Shown: piece by piece, positions 1-64,000 of the stretch
Position numbering within the stretch: the first letter of the stretch is position 1
Layout of the letters: every line of letters starts with the position of its first letter
Origin: Ascidiella aspersa
Taxonomy: Eukaryota
NCBI GenBank assembly: GCA_963924565.1
Contig: OZ004609.1
Span: forward strand, 5,208,001-5,272,000
Length of the DNA stretch: 64,000 nucleotides
Reading direction: 5' to 3'
Program-made: the position numbers and the translations under genes
Notes under the pieces: generated by a model
The model's database searches: none
What the model was told of the DNA's origin: nothing
The model's input: the letters and a program-made list of their open reading frames with translations, nothing else

Positions 1-1359
1 TTGGACTTTGCGCGGTTGACTAGTTTTAATGTGCTTTGTTACTTGTTGGGGTGCTATATTGGCCTTTTGAATTAGCTGTTTTGGGTGATGACATTTCGTA
101 GTTATAGTTATAAGTTTTAGACTTATATTAGTGTCATTGCGTTATATATATATATATATATAGGAATATTACACGGTTGGGTGATTTGCAGTATGCAGTT
201 TGAGATCTTATATTTGTGCAGACAGCCATTGCTTTATGTCCTACTACATTGCGCTATTTGAATGTATGATACTATGCTATGCTTTCAAGGTCGTTTATCA
301 CGGTAGGGTGGTTAGCGGTATGAAGGTTAAGATGTTATATTTATACTAACAGCTATTGCTTTATGTGCTATTGCGCTTAGGGCTATTTAGTTCAGGTTAT
401 TGCGAAAATTTAAGGTTGTCTGCGGCGGGGTTTGAACCCGCGGTCTCAGGACTTGAGGCTTAATATGCGTATTAAGGAAAGAAATGGCATTTAATCAACA
501 AAATAGGTACAGAAAAGCACAAAATATATACAAAAAAGCAATGGAGAATGAAATCTGCCCCTTGCCCAACCGGCAAGGGGTGGCGAATGACTTTTGGGAT
601 ATAAATAACTATGATGTTTATTAGGTCACGTGATTTAGCCTCATGTGCTTTTTCACAAAGGAAGTTTAGGCTAGGTTTTGGCTTATGGTACGGTTTGTGG
701 TAAGAAAATTAAGATAAATTTTGACCAGTAGAGCGTGACGTCACATTGTTTATAAACATTACAGCCACTAGGCAACAGCCAGCTGTGTTTTGATATTGTT
801 ATTGTTTTGGTTATATCAGCTGACCATTGCCTAGTGACGGCGGTTACATTTCAGGAAAATAGGCATAGGAAATAGGTGTACAATTGAATGAAATGAAGAA
901 CAAAATACGAAAATAATGTGGGATTGCCAAAATGTGTTCTCATGTTGGATTTTTTCTACAAGTGATAATTCATGGTGGAGTGAAACATGATTTTGGATAT
1001 AATTTTATGAGGTGGGTTTACTAGTTTACGGTAGGCCTACTCAATTAATATGTACACATGCAGAATAATTGCAAGAAATTTAAATAGATAATACATAGCA
1101 AAAAAACTTTAGTTTTAGTGTCCTAAAAGGTGGAGCTCAAGAAGGTTTTCAGCTCTCACAGGGACTGCCAGAGGCTGAGCAAATAAGAAAAGGTAATAAT
1201 ATTTAATTTAATTATGTTTACGACAGCAATATGAAGTATTAAGTATGGTTCAAAATCTGATAATAATGTTATAGTATAATTGAAGCGAATTAATTAAGAG
1301 GTGAATATTTAGAGAAGTAAGTGTTACATTAATTATTTAAGCGACAAAGATATAAATAT

Positions 1360-3208
1360 TTAAAATACTATGAGATTTTCGCTGCCGCTGTTAAAATCCA
1401 CAGAGGTGTCAAGGTTGTAAAACTTGACCAGTCGCTCTGGGGACAGAATGCTCGTGAATGATTTAAATTTAGTTCTAACTTTCCAGTATGTTTTTTTAAT
1501 AAATTTGGTTTGATCCCATATATATTCGTTTTCAAAATCTTGTTTTTTTTTGTTTTTTTTAGCTTTAATTAGGTTTATTTTAAAAATATTAGCTAGTTTA
1601 ATTGTAAAAGGGTGGGTGTTACCTTGGGCTGGGATGTTATATCGTAGAATGGACGTGGATAGTTCTTCAGCATAGCCTCTGTCCTCAAGGATGAATGCCT
1701 CGAGTCTTCGGGCCAAATTTAGCGGTTCATCCGATAATTGACTTCCCCTTCCGAATTGGTGTGAAAATATTTAACGTTATTATTCTTTAAGAGAATGGTA
1801 TTCTAACTGCATTGCGAGTCCTGCAGAGGGAGGGTGGTTGGAATATATTTATTTTCAATAATTTCTTTGTAGAGGTGTTTTTGCTTTGCTGCTTTCCAGT
1901 CAAAGCTGTTTCCGGTTTGGCTGTTGATTATATAATGGTTATAAATTTTATTGATCCATTCTGGCTTGGTTTGTAAGTTTTTTGGATAAGTTTGGTCGTA
2001 TAATTTGGGGTTTATTGTTTTTCCTTTCAATCCAATGTGGTATCTGACCCATGAGTGCCAGAAGTCGGAGATGGTGTCCAAATTTTTATAGTCTTTGAGC
2101 TGCTCGAGTTGAGCAGCTTCTATTTTTGCTCCGACGTCTGGCACACATAGGCCGCCTTCTTTTACCGGTGCGATTATTTTTTTTCTCTCTACGGGTTCCA
2201 TGGAGAGTGGAAACAACAAAAAGCCAAATATGAGGGTTTGAAATTGTTTAATGTATTTTTGCCTCATCGTTAAAATTCTAGCTGTATAGATAATTTGGGA
2301 CATGATGAGGGCTTGTATCAAATTTATTTTATCAAAGACCGAAAGGTTTCTATATTTGTGAATTTGGATTATTTTTTTAACTTTATCAATTTTTTTGGCC
2401 TGTTTAGCTTTTCGTGGTCTCCAGTCTCCCCGTAGCAGATACCTAGTATTTTAGATTCATTTTTGATGTAATCTGGGTACACAAGAGACACCCTATGTTT
2501 GAGTTCCTTGTTAAGGCAAATGATTAGACTCCACATCCGTAGTGAAGAATGTGGAGTCGTCAGCGTATTGTTCTAGTTTCAGTTCGGTTTTTCCAAATTT
2601 GGGGCCTTTTATGTTTTTGTTTTGAGTTATGATGTGGGTTAATATGTCGGAGATCGTGATGAAGAGAAGCATCGACAGGGAGCAGCCCTGTCGTATGCCT
2701 CTCCTCACCACGATCTCCTTAGTTAGCTTGCCGTTGATGTTGATTTGGCTTGTTATATTGTTATATATTATTTTTTATTTTTATTTATTATTTGTACTCT
2801 GTAAATTTGAAATCTCCAATTATGATGTGATTATGCTTATATGTGTTATGGTTATGGTTATGATTATGGCTACGGTTATGATTATGGTTATGCTGGGCTG
2901 ACTGCTTGATGTCGTTTAAGACATCATCAAGCATCAGCCCTTTGTTTTATTTTAATGGTTTAGTGTTTCCAAGAAGGGGCCGTAGACTAAAAAAGCCGTG
3001 CCGGCAAATTTAAATCTGTAGTCAGTTATATTAGAGAGTAAAGCTTATAGTTATTATGATTAAAATATTTACTTATATTATCTATGTTACAGTTATGTGT
3101 CTCCTGTATACCCAGAATACTTATTTTATTTAGTTTTACAAATGATAGAACACTGTCCAAAGAATTTACGTTGACAGAGGCTATCCTGATTTCGCCATCC
3201 ACGTCCAT
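1360..3208 (-). pseudogene. E1 ORF2 (EN-RT) remnant
   Basis: ORF fragments 1360-1716, 1803-2321, 2511-2711 and 3026-3208 match the E6 ORF2; a large deletion near 2770-2790 joins RT to EN. Confidence 0.9.
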
Positions 3209-3388
3209 TCCGTCCGGTGAGAGGGATCACTGTGGAAATGAAAGAAGATGAGCGACTGGCCAAGCACGGTTAAAGCACGCAGCATGCGAAAAATATTTCT
3301 ACTAGTTATGGTTATGATTAAATTTACGGTTATGGTTACGGTTATATACAATGTTGTGATTTTGGTGTATGAAATGACTCTAGCTGGG

Positions 3389-4558
3389 TCAACATTTTTT
3401 CTTCTTATGTCTTCGTTTTGATTTGGGGGGTGTAGGCGTTCCTGTGGTCTGAGTGTCAGATGTACTTAAATTCCGTTTGTTTGTAGAAGGGTCGTATTCA
3501 TGGGTGGAATATTCTTGAGATGATTCCTGCAATGTTGGGGGGTTTGAAAATTTAGTCATGAGATTCATCACTGGAGTAGGGCTAGGATATATAAATGATC
3601 CGCGGGGATTGGGTATCGGCGGGCGGCACTTGGTAGTGGCTGGGTGTATGGTAGGCGGAGTGGGATGATTGGTTAGTAGGTTGTCCGGGGGGGAGGGGGA
3701 GGTGGGGTAGAGGGGCCATGGCTTATTAAGGCTTGATGTTGGCTCGTGTTGTCGTCGCTTTCTATTTCCTCAGAGTTGTCGGAGGGATAATTTGTATTGT
3801 TGGTTTGCATCATTGCTGTTAAGGGTATTTGGTTTTTCGTTTAACGCTGGAAAGTTTTCTTGATAGTTTTGCTGTTCTTTGTTGGTTTGAATTGTAGTTT
3901 CTGTATTTGTAGAGGATGACGCACCCTCACAGTTTTCTTTAATTTCGCTAACTTGGCGTAGTTTCTGAGGGCACTGGTTTGACCAGTGGCCCCTCTGCCG
4001 GCAAAACCGGCAGTTGGGGCCAAAAGAATCGCCAGGCTTGATGACCTGGATGCGGTGGTGATATATTGATATTTCTGATGGGATGTTGACTGTTAATGGA
4101 TCTTCCAATTGAATATTAACGTAGCCATTTCTTATAGCCGGATAGTTTTTGTGAGAAAGCCATTGGTGGGAGCGGTAATTTCCCCATTTCTGTTGGGAGG
4201 GAAGGGATTGGAGGAGGGGGTCGGGTAATTCAAAGGGAACTGGGTACAGGGTAATACGGTAAAGGGGTTTTGTTGGAATAAAAGATTGGAGGAGGAATTG
4301 GGTGCCATCCACCTCAACCCTCTCCTCGCGGATAAATTTGTCGTGAAGCTGGTTTCTTGTCGGGTCTTGATTTTGTTAATGTTACTCTAAATATTTTTTT
4401 ACTCTGTTAAGTGTTCGGATTCCTATTATTTCTTTTTTGTAAACCTGAAGGGGTTGGCCATATTCTATAAGATTGAAGAAATTTTCCAGTGTAAAAGTTC
4501 CGTCTGTAGTAATTTGAAAGTTGATGGTTGAGTCTTGGGTGAGAGATGAGGTACTCAT
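3389..4558 (-). pseudogene. E1 ORF1 remnant
   Basis: ATG at 4558 (MSTSSLTQD); fragments 3770-4312 (zinc knuckle) and 3389-3571 (basic C-terminus KKKKC). Confidence 0.85.
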
Positions 4559-6045
4559 CTTGGCCCAGCTAGAGTTGAGTTTTATGTTTTTTGTTTTGTG
4601 CTGTGTGATGTACGGTTTGTTGTGTTAATTACAATTTTTTGCACACTTACTTTTTGTTTTTGAATAAACGGTTGATAGTGCATAAATAAATATAGGTTTG
4701 TTTACAATTGTAGGTTCAGGAGCATAGAAAGTTTTATAACAGAGAAACAAAATGGCGGACTTATGGTCTCACTTATAGGTTTTAGATAAAGGGCGTGGTC
4801 AGATACAAAATGGCGGACAAATTTACCAAGTAGGGAAGTTAACAAGGTTAGTTAATAGCCTCTTCGCCCTTCCGCCAGTAGGAGCCCAACGACCTCCGTC
4901 AGTCAAGCCGATGACGTCGGCAAGACTGACAGGGGGTCCAACTAGCGCTACCACCAACAAACGGAAAAAAAGGCTATTAATTGCGTTTAAGTTACAATAT
5001 TATTATGCTGGCTTTTTTTAAACATAAACACAAAAGCCTGCAAACTAAATAAGCTGCAAACACCCTGAACACAGGCTGCTGCAGCCGAACTAAATATGTA
5101 CACTCCACAAATGAAAAAAAACGGATGGAAAAAATTGGAAAAAAATGGAATAATCGGAAGAAAACAAAAAAAAACGCAAAAAGCAGCGGGCAGTGGGATT
5201 CCCTTTGAATCGGGTAGTTTTTTTTCTCTCTCTATGTGTTTATTCAACAATGAAAAATAATAATCACCGAAAAACAAGTAATTTTTCATATATTTTTTGA
5301 GCCGGTAGATGGCGGTGAGGTGGTTAATGGAGGGAAAGGTGGCATGGGAAATCGTAATTATAATTCTGTGTGTTCAGGGTTATTATTATTTCTATATGGT
5401 CTTAGTTGTGCTATCTTGGGTCTATGTTCTTCATTAGGTGCTGTATTGACAGTTAAACTAGGCGATTTTGGGAAAGGACAATTACATATATAGATTTAGT
5501 TGCTCTATGGGATTTTATGTACACTGGGTTTTTGACTGAAGCATTAGGTCTTATTATATCGGCGTTTGCTTATTATGTTGTTATATATTATTTTTATCCA
5601 GGTTATTATATACGGGGGTGTGCCGTACTTCTCCAAAACCCTGACCGCGAAGTCAATGTCAACGCGGTCAAAGGCCTTGGAGAAGTCGGTGAGGATAATG
5701 GCTAACGGGTGGTTGTGGGATTGGGCGTATTGGATGGCTGCTTTGATGTTGTAATGAATATGCTGAATTTGTCTGTGTTTTAAGCCGCATTTTTGGTTTG
5801 CATGAATTCTGAATATGTTGTGTAAGTCTGTTAGTGATGGATTTTGTTATGATTTTATAATCTGTGTTTAGAATAGAGATTTTTTATCTCCTTTTTTTGG
5901 TATCAGCTTAACGACGGCCGTTCGCATGGACTTTGGCATTATATTCTGTAGATAAATGCTGTTTACTAATTCTGTCAAGTCCAGTTTTAGATGGGGCCAA
6001 AAGGTTATATAGAATTCTATCGGTAGGCCGTCGCAGCCTGGAGAC

Positions 6046-7771
6046 CAGTGGTTCTCAACCTTTTTTGAGGCCAGAGCCAAATTTCGAACCTACGGTTGTG
6101 CAAGGAGCCGCATGAAAAACAACTGTCTAATTCTAAATAGAAACATTACTTAAGAAAGCAACAACACAAAAAAAATTGTTTAATGTGAAGTTTGACATGG
6201 ATTTTTGATTTTTTTTAAGTGTGTCAAAACGAGGCGTATCGGTTACGATACTGATTTTTTATTTTGACCATTTTGCTGAAATGTGCTTCACATACATAAG
6301 TTGAACCAAATACAGAGGCATTCTTCAGGGCATTACTTATCAAGTTGAGATATTTTTCCTCTGAAACTCGACCCCCAAAGTCGAGTAGACCTTCACTTTG
6401 AAATGCTTGTTTCAGCTCGACACCGGACTGCATGTCTATAGTAGCTCCAACTGAAACTTATCAGGGGCGGTGTCTGCCTCTATTGCCATAGGTGTAGCAA
6501 ATGTTTTCATCAAAGGCAAAAAAGAATGCATTCCGTTAATGCGACGTTCGAATTCATCAATCAAGTTGCTTATGAGTCTGTTATACGTATTAAATGATCC
6601 GCTGTCTCGATGATTTGAAAGAGCCGGAAAATGCGTTGTAGCACCTCTTGAAAGTTGCGTGTTCCAAAGGCAAAGCATTTTAATGAAGGCAGATGCTGTG
6701 CCATACAAATCATGACAAAACTTCATATTTCCTTGCAGGGTGCGATTTAGGAATGAAAGGTGGGTAGTGATATCAACCATAAATGCCAAATCAGCTACCC
6801 ATTGTTCATTGCCGAGCTGTGAGATGTCTTTCTTTCTTCGGCAAACAGTTTAATCTCCGGTAGAAGGTCATAAAATCTCTTGAGGCATTTAGCTCGGCTT
6901 AACCATCTTACAGCAGTGAACATGATAACGTCACCATAATCAGCATCAATATCTGCGAGAATCTTTTTAAACTTACGATGGTTAAGTGCATTTGTTCGAA
7001 TCCAATTTACTGTTGTTGTTACTACGTTTGTCACATTAGGCATGTTCAAAGACTTAGCAACGAGACTTTCTTGGTGTAAAATGCAGTGATGCCATGTCAC
7101 GGGAGCTAGGTTATCTTCTTCTCGCCATTTGTTGATGAGTCCTTGAAGTCCTTAATTTGCGCCAAGCATAGAAGGACACCCATCGGTTGCCACTGAAAAC
7201 AGCTTTGATGGATCCAAATGTGCTTCTTGAAGAGCAGCTTGAAATTCACGAAATATATCCGTTCCTTTGTTGAGCCATGAATGGAACGCATTTGTAGGCA
7301 TCATACTTTGCAGAATGAATTTTGTAGTGCCTCTCAGCGTTAAAAGCTTTTACACTACTAATCACCACAGGACACAAAAGGCAATGAAATTTGTTATCTA
7401 TTTCAATTTGAAAATATTTCTCTTCCCAATCCCTTTTGAAAGTCCGATTTTCTTGCTGAAAAGTGCGAGCTTTCTCGGTAGGCTGCTCTGACATATCGCT
7501 AGACTAGGCTAACTAATTAACACTGCTAAAATAGCTTTTTCTTATTGCCATAGCTTGTCGATCAAGACAAATTATATTATGACGTCACAAACCACAAAAT
7601 GATTTTACACAGCCAAGGTAGTAACCTGGTAAGATTAGTACTTCGTACACGGGATCCTTGCTGAGACAATTTGCTAATTCTTAACATGTTTTACTTACTT
7701 TGTTGCAATTCTGGTACAAGTAATTGAATTTCACTAAGTTAGTGAGAGCCGCAACATGTACAGTTGAGAGC
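6046..7771 (-). mobile_element. hAT DNA transposon (SPIN/Charlie-like), one TIR lost
   Basis: TIR CAGTGGTTCTCAACCT at 6046 interrupts the RT PGCDG motif; LINE sequence resumes near 7772 with no second TIR. Confidence 0.85.
6224..7494 (-). pseudogene. Frameshifted hAT transposase (GTF2IRD2/SPIN-like)
   Basis: BED-like ENRTFKRDWEEKYF...CLLC...RHYKIH, HCILHQESL, VRWLSR, LNRTLQG and FGSTYVCEAHFS motifs spread over 5 ORF fragments. Confidence 0.9.
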
Positions 7772-7861
7772 GTTGATTGATTTGAGGACTTGGGTTTGTT
7801 TCTTTTTGTTGACGGTGGGGTTTTGTCCCCAGATGTCATTGTAAAATTTGTATATGATATT

Positions 7862-8993
7862 TTAAATTTCTTCTTGGTTAGTGGTTATGGTATTTTGATT
7901 GTTTGTTAATTGGGAGATTTCGGTTTTTACTTTATGAATTTTTTCTGATAGATAAAATTGTTTATTTGGCTTTTCGTTCTCTTCAAAATCTTTTATTTTG
8001 GCTCTAATTTTGGCCCCTTCGAGGATTTGATTTTCATGGTTTTTGATTTTGTTTTTAATTTCAAGATATTTTTTATTTATTTCTTCATTTCCTGGGGTGA
8101 TTTGTTGTTGGATCTGTTCTAATTGTTTAATGAGTGTGTTTTGGGTGTGTATGTTTTGTTTTTTTAAATTGATGGAGAATGATATAGACTTTTTCCGAAT
8201 TGATGATTTAAGATCTTCCCACCAATTTGATATGTGATGATAGTCACATTTTTTTATTTGCCAATGCTCCAAATGGTCCCTTATTAATGTTTTGTAGTCA
8301 TCATTCTCCATCAATTGACAGTTCAGTTTCCATATGCCTTTTCCCCATTGGGCTTGGGAGCTGACCTTTATTTTAATATAGGGGGATTGGGAATGGTCCG
8401 AAAAGGCATATGGAAAATGACCTGCTTGTTTTATCCAGGATGACAGGCTCGTGGTATGGTAGATCCATCCTGTCAATCCTGGATGCTGATTTCTGTGTGA
8501 TGTAGGTGTATGTTTTTTTATGTGGGTAGGATAGTCGAAAGGAGTCAACTATTTCTAGTTGGCTCCTCTCGACTATCCACCTTCTAGTTTCCAAGTTTTG
8601 AGTTTGTTTTGTAGCTGTATTGTCTTTGGGGTACTCTGTAAAATTAAAATCTCCAAGTATGATGTGGTTATGCTTATATGTGTTATGATTATGGTTATGA
8701 TTATGTTGGGCTGACTGCTTGATGTCGTTTAAGACGTCATCAAGCATGTCAGCCCTTTGTTTTATTTTAATGGTTCCGTTCCCAGACGGCAAGTATACAT
8801 TGTATATGTTGAGTTGTTGTTGTTTTTCCTTGCCGCCTGGGTCCCATTCTATGGTTAATTTATGGATACGGTTATGGATTATTATTTTATGGGTTACGTT
8901 ATGGTTATTTATGGTGTCCAGGAAGGGGCCATGGACTAAAAAAGCAGTGCCGGCAAAGTTAAATCTGCAGTCTGTTATGTTACAGTAGAGCAT
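7862..8993 (-). pseudogene. E2 ORF2 endonuclease remnant
   Basis: GDFNF, RIDR, SDH and WKLN motifs in two frameshifted fragments. Confidence 0.85.
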
Positions 8994-9028
8994 ATAGTAA
9001 TTATTTTTAAAGAATTTAGTTATGTTAT

Positions 9029-10150
9029 CTATGTTTCTTGCTGGAATTTGGAGATTAGATTTGAAACTAGTGTTGGGCTTGGGATTATGATCCGCGGGGA
9101 TTGGATATCAGTGGACGGCAGGGGGTGGTGGGTAGGGGTGTGATAGGTGGAGTTAACGGATTGATTTTGTATGATTGCATGGGAGGTTGAAGGGCGTTTG
9201 GGTCGGGGCAGGGGGTGGAGGTGGGGGAGAGGGGGTGCTGCGGGAAGGGGACAGGTGATTGGGTTGTGAAGTGTGTAGCTGGTCTGGTTTAGGTTCATCA
9301 GGTTTGTTTGCTTGGTTGTGGTTGTTTTCGTTGTTGGAATTTGCTGGATTGGTTTTCATCGATTACGAGGTCAGAGTTGTTGTTGTCGGAAAGGTCGGAG
9401 GGTACGTCATCTTGCCTTAGGCTTTCAGAGGATTGGTTAGGATTTTTATTTGGTTTGTTTGCTGTATTTTGGTTTATAATAGCTGGGAATTCTTCATTGT
9501 ATTTTTCTTGGTTGGTGGTTTCTTCTGAATTTTTGTTGGTTGTCGCAGAGGATGACGTACCCTCTTGGCTTTTGTTTGGTCGGTTTGCGTTATTTTTTTG
9601 TGGACACTGGTTGGACCAGTGTCCCCTTTGGCGGCAGAAGCGGCAGTTCGGGCCGAAAGATTCGCCGGGTTTTATCACCTGTATGCGGTTTTGAAAGATT
9701 GAAATTTCAGTTGGGATATTTGAGATTATTGGTTCTTCCTTCTAGGCTGAAGTTGACGTAACCGTTTCGGATTTCTGGGTGGTTCCTGTGAGATAACCAT
9801 TGGTGATTTTTGGAAGTTCAAATGGGACGGGGAAGAGGGTTAGGCGGTATAGGGGTTTGGTTGGAATAAATGATTGGAGGAGGAGTTGGGTGCCGTCCAC
9901 CTCAACCCGCTCCCCGCGGATATATTTGTCATGGAGTAGGTTTCGTGGAGGTTTTGTTTGTTTTGTTAAGGGTTATGGTGAATATTTTTTTTTCTCTGTT
10001 AAGAGTACGTATTCCTATAATTTATTTTTTGTATTGGTGTAGAGGTTGTCCATATTCGATAAGGTTAAAGAATTGTTCTAAGTTGAAGGGTCCGTCAGTG
10101 GAAACTTGAAAGTTGATGGTATGATCCTGGGTCAACGATGAGGTGCTCAT
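9029..10150 (-). pseudogene. E2 ORF1 remnant
   Basis: ATG at 10150; CRFCRQRGHWSNQC knuckle; a deletion near 9030 removes the ORF1 end, spacer and ORF2 start. Confidence 0.85.
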
Positions 10151-10786
10151 GTTGACCCAGCTAGAGTTGTTTTTATTTTATTTATGTGTTTTGCAGTGTT
10201 GATTTTCGCTTTTTTGTTATGAATAAAATTGCACGGATATATGGTTTTGAATTATTGATATAAAAGTATATAAATAGATTAGCTTATGATGTATATATAT
10301 ATAATTTGACACAAAATGGCGGATTAAATGGTGTTAACAGTAGGTTTTAGGCGGAAAAACGGGGACAAATTTAGGACACAAAATGGCGGCAAATAAATTT
10401 TTATGTTTAAATTTGAAAAGCCTGGCAGCCCGTCGGCGGGAGCTAGAGGGACTGCTGTCAATCAAGCCGACTGCGTCGGCAAGACTGACAGGAGCCCACG
10501 CAGTAGCCGCACGCCCAACAAACGGGAGGCCAGTCTATTCTTGCTAAGTTTTTACTGTTATACTACTAATGATTGTTGACTTTTAAACACAAAAAACACT
10601 TGCAAAACTGCACACAACCTGAACACAAGGCTGCTGCAGCCGAACTAAACTTGTAAGCTCCACAAATAATAAAAAATAAATGGAAAAAATTGAAAAAAGA
10701 TGGAAAAAATGGAAAAACGGAAAAAAACGCAAAAATCAGCGGGCAGCGGGATTCCCTTTGAATCGGGTAGTTGCTGGGTCCAACGA

Positions 10787-10816
10787 GTGGAGCAATTTAC
10801 CTTATTCAAATAGAAT
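10787..10816 (-). ncRNA. SL RNA 5' part (exon + 14 nt intron) fused to E2
   Basis: ATTCTATTTGAATAAG|GTAAATTGCTCCAC followed by element sequence. Confidence 0.85.
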
Positions 10817-11363
10817 ACTTTAAAATCGCGCGGCTAAGGCTTTATGCGAAGGCCAACTTTCAAAAACGCCAGTTTACTCAATATACGATTGTATGACTTC
10901 ACCACCTATATAAGGGTGTCGCCAGAGAGGCGCTGGTAAGTATTCACCATGCTATGTGGTCACGTGGTACTTCGCGTTGTTCGAAATTTCTTGTCGCGCC
11001 CCGTTCGTTTCAACCGCGACATTTTTAACAAAAAATTAACGCTCAAAAAGCCAACTCAACATTGATCCCAATGCATATCGCGCGCTGTGGCACTTCAAAG
11101 GGCGGCCTACACGCAAGAGAGAAGCGCCCTACGGTAAGTTGGAGGAAGCGTCACCTGCGAAAGCCACGGGGGTCGGGCAGACTTGCAAAGGAGAGAGAGG
11201 AGCTGATTTTGGTTATGGGAGAGTGGGCCAGGGCTATACATGCATTTTCGCCATCTCTTAATTTGACAAAGGACGCGATTACGCGATTTGGGGATTTTGC
11301 TACATGAATGCAATACAGTGGGGGTAGCTTGGCTAAGCGATTGATTGGTTCTAAAAAATATTC
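10787..11363 (-). repeat. SL RNA gene repeat unit (1 copy of the 584-bp unit, split by insertions at both ends)
   Basis: Near-identical to the units at 43024-45357; SL exon at 10801-10816. Confidence 0.95.
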
Positions 11364-12096
11364 TTTTTGGTTAAGAAAAATAGAAATGAAGTACAGCGAA
11401 CGAGATAAAAGTCCAACGAAAAGTGGAGAAAAGAGGATAAAACAAGTCGGTATTGCGCTAAACGATATGGCGAGAGGGTCGATAATTGAGATATTGGCGA
11501 TATAACTGCGATTAGGGAATATAGGCGAACATATGAGATTTAGTCGATAATGTATAAGTTTATATCAACTAGGTACAGACATACTTTAATGAATTCACGC
11601 TTACATTCGGACGTACTAGCATATGCGAGTGTGTATATATTTGCTGGTCTGATGGGCAAGTGTTTTGTTAGTGGGTATAGTGGTGGCATAATCCGGCTGT
11701 GAGGGTAGTATGTAGTTTAGCATTGTTGCTACGCTCGAGCATTGTATGCGCTTTGAGGAATCCAGTTGTAGGTTTATTGATATAACGGTGAAGGTAGGGT
11801 AGTGTGTAGTTGGGTTATGTTTTAGGTTATAACCCTTTAGACAATGGAGATTCTGCTGCGCTCAGACATGTATGTGCTTATAGTATTATCATTGCATTGC
11901 AGTTGTAATGTCGTGCTTTGGCAGTGAAGGCAGTGTGTAATTTAGTTATAATGTAGATCATAACCTTTAGGCATATGGGGAGGGTGTGGTGACTGAAGAC
12001 TATTTTGTCTTTGATATTAATGCTATATTGGGTTGATTCGTTATACGGAACATGGGATTTTACGAAATAGCACTATTTGAATAGTATTAATTTACT

Positions 12097-12169
12097 GGAC
12101 TGACCCGGGGTTCGAACCCGGGCCCTATAGGTTACACTACCGGCGCTCTAGCCATTGTGCCATTGAGTC
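12097..12169 (-). promoter_or_regulatory. tRNA-derived Pol III internal promoter (A box + B box), family B-type 3' UTR
   Basis: A box TGGCACAATGG, B box GGTTCGAACCC, intact T-arm CCGGG/CCCGG; anticodon stem broken; resembles tRNA-Thr(TGT). Confidence 0.75.
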
Positions 12170-12266
12170 GGTTGGTGATGTCTCCGTGTTTGGAGTTGTT
12201 ATTCTAGCGTTGTGTTGGTTAGTGCGACTCGTTTTTGCTTTTTGTGCATTTGGCTGCGTTGTTGAG

Positions 12267-15200
12267 TTAATCAAGGTTATCGTCTGTGTTTAGTTGTGTT
12301 TGTATGAGGTTTATTATGTTTTTGAATTTGACTTTGATTTTCCATGTTGTTTCATTTACAAAGTCCTGTGCATTGTGTAGATATTCATTTTCAGCTGTTA
12401 GTTTGTTTTTTTCATTTATTAGGATTTGTTTTGTTAATATTAGCAGTTTTTGCTTGCTGAGGCTTTTTTCAAATTCTGCTGGGTTTTGGTTATAAATGGT
12501 TGCGTGGTGGTCGGGGATGAAGGTGTGGCCGTATTCGTTTACTGTTATTTGATTGAGTTTTGTGTAGATTTTTTTGGTGATGTTGCATTCATTTAGGAGG
12601 TGGTAGATGTTGTCTTTTGGTCCGTGGCAGAAGTTGCATCGATTAATTCTTAGTTGTCCTGTCGAAGTTCGATTTATATTTCTTGAGTTGCGGAAATCGC
12701 CCCATTTATAGCTTTGGTGTGCTGTTAAGTAGGAGGTTTCGCGTTCATTATTATTGTATAGCTTTTTGTGTTTCCGTCCGTTCAGATGTATGTGTGTCCA
12801 GTTGATTGGGATTCGATCCATTTTTAATTCTGCCGAGATTGCTTTATTTTGCATAAGGATGTTGTAAATTGCCCTCATTTTATTATGTTTCCAATCGAAG
12901 TCACCGTGTTCCTGTTGAATTTTGTTGAATTGTTCTATGATAGATTTCCAGGTGGGATTTATTTTGTCTGCTTTTGGGTAGTGGTTGCCAAAAAGATGAG
13001 GGATTATGTTTTTTCCTTTTGTTCCAAGGGCGTGCATGTACCATATATGGTATGGTTGGGTTGGCGTGTCCGTCTTTTTTAGGTGTGAAATTTTTTTCGA
13101 GTTGGGCAGCAGCGATTTTAGTTTCCAGATCCGGCATTTTGATTCCACCTTCTTGTTTTGTGTTTAAAAGTTTTAGCCGTTTAATTGGTTCAATTTTTTT
13201 TGGGTGCCACAGGAATTCGTACAGTAGTTTGTTTATTTCTTTTATTATTTTTTTTGTCGGTATGATAATACGTGCGATATGGATTATTTGTGAGATCATT
13301 AGAGCATTTATAATGTGTATTTTCCCGTAAATTGTTTGGTTGAGTTTATTGAATTTGTGTTGTATGGCTTGAATTTTGTTTTTCGCTTTTATCCAGTTAA
13401 TATTTATTAGTGAGTATTGAGTGTTGTAATGTATGCCTAGAATTTTAACTTGTTCTTTAATGTGTTGTGGGTATAATTCTAAAAGTTGTGTTTTTATGAA
13501 GGGTGTAAAGGTAATAATTTGAGTTTTGTCCATGTTAAGTTTTTGTCCTGTTATATTTTGGTAGATTTTGAGTTCCTTGAAGAGTTCCAGCGCACTGTTT
13601 TTGTCCGAGATATAAAATGTGTTGTCGTCCGCAAATTGCTGTATGACGATTTTTGTTTTGAAAAGTTTAAATCCTGTTATTTTTTTGTTCCTTTTTATCA
13701 TTTTGTTTAAGATTTCTCCTATACAGGTGTATAGCAGCATACTAAGGGGACATCCTTGGCGGAGGCCTCTTTTTATGGTGATTTTTTCAGTTAGTTCGCC
13801 GTTAACTTCCAGTTGGCTGTTTATGTCAGTGTATAATATTTCGATCCATTTGATGAGATTTTGGTTGATTCCAAAGGATGTGAGGGTTTTTATTATTAGT
13901 GCGTGGTCTACTCGGTCAAAAGCTTTCTCGAAGTCTGTGAGTACGATTGCTAGTTCCTCCGTTTTTGCTTTTGCGTACTCTATGACTGAAGTGGTATTGT
14001 AGTGGATATGTTCGATACGTCTGTCTTCTATGCCGCATTTCTGATCTATGTTTATTTTATCTTTTAATTTCTTTTTTAGCTTGTTTGTGATGATTTTGCT
14101 GAGAATTTTGTATTCTGTCGTTAGTACCGAGATCGGGCGCCAGTTTTTGATGTCTTCGGGGGGTCCTTTTTTTGGTAGAAGCTTGGTTAATGCGGTTTTC
14201 ATGGTTTCGGTCATGTTTTCCTTTAGGTATATGTTAATAAAAACTTCGTGCAGATCTTCTTTAAGATCTTTCCAAAAATGTTGATAGAATTCGGACGTAA
14301 GTCCGTCGATTCCCGGTGTTATATTCTTGTTTAGTTCTTTCATGGCTTTGGTGAGCTCTTGTGGGGTTAAATATTTTTCTTCCGTTTTTTCTCTAGCAGG
14401 TGAGTTGTTGAATTGTAGTATTTTGTCTTGTCCTTCGATGTCCAGATTGTCCTTTTTTCCCCATAGGTTGTGATAAAATTTTTGTATTTCTTTTTTTTTA
14501 TAGTTTTCTGTTTTTATGAGTGTTCCATTTTCATCTTTTAGATTTCCTATTTTTTGTTTTTCTCCGTTTGTTCTTTCCAATTGATAAAAGTGCCTGTCCG
14601 GGGTTTCGCTGTCAGTAAGATTTTTTATTCTTGCTCGAATTTTTGCTCCGAAGGTCCGTTTTCTGTCTATTTCTTTTAATTTTTCGATAGTGGTGATGTA
14701 TTCTTCGTTGTGTGTCGTATCTCTGTTATTTATTCTTGCATTTATTATTTTTAGTTTATTTTTGAGTTGATTTTCTTCTATGTTTTCCGTTCGTTTCTTT
14801 TCTATACAATATGTTATGGTTTCTTTTTTAATTTTTTTTTTAGGTGGTCCCACCACGCCAGTAGGTGTGGGTGATTGTTTTTTTTTGTTTTTTCGTTGGC
14901 TATGGTTTGTTTTATTAAGTTTGTATACTTTTCGTCTTTTAATATGTCGTTGTTTATTTTCCAGTGGTTGCTTATTTTTTTTTGGTTTGTAGTTTTGCCG
15001 AGTGTGATGTAGGGTGCTTGGGTGTGATCCGATAGAGTGTGAGTGATATGTCCTGTTTTGAAAATTTTACTTGTATTGTTATCTCTGTTGTATATACGGT
15101 CGATTCTGGTTGCCATTGTTTGGGTTATTCGCGTGTAGGTTATTGAATTTGGGTAGCGTTGTCTGAATGTGTCCTGAAGGTTTAACTGTGCTTTTGTGTC

Positions 15201-15767
15201 GCGCCATTGTTTTCGGTCCTTTGTATTATATATATTGGTATTAGTTGTATCGATGTCGTTTTCTATGAAATTGAAGTCCCCCATTAGGATGAGGTCGTCG
15301 TAATGGTTTGCGTTTTGGTTTAGGTATTTTTCTATCTCATGGATTTGGTTGGTTCTTTGTTTTATTTGTGCGTTTGCTTGGCCAGATTTTAGGTAGATAT
15401 TCAGGAGTCTTGTTTTTTTATGGTTCTTGATTTCGTTTTTGTGTGTTAGTGTAATTTCTTGTATCCAGTTTTGTAGTATTATGTTTTGTTCGATGTCCCA
15501 GTTTGAATTGATTTCTTCCTTATATAATACGAGCGTGCCTTGCCAGAAATGTTTTACATTTTCGTTTGTGTTAATGTTTAGTACGTATTTAAGTTTTTCC
15601 TTTTCGGCCCAATTTTTAAGACTGTTTTCGTTTATTTTGTGGGTTTCTTGCATAAGGCAGATATCGATTTCGTTTTGTTTGATGAATGTTCCTAGTTGGT
15701 GTAGTTTGTTGTGTATTCCGTTAATGTTTAGTGTGCATATCTTTAATGTTGTGTTGGTGTGTGACAT
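12267..15767 (-). pseudogene. E3 ORF2 (APE endonuclease-RT) with two homopolymer frameshifts
   Basis: Three overlapping ORFs; T10 versus T11 near 14832-14841 and T7 versus T6 near 13091 relative to E4; could be sequencing errors. Confidence 0.85.
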
Positions 15768-15822
15768 AATGTTCAAGAAAGAGGGGGAAGACGCAAAGAT
15801 TTAAAAGTACGATTTATATATA

Positions 15823-17595
15823 TTAACCAATGGTGGCGTTTACTTGGACTATTATACCGGATGAGTTAACACTAATTTCGGGTGGTGTGTTCTGTATATT
15901 TCTTCGTTTGTTTTCTTCATCGTCGGTGGATAGTTGTCGTTTTCTTTCGTTTTCCAGGGGTGTTGAGTGCTGTATGGGGTTTGGGTTATTTGGTGTCGGT
16001 AATTCATCTTCTTTGGATTCTTCTTGGTTGGCTTCTTTTTTTGGCGGTTTTTTTCTTCTGTGTTTTGGTCTTTTTCTTGTTTTTTTTGGATGGTAGTTTT
16101 CGTCATCAGAAGGTTCCGTGTTGGTTGTATTGAAGTTTGGATAAAGATTGAGGAAGACAGACGAGTAGTCGTCGCTAGAAAGAGGGGGTGAGGAAGAGGA
16201 GGAGGAGGAGTGGGAGAGGGAGGAGGAGGGAGGGTTGTAGTCGTTGTCATGGTCGTCTGGTAACGATGCGATGGTTGAGGGAACGGAGTCAGGTGGGTCG
16301 GATAGGTTTGGCGGTCCTAGGTAGGGTGATTCGATTTTTTCAGTTGGAGGTGTATTTTGTACGGGGATATTTGGGGTGGATGGTTTGATGTTTTGGTCTG
16401 GTTGGTTTCTTGCTTCTTCGTTGGTATGGTTAGATCCTGGGCTTATTGGCTTGTTATTTAGGTGGTCTGCGGAAGTTGACGGGATGTTTTCTTGTATGTC
16501 TTGGGGTGCCGGTAGATTGGTTCGTTGCGGGTTTTCGTTTATGTTTTCTGTGTCCATTTTTTCATTTCCGTTTTCGTTATCAGGGATTAGATTTTCTGCT
16601 ATCTCGATAATTTCATCTTTCTTGTGTAGCTCTTTTTCTTTGCTGTGGGAATGATTTGTTGCGTTGGATTCGTTGCTTTGGTTTAAGGTGTGATTCGGGG
16701 TTGCCATGAATCCTTGGTTGAAGATTTCCTGTTTTCTTAGTCTTTCTTCTAACTGTTTGATTACGGCTTCCAAGGAGGCCGTATTTTTTGGGTCGAAACG
16801 GTTTGCTGGTGTTGACGTTCTGAAACCTTGCAATTTTGGGAATTCTCTGTCAAAGATTTGGTCGTGTGTCTCGCTGGGTGGTTTGTTATGGAGGAGATCG
16901 CGGTCAAATTCTGGTGTTATAATTGGTTCGTTGGGGCAGTCTTTCATCAGGTGTCCTGTTTTAAAACAGAGGCGGCATGTTTGGGGGTTGGGACATTGGC
17001 TAGCCCAATGTCCCCTCTCGTTGCAATTTCTGCATACCGGTCCGAATGATTGGCCTGGTTTCACGATTTGTATCCTGTTTTTCTTGTAGAATATTTCCGG
17101 CTGGATGTTTTCAAGTTTAGGATCTACTAAGAATAGATTAACGTAGCCATTCATCTTATCTTGTCTTGATTTGTGTGTGCAAAATTGAGTACCTTTAGGT
17201 TTTCCCCATTGTAATTCAGACGCTATTTTAAAGATATGATCTTGTGTCCATTCAAACGGGATCGGGAATAGGGTAATTTTGGTTTGGGGGAGGGTGGGTT
17301 CGAAAGATTTCAATTCTATTATTTGTCTATCTGATGTTCGAATTTCTTTACCGTTTTCTAGTTCTTTGTGAAGTCTATCTCGGTTATATTGAAGGCGTGG
17401 ATTTTCCTTATTAAATGTTATTTGGTAGGTTTGGTTCTTTCTGTTGAGTGTCCTTGCTCCTGTGATATTTTCATCATATTTTTTCAGTGCTTGTTCCTCA
17501 TCGAACAATGATAGGAAGTTTATTATCGTAAAGTTCGATGTGTTACGAACTTGAATGTTTAGTGAACGTGTAGCAGTATATTCTAATATATTCAT
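15823..17595 (-). CDS. E3 ORF1 (family A), gag-like nucleic-acid-binding protein with two CCHC knuckles, 590 aa
   Basis: CRNCNERGHWASQC and CRLCFKTGHLMKDC; first ATG at 17595 matches the 590-aa E8 ORF1. Confidence 0.9.
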   Translation of the reverse strand: MNILEYTATRSLNIQVRNTSNFTIINFLSLFDEEQALKKYDENITGARTLNRKNQTYQITFNKENPRLQYNRDRLHKELENGKEIRTSDRQIIELKSFEPTLPQTKITLFPIPFEWTQDHIFKIASELQWGKPKGTQFCTHKSRQDKMNGYVNLFLVDPKLENIQPEIFYKKNRIQIVKPGQSFGPVCRNCNERGHWASQCPNPQTCRLCFKTGHLMKDCPNEPIITPEFDRDLLHNKPPSETHDQIFDREFPKLQGFRTSTPANRFDPKNTASLEAVIKQLEERLRKQEIFNQGFMATPNHTLNQSNESNATNHSHSKEKELHKKDEIIEIAENLIPDNENGNEKMDTENINENPQRTNLPAPQDIQENIPSTSADHLNNKPISPGSNHTNEEARNQPDQNIKPSTPNIPVQNTPPTEKIESPYLGPPNLSDPPDSVPSTIASLPDDHDNDYNPPSSSLSHSSSSSSSPPLSSDDYSSVFLNLYPNFNTTNTEPSDDENYHPKKTRKRPKHRRKKPPKKEANQEESKEDELPTPNNPNPIQHSTPLENERKRQLSTDDEENKRRNIQNTPPEISVNSSGIIVQVNATIG

Positions 17596-17686
17596 ACTTA
17601 TTTGTAGGGGAAAGGCGCAAAGGGAAGAAAGATACGGAGGGAAAGTGCGATACAAGAAAGGGTACAACAAACAATGTGGTGAGTGT

Positions 17687-17721
<35 letters not shown>

Positions 17722-18669
17722 TATTATTAAGTATTTTTATTATTTACCGTTAGACGGCGCTAGAGAGCAGTGGATTTTTTTGGGGTTCGGCACAAACTGT
17801 TTATTTTTTTATTAACCGCTAGACGGCGTGGTGTGTGTTTTTTTGATTTGTCGGTAGATGGCGCTAGTGTGGCAAATATTTGATCAGGGCTTCGCCTCAA
17901 ACGCTTAAAGGGTGGGGCGAAAAAACGACAGAGTACGAATACGATGACAGGCGGTAACAAGACAGTTAAGCTCCGCTGCAAGTTTTGGGATGTCAGGAAA
18001 AAAACAAACAAAAAGTACGAGCCAATTAGTGACGTCACTTCCGACGTCGAGGGATGAAAAATTTACAAGTATTAGAAAAGGTAGTACCACTAAGGGGCAG
18101 TAGAGATCTCGAAAATTTGCCGGGAGCTTCGCTGTATTTTTAAATACGAGTAGGCGGAAAAAGTTCTAAGTCCGTCAAGAGAGTCTCTGAGACTTCTCTC
18201 GGCGTACTTAGAAGCGCAAAAAACCACAAACACGACAAAAAATTAATAACGAGGCGAAAGAGGAGGCACCACTGATTGGCGCACTACTAGAACGTAGTTT
18301 ACCCAAGTTGAAACACTTGGCGAGAAAGATTACAAAGGCGCAAAAAATCTACAATACGATCAATAACAAACACACAATTAAAGTTTGATAGCGGTCTTTT
18401 GCTTAGAGCAAAGAGTTGGTTTTAGCACGATTAAGTACCACAAATAGTAGAAAAGTAACAACAGGTCCCTACAAAAGCCTGCCTGCCGCCCCTGCAACTG
18501 TTTGTTACAGCGGCTGCTGACTAATGCCTTCTAGTAAGGCCTGACACGAAAAGCGCAACAAAAAACCTCTAATAGGTTGAAATTACAAAAGAGTACGTCA
18601 CAAGGGTATATCCAAAAGGTTGAAAGGCTCGCAGTTGCGGGTGATTCTACGCAAATAAGATAAAGTCCG

Positions 18670-19247
18670 GGTGGAGCAACTTACCTTATTCAAATAGAAT
18701 ACTTTAAAATCGCGCGGCTAAGGCTTTATGCGAAGGCCAACTTTCAAAAACGCCAGTTTACTCAATATACGATTGTATGACTTCACCACCTATATAAGGG
18801 TGTCGCCAGAGAGGCGCTGGTAAGTATTCACCATGCTATGTGGTCACGTGGTACTTCGCGTTGTTCGAAATTTCTTGTCGCGCCCCGTTCGTTTCAACCG
18901 CGACATTTTGAACAAAAAATTAACGCTCAAAAAGCCAACTCAACATTGATCCCAATGCATATCGCGCGCTGTGGCACTTCAAAGGGCGGCCTACACGCAA
19001 GAGAGAAGCGCCCTACGGTAAGTTGGAGGAAGCGTCACCTGCGAAAGCCACGGGGGTCGGGCAGACTTGCAAAGGAGAGAGAGGAGCTGATTTTGGTTAT
19101 GGGAGAGTGGGCCAGGGCTATACATGCATTTTCGCCATCTCTTAATTTGACAAAGGACGCGATTACGCGATTTGGGGATTTTGCTACATGAATGCAATAC
19201 AGTGGGGGTAGCTTGGCTAAGCGATTGATTGGTTCTAAAAAATATTC
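18670..19247 (-). repeat. SL RNA gene repeat unit (1 copy); SL exon 18685-18700 fused to E3
   Basis: 584-bp unit sequence; donor GTAAGT retained here. Confidence 0.95.
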
Positions 19248-20006
19248 TTTTTTTTATATTATTTATTGGTTAAGAAAAATAGAAATGAAGTACAGCGAAC
19301 GAGATAAAAGTCCAACGAAAAGTGGAGAAAAGAGGATAAAACAAGTCGGTATTGCGCTAAACGATATGGCGAGAGGGTCGATAATTGAGATATTGGCGAT
19401 ATAACTGCGATTAGGGAATATAGGCGAACATATGAGATTTAAGTCGATAATGTATAAGTTTATATCAATTAGGTACAGACATACTTTAATGAATTCGCGC
19501 TTACATTCGGACGTACTAAGCATATGCATGTGCGAGTGTGTATATATCTACACTGGTATATTTGCTGGTCTGATGGGTAAGTGTTTTGTTAGTGGGTATA
19601 GTGGTGGCATAATCCGGCTGTGAGGGTAGTATGTAGTTTTAGCATTGTTGCTACGCTCGAGCATTGTATGCGCTTTGAGGGATCCAGTTGTAGGTTTATT
19701 GATATAACGGTGAAGGTAGTGTGTAGTTTGGTTATGTTTTAGGTCATAACCCTTTAGACAATGGAGATTCTGCTATGTTCAAACATGTATGTGCTTATAG
19801 TATTATCATTGCATTGCAGTTGTAATGTCGTGCTTTGGCAGTGAAGGCAGTGTGTAATTTGGTTATAATGTAGATAATAACCTTTCGGCATATGGGGAGG
19901 GTGTGGTGACTGATGACTATTTTGTCTTTGATATTAATGCTATATTGGGTTGATACGGAACATGGGATTTTACGAAATAGCACTATTTGAATAGTATTAA
20001 TTTACT

Positions 20007-20079
20007 GGACTGACCCGGGGTTCGAACCCGGGCCCTATAGGTCATACTACCGGCGCTCTAGCCATTGGGCCATTGAGTC
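20007..20079 (-). promoter_or_regulatory. tRNA-derived Pol III promoter in E4 3' UTR
   Basis: A box TGGCCCAATGG; B box GGTTCGAACCC. Confidence 0.75.
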
Positions 20080-20176
20080 GGTTGGTGATGTCTCCGTGTT
20101 TGGAGTTGTTATTCTAGCGTTGTGTTGGTTAGTGCGACTCGTTTTTGCTTTTTGTGCATTTGGCTGCGTTGTTGAG

Positions 20177-23100
20177 TTAATCAAGGTTATCGTCTGTGTT
20201 TAGTTGTGTTTGTATGAGGTTTATTATGTTTTTGAATTTGACTTTGATTTTCCATGTTGTTTCATTTACAAAGTCCTGTGCATTGTGTAGATATTCATTT
20301 TCAGCTGTTAGTTTGTTTTTTTCATTTATTAGGATTTGTTTTGTTAATATTAGCAGTTTTTGCTTGCTGAGGCTTTTTTCAAATTCTGCTGGGTTTTGGT
20401 TATAAATGGTTGCGTGGTGGTCGGGGATGAAGGTGTGGCCGTATTCGTTTACTGTCATTTGATTGAGTTTTGTGTAGATTTTTTTGGTGATGTTGCATTC
20501 ATTTAGGAGGTGGTAGATGTTGTCTTTTGGTCCGTGGCAGAAGTTGCATCGATTAATTCTTAGTTGTCCTGTCGAAGTTCGATTTATATTTCTTGAGTTG
20601 CGGAAATCGCCCCATTTATAGCTTTGGTGTGCTGTTAAGTAGGAGGTTTCGCGTTCTTGATTATTGTATAGCTTTTTGTGTTTCCGTCCGTTCAGATGTA
20701 TGTGTGTCCAGTTGATTGGGATTCGATCCATTTTTAATTCTGCCGAGATTGCTTTCTTTTGCATAAGGATGTTGTAAATTGCTCTCATTTTATTATGTTT
20801 CCAATCGAAGTCACCGTGTTCCTGTTGAATTTTGTTGAATTGTTCTATGATAAATTTCCAGGTGGGATTTATTTTGTCTGCTTTTGGGTAGTGGTTGCCA
20901 AAAAGATGAGGGATTATGTTTTTTCCTTTTGTTCCAAGGGCGTACATGTACCATATATGGTATGGTTGGGTTGGCGTGTCCGTCTTTTTTAGGTGTGAAA
21001 TTTTTTCGAGTTGGGCAGCAGCGATTTTAGTTTCCAGATCCGGCATTTTGATTCCACCTTCTTGTTTTGTGTTTAAAAGTTTTAGCCGTTTAATCGGTTC
21101 AATTTTTTTTGGGTGCCACAGGAATTCGTACAGTAATTTGTTTATTTCTTTTATTATTTTTTTTGTCGGGATGATTATTCTTGCTATATGGATGGTTTGA
21201 GCTATCATCAGTGTATTTATTATATGAATTTTGCCGTAGATGGTTAAGTTAAGTTTACTATATTTGTGTTGTATTGCTGTAATTTTATTTTTTGCCTTTG
21301 TCCAGTTTGCGTTGATTATATTATTTTTTGTATTGTATAGAAGGCCTAGTATTTTGATTTGTTCTTTTATATATTGGGGATAGATCTCTGTCATTTGGGA
21401 TTTAATGAATGGAGTGATGGCTAGTATTTGTGTTTTGTTCATGTTGAGTTTTTGTCCTGTTATTTTTTCATAATTGTTTAATTCTTTAAATAGTTCGGTT
21501 GCACTGTTTTTGTTGGGTATGTAGAATGTATTGTCGTCGGCAAATTGCTGTATTTTTATTTTTGTGTTAAATATTTTGATGGCATTTATTTTCTCGTTGT
21601 TTTTGATCATTTTGTTTAGTATTTCACCAATGCAGGTGTATAACACCATGCTCAGAGGGCATCCTTGTCTAAGACCTCGTTTTATTTTGATTGCTTCTGT
21701 GAAGTCTCCGTTTATTTCGATTTTGCTGCATATATTATTGTACATTATTCTGGTCCATTTGATTAGGCTGCTCGGGATTCCAAGAGATTTTAAGGTTTTC
21801 AATATTAGCTGGTGGTCAACGCGATCGAATGCCTTTTCAAAATCCGTTGTTATTATGGCTAGTTGTTGAGATTTTGCTATTGCGTAGTTAATTGCTGCTG
21901 TTGTGTTATAGTGGATTTCTTCGATTCTTCTTTTTTCTATTCCGCATTTTTGATCAATATTTATTTTGTCTTTTAATATTTTTTTAAATTTTGCCGTTAT
22001 TACTTTGCTTAATATTTTATATTCTGTTGTCAAAAGGGAGATCGGGCGCCAGTTTTTGATGTCTTCGAGGGGTCCTTTTTTTGGTAGAAGCTTGGTTAAT
22101 GCAGTTTTCATGGTTTCGGTCATGTTTTCCTTGAGGTATATGTTAATAAAAACTTCGTGCAGATCTTCTTTAAGATCTTTCCAAAAAAGTTGATAAAATT
22201 CGGACGTAAGTCCGTCGATTCCCGGTGTTATATTCTTGTTTAGTTCTTTCATGGCTTTGGTGAGCTCTTGTGGTGTTAAGTATTTTTCTTCCGTTTTTTC
22301 TCTAGCAGGTGAGTTGTCGGATTGTAGTATTTTGTCCTGTCCTTCGATGTCCAGATTGTCCTTTTTTCCCCATAGGTTGTGATAAAATTTTTGTATTTCT
22401 TTTTTTTTATCGTTTTCCGTTTTTATGAGTGTTCCATTTTCATCTTTTAGATTTCCTATTTTTTGTTTTTCTCCGTTTTGTCTTTCCATTTGATAAAAGT
22501 GCCTGTCCGGGGTTTCGCTGTCAGTAAGATTTTTGATTCTTGCTCGAATTTTTGCTCCTAAGGTCCGTTTTCTGTCTATTTCTTTTAATTTTTCGATAAT
22601 GGTGATGTACTCTTCGTTGTGTGTCGTATCTCTGTTATTTATTCTTGCATTTATTACTTTTAGTTTATTTTTGAGTTCATTTTCTTCTATGTTTTCCGTT
22701 CGTTTCTTTTCTATACAATATGTTATGGTTTCTTTTTTAATTTTTTTTTTTAGGTGGTCCCACCACGCCAGTAGGTGTGGGTGATTGTTTTTTTTTGTTT
22801 TTTCGTTGGCTATGGTTTGTTTTATTAAGTTTGTATACTTTTCGTCTTTTAATATGTCGTTGTTTATTTTCCAGTGGTTGTTTATTTTTTTTTGGTTTGT
22901 AGTTTTGCCGAGTGTGATGTAGGGTGCTTGGGTGTGATCCGATAGAGTGTGAGGGATATGTCCTGTTTTGAAAATTTTACTTGTATTGTTATCTTTGTTG
23001 TATATACGGTCAATTCTGGTTGCCATTGTTTGGGTTATTCGCGTGTAAGTTATTGAATTTGGGTAGCGTTGTCTGAATGTGTCCTGAAGGTTTAACTGTG

Positions 23101-23662
23101 CTTTTGTGTCGCGCCATTGTTTTCGGTCCTTTGTATTATATATGTTGGTATTGGTTGTATCGATGTCGTTTTCTATGAAATTGAAGTCTCCTAATAAGAG
23201 TAGATCGTCCTTATGATGGGCGTTTTGGTTTAGGTAGTTTTCTAGTTCATGCATTTGATTTGTTCTTTGTTTAATTTGAATGTTAGCTTGTCCCGATTTT
23301 AGGTAAATGTTTATAATTCTTGTTTTGTTTTGGTGCGTGGTTTCGTTTTTGGGTGTGAGTGTGATTTCCTGGATCCAGTTTTGTAAGATTATGTTATGTT
23401 CGATGTTCCAGTTTTTCTCTATTTTATCGTTGTATATTATCGCCGTTCCTTGCCAGAAATGTTTGATGTTGTCGTTTGTATCACTGTTTATCTTGTAGTG
23501 CATTTTGTCTTTTTCGGTCCAGGTTTTTAGTCTATTCTCATTAATTTTGTGTACTTCCTGGATTGCGCATATGTCTATTTTGTTTTGTTTGATGAAGGAT
23601 GTTAACTGTTGTATTTTGTTGTTTAGTCCGTTTATATTAATAGTGCAAATTTTGAGCTCCAT
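20177..23662 (-). CDS. E4 ORF2: APE endonuclease + reverse transcriptase + C-terminal CCHC, 1161 aa
   Basis: NING, QEVH, GDFNF, RIDR, SDH; PGIDG, NWRPIS, DFEKAFDRV, QGCPLS, FADD; CNFC...H....C. Confidence 0.97.
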   Translation of the reverse strand: MELKICTININGLNNKIQQLTSFIKQNKIDICAIQEVHKINENRLKTWTEKDKMHYKINSDTNDNIKHFWQGTAIIYNDKIEKNWNIEHNIILQNWIQEITLTPKNETTHQNKTRIINIYLKSGQANIQIKQRTNQMHELENYLNQNAHHKDDLLLLGDFNFIENDIDTTNTNIYNTKDRKQWRDTKAQLNLQDTFRQRYPNSITYTRITQTMATRIDRIYNKDNNTSKIFKTGHIPHTLSDHTQAPYITLGKTTNQKKINNHWKINNDILKDEKYTNLIKQTIANEKTKKNNHPHLLAWWDHLKKKIKKETITYCIEKKRTENIEENELKNKLKVINARINNRDTTHNEEYITIIEKLKEIDRKRTLGAKIRARIKNLTDSETPDRHFYQMERQNGEKQKIGNLKDENGTLIKTENDKKKEIQKFYHNLWGKKDNLDIEGQDKILQSDNSPAREKTEEKYLTPQELTKAMKELNKNITPGIDGLTSEFYQLFWKDLKEDLHEVFINIYLKENMTETMKTALTKLLPKKGPLEDIKNWRPISLLTTEYKILSKVITAKFKKILKDKINIDQKCGIEKRRIEEIHYNTTAAINYAIAKSQQLAIITTDFEKAFDRVDHQLILKTLKSLGIPSSLIKWTRIMYNNICSKIEINGDFTEAIKIKRGLRQGCPLSMVLYTCIGEILNKMIKNNEKINAIKIFNTKIKIQQFADDNTFYIPNKNSATELFKELNNYEKITGQKLNMNKTQILAITPFIKSQMTEIYPQYIKEQIKILGLLYNTKNNIINANWTKAKNKITAIQHKYSKLNLTIYGKIHIINTLMIAQTIHIARIIIPTKKIIKEINKLLYEFLWHPKKIEPIKRLKLLNTKQEGGIKMPDLETKIAAAQLEKISHLKKTDTPTQPYHIWYMYALGTKGKNIIPHLFGNHYPKADKINPTWKFIIEQFNKIQQEHGDFDWKHNKMRAIYNILMQKKAISAELKMDRIPINWTHIHLNGRKHKKLYNNQERETSYLTAHQSYKWGDFRNSRNINRTSTGQLRINRCNFCHGPKDNIYHLLNECNITKKIYTKLNQMTVNEYGHTFIPDHHATIYNQNPAEFEKSLSKQKLLILTKQILINEKNKLTAENEYLHNAQDFVNETTWKIKVKFKNIINLIQTQLNTDDNLD

Positions 23663-23710
23663 ATTGAAAGAGAGTAAGGGGAAGGCGTAAGTTTGAAATA
23701 ATATAACGAT

Positions 23711-25309
23711 TTAAAAGAGGTCGCGTTCGAAGTTTGTCGGTTGGTCGAGGTGCTTAGGCCCTTTTAGAGGGGTTTGTGTTCGGTTTATGATTTTGCGTTT
23801 GGCTTCAAGGTCCTGGGGAGAAAGTTCATCCGCAGGCCTTTTGTTTTTGTTCTTATTTTTTTGTTGTTGATCTTCTTCTTTTGGTTCTTCTTCTTCGTCG
23901 TCGTCGTTTTCGTTTTCGTTTTTCTCGTTTGCTTCCTTATTAAATTGTTGGTTGGGTTCGGGTGGTGTGTTAGGGATTAGTAGCAGGTCAGATGGGGAAG
24001 AGGAGGAGGAGGATGAGGGGGTGGGGGAGTTGGATGGGGAGGGGGAGGGGGGGTGGTTCATGGAGAAGAAGTGGTCCGAGGTTGATACCGTTCTTCCAGA
24101 TTTTATGTCGTTTGTGTTTTGGTGTTGTTGTTCTAGGGGTATTTCTATTGGGTTTTCTTTGTTTTCATCTTTTTCGGCAATGTCGTTTTCTTGTACCGTT
24201 TCAATAGAGTCTCTTGATTCGTCAATGATGAGTATTTTTGAGCGGTCATGGTTTTCGTCGGGTTGTTCATGGTTATTTTCCAAGTTTGGTAGATGTTCGT
24301 CGTGGGGGTTTGGCGGAGGTGGTATTGTATGAGGTTGGCCGTTTTCGTCTCTTTCCTTTAGTTGTTCTCTGGTTTGTTGTAATTTTTGTAGATTTCTTTC
24401 GGTGTCTTTTTGTGGGCTGATTTCTATCCTTCTATTAAGATTAATTTGGTTTTCATGATTTTGAATAATTCTATTTATATTGATTTTTCCTCCTGGGTTG
24501 TAGCGGTTGTTTGGTGTTGAGGTCTTCTTTTGTTTTAGCGGCGGATATTCGTTTTCTTGTCTGAGGTTGAGAGGGTCTTCGGATTGTTGTTGGTAGAGTT
24601 CCTTGTGGATGGAGGATGCCTCCGGACATTCTTTTATGAAGTGTCCGGGTTTGAAACAGAGTCGGCAGATTTTTTCCGCTGGGCAGTTGTTGGCCCAGTG
24701 GCCTCGTTCGCCGCAGTTGCGGCAGACGGGCCCAAAGGTTTCGCCTGGTTTAACGGTCTGTATCCTTTGGTTTGCCACTGTTATTTCGGGTTTAATATTG
24801 ATTGATTTTACATTTTCCAAAAATATATTGACGTAGCCATTGAAAATGTCCGGTCTGCTTTTGTGTGTGCAGAAGATGGTTTTTTTTATTTGACCCCACT
24901 GCAATTTCTGGGCGATATCTTTCAGATGGTTTTCTGTCCATTCGAGTGGGACGGGGTAGAGTGATACTTTATACAGGGGTTTACTGGGTTGTTGCGATGA
25001 TATTTTTATAATATGGTGGGAGGGTAATTTTATAGATTTGCCGTTTTCCAGTTCGGCGTGCAATTTGTTCATATTGAATTTTCCTCTGTGATGGTCGCTG
25101 TTGAAGGTTAGCTGGAAGATTTTTAGTTTGCGGTTGACGGTTCTTGCTCCAATTATATGGGGGTTATATGGTTTAAGGGCGTTTTCGAGTTCGAACAATT
25201 TTAGGAAGTCAATTATAGAGAAATTGTCTATGTCGTGAATTTGGACGTTAAGCGTCCGCTGTATCCTGTAGTCAGGTCCTGTTCCTTTTAAGGGGCTGTG
25301 GTGGTCCAT
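23711..25309 (-). CDS. E4 ORF1 (family B), two CCHC knuckles
   Basis: CRNCGERGHWANNC and CRLCFKPGHFIKEC; first ATG at 25309 (frame open to a GTG at 25411). Confidence 0.9.
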   Translation of the reverse strand: MDHHSPLKGTGPDYRIQRTLNVQIHDIDNFSIIDFLKLFELENALKPYNPHIIGARTVNRKLKIFQLTFNSDHHRGKFNMNKLHAELENGKSIKLPSHHIIKISSQQPSKPLYKVSLYPVPLEWTENHLKDIAQKLQWGQIKKTIFCTHKSRPDIFNGYVNIFLENVKSINIKPEITVANQRIQTVKPGETFGPVCRNCGERGHWANNCPAEKICRLCFKPGHFIKECPEASSIHKELYQQQSEDPLNLRQENEYPPLKQKKTSTPNNRYNPGGKININRIIQNHENQINLNRRIEISPQKDTERNLQKLQQTREQLKERDENGQPHTIPPPPNPHDEHLPNLENNHEQPDENHDRSKILIIDESRDSIETVQENDIAEKDENKENPIEIPLEQQHQNTNDIKSGRTVSTSDHFFSMNHPPSPSPSNSPTPSSSSSSSPSDLLLIPNTPPEPNQQFNKEANEKNENENDDDEEEEPKEEDQQQKNKNKNKRPADELSPQDLEAKRKIINRTQTPLKGPKHLDQPTNFERDLF

Positions 25310-25675
25310 TCTTTTCGTTTGTGGTTTGTTGACTGGCGAGCGTTTATGAGAAGGAAGGAGGGGACAGGAGGATCTGAGAGATTGTGGTATAGTGAGTGTC
25401 CCTGTACTCACGGTAGGAGTAGAGGGAAGGAAGCAAAGGGGCGCGGAAGCGATACGAGTTGGAGCTGGCGAGTGATTTTGTTTCAGTATCGGCGAACGCT
25501 GCTCAGAAATTAGGCGGGAAAATGCGAAAAAATTGTCGTTTGCGGGGAAGACGCCTAGCGTCTATGTGTTAGTTGTTTTTAGTTCAAGAGAAATGGCGGG
25601 AAAAGTTTGCCGTACAGGGGGTGACGTGTGCGTGACGTCACTTGCGCGAAAAAGGACGGGGCGAAAAATTTGCAG

Positions 25676-25932
25676 AGTACAAAAGTCAGTGGTCTCCACT
25701 AGATGGAGCTAGAGAGGCCAAAAAAATGCCGGGAGCTTCGCTGGAAAACGAAGACCGGGAGGGCGAAAAATAGACTAAGTACAGCGGGGCGAGAAAAAGG
25801 CGATGCGCAAAAACAACAAAGTACAAAGTCAGTGATCTCCACTAGATGGAGCTAAAGAGGCCAAAAAAATGCCGGGAGCTTCGCTACAAAAAGAAAAACG
25901 GGAAGGCGAAAAATACTCTAAGTACAGCGGGG
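25676..25932. repeat. Direct duplication of about 115 bp (period about 143) in the E4 5' UTR
   Basis: AGTACAAA(A)GTCAGTG..CCACTAGATGGAGCTA..GCCGGGAGCTTCGCT..CTAAGTACAGCGGGG occurs twice. Confidence 0.85.
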
Positions 25933-26422
25933 GAGTCCCTGTGACGTCACCCGGCGCACTTAGGTACGAAAAAGCTAACACTAATACACTAATAATACAC
26001 ACACAGGGTAGCCACTAGAGGGCTCCAAAGGGTTAGACGATAACGTTATTTGACCAAGTTAAAACACTTGGAGGTACACGAGTTAATAGGCGCAAAAGGT
26101 TACAATGAGGTGGCACTATGCAGTCAAACTACACGTTAGGAGGCGCTCTTTCGCTTAGGGCGAAGAGTACGATTTACAGCGATTTACAACAAGAGATAAG
26201 AGTAGTAAACACAAAGGCCCTACAACAGCCTGCCTGCCGCCCCTGTAACTGTTTGTTACAGCGGCTGCTGACTAATACCTTCTAGCAAGGTCTGACACAG
26301 AGAAACGCACAAGAACCTCTAACAGGTCGATAATACAAGAGAGAAAAAACGTCACAAGGTATATCCAAAAGGTTGAAAGGCTCGCAGTTGCGGGTGATTC
26401 TACGAAAATAAGATAAAGTCCG

Positions 26423-27000
26423 GGTGGAACAAGTTACCTTATTCAAATAGAATACTTTAAAATCGCGCGGCTAAGGCTTTATGCGAAGGCCAACTTTCAA
26501 AAACGCCAGTTTACTCAATATACGATTGTATGACTTCACCACCTATATAAGGGTGTCGCCAGAGAGGCGCTGGTAAGTATTCACCATGCTATGTGGTCAC
26601 GTGGTACTTCGCGTTGTTCGAAATTTCTTGTCGCGCCCCGTTCGTTTCAACCGCGACATTTTTAACAAAAAATTAACGCTCAAAAAGCCAACTCAACATT
26701 GATCCCAATGCATATCGCGCGCTGTGGCACTTCAAAGGGCGGCCTACACGCAAGAGAGAAGCGCCCTACGGTAAGTTGGAGGAAGCGTCACCTGCGAAAG
26801 CCACGGGGGTCGGGCAGACTTGCAAAGGAGAGAGAGAAGCTGATTTTGGTTATGGGAGAGTGGGCCAGGGCTATACATGCATTTTCGCCATCTCTTAATT
26901 TGACAAAGGACGCGATTACGCGATTTGGGGATTTTGCTACATGAATGCAATACAGTGGGGGTAGCTTGGATAAGCGATTGATTGGTTCTAAAAAATATTC
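26423..27000 (-). repeat. SL RNA gene repeat unit (1 copy); SL exon 26438-26453 fused to E4
   Basis: 584-bp unit sequence; donor GTAACT. Confidence 0.95.
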
Positions 27001-27663
27001 TTTTTTTTATCTTTTTTATTGGTAAGAAAAGAAATGAAAATACAGCGAAACAGGTTAAAAGTCCAACGTAAAGTGGAGAAACGAAAAGTAATAAAATGGC
27101 ATTGCGCTAAACGACGATGGGACAGGGCGATACGATCATAGTTACAGGCGAGAAATTGCGATTTTAGTAGGTAAGCGATAAGTTAACTAATTGAGCGATA
27201 TTCCATGGTTATACATTGACTAGAACATGAACATATAAGATTTTCAATCGTTACGGTTGCGATACATAAGTGAATGTGAAGGTGTGTGTAGGCAGGTTTA
27301 CTGCTCGAAAGGATGTGGATGGGGTTGCGAATACATTTACAGTTGTGAAGGTAGTGTGTAGGTAGCGTTATTGCTACGCACGAGCACACACAAGCGGAAG
27401 TGGGGACAGTTGTATTAATTTTTATACGGGTTGCATGGGAGTGAAGGTAGTATGTATATTGCGATGCTGCGCTCGAGCATACGCGGAAATACGAGAAGGG
27501 ATATTATTAATTTGCATTTTGATAATGCAGTCAGAGTGGTTCTGCTTTGGCCTTATTCATGGAGTATTGCAATTTGGGATAAGGCAATTTTTGTTTACTG
27601 TTGTTGCGAGATATGAGACTAATATATTAATGAAATAACATTTTATAGCGGAGAAATTTTGAT

Positions 27664-27735
27664 GGTTGCTCCGGGGTTCGAACCCGTGCCCTTAGGATTG
27701 CAGAGCTGGCGTTTTAACCATTAGGCCATTCGGTC
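27664..27735 (-). promoter_or_regulatory. tRNA-derived Pol III promoter in E5 3' UTR
   Basis: A box TGGCCTAATGG; B box GGTTCGAACCC at tRNA spacing. Confidence 0.75.
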
Positions 27736-27833
27736 GGCTAGTCTGTGGTCAGTATTTGGCGAAGTTATTTGTGCGTGGTAGTTGAGTGCGTCTCGTTGCT
27801 GCTTATTTTGCTTAGGGCTGTGATTTGATGTTT

Positions 27834-30800
27834 TTACTCGGGATTGTTCTCTGTGTTGGTTTGTGTTTGGATATCGTTTAAAATAGTTTTAAATTTAACT
27901 TTTATTTTCCAAGTTGTTTCGTTCACGAATTCTTGTGGGTTGTGCAGGTATTCGTTTTCTGTTGTAAGTTTGTTTTTTTCGGTTATTAGTATTTGCTTTG
28001 TGAGAACTAGTAATTTTTGTTTGCTCAGACTGTGTTGAAATTCTGTTGGGTTTTGATTGTATAGGATGGCGTAGTGGTCTGGGGTAAAAGTAAAGCCGTG
28101 TTCATGGGTTGCTATTTGATTGAGGTTTGTATATATTTTTTTTGTTATGTTGCATTGGTATAGAAGGTGTTTTATATTGTCGTTGGGCCCGTGGCAGTAG
28201 TTGCATCTGTTTATTCTAATTTTTCCTGTTGAGGTTCTGATTATGTTACGTGATTTTCGGAAGTCGCCCCATTTATATGCTTGGTGGGCCGTGAGGTAAG
28301 ATGTTTGCCGTTCTGTATTATTAAATATTTTTTTTTGTTTCGATTTAATAAGGTGTATATCTTTCCAGTTTATAATTTCGTTTTCCATTTTGATTTCGGT
28401 ATGTATTGTTTTCTTTTGGACCAGGATGTCGTAGATGGCTCGCATTTTATTATTTATCCAATCAAATTCGTTGTGTGTTTCATATATTATATTGTAGTGT
28501 TTGACGATAAATTGCCATTGTGAATTAATTTGCTGTTGTTTGGGGTAGTGATTGCCGAATAAGTGCGGGATGATGAGTTTTCCTTTAGTGCCCATTTGGT
28601 ACATGTACCAACTTTGATAGGGTTGGGTGGGCTCGATGGTGTTTTTCATTTGTGATATTTTTTCCAATTGAGCCGCAGCGATTTTAGTTTCGAGGTCTGG
28701 CATATGGATTCCACCGTTTTGTTTCGTATTTATGAGTTTAAGCCGCTTGATGGGTTCAATTTTTTTTGGGTGCCACAGGAATTCGTACAGTAATTTGTTT
28801 ATTTCTTTTATTATTTTTTTTGTCGGTATGATAATACGTGCGATATGGATTATTTGTGAGATCATTAGAGCATTTATCATGTGTATTTTCCCGTAAATTG
28901 TTTGGTTGAGTTTATTGAATTTGTGTTGTATGGCTTGAATTTTGTTTTTCGCTTTTATCCAGTTAATATTTATTAGTGAGTATTGAGTGTTGTAATGTAT
29001 GCCTAGAATTTTAACTTGTTCTTTAATGTGTTGTGGGTATAATTCTAAAAGTTGTGTTTTTATGAAGGGTGTAAAGGTAATAATTTGAGTTTTGTCCATG
29101 TTAAGTTTTTGTCCTGTTATCTTTTGGTAGTTTTTGAGTTCCTTGAAGAGTTCCAGCGCACTGTTTTTGTCCGAGATATAGAATGTGTTGTCGTCCGCAA
29201 ATTGTTGTATGACGATTTTTGTTTTGAATAGTTTAAATCCTGTTATTTTTTTGTTCCTTTTTATCATTTTGTTTAAGATTTCTCCTATACAGGTGTATAG
29301 CAGCATACTAAGGGGACATCCTTGGCGGAGGCCTCTTTTTATGGTGATTTTTTCAGTTAGTTCGCCGTTCACTTCCAGTTGGCTGTTTATGTCCGTGTAT
29401 AAGATTTCGATCCATTTGATGAGATTTTGGTTGATTCCGAAGGATGTGAGGGTTTTTATTATTAGTGCGTGGTCTACTCGGTCAAAAGCTTTCTCGAAGT
29501 CTGTGAGTACGATTGCCAGTTCCTCCGATTTTGCTTTTGCGTACTCTATGACTGAAGTGGTATTGTAATGGATATGTTCGATACGTCTGTCTTCTATGCC
29601 GCATTTCTGATCTATGTTTATTTTATCTTTTAATTTCTTTTTTAGCTTGTTTGTAATGATTTTGCTGAGAATTTTGTATTCCGTTGTTAAAACCGAAATC
29701 GGGCGCCAATTTTTAATTTCGTTTAGAGGTCCTTTTTTTGGTAGTAGTTTGGTTATTGCAGTTTTCATCGTTTGCGTTAGATTTCCTTGTAGTTGTATAT
29801 TTATAAAAAGCTCTTGTAGATCTTCCTTTAGTTGATGCCAAAAGTGTTGATAAAATTCCGAAGTCAGTCCGTCGATTCCCGGGGTCGTGATTTTGTTTAA
29901 ATCTTTCATTGCTTTTGTTAGGTCGGTTAGTGGAAAAAATTTATCTTCTATTTTTTCTGTATTTGAGGTTTGTTCCGTTTTGAGTATTTCGTTTTGTCCG
30001 TTTATGTTTAGGCTGTCTTTTTTTCCCCATAAGTTGTAGTAGAATTTGTGTATTTCTATTTTGATTTCCGCGTTGGTTTGTATTAGATTTCCTTTCTCGT
30101 CTTTAATTTTATCTATTTTTTGTTTTTCGCCGTTTTGTTTTTCTAGTTGATAAAAGTGTCTGTCTGGTGTTTCATTTTCTGCTAGGTTTTTGATTCTGGA
30201 TCGTATTTTCGCTCCCGCTGTGCGTTTTCTTTCCATTTCTTTCAGTTTTTCTATAATTGATATGTATTGTTCGTTATGGGTTGTGTTTCTGCTATTCATT
30301 TTTGCATGTATTGATTTTAGTTTGTTTCTGAGTTCATTTTCTTCGATGTTTTCTGTGCGTTTTTTTTCGATGCAGTAAGTTATGGTTTCTTTTTTGATTT
30401 TCTTTTTGAGGTGTTCCCACCACGCTAGTAGGTGTGGGTGTTCGTCTTTTTTTGTTTTTTCGTGTTCTATGGTTTGTTTTATTGCGTTTGTGTATTTTTC
30501 GTCTTTCAAGATATCATTGTTTAGTTTCCAGTGTCCGTTTATAATTTTTTTTTTGTTAATTTTACCAATTGTTATGAATGGTGCTTGAGTGTGATCTGAT
30601 ATTACATGTGGGATGTGTCCTGTTTGGTAGATTTTATTTGTGTTGTTGTCTTTGTTGTATATTCTGTCTATTCGTGTTGCTATTGTTGGGGTTACGCGTG
30701 TGTAGACTTTAGTATTGGGGTAGCGTTGCCTGAAGGTATCTTGTAAGCAGAATTGTGTTTTTGCTTGTCGCCATTGTTTTCGGTCTTTTGTGTTGTGTGT

Positions 30801-31334
30801 ATTTGTATTTGTAGAGTCGCTATCGTGTTCTGTGAAGTTGAAGTCCCCCATTAGAATGAGGTCGTCATAATGGTTTGCGTTTTGGTTTAGATATTTTTCT
30901 ATCTCATGGATTTGGTTGGTTCTTTGTTTTATTTGTGCATTTGCTTGGCCAGATTTTAGGTAGATATTCAGGAGTCTTGTTTTCTTATGGTTCTTGATTT
31001 CGTTTTTGTGTGTTAGTGTAATTTCTTGTATCCAGTTTTGTAGTATTATGTTTTGTTCAATGTCCCAGTTTGAATTGATTTCTTCCTTATATAATACGAG
31101 TGTGCCTTGCCAGAAATGTTTTACATTTTCGTTTGTGTTAATGTTTAGTACGTATTTAAGTTTTTCCTTTTCGGCCCAATTTTTAAGACTGTTTTCGTTT
31201 ATTTTGTGGGTTTCTTGCATAAGGCAGATATCGATTTCGTTTTGTTTGATGAATGTTCCTAGTTGGTGTAATTTGTTGTGTATTCCGTTAATGTTTAGTG
31301 TGCATATCTTTAATGTTGTTTTGGTGTGTGACAT
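27834..31334 (-). CDS. E5 ORF2: APE endonuclease-RT
   Basis: Complete EN, RT and CCHC motifs; ATG at 31334 (MSHTK). Confidence 0.97.
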   Translation of the reverse strand: MSHTKTTLKICTLNINGIHNKLHQLGTFIKQNEIDICLMQETHKINENSLKNWAEKEKLKYVLNINTNENVKHFWQGTLVLYKEEINSNWDIEQNIILQNWIQEITLTHKNEIKNHKKTRLLNIYLKSGQANAQIKQRTNQIHEIEKYLNQNANHYDDLILMGDFNFTEHDSDSTNTNTHNTKDRKQWRQAKTQFCLQDTFRQRYPNTKVYTRVTPTIATRIDRIYNKDNNTNKIYQTGHIPHVISDHTQAPFITIGKINKKKIINGHWKLNNDILKDEKYTNAIKQTIEHEKTKKDEHPHLLAWWEHLKKKIKKETITYCIEKKRTENIEENELRNKLKSIHAKMNSRNTTHNEQYISIIEKLKEMERKRTAGAKIRSRIKNLAENETPDRHFYQLEKQNGEKQKIDKIKDEKGNLIQTNAEIKIEIHKFYYNLWGKKDSLNINGQNEILKTEQTSNTEKIEDKFFPLTDLTKAMKDLNKITTPGIDGLTSEFYQHFWHQLKEDLQELFINIQLQGNLTQTMKTAITKLLPKKGPLNEIKNWRPISVLTTEYKILSKIITNKLKKKLKDKINIDQKCGIEDRRIEHIHYNTTSVIEYAKAKSEELAIVLTDFEKAFDRVDHALIIKTLTSFGINQNLIKWIEILYTDINSQLEVNGELTEKITIKRGLRQGCPLSMLLYTCIGEILNKMIKRNKKITGFKLFKTKIVIQQFADDNTFYISDKNSALELFKELKNYQKITGQKLNMDKTQIITFTPFIKTQLLELYPQHIKEQVKILGIHYNTQYSLININWIKAKNKIQAIQHKFNKLNQTIYGKIHMINALMISQIIHIARIIIPTKKIIKEINKLLYEFLWHPKKIEPIKRLKLINTKQNGGIHMPDLETKIAAAQLEKISQMKNTIEPTQPYQSWYMYQMGTKGKLIIPHLFGNHYPKQQQINSQWQFIVKHYNIIYETHNEFDWINNKMRAIYDILVQKKTIHTEIKMENEIINWKDIHLIKSKQKKIFNNTERQTSYLTAHQAYKWGDFRKSRNIIRTSTGKIRINRCNYCHGPNDNIKHLLYQCNITKKIYTNLNQIATHEHGFTFTPDHYAILYNQNPTEFQHSLSKQKLLVLTKQILITEKNKLTTENEYLHNPQEFVNETTWKIKVKFKTILNDIQTQTNTENNPE

Positions 31335-31389
31335 AATGTTCAAGAAAGGGGGGGAAGACGCAAAGATTTAAAAGTACGATTTATATATA

Positions 31390-33162
31390 TTAACCAATGG
31401 TGGCGTTTACTTGGACTATTATACCGGATGAGTTAACACTAATTTCGGGTGGTGTGTTCTGTATATTTCTTCGTTTGTTTTCTTCATCGTCGGTGGATAG
31501 TTGTCGTTTTCTTTCGTTATCCAGGGGTGTTGAGTGCTGTATGGGGTTTGGGTTATTTGGTGTCGGTAATTCATCTTCTTTGGATTCTTCTTGGTTGGCT
31601 TCTTTTTTTGGCGGTTTTTTTCTTCTGTGTTTTGGTCTTTTTCTTGTTTTTTTTGGATGGTAGTTTTCGTCATCAGAAGGTTCCGTGTTGGTTGTATTGG
31701 AGTTTGGAAAAGGATTGAGGAAGACAGACGAGTAGTCGTCGCTAGAAAGAGGGGGTGAGGAAGAGGAGGAGGAGGAGTGGGAGAGGGAGGAGGAGGGAGG
31801 GTTGTAGTCGTTGTCATGGTCGTCTGGTATCGATGCTATGGTTGAGGGAACGGAGTCAGGTGGGTCGGATAGGTTTGGCGGTCCTAGGTAGGGTGATTCG
31901 ATTTTTTCAATTGGAGATGTATTTTGTACGGGGATATTTGGGGTGGATGGTTTGCTGTTTTGGTCTGGTTGGTTTCTTGCTTCTTTGTTGGTATGGTTAG
32001 ATCCTGGGCTCATTGGCTTGTTATTTAGGTGGTTTGCGGAAGTTGACGGGGTGTTTTCTTGTATGTCTTGGGGTGCCGGTAGATTGGTTCGTTGCGGGTT
32101 TTCGTTTATGTTTTCTGTGTCCATTTTTTCATTTCCGTTTTCGTTATCAGGGATTAGATTTTCTGCTATCTCGATAATTTCATCTTTCTTGTGTAGCTCT
32201 TTTTCTTTGCTGTGGGAATGATTTGTTGCGTTGGATTCGTTGCTTTGGTTTAAGGTGTGATTCGGGGTTGCCATGAATCCTTGGTTGAAGATTTCCTGTT
32301 TTCTTAGTCTTTCTTCTAACTGTTTGATTACGGCTTCCAAGGAGGCCGTATTTTTTGGGTCGAAACGGTTTGCTGGTGTTGACGTTCTGAAACCTTGCAA
32401 TTTTGGGAATTCTCTGTCAAAGATTTGGTCGTGTGTCTCGCTGGGTGGTTTGTTATGGAGGAGATCGCGGTCAAATTCTGGTGTTATAATTGGTTCGTTG
32501 GGGCAGTCTTTCATCAGGTGTCCTGTTTTAAAACAAAGGCGGCATGTTTGGGGGTTGGGACATTGGCTAGCCCAATGTCCCCTCTCGTTGCAATTTCTGC
32601 ATACCGGTCCGAATGATTGGCCTGGTTTCACGATTTGTATCCTGTTTTTCTTGTAGAATATTTCCGGCTGGATGTTTTCAAGTTTAGGATCTACTAAGAA
32701 TAGATTAACGTAGCCATTCATCTTGTCTTGTCTAGATTTGTGAGTGCAAAATTGAGTACCTTTAGGTTTTCCCCATTGTAATTCAGACGCTATTTTAAAG
32801 ATATGATCTTGTGTCCATTCAAACGGGATCGGGAATAGGGTAATTTTGGTTTGGGGGAGGGTGGGTTCGAAAGATTTCAATTCTATTATTTGTCTATCTG
32901 ATGTTCGGATTTCTTTACCGTTTTCTAGTTCTTTGTGAAGTCTATCTCGGTTATATTGAAGGCGTGGATTTTCCTTATTAAATGTTATTTGGTAGGTTTG
33001 GTTCTTTCTGTTGAGTGTCCTTGCTCCTGTGATATTTTCATCATATTTTTTCAGTGCTTGTTCCTCATCGAATAATGATAGGAAGTTTATTATCGTAAAG
33101 TTCGATGTGTTACGAACTTGAATGTTTAGTGAACGTGTAGCATTATATTCTAATATATTCAT
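31390..33162 (-). CDS. E5 ORF1 (family A), 590 aa
   Basis: Two CCHC knuckles; ATG at 33162. Confidence 0.92.
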   Translation of the reverse strand: MNILEYNATRSLNIQVRNTSNFTIINFLSLFDEEQALKKYDENITGARTLNRKNQTYQITFNKENPRLQYNRDRLHKELENGKEIRTSDRQIIELKSFEPTLPQTKITLFPIPFEWTQDHIFKIASELQWGKPKGTQFCTHKSRQDKMNGYVNLFLVDPKLENIQPEIFYKKNRIQIVKPGQSFGPVCRNCNERGHWASQCPNPQTCRLCFKTGHLMKDCPNEPIITPEFDRDLLHNKPPSETHDQIFDREFPKLQGFRTSTPANRFDPKNTASLEAVIKQLEERLRKQEIFNQGFMATPNHTLNQSNESNATNHSHSKEKELHKKDEIIEIAENLIPDNENGNEKMDTENINENPQRTNLPAPQDIQENTPSTSANHLNNKPMSPGSNHTNKEARNQPDQNSKPSTPNIPVQNTSPIEKIESPYLGPPNLSDPPDSVPSTIASIPDDHDNDYNPPSSSLSHSSSSSSSPPLSSDDYSSVFLNPFPNSNTTNTEPSDDENYHPKKTRKRPKHRRKKPPKKEANQEESKEDELPTPNNPNPIQHSTPLDNERKRQLSTDDEENKRRNIQNTPPEISVNSSGIIVQVNATIG

Positions 33163-34203
33163 ACTTGTTTGTAGGGGAAAGGCGCAAAGGGAAGAAAGAT
33201 ACGGAGGGAATAGTGCGATACAAGAAAGGATACAAACAAACAATGTGGTGAGTGTGTTTTTATTTTATTTTTTTTATTTACCGCTAGACGGCGCTAGAGA
33301 GCAGTGGATTTTTTTGGGGTTCGCCACAAACTGTTTATTTTTTATTAACCGCTAGACGGCGTGGTGTGTGTTTTTTTGATTTGTCGGTAGATGGCGCTAG
33401 TGTGGCAAATATTTGATCAGGGCTTCGCCTCAAACGCTTAAAGGGTGGGGCGAAAAAACGACAGAGTACGAATACGATGACAGGCGGTAACAAGACAGTT
33501 AAGCTCCGCTGCAAGTTTTGGGATGTCAGGAAAAAAACAAACAAAAAGTACGAGCCAATTAGTGACGTCACTTCCGACGTCGAGGGATGAAAAATTTACA
33601 AGTATTAGAAAAGGTAGTACCACTAAGGGGCAGTAGAGATCTCGAAAATTTGCCGGGAGCTTCGCTGTATTTTTAAATACGAGTAGGCGGAAAAAGTTCT
33701 AAGTCCGTCAAGAGAGTCTCTGAGACTTCTCTCGGCGTACTTAGAAGCGCAAAAAACCACAAACACGACAAAAAATTAATAACGAGGCGAAAGAGGAGGC
33801 ACCACTAATTGGCGCACTACTAGAACGTAGTTTACCCAAGTTGAAACACTTGGCGAGAAAGATTACAAAGGCGCAAAAAATCTACAATACGATCAATAAC
33901 AAACACACAAATAAAATTAGATAGCGGTCTTTTGCTTAGAGCAAAGAGTCGGTTTTAGCACGATTAAGTACCACAAATAGTAGAAAAGTAACAACAGGTC
34001 CCTACAAAAGCCTGCCTGCCGCCCCTGCAACTGTTTGTTACAGCGGCTGCTGACTAATGCCTTCTAGTAAGGCCTGACACGAAAAGCGCAACAAAAAAAC
34101 CTCTAATAGGTTGAAATTACAAAAGAGTACGTCACAAGGGTATATCCAAAAGGTTGAAAGGCTCGCAGTTGCGGGTGATTCTACGCAAATAAGATAAAGT
34201 CCG

Positions 34204-35370
34204 GGTGGAACAAGTTACCTTATTCAAATAGAATACTTTAAAATCGCGCGGCTAAGGCTTTATGCGAAGGCCAACTTTCAAAAACGCCAGTTTACTCAAT
34301 ATACGATTGTATGACTTCACCACCTATATAAGGGTGTCGCCAGAGAGGCGCTGGTAAGTATTCACCATGCTATGTGGTCACGTGGTACTTCGCGTTGTTC
34401 GAAATTTCTTGTCGCGCCCCGTTCGTTTCAACCGCGACATTTTTAACAAAAAATTAACGCTCAAAAAGCCAACTCAACATTGATCCCAATGCATATCGCG
34501 CGCTGTGGCACTTCAAAGGGCGGCCTACACGCAAGAGAGAAGCGCCCTACGGTAAGTTGGAGGAAGCGTCACCTGCGAAAGCCACGGGGGTCGGGCAGAC
34601 TTGCAAAGGAGAGAGAGAAGCTGATTTTGGTTATGGGAGAGTGGGCCAGGGCTATACATGCATTTTCGCCATCTCTTAATTTGACAAAGGACGCGATTAC
34701 GCGATTTGGGGATTTTGCTACATGAATGCAATACAGTGGGGGTAGCTTGGCTAAGCGATTGATTGGTTCTAAAAAATATTCCACCGTGGTGGAGCAACTT
34801 ACCTTATTCAAATAGAATACTTTAAAATCGCGCGGCTAAGGCTTTATGCGAAGGCCAACTTTCAAAAACGCCAGTTTACTCAATATACGATTGTATGACT
34901 TCACCACCTATATAAGGGTGTCGCCAGAGAGGCGCTGGTAAGTATTCACCATGCTATGTGGTCACGTGGTACTTCGCGTTGTTCGAAATTTCTTGTCGCG
35001 CCCCGTTCGTTTCAACCGCGACATTTTTAACAAAAAATTAACGCTCAAAAAGCCAACTCAACATTGATCCCAATGCATATCGCGCGCTGTGCCACTTCAA
35101 AGGGCGGCCTACACGCAAGAGAGAAGCGCCCTACGGTAAGTTGGAGGAAGCGTCACCTGCGAAAGCCACGGGGGTCGGGCAGACTTGCAAAGGAGAGAGA
35201 GGAGCTGATTTTGGTTATGGGAGAGTGGGCCAGGGCTATACATGCATTTTCGCCATCTCTTAATTTGACAAAGGACGCGATTACGCGATTTGGGGATTTT
35301 GCTACATGAATGCAATACAGTGGGGGTAGCTTGGCTAAGCGATTGATTGGTTCTAAAAAATATTCCACCG
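34204..35370 (-). repeat. SL RNA gene tandem repeat, 2 x 584 bp
   Basis: SL exons at 34219-34234 (fused to E5) and 34803-34818 (intact). Confidence 0.95.
34769..34818 (-). ncRNA. Intact spliced-leader RNA gene
   Basis: ATTCTATTTGAATAAG|GTAAGTTGCTCCACCACGGTGGAATATTTTTTAG: Ciona-type SL exon, GT donor, TCCAC/GTGGA hairpin, Sm-like A-U6-AG; 3' end approximate. Confidence 0.9.
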
Positions 35371-35982
35371 TTTTTTTTCTCTCTCTATGGGTTTATTTAC
35401 ATTAAACAAACGATAAACAAAGGCAATATAACAAAAACGAAAAATAAGAAAAACCAAAACAAACGAAAGAATAATTTTTTATATAGTAGTTATGATAGAA
35501 ATATGCTTCGATTTTGGAGCCGGTATATATGCAGGCTATTTAATTGGGAGTCTTTTTTAAGGTAGTTTGGACTTCGCGCGGTTTTAATGTGCTGTGTTAC
35601 TTGTTGGGGAATTGGCTATTTTTGGAGATGGCATTTTATATTTTATACTAATAGCTAGGTTTTGGACTTATGTTTGTAATTGCGTTTTATATATATGTGT
35701 CGATGTTTCGCTCTTAGTTATAGGACTATGTTTTTAAGGGAATTTTATGTTTTTAAGGACTATGTTTTTAAGGGAATTTTACACGGTTGGGTGATTTGCA
35801 GTGGTATGCAGGTTGAGTTCTTATATTTATATGGACAACCATTGTTTTATATGCTACTACATCACGGTTGGGTGGTTAGCGGTATGTACGTTGATATGTT
35901 ATATGTATACTATCAGGTAATGCTTTATGTGCCACTGCACTTTGAACTATTTTAGTTCAAGTTGTTGTGAAAAGTTGAGATT

Positions 35983-36054
35983 TTCGTCGGCGGGGTTTGA
36001 ACCCGCGGTCTCAGGACTTGATACCCGGTGACTTAGCCACTCGGCTATTCAGTT
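35983..36054 (-). promoter_or_regulatory. tRNA-derived Pol III promoter in E6 3' UTR
   Basis: A box TAGCCGAGTGG; B box GGTTCAAACCC; T-arm GCGGG/CCCGC; TTTT shortly downstream. Confidence 0.75.
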
Positions 36055-37222
36055 ATTGTGAGGAGGCGGTGAAAAGAGCGTATACGAATGACTAGTTTTG
36101 AGTTAAGGGGCTGTTTAGGCTGGGCTAGCTGGAAGTCATCCGCGGTTTGCGGATAGACATTTGCGTAGGTTGCAAGGGGGGCGAAGAAAATAAAAGGCGA
36201 GGAAAACAAATGTTTTAATAAGTAATATAACATAAGGAAATTAAATCTATCTCTTGCCAAACCGACAAGGGACGGCAAAACATTAAGTAATGGTTAGGTA
36301 TTCATCCGCATTTGGCGGAGGCTTAATATGCGAATTAAAGCAATAAATGGCTTTTAATAAACAGGATAGGTACAAAAAGGCACAGAATATATATAAAAAA
36401 GCAATGTAGAATTAAGTCTGCCTCTTGCCTAACCGGCAAGGGGCGGCAAATGACTTTAGGAAATAAGTAAATAAGATATTTATTAAGTCACGTGGTTTAG
36501 CCTCATGTGCTTATTCACAAAGGAGGTTTAGGCAGTGAAATTTTTAGGCTAGGTTTTTGGATGGTTGTGTATATTAGTAAAGGGTTATGACTTATAGAGC
36601 GGTTTATGGTAAGAAGATTATGATAAGTATTATCCAGTAGAGACGGTGACGTCACATTGTTTATACACATTACAGTCACTAGGCAACAGCCAGCTGTGTT
36701 TTGTTATTGTTATTGTTTTGGTTATATCAGCTGACCATTGCCTAGTGACGGCGGTTACATTTCAGGGAAAAAGAAGAACATAGGAAGTAAGCATGTGAAA
36801 TAATAATAGCAGATGTAACAAAAAGAAAAGAGTATGGTTTAAAAGTTGTCAAATAATTTTTAAAAGTGGATTATTTCACCCAAGACTTATTTCTATGGAT
36901 TATTATGTGGATCAAGAGTTTTAAGCAAAATTTAGAGGTATGTTAAATTAAAATTCATTGTTTTAACGAAATATACATTTGTTATATAATCACAAAGCAA
37001 TTTAAAATATAGTTTTTAACAAGAAGAAAAAATTTTTTTGATAGGAATTGGGACAAAGGTCAAGTTTCGGACTCTCTGGTTATCGAGTAGAGGCTGATCA
37101 TTAAGATACAGGTATTAATATATTATGGTTATTATTATTTTTTTGAAAATTTAGCAATTGCAGTGTTAATAGTAAATGAAGTAACAGTAGAAATAATTAT
37201 TTAATCGACAAAGATATACATA

Positions 37223-40200
37223 TTAAAATATTATAAGATTTTCGCTGCCGCTGTTAAGTTCCGAAGAAGTGTCAAGGTTGTAGAACTTGACCAGTCGCTC
37301 TGGTGACAAAATGCTCGCGAAGGATTTAAATTTGGTTCTGATTTTCCAGTATGTTTTATTGATAAATTTCGTTTGATCCCATATATAATCGTTTTCGAGA
37401 TCTTGTTTTTGTTTTGCTTTAATTAGGGTAGTTTTAAAAATATTTGCTAGTTTTATTATAAAAGGGTGAGTGTTACCTTGGGCTGGGCAGTTGTATTGTA
37501 GAATGGACGTGGATAGTTCTTCAGTACAGCCTCTGTCCTCGAGGATGAATGCCTCGAGTCTTCGGGCCAATTGTTTAACTACTGGACAATGCTCTATCAT
37601 ATGTGTTATGGTGTCTTCCTCATCTCTGCAAAGCTTGCAGTGCAGTTTGAATACCCTGCCCGTTTCGTTTTGGAAAATTTGGCGGTTCATTTTGAACTTA
37701 CCCCAAAAATAGCCTTTTTGTGCTATCCGATAATTGATTTCCCGTTCCGAATTGGTGTGAAAATATTTAACGTTATTGTTCTTTAAGAGAATGGTATTCC
37801 AACTGCATTGCGAGTCCTGCAGAGGGAGGGTGGTTGGAATATATTTATTTTTAACTATTTCTTTATATAGATGCTTTTGTTTTGCTGTTTCCCAGTCAAA
37901 GCTGTTTGCAGTTTGGCTGTTGATGATGTTATGATTATATATTTTGTTGATCCATTCTGGCCTTGTTTGTAAATTTTTTGGATAAGATTGGTTATATAAT
38001 TTGGGGTTTATTGATTTAGCTTTGAATCCAAGATGGTATCTGACCCATGAGTGCCAGAAGTCGGAGATGGTGTCCAAATTTTTATAATCTTTGAGCTGCT
38101 CGAGTTGAGCAGCTTCTATTTTAGCTCCGACATCTGGCACCCATAGGCCGCCTTCTTTTACCGGTGCGATTATTTTTTTCCTCGCTACGGGTTCCATGGA
38201 GAGTGGAAACCACAAAAAGCCAAAAATGAGGGTTTGAAATTGTTTAATGTATTTTTGCCTCATCGTTAGAATTCTAGCTGTAAAGATAATTTGGGACATG
38301 ATGAGGGCTTGTATCAAGTTTATTTTACCAAAGACCGAAAGGTTTCTATATTTGTGAATTTGGATTATGTTTTTAATTTTATCAATTTTTTTTGGCCAGT
38401 TTAGCTTTTCGTGGTCTCCACTCTCCCCGTAGCAGATTCCCAGTATTTTACATTCGGTTTTTACATATTCTGGGTATACAGTGGTAACTCTATGTTTCAG
38501 GTCCTTGTTAAAAGCAATTATTTCCGTTTTTTCGACGTTGAGTTTTTGTCCGCTTATTGTTTCATATTGTTTCAAGTTTAATAAAATTTGATTAATCGAT
38601 TCTACGTTGGTGGTAAAAAAAGTGCAGTCGTCTGCATACTGTTCCAGTTTGATTTCAGTTTTTCCAAATTTTGGTCCATTGATTTTAGGGTTGTTTTTTA
38701 TTATGTGGGCTAGTACGTCGGCACTGGCTATAAAGAGTAGCATCGACAGGGAGCATCCCTGTCGTATGCCTCTTTTGATTTGAATTTCGTTGCCAAGTTT
38801 CCCGTTGATAAGTATTTGGCTGGTGATATTTTTGTATATGATTTTTATCCAGTTTATCAGGTAGTTGGGTATGCCGTACTTCTCCAAGACCCTGATCGCG
38901 AAGCCAATGTCGACGCGGTCAAAGGCCTTGGAGAAGTCGGTGAGAACTAAAGCAAGCGGTTGTGTGTGTGATTTAGCATATTGTGATGCGGCTTTAATGT
39001 TATAGTGTATGTGTTGTATTGATCTGTTTTTTAGGCCGCATTTTTGATTTAGTGAGATTTTTTGATCTAGGTGTTGTGTAAGTCTGTTTGTGAGTGTTTT
39101 AGTGATAATTTTGTAATCTGTGTTGAGAAGAGAGATTGGTCTCCAGTTTTTTATTTGATTTTTATCTCCTTTTTTTGGTATTAATTTAACGACGGCCTTT
39201 CTCATGGACTTTGGCATTACATTTTGTAGGTAAATATTATTCACTAATTCTGTCAAGTCCAGTTTTAGTTGGGGCCAAAAGGTTATATAGAATTCTACCG
39301 GTAGGCCGTCGCAACCTGGAGACGAACCTCTGTTCATTTTGTTTATTGCTTGCTTTAGTTCTCGGGTGGTTATAAATAGTTGAGTTTTTGATGTGGGGGA
39401 TGTTCTAATTGTTTTCAGGATTTTCTTTTGTTTTTTACGTTTTACTGTGGGGTTTTGTCCCCACAGTTCGTCGTAAAAGGTGTGGATTATGGTTTCAATT
39501 TTTTGTGGGTTTGTTGTTGGGTTTTGATTTATCGGGTCGGTTAATTTGTGGATGCCGGTGTTGGTATTTCGGGTTTTCTCTTTTAAATAGAATTGGGTAT
39601 TAGGTATTTCGTCATTTTCAAAGTTTATGATTTTGGCTCGTTTTTTGGCTCCTTCCAGGATATTGTTTTCGTAGTCTTTGATTTTTTGTTTTGTTTCTAG
39701 GTATGTTTTGTTTGTTTGTAATTGCTGAGGGTCTATTTTTTCCATTAATGATTTTAAAGTTTGGGCGTATACTCGTTGTTGTTTTTCTTGTTGTTTTTTA
39801 AAATTGATGGAGAATGTTTTGGATTTTTTCCGAATTGATGATTTAAGATCTTCCCACCAATTTGATATGTGATGGTAGTCACATTTTTTTGTTTGCCAAT
39901 GCGCCAAATGTTCCCTTATTAAAGTTTTGTATTCCTCATTCTCCATCAATTGACAGTTCAATTTCCATATGCCTTTTCCCCATTTGGTCTGGGAGTTAAG
40001 TTTGATTTTAATAAAAGGGGATTGGGAATGGTCCGAAAAGGCATATGGAAAGTGCCCTGCTTGGTTGATCCAGGATGACAGGCTCTTGGTGTGGTAGATC
40101 CTGTCAATCCTGGATGCGGCTTTCCGTGCTATATACGTGTATGTTTTTTTGTGGGGGTAGAATAGTCGAAAGGAGTCAACTAAATCAAGTTGACTCCTCT

Positions 40201-40813
40201 CGACTATCCACCTCCTGGTTGCGATGTTTTGCCGTTGCCTGGTTGCGGTGTTGTCCTTGGGGTATTCAGTAAAATTGAAATCACCAAGGACGATATGGTT
40301 ATGACTATATTTATGGTTATGGCTATGTTTACGGTTATGGTTATGATTATGTTTATGGGGCTGCTTGATATCGTCTAGGACGGTGTCAAGCATCTCAAAG
40401 CGGGTTTTGACTTTTATTGAGCCTTCCCCAGACGGCAGATATAGATTATATATATTTATTTGTTCGTTTTCTTGTTTGTCGTCTGGGGACCATTCTATTG
40501 TTATTTGTTGGATTCTATCCGGGATGATTATTTTATGTTTTATACTATGTTTATTTAATTTGTCGAGGAAGGAGCCGTTGACTAAAAAAGCCGTGCCGGC
40601 GAAATTTAGATTAGAGTTAGTAGTGTTAGGATAGAAGATTATATTATGTTTATTTAGGATTGCATTAAATTTGGTAATATTAAAGTTATGAGTTTCCTGT
40701 ATACCCAGAATATGTATATTGTTTAGATTTACAAATGATAGAACACTGTCCAGTTTCTTACTTAATGAATTTACGTTGACAGAGGCTATCCTGATTTCGC
40801 CATCCACGTCCAT
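37223..40813 (-). CDS. E6 ORF2: APE endonuclease-RT, 1196 aa
   Basis: NVNS, QETH, GDFNF, RIDR, SDH; PGCDG, NWRPIS, DFSKAFDRV, QGCSLS, YADD; CKLC...H....C. Confidence 0.97.
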   Translation of the reverse strand: MDVDGEIRIASVNVNSLSKKLDSVLSFVNLNNIHILGIQETHNFNITKFNAILNKHNIIFYPNTTNSNLNFAGTAFLVNGSFLDKLNKHSIKHKIIIPDRIQQITIEWSPDDKQENEQINIYNLYLPSGEGSIKVKTRFEMLDTVLDDIKQPHKHNHNHNRKHSHNHKYSHNHIVLGDFNFTEYPKDNTATRQRQNIATRRWIVERSQLDLVDSFRLFYPHKKTYTYIARKAASRIDRIYHTKSLSSWINQAGHFPYAFSDHSQSPFIKIKLNSQTKWGKGIWKLNCQLMENEEYKTLIREHLAHWQTKKCDYHHISNWWEDLKSSIRKKSKTFSINFKKQQEKQQRVYAQTLKSLMEKIDPQQLQTNKTYLETKQKIKDYENNILEGAKKRAKIINFENDEIPNTQFYLKEKTRNTNTGIHKLTDPINQNPTTNPQKIETIIHTFYDELWGQNPTVKRKKQKKILKTIRTSPTSKTQLFITTRELKQAINKMNRGSSPGCDGLPVEFYITFWPQLKLDLTELVNNIYLQNVMPKSMRKAVVKLIPKKGDKNQIKNWRPISLLNTDYKIITKTLTNRLTQHLDQKISLNQKCGLKNRSIQHIHYNIKAASQYAKSHTQPLALVLTDFSKAFDRVDIGFAIRVLEKYGIPNYLINWIKIIYKNITSQILINGKLGNEIQIKRGIRQGCSLSMLLFIASADVLAHIIKNNPKINGPKFGKTEIKLEQYADDCTFFTTNVESINQILLNLKQYETISGQKLNVEKTEIIAFNKDLKHRVTTVYPEYVKTECKILGICYGESGDHEKLNWPKKIDKIKNIIQIHKYRNLSVFGKINLIQALIMSQIIFTARILTMRQKYIKQFQTLIFGFLWFPLSMEPVARKKIIAPVKEGGLWVPDVGAKIEAAQLEQLKDYKNLDTISDFWHSWVRYHLGFKAKSINPKLYNQSYPKNLQTRPEWINKIYNHNIINSQTANSFDWETAKQKHLYKEIVKNKYIPTTLPLQDSQCSWNTILLKNNNVKYFHTNSEREINYRIAQKGYFWGKFKMNRQIFQNETGRVFKLHCKLCRDEEDTITHMIEHCPVVKQLARRLEAFILEDRGCTEELSTSILQYNCPAQGNTHPFIIKLANIFKTTLIKAKQKQDLENDYIWDQTKFINKTYWKIRTKFKSFASILSPERLVKFYNLDTSSELNSGSENLIIF

Positions 40814-41000
40814 TCCGTCCGGTGAGAGGGATCACTGTGGAGAAAATGAGTATGATGAGCGACTGGCCAAGGAGGAAGAATTATACATGAAATAAAAACT
40901 ACGATTACGGTTATGATTATAATTACAGTTACGTTTACGATTATGATATGCTTTGTTATGGAATTGGTGTTCGTGTGAATGTGTGTGATGCCTAGCTTGG

Positions 41001-42329
41001 TCAGCATCCTTTCTTTTTCTTTCTGTTTTTTCTTTTTTGGCGTTGGGGTGGGGTTCCGTCGGTTGGGGTGTCGGTGGTGCTGAGTGTTCTTTTGTTACTG
41101 CTAGGGTCATGGCCTTCAGATTCAGTGCTTTCAGATTCGTCGGAGCTGGGAGCTTCTTGCTGGAATTTGGAGATTAGATTTGAAACTAGTGTTGGGCTTG
41201 GGATTATGATCCGCGGGGATTGGACATCAGTGGACGACAGGGGGTGGTGGGTGGGGGTGTGATAGGTGGAGTTAACGGATTGATTTTGTATGATTGCATG
41301 GGAGGTTGAAGGGCGTTGGGGTCGGGGAGGTGGGGAGTTTTGGGCAGGGGGTGGAGGTGGGGGAGAGAGGGTGCTGCGGGAAGGGGACAGGTGATTGGGT
41401 TGCGAGGTGTGTAGCTGGTCTGGTTTGGGTTCATCAGGTTTGTTTGCTTGGTTGTGGTTGTTTTCGTTGTCGGAATTGCTGGATTGGTTTTCATCGATTA
41501 CGAGGTTAGAGTTGTTGTTGTCGGATAGGTCAGAGGGTACGTCATCTTGCCTTAGGCTTTCAGAGGATTGGTTAGGATTTTTATTTGGTTTGTTTGCTGC
41601 ATTTTGGTTTGTAATAGCTGGGAATTCTTCATTGTATTTTTCTTGGTTGGTGATTTCTTCTGGATTTTTGTTGGTTGTCGCAGAGGGTGATGTACCCTCT
41701 TGGCTTTTGTTTGGTTGGTTTGCGTTATTTTTTTGTGGACACTGGTTAGACCAGTGTCCCCTTTGGCGGCAGAATCGGCAGTTCGGGCCGAATGATTCGC
41801 CTGGTTTTATCACCTGTATGCGGTTTTGAAAGATTGAAATTTCAGTTGGGATATTTGAGATTATTGGTTCTTCTAGGCTGAGGTTGACGTAACCGTTTCG
41901 GATTTCTGGGTGGTTTCTGTGAGATAACCATTGGTGATTTTTATATTTTCCCCAGCTTAGCTTGCTGGGGAGGGCTTCTAATCGGTCGTCTGGTAGTTCA
42001 AATGGGACGGGGAAGAGGGTTATACGGTATAGGGGTTTGGAGGGGGTAAAGGATTGGAGGAGGATTTGGGTGCCGTCCACCTCAATCCTCTCCCCGCGGA
42101 TGTATTTTTCGTGTAGTTGGTTTCTAATGTGTTGTTGCTGGTTTTTGAAAGTAATTGTAAAGATTTTTTTTTCCCTGTTCAGAGTTCGAATGCCAATAAT
42201 TGATGTTTTATAGTGGTGCAGTGGTTGACGTTCTTGGATTAAATTGAAAAAGTTTTCTAGGGTGAATGGTCCGGTGGTCGAGATTTGAATGTTGATCGTA
42301 TGATCCTGGCATAGCGTAGAGGTCGCCAT
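41001..42329 (-). CDS. E6 ORF1 (family C), single CCHC knuckle, 442 aa
   Basis: CRFCRQRGHWSNQC; ATG at 42329 (MATSTL). Confidence 0.92.
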   Translation of the reverse strand: MATSTLCQDHTINIQISTTGPFTLENFFNLIQERQPLHHYKTSIIGIRTLNREKKIFTITFKNQQQHIRNQLHEKYIRGERIEVDGTQILLQSFTPSKPLYRITLFPVPFELPDDRLEALPSKLSWGKYKNHQWLSHRNHPEIRNGYVNLSLEEPIISNIPTEISIFQNRIQVIKPGESFGPNCRFCRQRGHWSNQCPQKNNANQPNKSQEGTSPSATTNKNPEEITNQEKYNEEFPAITNQNAANKPNKNPNQSSESLRQDDVPSDLSDNNNSNLVIDENQSSNSDNENNHNQANKPDEPKPDQLHTSQPNHLSPSRSTLSPPPPPPAQNSPPPRPQRPSTSHAIIQNQSVNSTYHTPTHHPLSSTDVQSPRIIIPSPTLVSNLISKFQQEAPSSDESESTESEGHDPSSNKRTLSTTDTPTDGTPPQRQKRKNRKKKKGC

Positions 42330-43587
42330 GCTGACCAAGCTAGAGTTGTTTTTATTTTATTTATGTGTTTTGCAGTGTTGATTTTCGCTTTTTTGTTATG
42401 AATAAAATTGCACGGATATATGGTTTTGAATTATTGATATAAAAGTATATAAAAGTATGTATGGGCAAAGATATAGTTGTATAAAAGTATATAAATAGAT
42501 TAGCTTATGATGTATAAATATATGATCTGACACAAAATGGCGGATTAAATGGTGTTAACAGTAGGTTTTAGGCGGGAAAACGGGGACAAATTTAGGACAC
42601 AAAATGGCGGCAAATAAATTTTTATGTTTAAATTTGAAGAGCCTGGCAGCCCTGCCGTCGGCGGGAGCTAGAGGGACTGCTGTCAATCAAGCCGACTACG
42701 TCGGCAAGACTGACAGGAGCCCACGCAGTAGCCGCACGCCCAACAAACGGGAGGCCAGTCTATTCTTGCTAAGTTTTTACTGTTATATTACTAATGGTTG
42801 TTGACTTTCAAACACAAAAAACACCTGCAAAACTGCACACAACCTGAACACAAGGCTGCTGCAGCCGAACTAAACTTGTAAGCTCCACAAATAATAAAAA
42901 ATAAATGGAAAAAATTGAAAAAAGATGGAAAAAATGGAAAAAACGGAAAAAAAAAAAAAAAAACGCAAAAAAGCAGCGGGCAGCGGGATTCCCTTTGAAT
43001 CGGGTAGTTGCTGGGTCCAACGAGTGGAGCAATTTACCTTATTCAAATAGAATACTTTAAAATCGCGCGGCTAAGGCTTTATGCGAAGGCCAACTTTCAA
43101 AAACGCCAGTTTACTCAATATACGATTGTATGACTTCACCACCTATATAAGGGTGTCGCCAGAGAGGCGCTGGTAAGTATTCACCATGCTATGTGGTCAC
43201 GTGGTACTTCGCGTTGTTCGAAATTTCTTGTCGCGCCCCGTTCGTTTCAACCGCGACATTTTTAACAAAAAATTAACGCTCAAAAAGCCAACTCAACATT
43301 GATCCCAATGCATATCGCGCGCTGTGCCACTTCAAAGGGCGGCCTACACGCAAGAGAGAAGCGCCCTACGGTAAGTTGGAGGAAGCGTCACCTGCGAAAG
43401 CCACGGGGGTCGGGCAGACTTGCAAAGGAGAGAGAGGAGCTGATTTTGGTTATGGGAGAGTGGGCCAGGGCTATACATGCATTTTCGCCATCTCTTAATT
43501 TGACAAAGGACGCGATTACGCGATTTGGGGATTTTGCTACATGAATGCAATACAGTGGGGGTAGCTTGGCTAAGCGATTGATTGGTT

Positions 43588-43637
43588 CTAAAAAATATTC
43601 CACCGTGGTGGAGCAACTTACCTTATTCAAATAGAAT
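43588..43637 (-). ncRNA. Intact spliced-leader RNA gene
   Basis: Identical to 34769-34818. Confidence 0.9.
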
Positions 43638-44171
43638 ACTTTAAAATCGCGCGGCTAAGGCTTTATGCGAAGGCCAACTTTCAAAAACGCCAGTTTACTC
43701 AATATACGATTGTATGACTTCACCACCTATATAAGGGTGTCGCCAGAGAGGCGCTGGTAAGTATTCACCATGCTATGTGGTCACGTGGTACTTCGCGTTG
43801 TTCGAAATTTCTTGTCGCGCCCCGTTCGTTTCAACCGCGACATTTTTAACAAAAAATTAACGCTCAAAAAGCCAACTCAACATTGATCCCAATGCATATC
43901 GCGCGCTGTGCCACTTCAAAGGGCGGCCTACACGCAAGAGAGAAGCGCCCTACGGTAAGTTGGAGGAAGCGTCACCTGCGAAAGCCACGGGGGTCGGGCA
44001 GACTTGCAAAGGAGAGAGAGGAGCTGATTTTGGTTATGGGAGAGTGGGCCAGGGCTATACATGCATTTTCGCCATCTCTTAATTTGACAAAGGACGCGAT
44101 TACGCGATTTGGGGATTTTGCTACATGAATGCAATACAGTGGGGGTAGCTTGGCTAAGCGATTGATTGGTT

Positions 44172-44221
44172 CTAAAAAATATTCCACCGTGGTGGAGCAA
44201 CTTACCTTATTCAAATAGAAT
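44172..44221 (-). ncRNA. Intact spliced-leader RNA gene
   Basis: Identical to 34769-34818. Confidence 0.9.
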
Positions 44222-44755
44222 ACTTTAAAATCGCGCGGCTAAGGCTTTATGCGAAGGCCAACTTTCAAAAACGCCAGTTTACTCAATATACGATTGTATG
44301 ACTTCACCACCTATATAAGGGTGTCGCCAGAGAGGCGCTGGTAAGTATTCACCATGCTATGTGGTCACGTGGTACTTCGCGTTGTTCGAAATTTCTTGTC
44401 GCGCCCCGTTCGTTTCAACCGCGACATTTTTAACAAAAAATTAACGCTCAAAAAGCCAACTCAACATTGATCCCAATGCATATCGCGCGCTGTGGCACTT
44501 CAAAGGGCGGCCTACACGCAAGAGAGAAGCGCCCTACGGTAAGTTGGAGGAAGCGTCACCTGCGAAAGCCACGGGGGTCGGGCAGACTTGCAAAGGAGAG
44601 AGAGAAGCTGATTTTGGTTATGGGAGAGTGGGCCAGGGCTATACATGCATTTTCGCCATCTCTTAATTTGACAAAGGACGCGATTACGCGATTTGGGGAT
44701 TTTGCTACATGAATGCAATACAGTGGGGGTAGCTTGGATAAGCGATTGATTGGTT

Positions 44756-44805
44756 CTAAAAAATATTCCACCGTGGTGGAGCAACTTACCTTATTCAAAT
44801 AGAAT
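44756..44805 (-). ncRNA. Intact spliced-leader RNA gene
   Basis: Identical to 34769-34818. Confidence 0.9.
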
Positions 44806-45955
44806 ACTTTAAAATCGCGCGGCTAAGGCTTTATGCGAAGGCCAACTTTCAAAAACGCCAGTTTACTCAATATACGATTGTATGACTTCACCACCTATAT
44901 AAGGGTGTCGCCAGAGAGGCGCTGGTAAGTATTCACCATGCTATGTGGTCACGTGGTACTTCGCGTTGTTCGAAATTTCTTGTCGCGCCCCGTTCGTTTC
45001 AACCGCGACATTTTTAACAAAAAATTAACGCTCAAAAAGCCAACTCAACATTGATCCCAATGCATATCGCGCGCTGTGGCACTTCAAAGGGCGGCCTACA
45101 CACAAGAGAGAAGCGCCCTACGGTAAGTTGGAGGAAGCGTCACCTGCGAAAGCCACGGGGGTCGGGCAGACTTGCAAAGGAGAGAGAGAAGCTGATTTTG
45201 GTTATGGGAGAGTGGGCCAGGGCTATACATGCATTTTCGCCATCTCTTAATTTGACAAAGGACGCGATTACGCGATTTGGGGATTTTGCTACATGAATGC
45301 AATACAGTGGGGGTAGCTTGGATAAGCGATTGATTGGTTCTAAAAAATATTCCACCGTTTTTTTTTCTCTCTCTATGGGTTTATTTACATTAAACAAACG
45401 ATAAACAAAGGCAATATAACAAGAACGAAAAATAAGAAAAACCAAAACAAACGAAAGAATAATTTTTTATATAGTAGTTATGATAGAAATATGCTTCGAT
45501 TTTGGAGCCGGTATATATGCAGGCTATTTAATTGGGAGTCTTTTTTAAGGTAGTTTGGACTTCGCGCGGTTTTAATGTGCTGTGTTACTTGTTGGGGAAT
45601 TGGCTATTTTTGGAGATGGCATTTTATATTTTATACTAATAGCTAGGTTTTGGACTTATGTTTGTAATTGCGTTTTATATATATGTGTCGATGTTTCGCT
45701 CTTAGTTATAGGACTATGTTTTTAAGGGAATTTTATGTTTTTAAGGGAATTTTACACGGTTGGGTGATTTGCAGTGGTATGCAGGTTGAGTTCTTATATT
45801 TATATGGACAACCATTGTTTTATATGCTACTACATCACGGTTGGGTGGTTAGCGGTATGTACGTTGATATGTTATATGTATACTATCAGGTAATGCTTTA
45901 TGTGCCACTGCACTTTGAACTATTTTAGTTCAAGTTGTTGTGAAAAGTTGAGATT

Positions 45956-46027
45956 TTCGGCGGCGGGGTTTGAACCCGCGGTCTCAGGACTTGATACCCG
46001 GTGACTTAGCCACTCGGCTATTCAGTT
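45956..46027 (-). promoter_or_regulatory. tRNA-derived Pol III promoter in E7 3' UTR
   Basis: Same A and B boxes as E6. Confidence 0.75.
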
Positions 46028-47195
46028 ATTGTGAGGAGGCGGTGAAAAGAGCGTATACGAATGACTAGTTTTGAGTTAAGGGGCTGTTTAGGCTGGGCTA
46101 GCTGGAAGTCATCCGCGGTTTGCGGATAGACATTTGCGTAGGTTGCAAGGGGGGCGAAGAAAATAAAAGGCGAGGAAAACAAATGTTTTAATAAGTAATA
46201 TAACATAAGGAAATTAAATCTATCTCTTGCCAAACCGACAAGGGACGGCAAAACATTAAGTAATGGTTAGGTATTCATCCGCATTTGGCGGAGGCTTAAT
46301 ATGCGTATTAAAGCAATAAATGGCTTTTAATAAACAGGATAGGTACAAAAAGGCACAGAATATATATAAAAAAGCAATGTAGAATTAAGTCTGCCTCTTG
46401 CCTAACCGGCAAGGGGCGGCAAATGACTTTAGGAAATAAGTAAATAAGATATTTATTAAGTCACGTGGTTTAGCCTCATGTGCTTATTCACAAAGGAGGT
46501 TTAGGCAGTGAAATTTTTAGGCTAGGTTTTTGGATGGTTGTGTATATTAGTAAAGGGTTATGACTTATAGAGCGGTTTATGGTAAGAAGATTATGATAAG
46601 TATTATCCAGTAGAGACGGTGACGTCACATTGTTTATACACATTACAGTCACTAGGCAACAGCCAGCTGTGTTTTGTTATTGTTATTGTTTTGGTTATAT
46701 CAGCTGACCATTGCCTAGTGACGGCGGTTACATTTCAGGGAAAAAGAAGAACATAGGAAGTAAGCATGTGAAATAATAATAGCAGATGTAACAAAAAGAA
46801 AAGAGTATGGTTTAAAAGTTGTCAAATAATTTTTAAAAGTGGATTATTTCACCCAAGACTTATTTCTATGGATTATTATGTGGATCAAGAGTTTTAAGCA
46901 AAATTTAGAGGTATGTTAAATTAAAATTCATTGTTTTAACGAAATATACATTTGTTATATAATCACAAAGCAATTTAAAATATAGTTTTTAACAAGAAGA
47001 AAAAATTTTTTTGATAGGAATTGGGACAAAGGTCAAGTTTCGGACTCTCTGGTTATCGAGTAGAGGCTGATCATTAAGATACAGGTATTAATATATTATG
47101 GTTATTATTATTTTTTTGAAAATTTAGCAATTGCAGTGTTAATAGTAAATGAAGTAACAGTAGAAATAATTATTTAATCGACAAAGATATACATA

Positions 47196-50100
47196 TTAAA
47201 ATATTATAAGATTTTCGCTGCCGCTGTTAAGTTCCGAAGAAGTGTCAAGGTTGTAGAACTTGACCAGTCGCTCTGGTGACAAAATGCTCGCGAAGGATTT
47301 AAATTTGGTTCTGATTTTCCAGTATGTTTTATTGATAAATTTCGTTTGATCCCATATATAATCGTTTTCGAGATCTTGTTTTTGTTTTGCTTTAATTAGG
47401 GTAGTTTTAAAAATATTTGCTAGTTTTATTATAAAAGGGTGAGTGTTACCTTGGGCTGGGCAGTTGTATTGTAGAATGGACGTGGATAGTTCTTCAGTAC
47501 AGCCTCTGTCCTCGAGGATGAATGCCTCGAGTCTTCGGGCCAATTGTTTAACTACTGGACAATGCTCTATCATATGTGTTATGGTGTCTTCCTCATCTCT
47601 GCAAAGCTTGCAGTGCAGTTTGAATACCCTGCCCGTTTCGTTTTGGAAAATTTGGCGGTTCATTTTGAACTTACCCCAAAAATAGCCTTTTTGTGCTATC
47701 CGATAATTGATTTCCCGTTCCGAATTGGTGTGAAAATATTTAACGTTATTGTTCTTTAAGAGAATGGTATTCCAACTGCATTGCGAGTCCTGCAGAGGGA
47801 GGGTGGTTGGAATATATTTATTTTTAACTATTTCTTTATATAGATGCTTTTGTTTTGCTGTTTCCCAGTCAAAGCTGTTTGCAGTTTGGCTGTTGATGAT
47901 GTTATGATTATATATTTTGTTGATCCATTCTGGCCTTGTTTGTAAATTTTTTGGATAAGATTGGTTATATAATTTGGGGTTTATTGATTTAGCTTTGAAT
48001 CCAAGATGGTATCTGACCCATGAGTGCCAGAAGTCGGAGATGGTGTCCAAATTTTTATAATCTTTGAGCTGCTCGAGTTGAGCAGCTTCTATTTTAGCTC
48101 CGACATCTGGCACCCATAGGCCGCCTTCTTTTACCGGTGCGATTATTTTTTTCCTCGCTACGGGTTCCATGGAGAGTGGAAACCACAAAAAGCCAAAAAT
48201 GAGGGTTTGAAATTGTTTAATGTATTTTTGCCTCATCGTTAGAATTCTAGCTGTAAAGATAATTTGGGACATGATGAGGGCTTGTATCAAGTTTATTTTA
48301 CCAAAGACCGAAAGGTTTCTATATTTGTGAATTTGGATTATGTTTTTAATTTTATCAATTTTTTTTGGCCAGTTTAGCTTTTCGTGGTCTCCACTCTCCC
48401 CGTAGCAGATTCCCAGTATTTTACATTCGGTTTTTACATATTCTGGGTATACAGTGGTAACTCTATGTTTCAGGTCCTTGTTAAAAGCAATTATTTCCGT
48501 TTTTTCGACGTTGAGTTTTTGTCCGCTTATTGTTTCATATTGTTTCAAGTTTAATAGAATTTGATTAATCGATTCTACGTTGGTGGTAAAAAAAGTGCAG
48601 TCGTCTGCATACTGTTCCAGTTTGATTTCAGTTTTTCCAAATTTTGGTCCATTGATTTTAGGGTTGTTTTTTATTATGTGGGCTAGTACGTCGGCACTGG
48701 CTATAAAGAGTAGCATCGACAGGGAGCATCCCTGTCGTATGCCTCTTTTGATTTGAATTTCGTTGCCAAGTTTCCCGTTGATAAGTATTTGGCTGGTGAT
48801 ATTTTTGTATATGATTTTTATCCAGTTTATCAGGTAGTTGGGTGTGCCGTACTTCTCCAAGACCCTGATCGCGAAGCCAATGTCGACGCGGTCAAAGGCC
48901 TTGGAGAAGTCGGTGAGAACTAAAGCAAGCGGTTGTGTGTGTGATTTAGCATATTGTGATGCGGCTTTAATGTTATAGTGTATGTGTTGTATTGATCTGT
49001 TTTTTAGGCCGCATTTTTGATTTAGTGAGATTTTTTGATCTAGGTGTTGTGTAAGTCTGTTTGTGAGTGTTTTAGTGATAATTTTGTAATCTGTGTTGAG
49101 AAGAGAGATTGGTCTCCAGTTTTTTATTTGATTTTTATCTCCTTTTTTTGGTATTAATTTAACGACGGCCTTTCTCATGGACTTTGGCATTACATTTTGT
49201 AGGTAAATATTATTCACTAATTCTGTCAAGTCCAGTTTTAGTTGGGGCCAAAAGGTTATATAGAATTCTACCGGTAGGCCGTCGCAACCTGGAGACGAAC
49301 CTCTGTTCATTTTGTTTATTGCTTGCTTTAGTTCTCGGGTGGTTATAAATAGTTGAGTTTTTGATGTGGGGGATGTTCTAATTGTTTTCAGGATTTTCTT
49401 TTGTTTTTTACGTTTTACTGTGGGGTTTTGTCCCCACAGTTCGTCGTAAAAGGTGTGGATTATGGTTTCAATTTTTTGTGGGTTTGTTGTTGGGTTTTGA
49501 TTTATCGGGTCGGTTAATTTGTGGATGCCGGTGTTGGTATTTCGGGTTTTCTCTTTTAAATAGAATTGGGTATTAGGTATTTCGTCATTTTCAAAGTTTA
49601 TGATTTTGGCTCGTTTTTTGGCTCCTTCCAGGATATTGTTTTCGTAGTCTTTGATTTTTTGTTTTGTTTCTAGGTATGTTTTGTTTGTTTGTAATTGCTG
49701 AGGGTCTATTTTTTCCATTAATGATTTTAAAGTTTGGGCGTATACTCGTTGTTGTTTTTCTTGTTGTTTTTTAAAATTGATGGAGAATGTTTTGGATTTT
49801 TTCCGAATTGATGATTTAAGATCTTCCCACCAATTTGATATGTGATGGTAGTCACATTTTTTTGTTTGCCAATGCGCCAAATGTTCCCTTATTAAAGTTT
49901 TGTATTCCTCATTCTCCATCAATTGACAGTTCAATTTCCATATGCCTTTTCCCCATTTGGTCTGGGAGTTAAGTTTGATTTTAATAAAAGGGGATTGGGA
50001 ATGGTCCGAAAAGGCATATGGAAAGTGCCCTGCTTGGTTGATCCAGGATGACAGGCTCTTGGTGTGGTAGATCCTGTCAATCCTGGATGCGGCTTTCCGT

Positions 50101-50786
50101 GCTATATACGTGTATGTTTTTTTGTGGGGGTAGAATAGTCGAAAGGAGTCAACTAAATCAAGTTGACTCCTCTCGACTATCCACCTCCTGGTTGCGATGT
50201 TTTGCCGTTGCCTGGTTGCGGTGTTGTCCTTGGGGTATTCAGTAAAATTGAAATCACCAAGGACGATATGGTTATGACTATATTTATGGTTATGGCTATG
50301 TTTACGGTTATGGTTATGATTATGTTTATGGGGCTGCTTGATATCGTCTAGGACGGTGTCAAGCATCTCAAAGCGGGTTTTGACTTTTATTGAGCCTTCC
50401 CCAGACGGCAGATATAGATTATATATATTTATTTGTTCGTTTTCTTGTTTGTCGTCTGGGGACCATTCTATTGTTATTTGTTGGATTCTATCCGGGATGA
50501 TTATTTTATGTTTTATACTATGTTTATTTAATTTGTCGAGGAAGGAGCCGTTGACTAAAAAAGCCGTGCCGGCGAAATTTAGATTAGAGTTAGTAGTGTT
50601 AGGATAGAAGATTATATTATGTTTATTTAGGATTGCATTAAATTTGGTAATATTAAAGTTATGAGTTTCCTGTATACCCAGAATATGTATATTGTTTAGA
50701 TTTACAAATGATAGAACACTGTCCAGTTTCTTACTTAATGAATTTACGTTGACAGAGGCTATCCTGATTTCGCCATCCACGTCCAT
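47196..50786 (-). CDS. E7 ORF2: APE endonuclease-RT, 1196 aa
   Basis: Essentially identical to E6 ORF2 (KYGTP versus KYGIP). Confidence 0.97.
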   Translation of the reverse strand: MDVDGEIRIASVNVNSLSKKLDSVLSFVNLNNIHILGIQETHNFNITKFNAILNKHNIIFYPNTTNSNLNFAGTAFLVNGSFLDKLNKHSIKHKIIIPDRIQQITIEWSPDDKQENEQINIYNLYLPSGEGSIKVKTRFEMLDTVLDDIKQPHKHNHNHNRKHSHNHKYSHNHIVLGDFNFTEYPKDNTATRQRQNIATRRWIVERSQLDLVDSFRLFYPHKKTYTYIARKAASRIDRIYHTKSLSSWINQAGHFPYAFSDHSQSPFIKIKLNSQTKWGKGIWKLNCQLMENEEYKTLIREHLAHWQTKKCDYHHISNWWEDLKSSIRKKSKTFSINFKKQQEKQQRVYAQTLKSLMEKIDPQQLQTNKTYLETKQKIKDYENNILEGAKKRAKIINFENDEIPNTQFYLKEKTRNTNTGIHKLTDPINQNPTTNPQKIETIIHTFYDELWGQNPTVKRKKQKKILKTIRTSPTSKTQLFITTRELKQAINKMNRGSSPGCDGLPVEFYITFWPQLKLDLTELVNNIYLQNVMPKSMRKAVVKLIPKKGDKNQIKNWRPISLLNTDYKIITKTLTNRLTQHLDQKISLNQKCGLKNRSIQHIHYNIKAASQYAKSHTQPLALVLTDFSKAFDRVDIGFAIRVLEKYGTPNYLINWIKIIYKNITSQILINGKLGNEIQIKRGIRQGCSLSMLLFIASADVLAHIIKNNPKINGPKFGKTEIKLEQYADDCTFFTTNVESINQILLNLKQYETISGQKLNVEKTEIIAFNKDLKHRVTTVYPEYVKTECKILGICYGESGDHEKLNWPKKIDKIKNIIQIHKYRNLSVFGKINLIQALIMSQIIFTARILTMRQKYIKQFQTLIFGFLWFPLSMEPVARKKIIAPVKEGGLWVPDVGAKIEAAQLEQLKDYKNLDTISDFWHSWVRYHLGFKAKSINPKLYNQSYPKNLQTRPEWINKIYNHNIINSQTANSFDWETAKQKHLYKEIVKNKYIPTTLPLQDSQCSWNTILLKNNNVKYFHTNSEREINYRIAQKGYFWGKFKMNRQIFQNETGRVFKLHCKLCRDEEDTITHMIEHCPVVKQLARRLEAFILEDRGCTEELSTSILQYNCPAQGNTHPFIIKLANIFKTTLIKAKQKQDLENDYIWDQTKFINKTYWKIRTKFKSFASILSPERLVKFYNLDTSSELNSGSENLIIF

Positions 50787-50973
50787 TCCGTCCGGTGAGA
50801 GGGATCACTGTGGAGAAAATGAGTATGATGAGCGACTGGCCAAGGAGGAAGAATTATACATGAAATAAAAACTACGATTACGGTTATGATTATAATTACA
50901 GTTACGTTTACGATTATGATATGCTTTGTTATGGAATTGGTGTTCGTGTGAATGTGTGTGATGCCTAGCTTGG

Positions 50974-52302
50974 TCAGCATCCTTTCTTTTTCTTTCTGTT
51001 TTTTCTTTTTTGGCGTTGGGGTGGGGTTCCGTCGGTTGGGGTGTCGGTGGTGCTGAGTGTTCTTTTGTTACTGCTAGGGTCATGGCCTTCAGATTCAGTG
51101 CTTTCAGATTCGTCGGAGCTGGGAGCTTCTTGCTGGAATTTGGAGATTAGATTTGAAACTAGTGTTGGGCTTGGGATTATGATCCGCGGGGATTGGACAT
51201 CAGTGGACGACAGGGGGTGGTGGGTGGGGGTGTGATAGGTGGAGTTAACGGATTGATTTTGTATGATTGCATGGGAGGTTGAAGGGCGTTGGGGTCGGGG
51301 AGGTGGGGAGTTTTGGGCAGGGGGTGGAGGTGGGGGAGAGAGGGTGCTGCGGGAAGGGGACAGGTGATTGGGTTGCGAGGTGTGTAGCTGGTCTGGTTTG
51401 GGTTCATCAGGTTTGTTTGCTTGGTTGTGGTTGTTTTCGTTGTCGGAATTGCTGGATTGGTTTTCATCGATTACGAGGTTAGAGTTGTTGTTGTCGGATA
51501 GGTCAGAGGGTACGTCATCTTGCCTTAGGCTTTCAGAGGATTGGTTAGGATTTTTATTTGGTTTGTTTGCTGCATTTTGGTTTGTAATAGCTGGGAATTC
51601 TTCATTGTATTTTTCTTGGTTGGTGATTTCTTCTGGATTTTTGTTGGTTGTCGCAGAGGGTGATGTACCCTCTTGGCTTTTGTTTGGTTGGTTTGCGTTA
51701 TTTTTTTGTGGACACTGGTTAGACCAGTGTCCCCTTTGGCGGCAGAATCGGCAGTTCGGGCCGAATGATTCGCCTGGTTTTATCACCTGTATGCGGTTTT
51801 GAAAGATTGAAATTTCAGTTGGGATATTTGAGATTATTGGTTCTTCTAGGCTGAGGTTGACGTAACCGTTTCGGATTTCTGGGTGGTTTCTGTGAGATAA
51901 CCATTGGTGATTTTTATATTTTCCCCAGCTTAGCTTGCTGGGGAGGGCTTCTAATCGGTCGTCTGGTAGTTCAAATGGGACGGGGAAGAGGGTTATACGG
52001 TATAGGGGTTTGGAGGGGGTAAAGGATTGGAGGAGGATTTGGGTGCCGTCCACCTCAATCCTCTCCCCGCGGATGTATTTTTCGTGTAGTTGGTTTCTAA
52101 TGTGTTGTTGCTGGTTTTTGAAAGTAATTGTAAAGATTTTTTTTTCCCTGTTCAGAGTTCGAATGCCAATAATTGATGTTTTATAGTGGTGCAGTGGTTG
52201 ACGTTCTTGGATTAAATTGAAAAAGTTTTCTAGGGTGAATGGTCCGGTAGTCGAGACTTGAATGTTGATCGTATGATCCTGGCATAGCGTAGAGGTCGCC
52301 AT
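50974..52302 (-). CDS. E7 ORF1 (family C)
   Basis: Single CCHC knuckle; ATG at 52302. Confidence 0.92.
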   Translation of the reverse strand: MATSTLCQDHTINIQVSTTGPFTLENFFNLIQERQPLHHYKTSIIGIRTLNREKKIFTITFKNQQQHIRNQLHEKYIRGERIEVDGTQILLQSFTPSKPLYRITLFPVPFELPDDRLEALPSKLSWGKYKNHQWLSHRNHPEIRNGYVNLSLEEPIISNIPTEISIFQNRIQVIKPGESFGPNCRFCRQRGHWSNQCPQKNNANQPNKSQEGTSPSATTNKNPEEITNQEKYNEEFPAITNQNAANKPNKNPNQSSESLRQDDVPSDLSDNNNSNLVIDENQSSNSDNENNHNQANKPDEPKPDQLHTSQPNHLSPSRSTLSPPPPPPAQNSPPPRPQRPSTSHAIIQNQSVNSTYHTPTHHPLSSTDVQSPRIIIPSPTLVSNLISKFQQEAPSSDESESTESEGHDPSSNKRTLSTTDTPTDGTPPQRQKRKNRKKKKGC

Positions 52303-53064
52303 GCTGACCAAGCTAGGAGTGTATTTTATGTATATTTTGTTGTGATGTTGCGATTATTTTTTGGTGTTATATTCAATAAATACAAAAATGGGTTAATTTT
52401 CAAGGGTGTTTTTGTGTTTTACACGATTTGCATATAGTTTTACAGAGCACGAATAGGGTGTTGTTATTTAAATAAGTGTATAAATATTAAGAGTTATGAA
52501 TATATATAAATATATATATATATATTAGATTATATAAATCAATTTGAAGTTTTCTGATAGAAAATGGCGGACTTATGGTCCCACCAATAAGTTAAAGTTG
52601 TGAAAAAAATGGCGGCAAAGCAGAAACAAAATGGCGGCCGAACAGCGGCGTTAAATATAATTAAAGAACAAAGGACTAAGATAGAAGCCCCCTAAGCCCA
52701 CCGCTGGTGGGAGCCAACGGACCGCCGCCAGTCAAGCCGACGACGTCGGCAAGACTGACAGAGGTCCAAGGACTTTTGCCACCCACAAATGGGAAAAAAA
52801 GGCCGCTAGCTGTCTAATAACAATAACAGTAAGGCTGCTTCTACTTTTATACATAAAAGAAAAAACTGCACACTGCAACTGAAAACACAACTTAAGCACA
52901 ACCTGAAAACCAGGGCTGCTACAGCCACTAAATCTCCACAAACTATAATAAATAATTCTAAAAAAATTGGAAAAACTGGAAAAAATGGAAAACAGGAAAA
53001 AAAAGCAAAAAAGCAGCGGGCAGCGCGATTCCGTTTGAATTGGGTAGTTGCTAGGGTCCAACAC

Positions 53065-53641
53065 GTGGAGCAAATTACCTTATTCAAATAGAATACTTTA
53101 AAATCGCGCGGCTAAGGCTTTATGCGAAGGCCAACTTTCAAAAACGCCAGTTTACTCAATATACGATTGTATGACTTCACCACCTATATAAGGGTGTCGC
53201 CAGAGAGGCGCTGGTAAGTATTCACCATGCTATGTGGTCACGTGGTACTTCGCGTTGTTCGAAATTTCTTGTCGCGCCCCGTTCGTTTCAACCGCGACAT
53301 TTTTAACAAAAAATTAACGCTCAAAAAGCCAACTCAACATTGATCCCAATGCATATCGCGCGCTGTGGCACTTCAAAGGGCGGCCTACACGCAAGAGAGA
53401 AGCGCCCTACGGTAAGTTGGAGGAAGCGTCACCTGCGAAAGCCACGGGGGTCGGGCAGACTTGCAAAGGAGAGAGAGAAGCTGATTTTGGTTATGGGAGA
53501 GTGGGCCAGGGCTATACATGCATTTTCGCCATCTCTTAATTTGACAAAGGACGCGATTACGCGATTTGGGGATTTTGCTACATGAATGCAATACAGTGGG
53601 GGTAGCTTGGATAAGCGATTGATTGGTTCTAAAAAATATTC
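53065..53641 (-). repeat. SL RNA gene repeat unit (1 copy); SL exon 53079-53094 fused to E7
   Basis: 584-bp unit sequence; donor GTAATT. Confidence 0.95.
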
Positions 53642-54311
53642 TTTTTTTTTTTTTTTTTTTTTTTTATCTTTTTTATTGGTAAGAAAAGAAATGAAAATAC
53701 AGCGAAACAGGTTAAAAGTCCAACGTAAAGTGGAGAAACGAAAAGTAATAAAATGGCATTGCGCTAAACGACGATGGGACAGGGCGATACGATCATAGAT
53801 ACAGGCGAGAAATTGCGATTTTAGTAGGTAAGCGATAAGTTAACTAATTGAGCGATATTCCATGGTTATACAATGACTAGAACATGAACATATAAGATTT
53901 TCAATCGTTACGGTTGCGATACATAAGTGAATGTGAAGGTGTGTGTAGGCAGGTTTACTGCTCGAAAGGATGTGGATGGGATTGCGAATACATTTACAGT
54001 TGTAAAGGTAGTGTGTAGGTAGCGTTATTGCTACGCACGAGCACACACACACACACACGCGGAAGTGGGGACAGTTGTATTATTTTTTATGCGGGTTGCA
54101 TGGGAGTGAAGGTAGTATGTATATTGCGATGCTGCGCTCGAGCATACGCGGAAATACGAGAAGGGATATTGTTAATTTGCATTTTGATAATGCAGTCAGA
54201 GTGGTTCTGCTTAGGCCTTATTCATGGAGTATTGCAATTTGGGATAAGGCAATTTTTGTTTACTGTTGTTGCGAGATATGAGACTAATTTATTATTAACG
54301 GAGAATTTTGA

Positions 54312-54383
54312 GGTAGCTCAGGGGTTCGAACCCGTGCCCTTAGGATTGCAGAGCTGGCGCTTTAACCATTAAGCCAATCGGTC
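54312..54383 (-). promoter_or_regulatory. tRNA-derived Pol III promoter in E8 3' UTR
   Basis: A box TGGCTTAATGG; B box GGTTCGAACCC. Confidence 0.72.
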
Positions 54384-54481
54384 GGTTAGTCCGTGGTCAG
54401 TATTTTGCAATGTTATTTGTGCGAGGTAGTTGAGTGTGTTTCCTTATTGCTTATTATGCTTAGGGCTGTGATTTGATGTTA

Positions 54482-57400
54482 TTACTCGGGGTTGTTTTCT
54501 ATGTTCGTTTGTGTTTGGATGTCATTTAATATGGTTTTAAATTTTACTTTTATTTTCCAAGTTGTTTCGTTTACAAATTCTTGTGGGTTATGCAGGTATT
54601 CGTTTTCTGTTGTAAGTTTGTTTTTTTCGGTTATTAGTATATGCTTTGTGAGAACCAGTAATTTTTGTTTGCTCAGACTGTGTTGAAATTCTGTTGGGTT
54701 TTGATTGTATAGGATGGCGTAGTGGTCTGGGGTAAAGGTGAATCCGTGTTCATGGGTTGCTATTTGATTAAGGTTTGTATATATTTTTTTTGTTATGTTG
54801 CATTGGCTTAGCAGGTGTTTTATATTGTCGTTGGGCCCGTGGCAGTAGTTGCATCTGTTTATTCGAATTTTTCCTGTTGATGTCCTGATTATGTTACGTG
54901 ATTTTCGGAAGTCGCCCCATTTGTATGCTTGGTGAGCCGTGAGGTAAGATGTTTGCCGTTCTGTATTATTAAATATTTTTTTTTGTTTCGGTTTGATTAA
55001 GTGTATATTTTCCCAGTTTATTGTTTTGTTTTCCATTTTTATTTCAGTATGTATTGCTTTTTTTTGGATAAGGATGTCGTAGATGGCTCGCATTTTGTTA
55101 TTTATCCAGTCGAAGTCGTTATGTGTTTCGTATATTGTATTGTAGTGTTTGATAATGAGTTGCCATTGTGGGTTAACTTGCTGCTGTTTAGGGTAGTGAT
55201 TGCCGAATAAGTGCGGGATGATGTGTTTTGCTTTAGTGCCCATTTGGTACATATACCAACTTTGAAAGGGTTGTGTGGGCTCGATGGTGTTTTTCATTTG
55301 TGATATTTTTTCCAGTTGAGCCGCAACAATTTTAGTTTCGAGGTCTGGCATTTGAATCCCACCGTTTCGTTTCGTGTTTATGAGTTTACGTCGCTTAATA
55401 GGTTCAATTTTTTTAGGGTGCCACAGGAATTCGTACAGTAATTTGTTTATTTCTTTTATTATTTTTTTTGTCGGTATGATAATACGTGCGATATGGATTA
55501 TTTGTGAGATCATTAGAGCATTTATAATGTGTATTTTCCCGTAAATTGTTTGGTTGAGTTTATTGAATTTGTGTTGTATGGCTTGTATTTTGTTTTTCGC
55601 TTTTATCCAGTTAATATTTATTAGTGAGTATTGCGTGTTGTAGTATATGCCTAGAATTTTAACTTGTTCTTTAATGTGTTGTGGGTATAGTTCTGAAAGT
55701 TGCGTTTTTATGAAGGGTGTAAAGGTAATAATTTGAGTTTTGTCCATGTTTAGTTTTTGTCCTGTTATATTTTGGTAGTTTTTGAGTTCCTTGAAGAGTT
55801 CCAGCGCACTGTTTTTGTCCGAGATATAGAATGTGTTGTCATCCGCAAATTGTTGTATAAAGATTTTTGTTTTGAATAGTTTAAAGCCTGTTATTTTTTT
55901 GTTCCTTTTTATCATTTTGTTTAAGATTTCTCCTATACAGGTGTATAGCAGCATACTAAGGGGACATCCTTGACGGAGGCCTCTTTTTATTGTGATTTTT
56001 TCAGTTAGCTCGCCGTTCACTTCCAGTTGGCTATTAATGTCTGTATATAAGATTTCTATCCATTTGATGAGGTTTTGATTGATTCCAAAAGATGTGAGGA
56101 TTTTTATGATTAGTTCGTGGTCTACTCGGTCAAAGGCTTTCTCAAAGTCTGTAAGTACGATTGCCAGTTCTTCTGATTTTGTTTTTGCGTACTCTATGGC
56201 TGAGGTGGTATTGTAATGGATATGTTCGATACGTCTGTCTTCTATGCCGCATTTCTGATCTATGTTTATTTTATCCTTTAATTTCTTTTTTAGCTTGTTT
56301 GTAATGATTTTGCTGAGAATTTTGTATTCCGTTGTTAAAACCGAAATCGGGCGCCAATTTTTAATTTCGTTTAGAGGTCCTTTTTTTGGTAGTAATTTGG
56401 TTATTGCAGTTTTCATCGTTTGCGTTAGATTTCCTTGTAGTTGTATATTAATGAAAAGCTCATGTAGATCTTCCTTTAGTTGTTGCCAAAAGTGTTGATA
56501 AAATTCCGAAGTCAGTCCATCGATTCCCGGGGTCGTGTTTTTGTTTAAATCTTTCATTGCTTTTGTTAGGTCGGTTAGTGGAAAAAATTTATCTTCTATT
56601 TTTTCTGTATTTGAGGTTTGTTCTGTTTTGAGTATTTTGTTTTGTCCGTTTATGTCTAGGTTGTCTTTTTTTCCCCATAAGTTGTAGTAGAAGTTGTGTA
56701 TTTCTGTTTTGATTTCCGCGTTGGTTTGTATTAAATTTCCTTTCTCGTCCTTGATTTTATCTATTTTTTGTTTTTCGCCGTTTTGTTTTTCTATTTGATA
56801 AAAGTGTCTGTCTGGTGTTTCATTTTCTGCTAGGTTTTTGATTCTGGAACGTATTTTCGCTCCCGCTGTGCGTTTTCTTTCCATTTCTTTCAGTTTTTCT
56901 ATAATTGATATGTATTGTTCGTTATGGGTTGTGTTTCTGCTATTCATTTTTGCATGTATTGATTTTAGTTTGTTTCTGAGTTCATTTTCTTCGATGTTTT
57001 CTGTGCGTTTTTTTTCGATGCAGTAAGTTATGGTTTCTTTTTTGATTTTCTTTTTGAGGTGTTCCCACCACGCTAGTAGGTGTGGGTGTTCGTCTTTTTT
57101 TGTTTTTTCGTGTTCTATGGTTTGTTTTATTGCGTTTGTGTATTTTTCGTCTTTCAAGATATCATTGTTTAGTTTCCAGTGTCCGTTTATAATTTTTTTT
57201 TTGTTAATTTTACCAATTGTTATGAATGGTGCTTGAGTGTGATCTGATAGTACATGTGGGATGTGTCCTGTTTGGTAGATTTTATTTGTGTTGTTGTCTT
57301 TGTTGTATATTCTGTCTATTCGTGTTGCTATTGTTGGGGTTACGCGTGTGTAGACTTTAGTATTGGGGTAGCGTTGCCTGTAGGTATCTTGTAAGCTAAG

Positions 57401-57982
57401 TTGTGTTTTTGCTTGTCGCCATTGTTTTCGGTCTTGTGTGTTGTGTGTATTTGTGTTTGTAGAGTCGCTATCGTGTTCTGTGAAGTTGAAGTCCCCCATT
57501 AGAATGAGGTCGTCGTAATAGTTTGCGTTTTGGTTTAGATATTTTTCTATCTCATGGATTTGGTTGGTTCTTTGTTTTATTTGTGCATTTGCTTGGCCAG
57601 ATTTTAGGTAGATATTCAGGAGTCTTGTTTTTTTATGGTTCTTGATTTCGTTTTTGTGTGTAAGTGTAATTTCTTGTATCCAGTTTTGTAGTATTATGTT
57701 TTGTTCGATGTCCCAGTTTGAATTGATTTCTTCCTTATATAATACGAGCGTGCCTTGCCAGAAATGTTTTACATTTTCGTTTGTGTTAATGTTTAGTATG
57801 TATTTAAGTTTTTCCTTTTCGGCCCAATTTTTAAGACTGTTTTCGTTTATTTTGTGGGTTTCTTGTATAAGGCAGATATCGATTTCGTTTTGTTTCATGA
57901 ATGTTCCTATTTGGTGTAGTTTCTTGTGTATTCCGTTAATGTTTAGTGTGCATATCTTTAATGTTGTGTTGGTGTGTGACAT
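54482..57982 (-). CDS. E8 ORF2: APE endonuclease-RT
   Basis: Complete motifs; ATG at 57982. Confidence 0.97.
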   Translation of the reverse strand: MSHTNTTLKICTLNINGIHKKLHQIGTFMKQNEIDICLIQETHKINENSLKNWAEKEKLKYILNINTNENVKHFWQGTLVLYKEEINSNWDIEQNIILQNWIQEITLTHKNEIKNHKKTRLLNIYLKSGQANAQIKQRTNQIHEIEKYLNQNANYYDDLILMGDFNFTEHDSDSTNTNTHNTQDRKQWRQAKTQLSLQDTYRQRYPNTKVYTRVTPTIATRIDRIYNKDNNTNKIYQTGHIPHVLSDHTQAPFITIGKINKKKIINGHWKLNNDILKDEKYTNAIKQTIEHEKTKKDEHPHLLAWWEHLKKKIKKETITYCIEKKRTENIEENELRNKLKSIHAKMNSRNTTHNEQYISIIEKLKEMERKRTAGAKIRSRIKNLAENETPDRHFYQIEKQNGEKQKIDKIKDEKGNLIQTNAEIKTEIHNFYYNLWGKKDNLDINGQNKILKTEQTSNTEKIEDKFFPLTDLTKAMKDLNKNTTPGIDGLTSEFYQHFWQQLKEDLHELFINIQLQGNLTQTMKTAITKLLPKKGPLNEIKNWRPISVLTTEYKILSKIITNKLKKKLKDKINIDQKCGIEDRRIEHIHYNTTSAIEYAKTKSEELAIVLTDFEKAFDRVDHELIIKILTSFGINQNLIKWIEILYTDINSQLEVNGELTEKITIKRGLRQGCPLSMLLYTCIGEILNKMIKRNKKITGFKLFKTKIFIQQFADDNTFYISDKNSALELFKELKNYQNITGQKLNMDKTQIITFTPFIKTQLSELYPQHIKEQVKILGIYYNTQYSLININWIKAKNKIQAIQHKFNKLNQTIYGKIHIINALMISQIIHIARIIIPTKKIIKEINKLLYEFLWHPKKIEPIKRRKLINTKRNGGIQMPDLETKIVAAQLEKISQMKNTIEPTQPFQSWYMYQMGTKAKHIIPHLFGNHYPKQQQVNPQWQLIIKHYNTIYETHNDFDWINNKMRAIYDILIQKKAIHTEIKMENKTINWENIHLIKPKQKKIFNNTERQTSYLTAHQAYKWGDFRKSRNIIRTSTGKIRINRCNYCHGPNDNIKHLLSQCNITKKIYTNLNQIATHEHGFTFTPDHYAILYNQNPTEFQHSLSKQKLLVLTKHILITEKNKLTTENEYLHNPQEFVNETTWKIKVKFKTILNDIQTQTNIENNPE

Positions 57983-58037
57983 GGTGTTCAAGAAAGAGGG
58001 GGAAGACGCAAAGGTTTAAAAATACGATTTATATATA

Positions 58038-59810
58038 TTAACCAATGGTGGCGTTTACTTGGACTATTATACCGGATGAGTTAACACTAATTTCGGGTGG
58101 TGTGTTCTGTATATTTCTTCGTTTGTTTTCTTCATCGTCGGTGGATAGTTGTCGTTTTCTTTCGTTTTCCAGGGGTGTTGAGTGCTGTATGGGGTTTGGG
58201 TTATTTGGTGTCGGTAATTCATCTTCTTTGGATTCTTCTTGGTTGGCTTCTTTTTTTGGCGGTTTTTTTCTTCTGTGTTTTGGTCTTTTTCTTGTTTTTT
58301 TTGGATGGTAGTTTTCGTCATCAGAAGGTTCCGTGTTGGTTGTATTGAAGTTTGGATAAAGATTGAGGAAGACAGACGAGTAGTCGTCGCTAGAAAGAGG
58401 GGGTGAGGAAGAGGAGGAGGAGGAGTGGGAGAGGGAGGAGGAGGGAGGGTTGTAGTCGTTGTCATGGTCGTCTGGTAACGATGCGATGGTTGAGGGAACG
58501 GAGTCAGGTGGGTCGGATAGGTTTGGCGGTCCTAGGTAGGGTGATTCGATTTTTTCAGTTGGAGGTGTATTTTGTACGGGGATATTTGGGGTGGATGGTT
58601 TGCTGTTTTGGTCTGGTTGGTTTCTTGCTTCTTCGTTGGTATGGTTAGATCCTGGGCTTATTGGCTTGTTATTTAGGTGGTCTGCGGAAGTTGACGGGAT
58701 GTTTTCTTGTATGTCTTGGGGTGCCGGTAGATTGGTTCGTTGCGGGTTTTCGTTTATGTTTTCTGTGTCCATTTTTTCATTTCCGTTTTCGTTATCAGGG
58801 ATTAGATTTTCTGCTATCTCGATAATTTCATCTTTCTTGTGTAGTTCTTTTTCTTTGCTGTGGGAATGATTTGTTGCGTTGGATTCGTTGCTTTGGTTTA
58901 AGGTGTGATTCGGGGTTGCCATGAATCCTTGGTTGAAGATTTCCTGTTTTCTTAGTCTTTCTTCTAACTGTTTGATTACGGCTTCCAAGGAGGCCGTATT
59001 TTTTGGGTCGAAACGGTTTGCTGGTGTTGACGTTCTGAAACCTTGCAATTTTGGGAATTCTCTGTCAAAGATTTGATCGTGTGTCTCGCTGGGTGGTTTG
59101 TTATGGAGGAGATCGCGGTCAAATTCTGGTGTTATAATTGGTTCGTTGGGGCAGTCTTTCATCAGGTGTCCTGTTTTAAAACAGAGGCGGCATGTTTGGG
59201 GGTTGGGACATTGGCTAGCCCAATGTCCCCTCTCGTTGCAATTTCTGCATACCGGTCCGAATGATTGGCCTGGTTTCACGATTTGTATCCTGTTTTTCTT
59301 GTAGAATATTTCCGGCTGGATGTTGTCAAGCTTAGGATCTACTAAGAATAGATTGACGTAGCCATTCATCTTATCTTGTCTTGATTTGTGCGTGCAAAAT
59401 TGAGTGCCTTTAGGTTTTCCCCATTGTAATTCAGACGCTATTTTAAAGATATGGTCTTGTGTCCATTCAAACGGGATCGGGAATAGGGTAATTTTGGTTT
59501 GGGGGAGGGTGGGTTCGAAAGATTTCAATTCTATTATTTGTCTATCTGATGTTCGGATTTCTTTACCGTTTTCTAGTTCTTTGTGAAGTCTATCTCGGTT
59601 ATATTGAAGGCGTGGATTTTCCTTATTAAATGTTATTTGGTAGGTTTGGTTCTTTCTGTTGAGTGTCCTTGCTCCTGTGATATTTTCATCATATTTTTTC
59701 AGTGCTTGTTCCTCATCGAACAATGATAGGAAGTTTATTATCGTAAAGTTCGATGTGTTACGAACTTGAATGTTTAGTGAACGTGTAGCATTATATTCTA
59801 ATATATTCAT
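58038..59810 (-). CDS. E8 ORF1 (family A), 590 aa
   Basis: Two CCHC knuckles. Confidence 0.93.
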   Translation of the reverse strand: MNILEYNATRSLNIQVRNTSNFTIINFLSLFDEEQALKKYDENITGARTLNRKNQTYQITFNKENPRLQYNRDRLHKELENGKEIRTSDRQIIELKSFEPTLPQTKITLFPIPFEWTQDHIFKIASELQWGKPKGTQFCTHKSRQDKMNGYVNLFLVDPKLDNIQPEIFYKKNRIQIVKPGQSFGPVCRNCNERGHWASQCPNPQTCRLCFKTGHLMKDCPNEPIITPEFDRDLLHNKPPSETHDQIFDREFPKLQGFRTSTPANRFDPKNTASLEAVIKQLEERLRKQEIFNQGFMATPNHTLNQSNESNATNHSHSKEKELHKKDEIIEIAENLIPDNENGNEKMDTENINENPQRTNLPAPQDIQENIPSTSADHLNNKPISPGSNHTNEEARNQPDQNSKPSTPNIPVQNTPPTEKIESPYLGPPNLSDPPDSVPSTIASLPDDHDNDYNPPSSSLSHSSSSSSSPPLSSDDYSSVFLNLYPNFNTTNTEPSDDENYHPKKTRKRPKHRRKKPPKKEANQEESKEDELPTPNNPNPIQHSTPLENERKRQLSTDDEENKRRNIQNTPPEISVNSSGIIVQVNATIG

Positions 59811-60850
59811 ACTTGTTTGTAGGGGAAAGGCGCAAAGGGAAGAAAGATACGGAGGGAATAGTGCGATACAAGAAAGGATACAACAAACAATGTGGTGAGT
59901 GTGTTTTTATTTTTTTTATTATTTACCGCTAGACGGCGCTAGAGAGCAGTGGATTTTTTTTGGGGTTCGCCACAAACTGTTTATTTTTTATTAACCGCTA
60001 GACGGCGTGGTGTGTGTTTTTTTGATTTGTCGGTAGATGGCGCTAGAGTGGCAAAAATTTGATCAGGGCTTCGCCTCAAACGCTTAAAAGGGTGGGGCGA
60101 AAAAACGACAGAGTACGAATACGATGACAGGCGGTAACAAGACAGTTAAGCTCCGCTGCAAGTTTTGGGATGTCAGGAAAAAAACAAACAAAAAGTACGA
60201 GCCAAATAGTGACGTCACTTCCGACGTCGAGGAATGAAAAATTTACAAGTATTAGAAACAGTAGTACCACTAAGGGGCAGTAGAGATCTCGAAAATTTGC
60301 CGGGAGCTTCGCTGTATTTTTAAATACGAGTAGGCGGAAAAAGTTCTAAGTCCGTCAAGAGAGTCTCTGAGACTTCTCTCGGCGTACTTAGAAGCGCAAA
60401 AAGCCACAAACACGACAAAAAATTAATAACGAGGCGAAAGAGGAGGCACCACTAATTGGCGCACTACTAGAACGTAGTTTACCCAAGTTGAAACACTTGG
60501 CGAGAAAGATTACAAAGGCGCAAAAAATCTACAATACGGTCAATAACAAACACACGATTAAAGTTAGATAGCGGTCTTTTGCTTAGAGCAAAGAGTCGGT
60601 TTTAGCACGATTAAGTACCACAAATAGTAGAAAAGTAACAACAGGTCCCTACAAAAGCCTGCCTGCCGCCCCTGCAACTGTTTGTTACAGCGGCTGCTGA
60701 CTAATGCCTTCTAGTAAGGCCTGACACACGAAGAGCGCAACAAAAACCTCTAATAGGTTGAAATTACAAAAGAGTACGTCACAAAGGTATATCCAAAAGG
60801 TTGAAAGGCTCGCAGTTGCGGGTGATTCTACGCAAATAAGATAAAGTCCG

Positions 60851-62017
60851 GGTGGAACAAGTTACCTTATTCAAATAGAATACTTTAAAATCGCGCGGCT
60901 AAGGCTTTATGCGAAGGCCAACTTTCAAAAACGCCAGTTTACTCAATATACGATTGTATGACTTCACCACCTATATAAGGGTGTCGCCAGAGAGGCGCTG
61001 GTAAGTATTCACCATGCTATGTGGTCACGTGGTACTTCGCGTTGTTCGAAATTTCTTGTCGCGCCCCGTTCGTTTCAACCGCGACATTTTTAACAAAAAA
61101 TTAACGCTCAAAAAGCCAACTCAACATTGATCCCAATGCATATCGCGCGCTGTGCCACTTCAAAGGGCGGCCTACACGCAAGAGAGAAGCGCCCTACGGT
61201 AAGTTGGAGGAAGCGTCACCTGCGAAAGCCACGGGGGTCGGGCAGACTTGCAAAGGAGAGAGAGGAGCTGATTTTGGTTATGGGAGAGTGGGCCAGGGCT
61301 ATACATGCATTTTCGCCATCTCTTAATTTGACAAAGGACGCGATTACGCGATTTGGGGATTTTGCTACATGAATGCAATACAGTGGGGGTAGCTTGGCTA
61401 AGCGATTGATTGGTTCTAAAAAATATTCCACCGTGGTGGAGCAACTTACCTTATTCAAATAGAATACTTTAAAATCGCGCGGCTAAGGCTTTATGCGAAG
61501 GCCAACTTTCAAAAACGCCAGTTTACTCAATATACGATTGTATGACTTCACCACCTATATAAGGGTGTCGCCAGAGAGGCGCTGGTAAGTATTCACCATG
61601 CTATGTGGTCACGTGGTACTTCGCGTTGTTCGAAATTTCTTGTCGCGCCCCGTTCGTTTCAACCGCGACATTTTTAACAAAAAATTAACGCTCAAAAAGC
61701 CAACTCAACATTGATCCCAATGCATATCGCGCGCTGTGCCACTTCAAAGGGCGGCCTACACGCAAGAGAGAAGCGCCCTACGGTAAGTTGGAGGAAGCGT
61801 CACCTGCGAAAGCCACGGGGGTCGGGCAGACTTGCAAAGGAGAGAGAGGAGCTGATTTTGGTTATGGGAGAGTGGGCCAGGGCTATACATGCATTTTCGC
61901 CATCTCTTAATTTGACAAAGGACGCGATTACGCGATTTGGGGATTTTGCTACATGAATGCAATACAGTGGGGGTAGCTTGGCTAAGCGATTGATTGGTTC
62001 TAAAAAATATTCCACCG
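60851..62017 (-). repeat. SL RNA gene tandem repeat, 2 x 584 bp
   Basis: SL exons at 60866-60881 (fused to E8) and 61450-61465 (intact). Confidence 0.95.
61416..61465 (-). ncRNA. Intact spliced-leader RNA gene
   Basis: Identical to 34769-34818. Confidence 0.9.
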
Positions 62018-64000
62018 TTTTTTTCTCTCTCTATGGGTTTATTTACATTAAACAAACGATAAACAAAGGCAATATAACGAAAACGAAAAATAAGAAAGAC
62101 CAAAACAAACGAAAGAATAATTTTTTATATAGTAGAAATGATAGAAATATGCTTCGATATTTGAGCCGGTATATTTGCAGGCTATTTAATTGGGAGTCTT
62201 TTTTAAGGTAGTTTGGACTTCGCGCGGTTTTAATGTGCTGTGTTACTTGTTACTAATAGCTAGGTTTTGGACTTATATTTGTAGTTGCGTTTTATATATA
62301 TGTGTCGATGTTTCGCTCTTAGTTATAGGACTATGTTTTTAAGGGAATTTTACACGGTTGGGTGATTTGCAGTGGTATGCAGGTTGAGTTCTTATATTTA
62401 TATGGACAACCATTGTTTTATATGCTACTACATCACGGTTGGGTGGTTAGCGGTATGTACGTTGATATGTTATATGTATACTATCAGGTAATGCTTTTTG
62501 TGCCACTGCACTTTGAGCTATTTTAGTTCAAGTTGTTGTGAAAAGGTAAGATTTTCGGCGGCGGGGTTTGAACCCGCGGTCTCAGGACTTGATACCCGGT
62601 GACTTAGCCACTCGGCTATTCAGTTATTGTGAGGAGGCGGTGAAAAGAGCGTATACGAATGACTAGTTTTGAGTTAAGGGGCTGTTTAGGCTGGGCTAGC
62701 TGGAAGTCATCCGCGGTTTGCGGATAGACATTTGCGTAGGTTGCAAGGGTGGCGAAGAAAACAAAAGGCGAGGAAAACAAATGTTTTAATAAGTAATATA
62801 ACATAAGGAAATTAAATCTATCTCTTGCCAAACCGACAAGGGACGGCAAAACATTAAGTAATGGTTAGGTATTCATCCGCATTTGGCGGAGGCTTAATAT
62901 GCGTATTAAAGCAATAAATGGCTTTTAATAAACAGGATAGGTACAAAAAGGCACAGAATATATATAAAAAAGCAATGTAGAATTAAATCTGCCCCTTGCC
63001 TAACCGGCAAGGGGCGGCAAATGACTTTAGGAAATAAGTAAATAAGATATTTATTAAGTCACGTGATTTAGCCTCATGTGCTTATTCACAAAAGAGGTTT
63101 AGGCAGTGAAATTTTTAGGCTAGGTTTTTGGATGGTTGTGTATATTAGTAAAGGGTTATGACTTATAGAGCGGTTTATGGTAAGAAGATTATGATAAGTA
63201 TTATCCAGTAGAGACGGTGACGTCACATTGTTTATACACATTACAGTCACTAGGCAACAGCCAGCTGTGTTTTGTTATTGTTATTGTTTTGGTTATATCA
63301 GCTGACCATTGCCTAGTGACGGCGGTTACATTTCAGGAAAATAGGCGTAAGAAATAAGTGTACAATTGAAAGAAATGAAGAATAAAATACGAAAACAATA
63401 TGGGATTGTCAAGAAGTATTCTCATGTTGGAATATTTCTGCAAGTGATAATTTAATAGGATTATTTCATGGTGGAGGGATACAAGATTTTGGATTTACTT
63501 TTATGAGGTGAGTTTTCTCTAGTTTTACGCCTACTCAATTAATATGTACACGCGCAAAAAAATATACAGGAAATTTTTAGTAGGTAATAAAGGCAAAAAA
63601 TTATTTTTAGTGTCTTAAAAGATGGAGCACAAGAAGAAGGTATTTCAGCTCTCACAGGGACTGCCAGAGGCTAAGCGGAATAAGAAAAGGTAATAATATT
63701 TAATTTAATTATTTTTACATTATGTAATTTTTGTTTTTATGGTTAAAGTATATTAATAACAATGTCAATTAGAGCAATATGATAAATGTGATGATAATGA
63801 ACATGGTAATGAATATTAGATAAGGTTTAAAAGCTGATAAAAGAGTTATAATAGAATTGAAGCGAATTAATTAAGGGGTGAATATTTGGAAAAGTAAGGG
63901 TTATATTAATTATTTAAGCGAGAGAGATATACATATTAAAATACTATAAGATTTTCGCTGCCGCTGTTAAATTCCACAGGAGTGTCAAGGTTGTAGAACT
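62018..64000 (-). mobile_element. E9: 3' part of a family C element (3' UTR and last ORF2 codons; continues beyond window)
   Basis: Same tail and junction as E6 and E7; tRNA-like box at about 62554-62625; ORF2 stop at 63936 (…NSGSENLIVF). Confidence 0.92.

Follow-up and report, generated by a model that had tools for sequence, protein, structure and literature searches.

Complementary arms at the start and stop codons of ORF1 suggest a long-range RNA helix in LINEs carried by Ascidiella aspersa spliced-leader genes

Family C elements and the spliced-leader locus

The L1-like LINEs of family C occur in low copy number in Ascidiella aspersa, where they are carried inside spliced-leader (SL) RNA genes. 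A single 330-kb SL gene cluster houses all family C copies, among them E1, E2, E6 and E7 in the window, the stretch of 64,000 nucleotides that was analyzed. The elements are inserted in the intron hairpin of the SL RNA genes. There are four intact ORF1 lineages (C1, C1', C2 and C3), between which ORF1 has a dN/dS of 0.06 to 0.09 and a dS of 1.2 to >2, meaning that synonymous sites are saturated. The locus is recombinogenic, with mosaic copies and with leaders that are largely unalignable between lineages. The leader of E6 is of the C2 type, and that of E7 differs from it.

We use E6, which lies on the minus strand, to describe the element. An SL exon (43038 to 43053) is fused upstream of E6 and is followed by the donor GTAAAT. 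This exon is identical over its 16 nt to the Ciona SL given in PMC1488885. Donors beside elements are weakened to GTAAAT or GTAATT, whereas free SL genes carry GTAAGT. The 5' leader (42344 to 43023) runs from the SL-intron junction to the start arm described below. No ATG occurs in the 724 nt that separate the SL exon from the ORF1 ATG, where about 11 are expected, and leaders across copies have 0 to 3 AUGs per 704 to 794 nt, none of them near the start arm. Such an AUG-poor leader implies scanning to the ORF1 AUG. ORF1 (41001 to 42329) encodes 442 aa with one CCHC knuckle (Pfam). ORF2 (37223 to 40813) encodes 1196 aa with L1-like APE and RT domains, matched in Pfam by Exo_endo_phos (residues 10 to 262) and RVT_1 (residues 545 to 793), and its closest solved relative is human LINE-1 ORF2p (E = 5.5e-61). 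At the 3' end, an A8 run (35371 to 35378) directly abuts the resumed SL intron. An N-terminal APE followed by RT, an upstream CCHC ORF1 and a 3' A-tail place the element among the APE-type (L1-like) non-LTR retrotransposons. One ORF1 homologue was seen beyond the A. aspersa genome (P0001, 45% identity), and a further genomic locus holds a relic (C3:31,686,223).

Non-LTR elements confined to SL gene arrays are known from trypanosomatids (SLACS, CZAR and CRE) and from nematodes (NeSL-1); these carry a restriction-like endonuclease and insert into the SL exon. Family C resembles them in being a non-LTR family that lies head to tail in SL arrays, where an SL promoter is usable. However, it has an N-terminal APE, is L1-like, and sits in the SL intron hairpin rather than in the exon (compare PMC3636483 for SL-gene-specific LINEs). 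A Pfam search of E6 ORF2 found no REL domain, and its N-terminal APE places it outside the NeSL/SLACS-CZAR clade. Family C is probably transcribed from the SL promoter. The setting is one of APE-type, L1-like LINEs specialized on chordate SL RNA genes, for which the host SL gene may provide transcription, capping and perhaps splicing. A Drosophila-like telomere was rejected as a reading of the head-to-tail, one-strand array: its 584-bp repeats proved to be SL RNA genes, and it lies in the interior of a 39-Mb contig. The 584-bp repeats are also not 5'- or 3'-UTR monomers, because the junctions show them to be the target SL genes.

Complementary arms at the ORF1 start and stop codons

A preliminary description had proposed that a duplex between the ORF1 start and stop codons loops out ORF1, and had suggested that this could divert ribosomes or splicing to ORF2, return terminating ribosomes to the ORF1 AUG, or switch the RNA between translation and packaging. 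We refer to this duplex as helix A. In E6, the start arm (42328 to 42343, minus strand) extends from -14 to +2 relative to the ORF1 ATG (A at 42329). The stop arm (40992 to 41007, minus strand) spans the TGA (41003 to 41001), the 4 nt that precede it and the 9 nt that follow, and includes an overlapping ATG (41007 to 41005). The two arms are perfectly complementary (16/16) and lie 1.32 kb apart, as had been described, so that helix A encloses the 1.3 kb of ORF1. The 17-nt arms of E7 (start, 52301 to 52317; stop, 50964 to 50980; both minus strand) likewise match at 17/17 positions. E1 is a decayed copy of lineage C3, and its start arm (4557 to 4575, minus strand) has two mismatches to its own stop arm (3377 to 3395, minus strand). 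The C2-type copy E2 retains its start arm (10149 to 10167, minus strand) and has lost its own stop arm by deletion. The E1 and E2 arm sequences had been quoted correctly, as had the two mismatches in E1. The intact C3 copy (L029) has arms identical to those of E1.

All four intact lineages keep helix A. Across lineages, the paired segment at the ORF1 AUG begins at -17/-14 and ends at +2, its partner is the UGA with the next 9 to 12 nt, and the helix measures 16 to 19 bp. The pairing is perfect over 16 to 17 bp in C1 and C1', and it extends over 18/19 positions in C2 and 17/19 in C3. Mismatches within intact copies are limited to one A.C in C2 (three copies) and two in C3, and they sit near the AUG end. 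The start arm was found in 12 of 12 genomic family C copies, and the stop arm in ten genomic copies, all in the same SL cluster. Genome-wide, helix A arms without mismatch were found nowhere outside family C copies.

In 500 dinucleotide shuffles of ORF1 with 60 nt on either side (1.45 kb), the longest perfect inverted repeat was 13 nt. Pairing of the start window with the stop window has a duplex energy from -28 to -34 kcal/mol (z = -6.6 to -8.8). The sister families A and B, whose ORF1 N terminus is homologous to that of family C, lack a start-stop duplex (z between -0.5 and +0.8). An Rfam 15 covariance-model search returned nothing at the arms and two subthreshold matches elsewhere, with no family that fits. 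We considered terminal inverted repeats of a DNA transposon around a captured ORF1, and rejected this origin because ORF1 is homologous to the arm-less ORF1 of families A and B. E6 also has an outer pairing of 20 A/U-rich nt (42345 to 42364 with 40883 to 40902), which was set aside as low in complexity and dependent on leader type.

The "two compensatory substitutions" cited in the preliminary description came from pairing the E2 start arm with the E1 stop arm, which belong to different lineages. However, there is real covariation within copies. RNAalifold applied to the four lineages recovered helix A with 3 of 17 pairs changed on both sides; this count, like that for helix B below, comes from 4 sequences that are effectively three to four lineages of one recombining locus, and it is below R-scape-grade statistics. 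Both-side changes include C-G<->U-A at the outermost pair and U-A<->G-C at core position 7, and core position 13 reads G-C, A.C or A-U across lineages. In helix A, 95.6% of the cells are canonical, versus 18 to 43% in slid registers. Because the complementarity survives deep divergence with matching changes on both arms, it is probably a real RNA fold. Judging from these sequence comparisons, we consider it likely that helix A is a real, selected sense-strand RNA helix.

The proposed looping of ORF1 thus gains from the conservation, the both-side changes, the pairing frequency and the nested helix described below. However, its thermodynamic support depends on context. When ORF1 is folded with 60 nt on either side, helix A has a probability of about 1.0 in all four lineages. 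In a 2.6-kb context, from the SL exon to ORF2 +300, its probability is 0.05 and it is absent from the MFE structure, although forcing it costs only 3.5 kcal/mol. Judging by Kozak's hairpin experiments, which reportedly found that scanning ribosomes normally open duplexes in the range of about -30 kcal/mol, any repression by helix A may be weak. A single RNA-seq run yielded 11 reads in all, with none on ORF1 or the leader.

Nested helices, the small ORF and the ORF2 start

RNAalifold also predicted nested helices in ORF1, at alignment columns 159-162/1237-1240, 254-285/1192-1223 and 592-597/1034-1039. The helix that we call helix B has its E6 5' arm at 42071 to 42101, about 230 nt after the ATG, and its 3' arm at 41209 to 41239, about 210 nt before the stop codon (both minus strand). 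It comprises 27 consensus pairs nested within helix A, with G-U/G-C/A-U exchanges. Two of the 27 pairs are changed on both sides, and besides the commonest pair types 8 others occur, most of them G-U exchanges. Canonical cells make up 94.4% of helix B, and the slid-register range for helices A and B together is 18 to 49%. Third positions of the codons in helix B, which are synonymous, are invariant in 7 of 8 cases, compared with 25 of 115 elsewhere (p = 3e-4). The G-U<->G-C exchanges and the A-U/G-U/G-C series work only on the sense strand, and they therefore point to a sense-strand RNA structure.

The stop arm also opens a small ORF (40786 to 41007 in E6, minus strand; 73 codons), which starts at the ATG in that arm and ends 25 nt past the ORF2 ATG. 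An AUG overlapping the stop codon, as in termination-reinitiation, is present in all lineages (AUGYUGA, that is, AUGCUGA or AUGUUGA). The small ORF is open in all four, at 73, 75, 78 and 78 codons, and the other two frames are interrupted by stops. Its peptide is poorly conserved, and its openness could partly reflect hexamer-repeat indels. The spacer between ORF1 and ORF2 measures 187 to 202 nt. By inspection, the lysine-codon-rich sequence 5' of the ORF1 stop has no motif-1-like element with the 18S complementarity typical of TURBS. Readthrough of the ORF1 stop was rejected: the UGA-C context is leaky, yet an in-frame UAG follows 3 codons on. A -1 frameshift joining ORF1 to the small ORF lacks a canonical slippery site, and the small ORF is not in the ORF2 frame. 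In all lineages an invariant pyrimidine tract and CACAG lie 21 nt before the ORF2 ATG. The CUGAC in the stop arm was rejected as a branch point for it, with the acceptor 165 nt off and AG dinucleotides between.

The ORF2 start-codon region has a long-range partner as well. Its 5' arm (40802 to 40815) forms a perfect 14-bp pairing with a 3' arm (37501 to 37514; both minus strand) that lies 3.3 kb downstream, about 280 nt before the ORF2 stop. The match is 14/14 in six aligned copies, and both arms are invariant, so this pairing is uninformative for covariation. A perfect 16-nt inverted repeat in ORF2 (39348 to 39363 with 38942 to 38957) is specific to C1, with clustered changes: 8 of the 16 positions of one arm are altered relative to C2/C3, against a local background of about 21%. 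Perfect repeats of this kind can thus appear in one lineage with no long-term conservation.

Possible roles of the start-stop helix

Helix A and the nested helix B would make the 1.3-kb ORF1 a closed RNA domain. With this clamp closed, the ORF1 initiation site would be masked, and so would the ORF1 termination site and the overlapping AUG of AUGYUGA. A scanning 43S complex on one arm, or a terminating 80S ribosome on the other, would free the opposite arm. ORF1 initiation, ORF1 termination and reinitiation toward ORF2 would in this way be coupled, and RNA that is not being translated would stay closed. Translational gating or coupling as the role of helix A is a tentative assignment from sequence patterns, which we hold to be somewhat short of an even bet. 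Overall, a selected RNA clamp that gates or couples translation in family C is our best explanation, with about as much to be said for it as against it.

The helices may instead be selected for architecture, giving a compact 7.6-kb RNA that serves RNP assembly or packaging, stability, or the shielding of internal sites against nucleases or SL trans-splicing. That helix A falls at the start and stop codons would then be incidental, these codons being where the ORF1 module begins and ends. Family C is indeed rich in perfect inverted repeats of at least 13 nt, with 7 (20, 17, 16, 16, 15, 14 and 13 nt) where 0.6 are expected; several are kept across lineages, and ORF1 contains nested helices. The host also trans-splices, and the element's 5' end bears an SL exon and donor. 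However, helices fall exactly on both start codons, one of them also on the stop and its overlapping AUG, which would be unlikely if position were irrelevant, and families A and B occupy the same niche without such helices and have 0 to 3 such repeats. We therefore regard architecture as a minority reading, rather unlikely on balance. RNA processing is more doubtful still. Looping out ORF1 would shorten the path from the 5' SL donor, or from free SL RNA, to the acceptor-like site before ORF2 and so favor an SL-ORF2 mRNA. The invariant pyrimidine tract and CACAG fit this idea, as does the fusion of each element to an SL exon and donor. Against it, no read carries an SL-ORF2 junction (at the very low depth of 11 reads), the genome contains no retrocopy with one, and the element-adjacent donors are weakened. 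Looping would also shorten the path only in part, because about 700 nt separate the upstream donor from the start arm, and about 165 nt the stop arm from the downstream acceptor. We consider this role improbable.

An equally small probability goes to the arms having no RNA function, in either of two forms taken together. They could be a by-product of a template switch or repair event that copied one arm from the other, or they could be one double-stranded DNA motif present in both orientations, with each arm conserved separately (the Kozak context at one end; the ORF1 C terminus or small ORF at the other). The C1-specific ORF2 repeat does resemble the product of a single templated change, the locus recombines readily, and perfect Watson-Crick arms alone do not tell which strand matters. 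However, template-switch mutations usually reach far less than the 1.3 kb that separates the arms, and C2 and C3 retain uncorrected mismatches. The start arm from -14 to -7 lies outside any Kozak context and yet is invariant except at the covarying position 7, beside a leader that hardly aligns between lineages, and the G-U intermediates and suppressed synonymous change in helix B argue for selection on the sense RNA. Chance complementarity is scarcely credible: although 64 kb had been scanned to find the repeat, it exceeds the shuffle maxima, falls exactly at the start and stop codons, and is kept in four lineages at saturated dS.

The translational clamp might be part of a larger conformational switch, in which nested long-range helices mask both the ORF1 and ORF2 AUGs. 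AUGYUGA would open a relay ORF of 73 to 78 codons running into ORF2, and ribosomes that open the ORF1 clamp would be passed at AUGYUGA to this relay, which delivers them to ORF2. We think this extended scheme, built from sequence features, is unlikely as a whole. If true, a LINE that borrows a host SL promoter and leader would have evolved a new, structure-gated control of its ORF1:ORF2 ratio. Translation of ORF2 from the bicistronic RNA of LINEs is poorly understood, as is the balance between translating this RNA and using it as a template; human L1 (unconventional reinitiation) and SART1 (UAAUG with a local structure) are the cases known. A helix that ties ORF1 initiation to termination and restart would, if real, be a new kind of retrotransposon cis-element, and its 16- to 19-bp arms with natural compensatory variants make a compact test system.

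The logic of helix A is closest to the long-range switches of phages and RNA viruses. In the Min Jou interaction of RNA phages (MS2/Q-beta), a distant segment of the upstream cistron masks an initiation site, and translating ribosomes open it, which couples coat and replicase. The likeness lies in a start site masked by distant pairing and opened by ribosomes, as proposed for family C. However, the phage system is prokaryotic, uses Shine-Dalgarno internal entry and spans a few hundred nucleotides, whereas in this eukaryote a whole 1.3-kb ORF would be looped, and masking would affect the start of the first cistron itself together with its stop/restart site. Flavivirus cyclization (5' UAR/CS with 3' UAR/CS) is a covarying long-range pairing that takes in the start-codon region and by which the RNA alternates between being translated and serving as a template. 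Helix A is likewise covarying, long-range and at a start-codon region, but it links the start and the stop of one internal retrotransposon ORF, while the flaviviral pairing acts in RNA replication and brings together the 5' end and the 3' UTR of a complete genome.

In the CaMV/RTBV ribosome shunt, a stable helix sets the leader beside a downstream landing site, and a short upstream ORF ends just before the stem. The sides of helix A could similarly let ribosomes bypass the enclosed sequence. However, family C encloses a functional ORF, and a CaMV-type short upstream ORF before the stem is absent, the last 60 to 250 nt of the leaders having no AUG and E6 none in its 724 nt (the pararetrovirus shunt is mentioned in PMC3542737). 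Termination-reinitiation has been described for SART1 (UAAUG with a downstream structure), human L1 ORF2, the calicivirus and influenza B TURBS, and pneumovirus M2 (PMC5972666). Family C differs from these systems in its 187- to 202-nt spacer bridged by the small ORF, and in a helix spanning 1.3 kb instead of a local element. It shares with them bicistronic ORF1/ORF2 RNA, an AUG overlapping the upstream stop and a predicted RNA structure at the stop-restart site. The small-ORF stop lies 25 nt past the ORF2 AUG, and pneumoviruses tolerate an overlap of roughly 29 nt.

A probable long-range helix closing ORF1 of family C

The window is contig C3:5208001-5272000, and all of its coding sequence lies on the minus strand. 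In E6, a copy of the L1-like LINE family C, the arm at the ORF1 start codon (42343-42328) and the arm at the stop codon (41007-40992, both minus strand) are exact reverse complements. The last two bases of the start arm, in the sense direction, are the AU of the ORF1 AUG (its A is at 42329), and the stop arm contains the ORF1 UGA (41003-41001). We call this pairing helix A. The arms of the copy E7 (52317-52301 with 50980-50964, minus strand) are those of E6 plus one pair. Comparison of the arm sequences bore out both matches as reported in the preliminary description, and the arms that it quoted for the copies E1 and E2 agree with ours. In 500 dinucleotide-preserving shuffles of ORF1 with 60 nt on either side, perfect inverted repeats reached at most 13 nt, and the duplex between the start and stop windows has an energy of -28 to -34 kcal/mol (z = -6.6 to -8.8). 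Because of this shuffle maximum and these z-scores, we consider a chance origin of helix A negligible.

Intact family C ORF1s form four lineages: C1 (E6, E7, L023, and L024), C1' (L025), C2 (L026-L028), and C3 (L029, with E1 as a decayed copy). Paired within its own copy, helix A is perfect over 16 to 17 bp in C1 and C1', has 19 bp with one A.C in C2, and has 19 bp with C.A and G.G in C3. Hence the helix is retained in all four intact lineages. The two compensatory substitutions of the preliminary description stood less well. Its perfect 19-mer paired the E2 start arm with the E1 stop arm; since the E2 stop arm is lost and E1 and E2 are of separate lineages, this double compensation is a cross-copy construct. 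However, RNAalifold identified other both-sided changes within copies. Across the four lineages, which share a single recombining locus, three pairs of the 17-pair helix vary, and the covariation is real. In the order C1, C1', C2, C3, the outermost pair (columns 11/1450) is C-G, C-G, U-A, U-A; core position 7 (columns 18/1443) is U-A, U-A, G-C, G-C; and core position 13 (columns 24/1437) is G-C, G-C, A.C, A-U. Canonical pairs fill 95.6% of the cells in the four lineages, versus 18 to 43% when the partner is slid by 1 to 3 columns, and no slid register has a double change. The noncoding start-arm positions -14 to -7 are invariant save for the covarying one, and the leader beside the arm is mostly unalignable across lineages. 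The lineages are old and under purifying selection, with dS of 1.2 to >2 (saturated) and dN/dS of 0.06 to 0.09 between them over the N-terminal 196 codons of ORF1.

Genome-wide searches by DNA, protein, and sequence pattern confined family C to contig C3:5.10-5.43 Mb. All 12 start arms and 10 stop arms lie there, and the searches found no exact arm beyond it. Outside the SL cluster, a decayed relic of ORF1 with 42% amino acid identity has a start arm with one mismatch at the expected position (contig C3:31686223-31686239, minus strand); therefore, the start arm is older than the four living lineages.

Nested helices and folding of the ORF1 RNA

Helix A encloses an inner helix B, which lies inside ORF1 (42101-42071 with 41239-41209 in E6, minus strand; 27 consensus pairs). 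Both per-lineage partition-function folding and RNAalifold recovered helix B, along with two smaller long-range helices nested in ORF1. Its variation forms G-U/G-C and A-U/G-U/G-C series, in which pairing is kept on the sense strand only. Helix B is 94.4% canonical (31 to 49% when slid), and 7 of its 8 synonymous third positions are invariant, versus 25 of 115 elsewhere (P = 3e-4). Helix B thus offers independent support for a folded, selected ORF1 RNA domain, with helix A as its putative outer closure.

When ORF1 is folded with 60 nt on either side, the core pairs of helix A have a probability of about 1.0 in all four lineages, and those closest to the AUG drop to 0.2 to 0.7. In a 2.6-kb fold that takes in the entire leader and 300 nt of ORF2, the helix A probability is 0.05; the minimum free energy structure, in which the fast-evolving leader is paired to the spacer and ORF2, retains helix B. 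Forcing helix A into this fold costs only 3.5 kcal/mol of -499. The case for helix A is carried by the evolutionary evidence; energy models cannot decide it.

Family C has seven perfect inverted repeats of at least 13 nt (20, 17, 16, 16, 15, 14, and 13), versus 0.6 expected, and its sister families A and B have 0 to 3. A 14-bp repeat at the ORF2 AUG region (40815-40802 with 37514-37501) is invariant in all copies, a 15-bp repeat (39937-39951 with 39802-39816) is conserved, and a 20-bp repeat (40716-40697 with 38481-38462) is conserved in part, having undergone one compensatory change and two wobble changes. Families A and B occupy the same SL genes, and their ORF1 N termini are homologous to that of family C (45% identity). 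Comparison of their start and stop windows found no start-stop duplex, and their ORF1-ORF2 spacer is only about 45 nt.

Possible roles of the helix

The arms of helix A cover the ORF1 initiation site and a termination/restart site, and a second start-codon helix lies at ORF2. In every lineage an AUG stands 4 nt ahead of the UGA (AUGCUGA or AUGUUGA). It opens onto a small ORF (40786-41007, minus strand) of 73 to 78 codons that is open in all four lineages, spans the entire spacer, and stops 25 nt beyond the ORF2 AUG; the remaining two spacer frames have stops. This openness is suggestive. We do not take it as proof, because the peptide is poorly conserved and its indels are hexamer repeats. The 60 nt upstream and 45 nt downstream of the ORF2 AUG are near invariant.

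Our best guess, held tentatively, is a translational role in which the clamp gates and couples translation. The closed RNA would mask both the initiation site and the termination/restart site. A 43S complex or 80S ribosome occupying one arm would release the other, and terminating ribosomes could reinitiate at the overlapping AUG, from which they would be passed on to ORF2. Such a clamp resembles in its logic the Min Jou interaction of MS2 and flavivirus cyclization. The stop-start overlap is similar to those in SART1, calicivirus, and pneumovirus coupling, and the 25-nt overlap of the small ORF with ORF2 is inside the range known from pneumovirus M2 (PMC5972666). A shunt of the CaMV type was rejected because no short ORF ends ahead of the stem.

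An architectural, packaging, or protective role, with which the nested helices would also fit, seems rather unlikely. That helix A assists SL-dependent processing of the ORF2 mRNA is improbable. A pyrimidine tract with CACAG (40835-40848, minus strand), invariant and 21 nt upstream of the ORF2 ATG, resembles a splice acceptor and is a possible trans-splice acceptor. However, the genome has no retrocopy of an SL-ORF2 junction, and none was seen among the 11 RNA-seq reads at the locus (one run of the species, about 6% read). None of these reads is on ORF1 or the leader. Four of the 11 connect 40779 (ORF2 codon 12) to the 3' UTR at about 37110 (minus strand) across a CTGT microhomology, and probably derive from an expressed ORF2-deleted copy elsewhere.

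We likewise give little credence to helix A as a by-product or DNA-level motif. Its A.C and C.A mismatches would form wobble pairs in antisense RNA, but three such cases carry no information on strand. A C1-specific 16-bp repeat (39363-39348 with 38957-38942) has its changes concentrated in one of the arms, perhaps through templated mutation; this origin therefore stays a rival for some repeats. Family C copies are also mosaic (L051, L052, L053, and L055 against window 36700-43100); their breakpoints fall at the start arm, immediately past the ORF2 ATG, and around element position 4700. In E6 the switch from a C2-type leader to a C1 body falls inside the start arm, and ORF2 halves are swapped between L051 (spanning the C1' copy L025) and L055 (spanning the C1 copy L024). 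The covariation and sliding controls argue for pairing, and helix A is quite probably a real, selected RNA helix. Rfam had no match to helix A, and full-text searches of the literature turned up no description of a long-range helix between start and stop codons in any LINE. The three C2 copies, spaced 37 to 44 kb apart, resemble segmental duplicates.

Family C in the spliced leader gene cluster

The 584-bp repeats between elements each have a 16-nt SL exon followed by GTAAGT. These tandem units are SL RNA genes (window 10787-62017, e.g., 43038-43053, 43622-43637, and 34219-34234), and the SL is identical to that of Ciona (PMC1488885). They are confined to contig C3:5.23-5.43 Mb of the 308-Mb genome, with 1 to 13 per block. 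Three L1-like LINE families, A, B, and C, occupy the hairpin of the SL intron in a head-to-tail arrangement, and the cluster appears colonized in full. SLACS, CZAR, and NeSL have a similar niche but a different endonuclease.

Each element is inserted 14 nt into the SL intron, and the rest of that intron resumes immediately beyond the terminal A-run of the element. From these junctions, E6 spans about 43023 to 35371 (about 7.65 kb), with a leader of about 680 nt, ORF1 (442 aa, CCHC), a 187-nt spacer, ORF2 (1,196 aa, APE and RT; closest solved relative human L1 ORF2p, E = 5.5e-61), and a 1.85-kb 3' UTR. The 704 to 794 nt from the SL exon to the ORF1 AUG hold 0 to 3 AUGs, versus 11 to 13 expected, in a set including E7 and L051-L055; E6 has none (42330-43053). 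Such a leader would suit an RNA that is transcribed from the SL promoter and scanned to ORF1 from an SL-capped 5' end. The donor of the element-fused SL is GTAAAT or GTAATT (E6, 43031-43037; E7, 53072-53078), versus GTAAGT in a free SL gene (43615-43621), and the variant tracks leader type. This suggests that the retrotransposed RNA includes the SL exon together with the first bases of the intron, and that the donor is weakened.

The 3' UTR (35990-36060, minus strand, and 36675-36749) has a tRNA-like stretch (GCCGAGTGGCTAAG ... GGTTCAAACCCCGCC), in which ARAGORN called no tRNA, and a 22-bp hairpin that encloses a short (CAATAA)-like repeat. Homologues of the family C ORF1 (30 to 45% identity) cluster at C7:14.2-15.1 Mb, C36, C5:15.4-15.5 Mb, C8:18.2 Mb, and C2:36.7 Mb, and these clusters on other contigs may be additional target-specific arrays.

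Follow-up and report, generated by a model that had tools for sequence, protein, structure and literature searches.

A predicted hairpin over the captured spliced leader of LINEs inserted in the SL RNA genes of an ascidian

LINEs lodged in spliced leader (SL) RNA genes have so far been known from trypanosomes and nematodes, as exon insertions that carry no splice site. In trypanosomatids SLACS, CZAR and CRE insert inside the SL exon (nt 11/12), hence they carry no splice donor, and to our knowledge no leader-complementary arm has been described for them. They are among the systems closest to the one reported here, being LINEs found only in SL RNA genes and, for SLACS, having an RNA that starts with the host leader; the transcription start reported for SLACS is +1 of the SL RNA gene that it interrupts (PMC3447711). 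The nematode element NeSL-1, non-LTR and site-specific, has spliced-leader genes as its target (PMC4640811). The elements described here live in a chordate host, are of the APE type and are inserted behind the donor, so that every transcript would start with a cap-proximal 5' splice site able to destroy it. In a full-text search of the literature we came across no account of LINEs in the SL RNA genes of ascidians.

LINEs behind the donor of ascidian SL RNA genes

[quoted passage not shown] The 16-nt SL word has 12 matches in it, all on the minus strand, for 0.16 expected, and this exon is identical to the spliced leader given for Ciona (PMC7986045). At least 70 bases upstream are identical for all 12 SL starts; five of these head intact genes (584-bp units) and the other seven are interrupted at nt 30-31. 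Behind the SL exon the intact genes have GUAAGU, then a small stem-loop (UCCAC / GUGGA), then a run of U6; their donor is the consensus AAG|GUAAGU, and the AGCUUUGG motif described in C. intestinalis is missing from the intron. Three stem-loops and an Sm site are the usual layout of an SL RNA (PMC3795323); the predicted fold of the intact A. aspersa SL RNA leaves the donor unpaired and contains nothing like the closed leader described below (z -0.6). Searching the genome (308.6 Mb, 75 contigs) gave about 320 intact SL RNA genes, in a single array on contig 3 (5.10-5.46 Mb). In several ascidians (the window and metagenome contigs L053-L073) an A/T-rich box resembling ATAAA/ATAAG stands at about -29 to -24 of the SL RNA genes, and each gene is closed by a U6-8 run.

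Many SL RNA genes of the window are thus interrupted, at about nt 30, by bodies of 7.7 kb. The seven interrupted genes carry their first 30-31 nt, then a body with two ORFs (a CCHC ORF1, and an ORF2 with APE and RT), belonging either to Family C or to its sister Family A/B. The Family C element is a site-specific LINE in the loop of the intron stem of the SL RNA gene: the break point falls after nt 30 in all Family C leaders, and in two elements an A8-A9 tail immediately precedes nt 33 of the SL RNA gene. The best documented copy and its surroundings are laid out as follows.

43054..43637, minus strand: intact 584-bp SL RNA gene unit, of which 43054-43123 are the last 70 nt or more, the upstream/promoter region
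35371..43023, minus strand: Family C element body, with 5' UTR, two ORFs and poly(A) at 35371-35378 (A8)
41001-42338, minus strand: ORF1 of this body, CCHC
37223-40813, minus strand: ORF2 of this body, APE and RT
35353..35370, minus strand: SL RNA gene resuming at nt 33, with the 3' half of the stem and the U-run, then the remainder of the 584-bp unit
5198..5219, minus strand: tandem joint, where the poly(A) of an upstream element abuts a Family C 5' end that starts at hairpin nt 45-47, with no SL leader

ORF2 of both families matches the Pfam domains Exo_endo_phos and RVT_1, with the APE domain N-terminal. The domains, the poly(A) joined to the target and the copying through RNA make these elements members of the site-specific APE-type non-LTR retrotransposons; the evidence for RNA-mediated copying comes from ectopic A/B copies whose leader begins at nt 1 amid unrelated flanks. 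The best named relatives in protein searches are Tx1/L1-like, at 24-25% identity. We considered and rejected membership in the SLACS/CZAR/CRE or NeSL groups, which are of the RLE type, since the endonuclease here is an N-terminal APE and the insertion is intronic (nt 30-32). An interrupted locus still has the SL exon and GU, but cannot be taken for a functional SL RNA gene: 7.7 kb now separate these from the 3' half of the stem and from the U-run, and the G at intron position +5 is lost. Rfam models had no match at the gathering threshold anywhere in the window, nor any at E<=1 within 42300-43700; an HDV-like or other self-cleaving ribozyme and a known SL RNA family were discarded accordingly.

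Genome-wide we count ten leader-bearing Family C copies, all in the array, plus two that are truncated in 5' at tandem joints. [quoted passage not shown] From nt 692 through their 3' ends, the C1 and C3 elements of the window (35300-43053 and 45300-53094) show 99.6% identity, while their heads share about 80% identity in nt 1-216 and are patchy or unalignable up to nt ~690, which suggests that 5' UTR heads were swapped on one body. Besides the joint at 5198..5219, a second head-to-tail joint (L042:1657-1691) has a downstream Family C copy that starts at hairpin nt 33, also without SL leader. At these two joints reverse transcription, or else joining, may have stopped inside the hairpin; alternatively the second element may have inserted into the target-like 5' end of the first.

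The hairpin, its conservation and its relatives

In a reading of the window from its sequence only, the 5' end of Family C had been described as carrying an arm that folds back over the SL exon and the splice donor, in a hairpin of 66 nt at 42988-43053. The sequence and its place were correctly given, on the minus strand, and the four helices named there are all found in the minimum free energy fold. The description as an element end holds for nt 31-66 only, as nt 1-30 are the sequence of the host SL RNA gene. The parts of the hairpin and its other copies in Family C are these.

42988..43053, minus strand: 66-nt hairpin predicted by folding to close the leader, subfamily C1, RNA nt 1-66
43038..43053, minus strand: SL exon, nt 1-16, host gene sequence, identical to the 16-nt Ciona-type SL (PMC7986045)
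43024..43037, minus strand: SL RNA intron nt 17-30, retained upstream of the insertion, with the donor GU at 43036-43037
43033, minus strand: nt 21, intron +5, with A in place of the G of intact genes
42988..43023, minus strand: element-borne arm, nt 31-66, which rebuilds the 3' half of the stem (UGGA) and pairs with nt 25-22, 19-16, 13-7 and 5-1
42966..42987, minus strand: conserved motif after the hairpin, nt 67-88, C-rich GCTGCCCGCTGC, then the first T-run
10751..10816, minus strand: second C1 hairpin (element E2), identical in sequence
53028..53094, minus strand: C3 hairpin (element E7), 67 nt, with all differences at unpaired positions and U at +5

The fold consists of five helices, nt 1-5/62-66, 7-13/54-60, 16-19/48-51, 22-25/43-46 and 26-29/35-38, i.e. 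24 bp. Its energy is -19.1 kcal/mol for C1, with a z of -3.47, and none of 200 shuffled sequences folded as well. The versions of the two other subfamilies adopt the same fold at -17.8 and -18.7 kcal/mol (z -3.8 and -4.0). As had been proposed, the structure is thus repeated unchanged in E2, and E7 keeps the paired positions. When leader nt 1-20 were tested as a duplex with the following 120 nt, we obtained -14 to -15 kcal/mol, compared with -7 +/- 1.7 for shuffles (0-2/500 as good); across 179 further windows of this element, not one did better than the arm. The hairpin is retained when 100, 300 or 720 nt are folded, with a mean pair probability of 0.88-0.92. Its register, said to begin at SL nt 1, does so: complementarity ends exactly there, the next base of the arm, a C, facing a T at -1. 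The exon-intron junction is buried in a predicted helix, G16|G17-U18-A19 being paired with UACC. Family C shows no strand asymmetry (-19.1 kcal/mol for the sense strand vs -20.4 for the antisense).

Is the arm conserved for its pairing? In an alignment of five to seven Family C 5' ends from the four subfamilies, 8 of 12 unpaired arm positions vary, with one insertion in addition, vs one paired position of 24—an A>G change in C4 that retains a U.G pair; variation is therefore concentrated at the unpaired positions (Fisher p = 1.3e-4). Covariation across genomic copies, which had been put forward as a check on the hairpin, is absent: pairing is invariant for 24 of 24 pairs (100%). This is because the leader strand is a fixed host sequence. 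Conservation alone is not specific, since nt 67-88, the motif that precedes T-rich repeats resembling T6CCA, are likewise conserved in Family C, and part of the conservation may thus reflect another function. The specific signature is the interleaving of variable bulges with invariant helices.

Position +5, the most conserved of the intron after GU, behaves in a second manner. Among the matches listed, G is present at +5 in 100 of 100 intact genes (320 match the intact pattern). Leaders with another base there number 23 genome-wide, with no intact gene found among them, and the 17 that lie inside the array are all attached to elements. Seven copies, of C1 and C2, have A there; three, of C3, have U; and seven, of A/B, have C, so that 17 of 18 element-attached leaders have lost the G, the exception being one A/B copy; at least two or three independent substitutions are needed. 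In Family C this loss is not structural, because G21 would pair with C47 and strengthen the helix. The association of repeated +5 loss with the elements points to a selection against a working donor, as judged from sequence comparison, and the lineage-specific states imply that the leader is inherited with the element. Four ectopic leaders without G, at C3:23186469, C5:26522781, C6:30047279 and C6:30122023, are neither Family C nor any of the A/B copies examined.

The sister Family A/B has a hairpin as well. Its ORF2 is only 37% identical to that of Family C, and the 5' UTRs cannot be aligned outside the leader.

34178..34234, minus strand: Family A/B hairpin, 57 nt, with a differently built arm pairing with nt 1-7 and 9-20, five pairs being G.U
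18644-18700, 26397-26453 and 60825-60881, minus strand: further A/B hairpins

This hairpin has about -16.6 kcal/mol (z -3.3), and its arm ends at nt 1 as in Family C. Here the strands differ, -16.6 kcal/mol for the sense vs -8.8 kcal/mol for the antisense; as the G.U pairs favour the sense strand, the A/B hairpin is a feature of the RNA. Among A/B copies, pairing is kept in three of four arm variants, and a variant of the leader, C25>U, gains a pair with the A/B arm.

For other ascidians, metagenome contigs were searched for exact matches to the SL followed by GUAA, which gave 29 loci. Among them are intact SL RNA genes from several species, each with GUAAGU, the stem-loop and a U6-8 run, and also related LINEs (27-31% ORF2 identity) lying in the same stem loop with the same promoters upstream. 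The 5' ends of these LINEs pair with intron nt 20/21-31 over 11-12 bp (0-4 of 1000 shuffles as good), and their arms extend the intron stem to +4/+5; +4 to +6 are occluded; one compensatory change, U>C / A>G, distinguishes L052 from L050. GU is left unpaired, the G at +5 is kept and nt 1-19 are largely free. An arm against the SL exon, considered as a universal trait, was not retained: in L050, L052, L058 and L056 the duplex between exon and arm is no better than shuffles (33-411/500) and only the anti-intron stems are significant. From these comparisons, having an arm complementary to the leader appears general among the SL-gene LINEs seen, and covering the exon and the GU appears particular to two families of this genome.

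Sequences headed by the SL are also found in other settings. At 173 dispersed sites of the genome the SL exon is directly followed by a base other than G (1 in the control; examples L086-L115). These sites comprise several repeated families with unrelated flanks, some with motifs like C/D boxes (TGATGA...CTGA), and look like retrocopies of trans-spliced RNAs or SL-headed repeats of the SINE kind; of the 30 examined among the 173, none matches the LINEs of the window. On the metagenome contigs L046, L067, L071, L060, L062, L065 and L047, the SL followed by GGTAA(A/C) heads an A-rich leader and a Gag-like ORF with CCHC, and is preceded by DNA other than an SL promoter. These loci have the look of a further type of retroelement headed by the SL, present in other ascidians.

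Start of the element RNA and possible roles of the hairpin

The register of the hairpin had been said to make sense only for a transcript that starts at SL +1. For the sister family this start is established. Two ectopic A/B copies, L079 on contig 2 and L083 on contig 7, have SL nt 1 as their first base, next to unrelated flanking DNA, with 3-4 nt of microhomology at the joints, and L084, an older A/B copy, is much like them; the A/B RNA that was retrotransposed therefore began at +1. As regards Family C, the genome search gave no ectopic leader-bearing copy, and we infer the same start from the register of the arm and from the lineage-specific variants at nt 21, which lies inside the "target" part of the leader.

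From these data we propose the following scheme. A Family C element, with no upstream sequence of its own, would be transcribed from the promoter of the interrupted gene at SL +1, and its RNA would open with the SL exon of the host, followed by a 5' splice site of consensus type and by one half of the stem of the SL RNA. The first 36 nt of the element would close this leader in cis, through a 24-bp helix that rebuilds the stem and reaches nt 1. Together with the loss of the G at +5, this clamp would bar the spliceosome from the donor, be it in trans, as an SL, or in cis, towards downstream acceptors. Full-length RNA would then survive with a 30-nt leader homologous to the target, and this leader would allow precise re-annealing of the cDNA to a new SL RNA gene. 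This reading, the hairpin as a clamp that masks the captured donor from the spliceosome, is the best we have and we give it a probability of about one half, the anti-splicing function being what we infer from the structure. It is favoured because the junction is buried in both families and the G at +5 repeatedly lost, because the elements of other lineages occlude +4 to +6, and because splicing would cost the RNA its cap, its leader and its 5' UTR. On the other hand the arm spans the whole exon to nt 1, more than a mask requires; the elements of other ascidians expose GU and keep the G at +5; and the antisense strand of the Family C hairpin folds just as stably. Classical SL RNAs of nematodes and trypanosomes also count against masking, their donor being inside stem I and nevertheless functional. 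Besides, the chimeric RNA has neither the U-run nor an Sm-like site of SL RNA beside the donor, and may perhaps be inert as a trans-splice donor anyway.

Alternatively the helix might serve integration: proteins of the element would recognize it, as the R2 protein does with its 5' RNA, or it would position the end of the RNA or cDNA at the upstream half of the target for precise 5' joining. Some leader-complementary arm is indeed present at the junction in all lineages of SL-gene LINEs seen, though the stretch of leader covered differs between them; the stem of the target itself (UCCA/UGGA) is restored by the arm; and both tandem joints, where the homologous upstream target is missing, are truncated inside the hairpin (nt 33; nt 45-47). 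However, the homology needed for 5' joining is already present in the 30-nt leader, annealing would face competition from a hairpin in the cDNA, and the A/B antisense hairpin is weak; we hold a role in integration to be unlikely. That the helix reaches exactly nt 1 in both families, beyond what a splice site needs, would also be expected of a cap-proximal helix which protects the 5' end from exonucleases and decapping, hides the SL from the readers of mRNAs, or damps cap-dependent translation. Such a role leaves the repeated loss of the G at +5 unexplained and fits poorly with other ascidian lineages, in which nt 1-19 are largely free; we consider it clearly improbable. Alternatively the donor would be regulated rather than silenced, the closed form giving the full-length template and the open form being spliced in cis to an acceptor before ORF2, yielding an SL-ORF2 mRNA as in the balanced splicing of retroviruses. 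A good acceptor of this kind exists.

40835..40846, minus strand: site resembling a splice acceptor (polypyrimidine and CAG), 21 nt ahead of the ORF2 ATG (40813)

Weakened donors and semi-stable donor hairpins, such as the HIV-1 SD hairpin, are moreover typical of balanced splicing. Against this, the genome search gave no retrocopy joining the SL to the acceptor above the control level, and host SL trans-splicing could equally serve the ORF2 acceptor; a regulated donor is in our opinion more improbable still.

The sequence after the hairpin opens a further view. In Family C, 42870-42987 hold the C-rich motif, then T6, T17 and repeated runs resembling T6CCA; in Family A/B, CC-T4-GG stands at nt 79-90. 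Judging by their composition these runs could be Sm-like sites or resemble Pol III terminators, and if the genes are transcribed by Pol III, T-runs right after the hairpin would stop it. In the RNA, the U-tract that follows the hairpin is the C-rich motif, U6 and G in Family C, and CC-U4-GG in A/B. The hairpin with this tract might therefore mimic a classical SL snRNA, stem I and Sm-like site included, that is dead for splicing: it would load an Sm core, and gain a hypermethylated cap, borrowing the snRNP pathway for stability or nuclear re-import, and the loss of the G at +5 would spare the LINE RNA from being consumed as a donor. We regard this as a long shot. Even lower stands the view of a neutral relic, an inverted repeat inherited from an ancestral event at the 5' junction (snap-back, or inverted duplication of the first 26 nt of the target). 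The antisense arm is a diverged copy of SL RNA nt 1-26, and this is a plausible origin for it; but paired positions are invariant across 20-30% divergence while the unpaired ones interleaved with them are saturated with changes, and A/B, at 37% ORF2 identity, keeps an independent version with transitions that preserve G.U pairs, so that neutrality is already disfavoured. Finally the arm might act in trans, as an antisense to free SL RNA, to SL-bearing mRNAs or to the sense strand of the target DNA, to all of which it is complementary by construction. Its partner in cis is 30 nt away, with a pair probability of ~0.9, and bulges and G.U pairs weaken the pairing between RNA and DNA. The suggestion, made from the sequence only, that the arm pairs with target DNA or free SL RNA is thus unsupported, as pairing within the molecule prevails and the A/B arm functions in the sense RNA only; of all the readings considered here, this is the one in which we place the least belief.

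The hairpin among known systems

Two lineages, with 37% ORF2 identity, both pair an element-encoded strand to the leader up to nt 1, and both have lost the G at +5. If the clamp does block splicing, this would be a compact natural case in which a parasite disarms an RNA-processing signal of its host that it is obliged to keep. The clamp would also lend itself to finding out which features let an ascidian SL RNA act as a donor in trans-splicing, in embryos that can be electroporated.

Compared with SLACS, CZAR and CRE, which have a restriction-like endonuclease, the present elements have an APE; NeSL-1 is likewise apart, as it belongs to the RLE/NeSL-Utopia lineage, targets the SL exon and is unrelated to the APE-type elements described here. 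In classical SL RNAs, stem-loop I pairs the exon with the intron and encloses the donor in a helix, which resembles the fold predicted here. At the opposite, the classical donor is a working one, the intact SL RNA of A. aspersa is without such a fold, and the partner strand is provided by the transposon. R2 and R1, studied in the Eickbush laboratory, are reportedly promoterless site-specific LINEs, co-transcribed with rRNA, in which the co-transcribed target is said to aid uniform 5' junctions. With them our elements would share a structured 5' end that handles host-derived upstream RNA. They differ in the means: the HDV-like 5' ribozyme of R2 cuts the leader off, whereas here the leader is kept and, by our reading, clamped, and no Rfam match is found.

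For the donor itself, an analogue is the hairpin of the major splice donor (SD) of HIV-1, which holds the 5' splice site in the leader and limits splicing, so that full-length RNA survives. It belongs to an unrelated retrovirus and is a short hairpin over the virus's own donor; here the donor is that of a captured host SL, and the arm spans the whole exon. Among LINEs, the Tx1/L1-like group includes target-specific elements of the APE type, such as Keno in U2 genes and Mutsu in 5S genes, and we know of no clamp on a leader in these families. The likeness, which comes from named relatives at 24-25% identity, extends to an ORF2 with APE and RT, an ORF1 with CCHC and the choice of multicopy small-RNA genes as targets; the difference is that the target here is the SL RNA gene, in a chordate.
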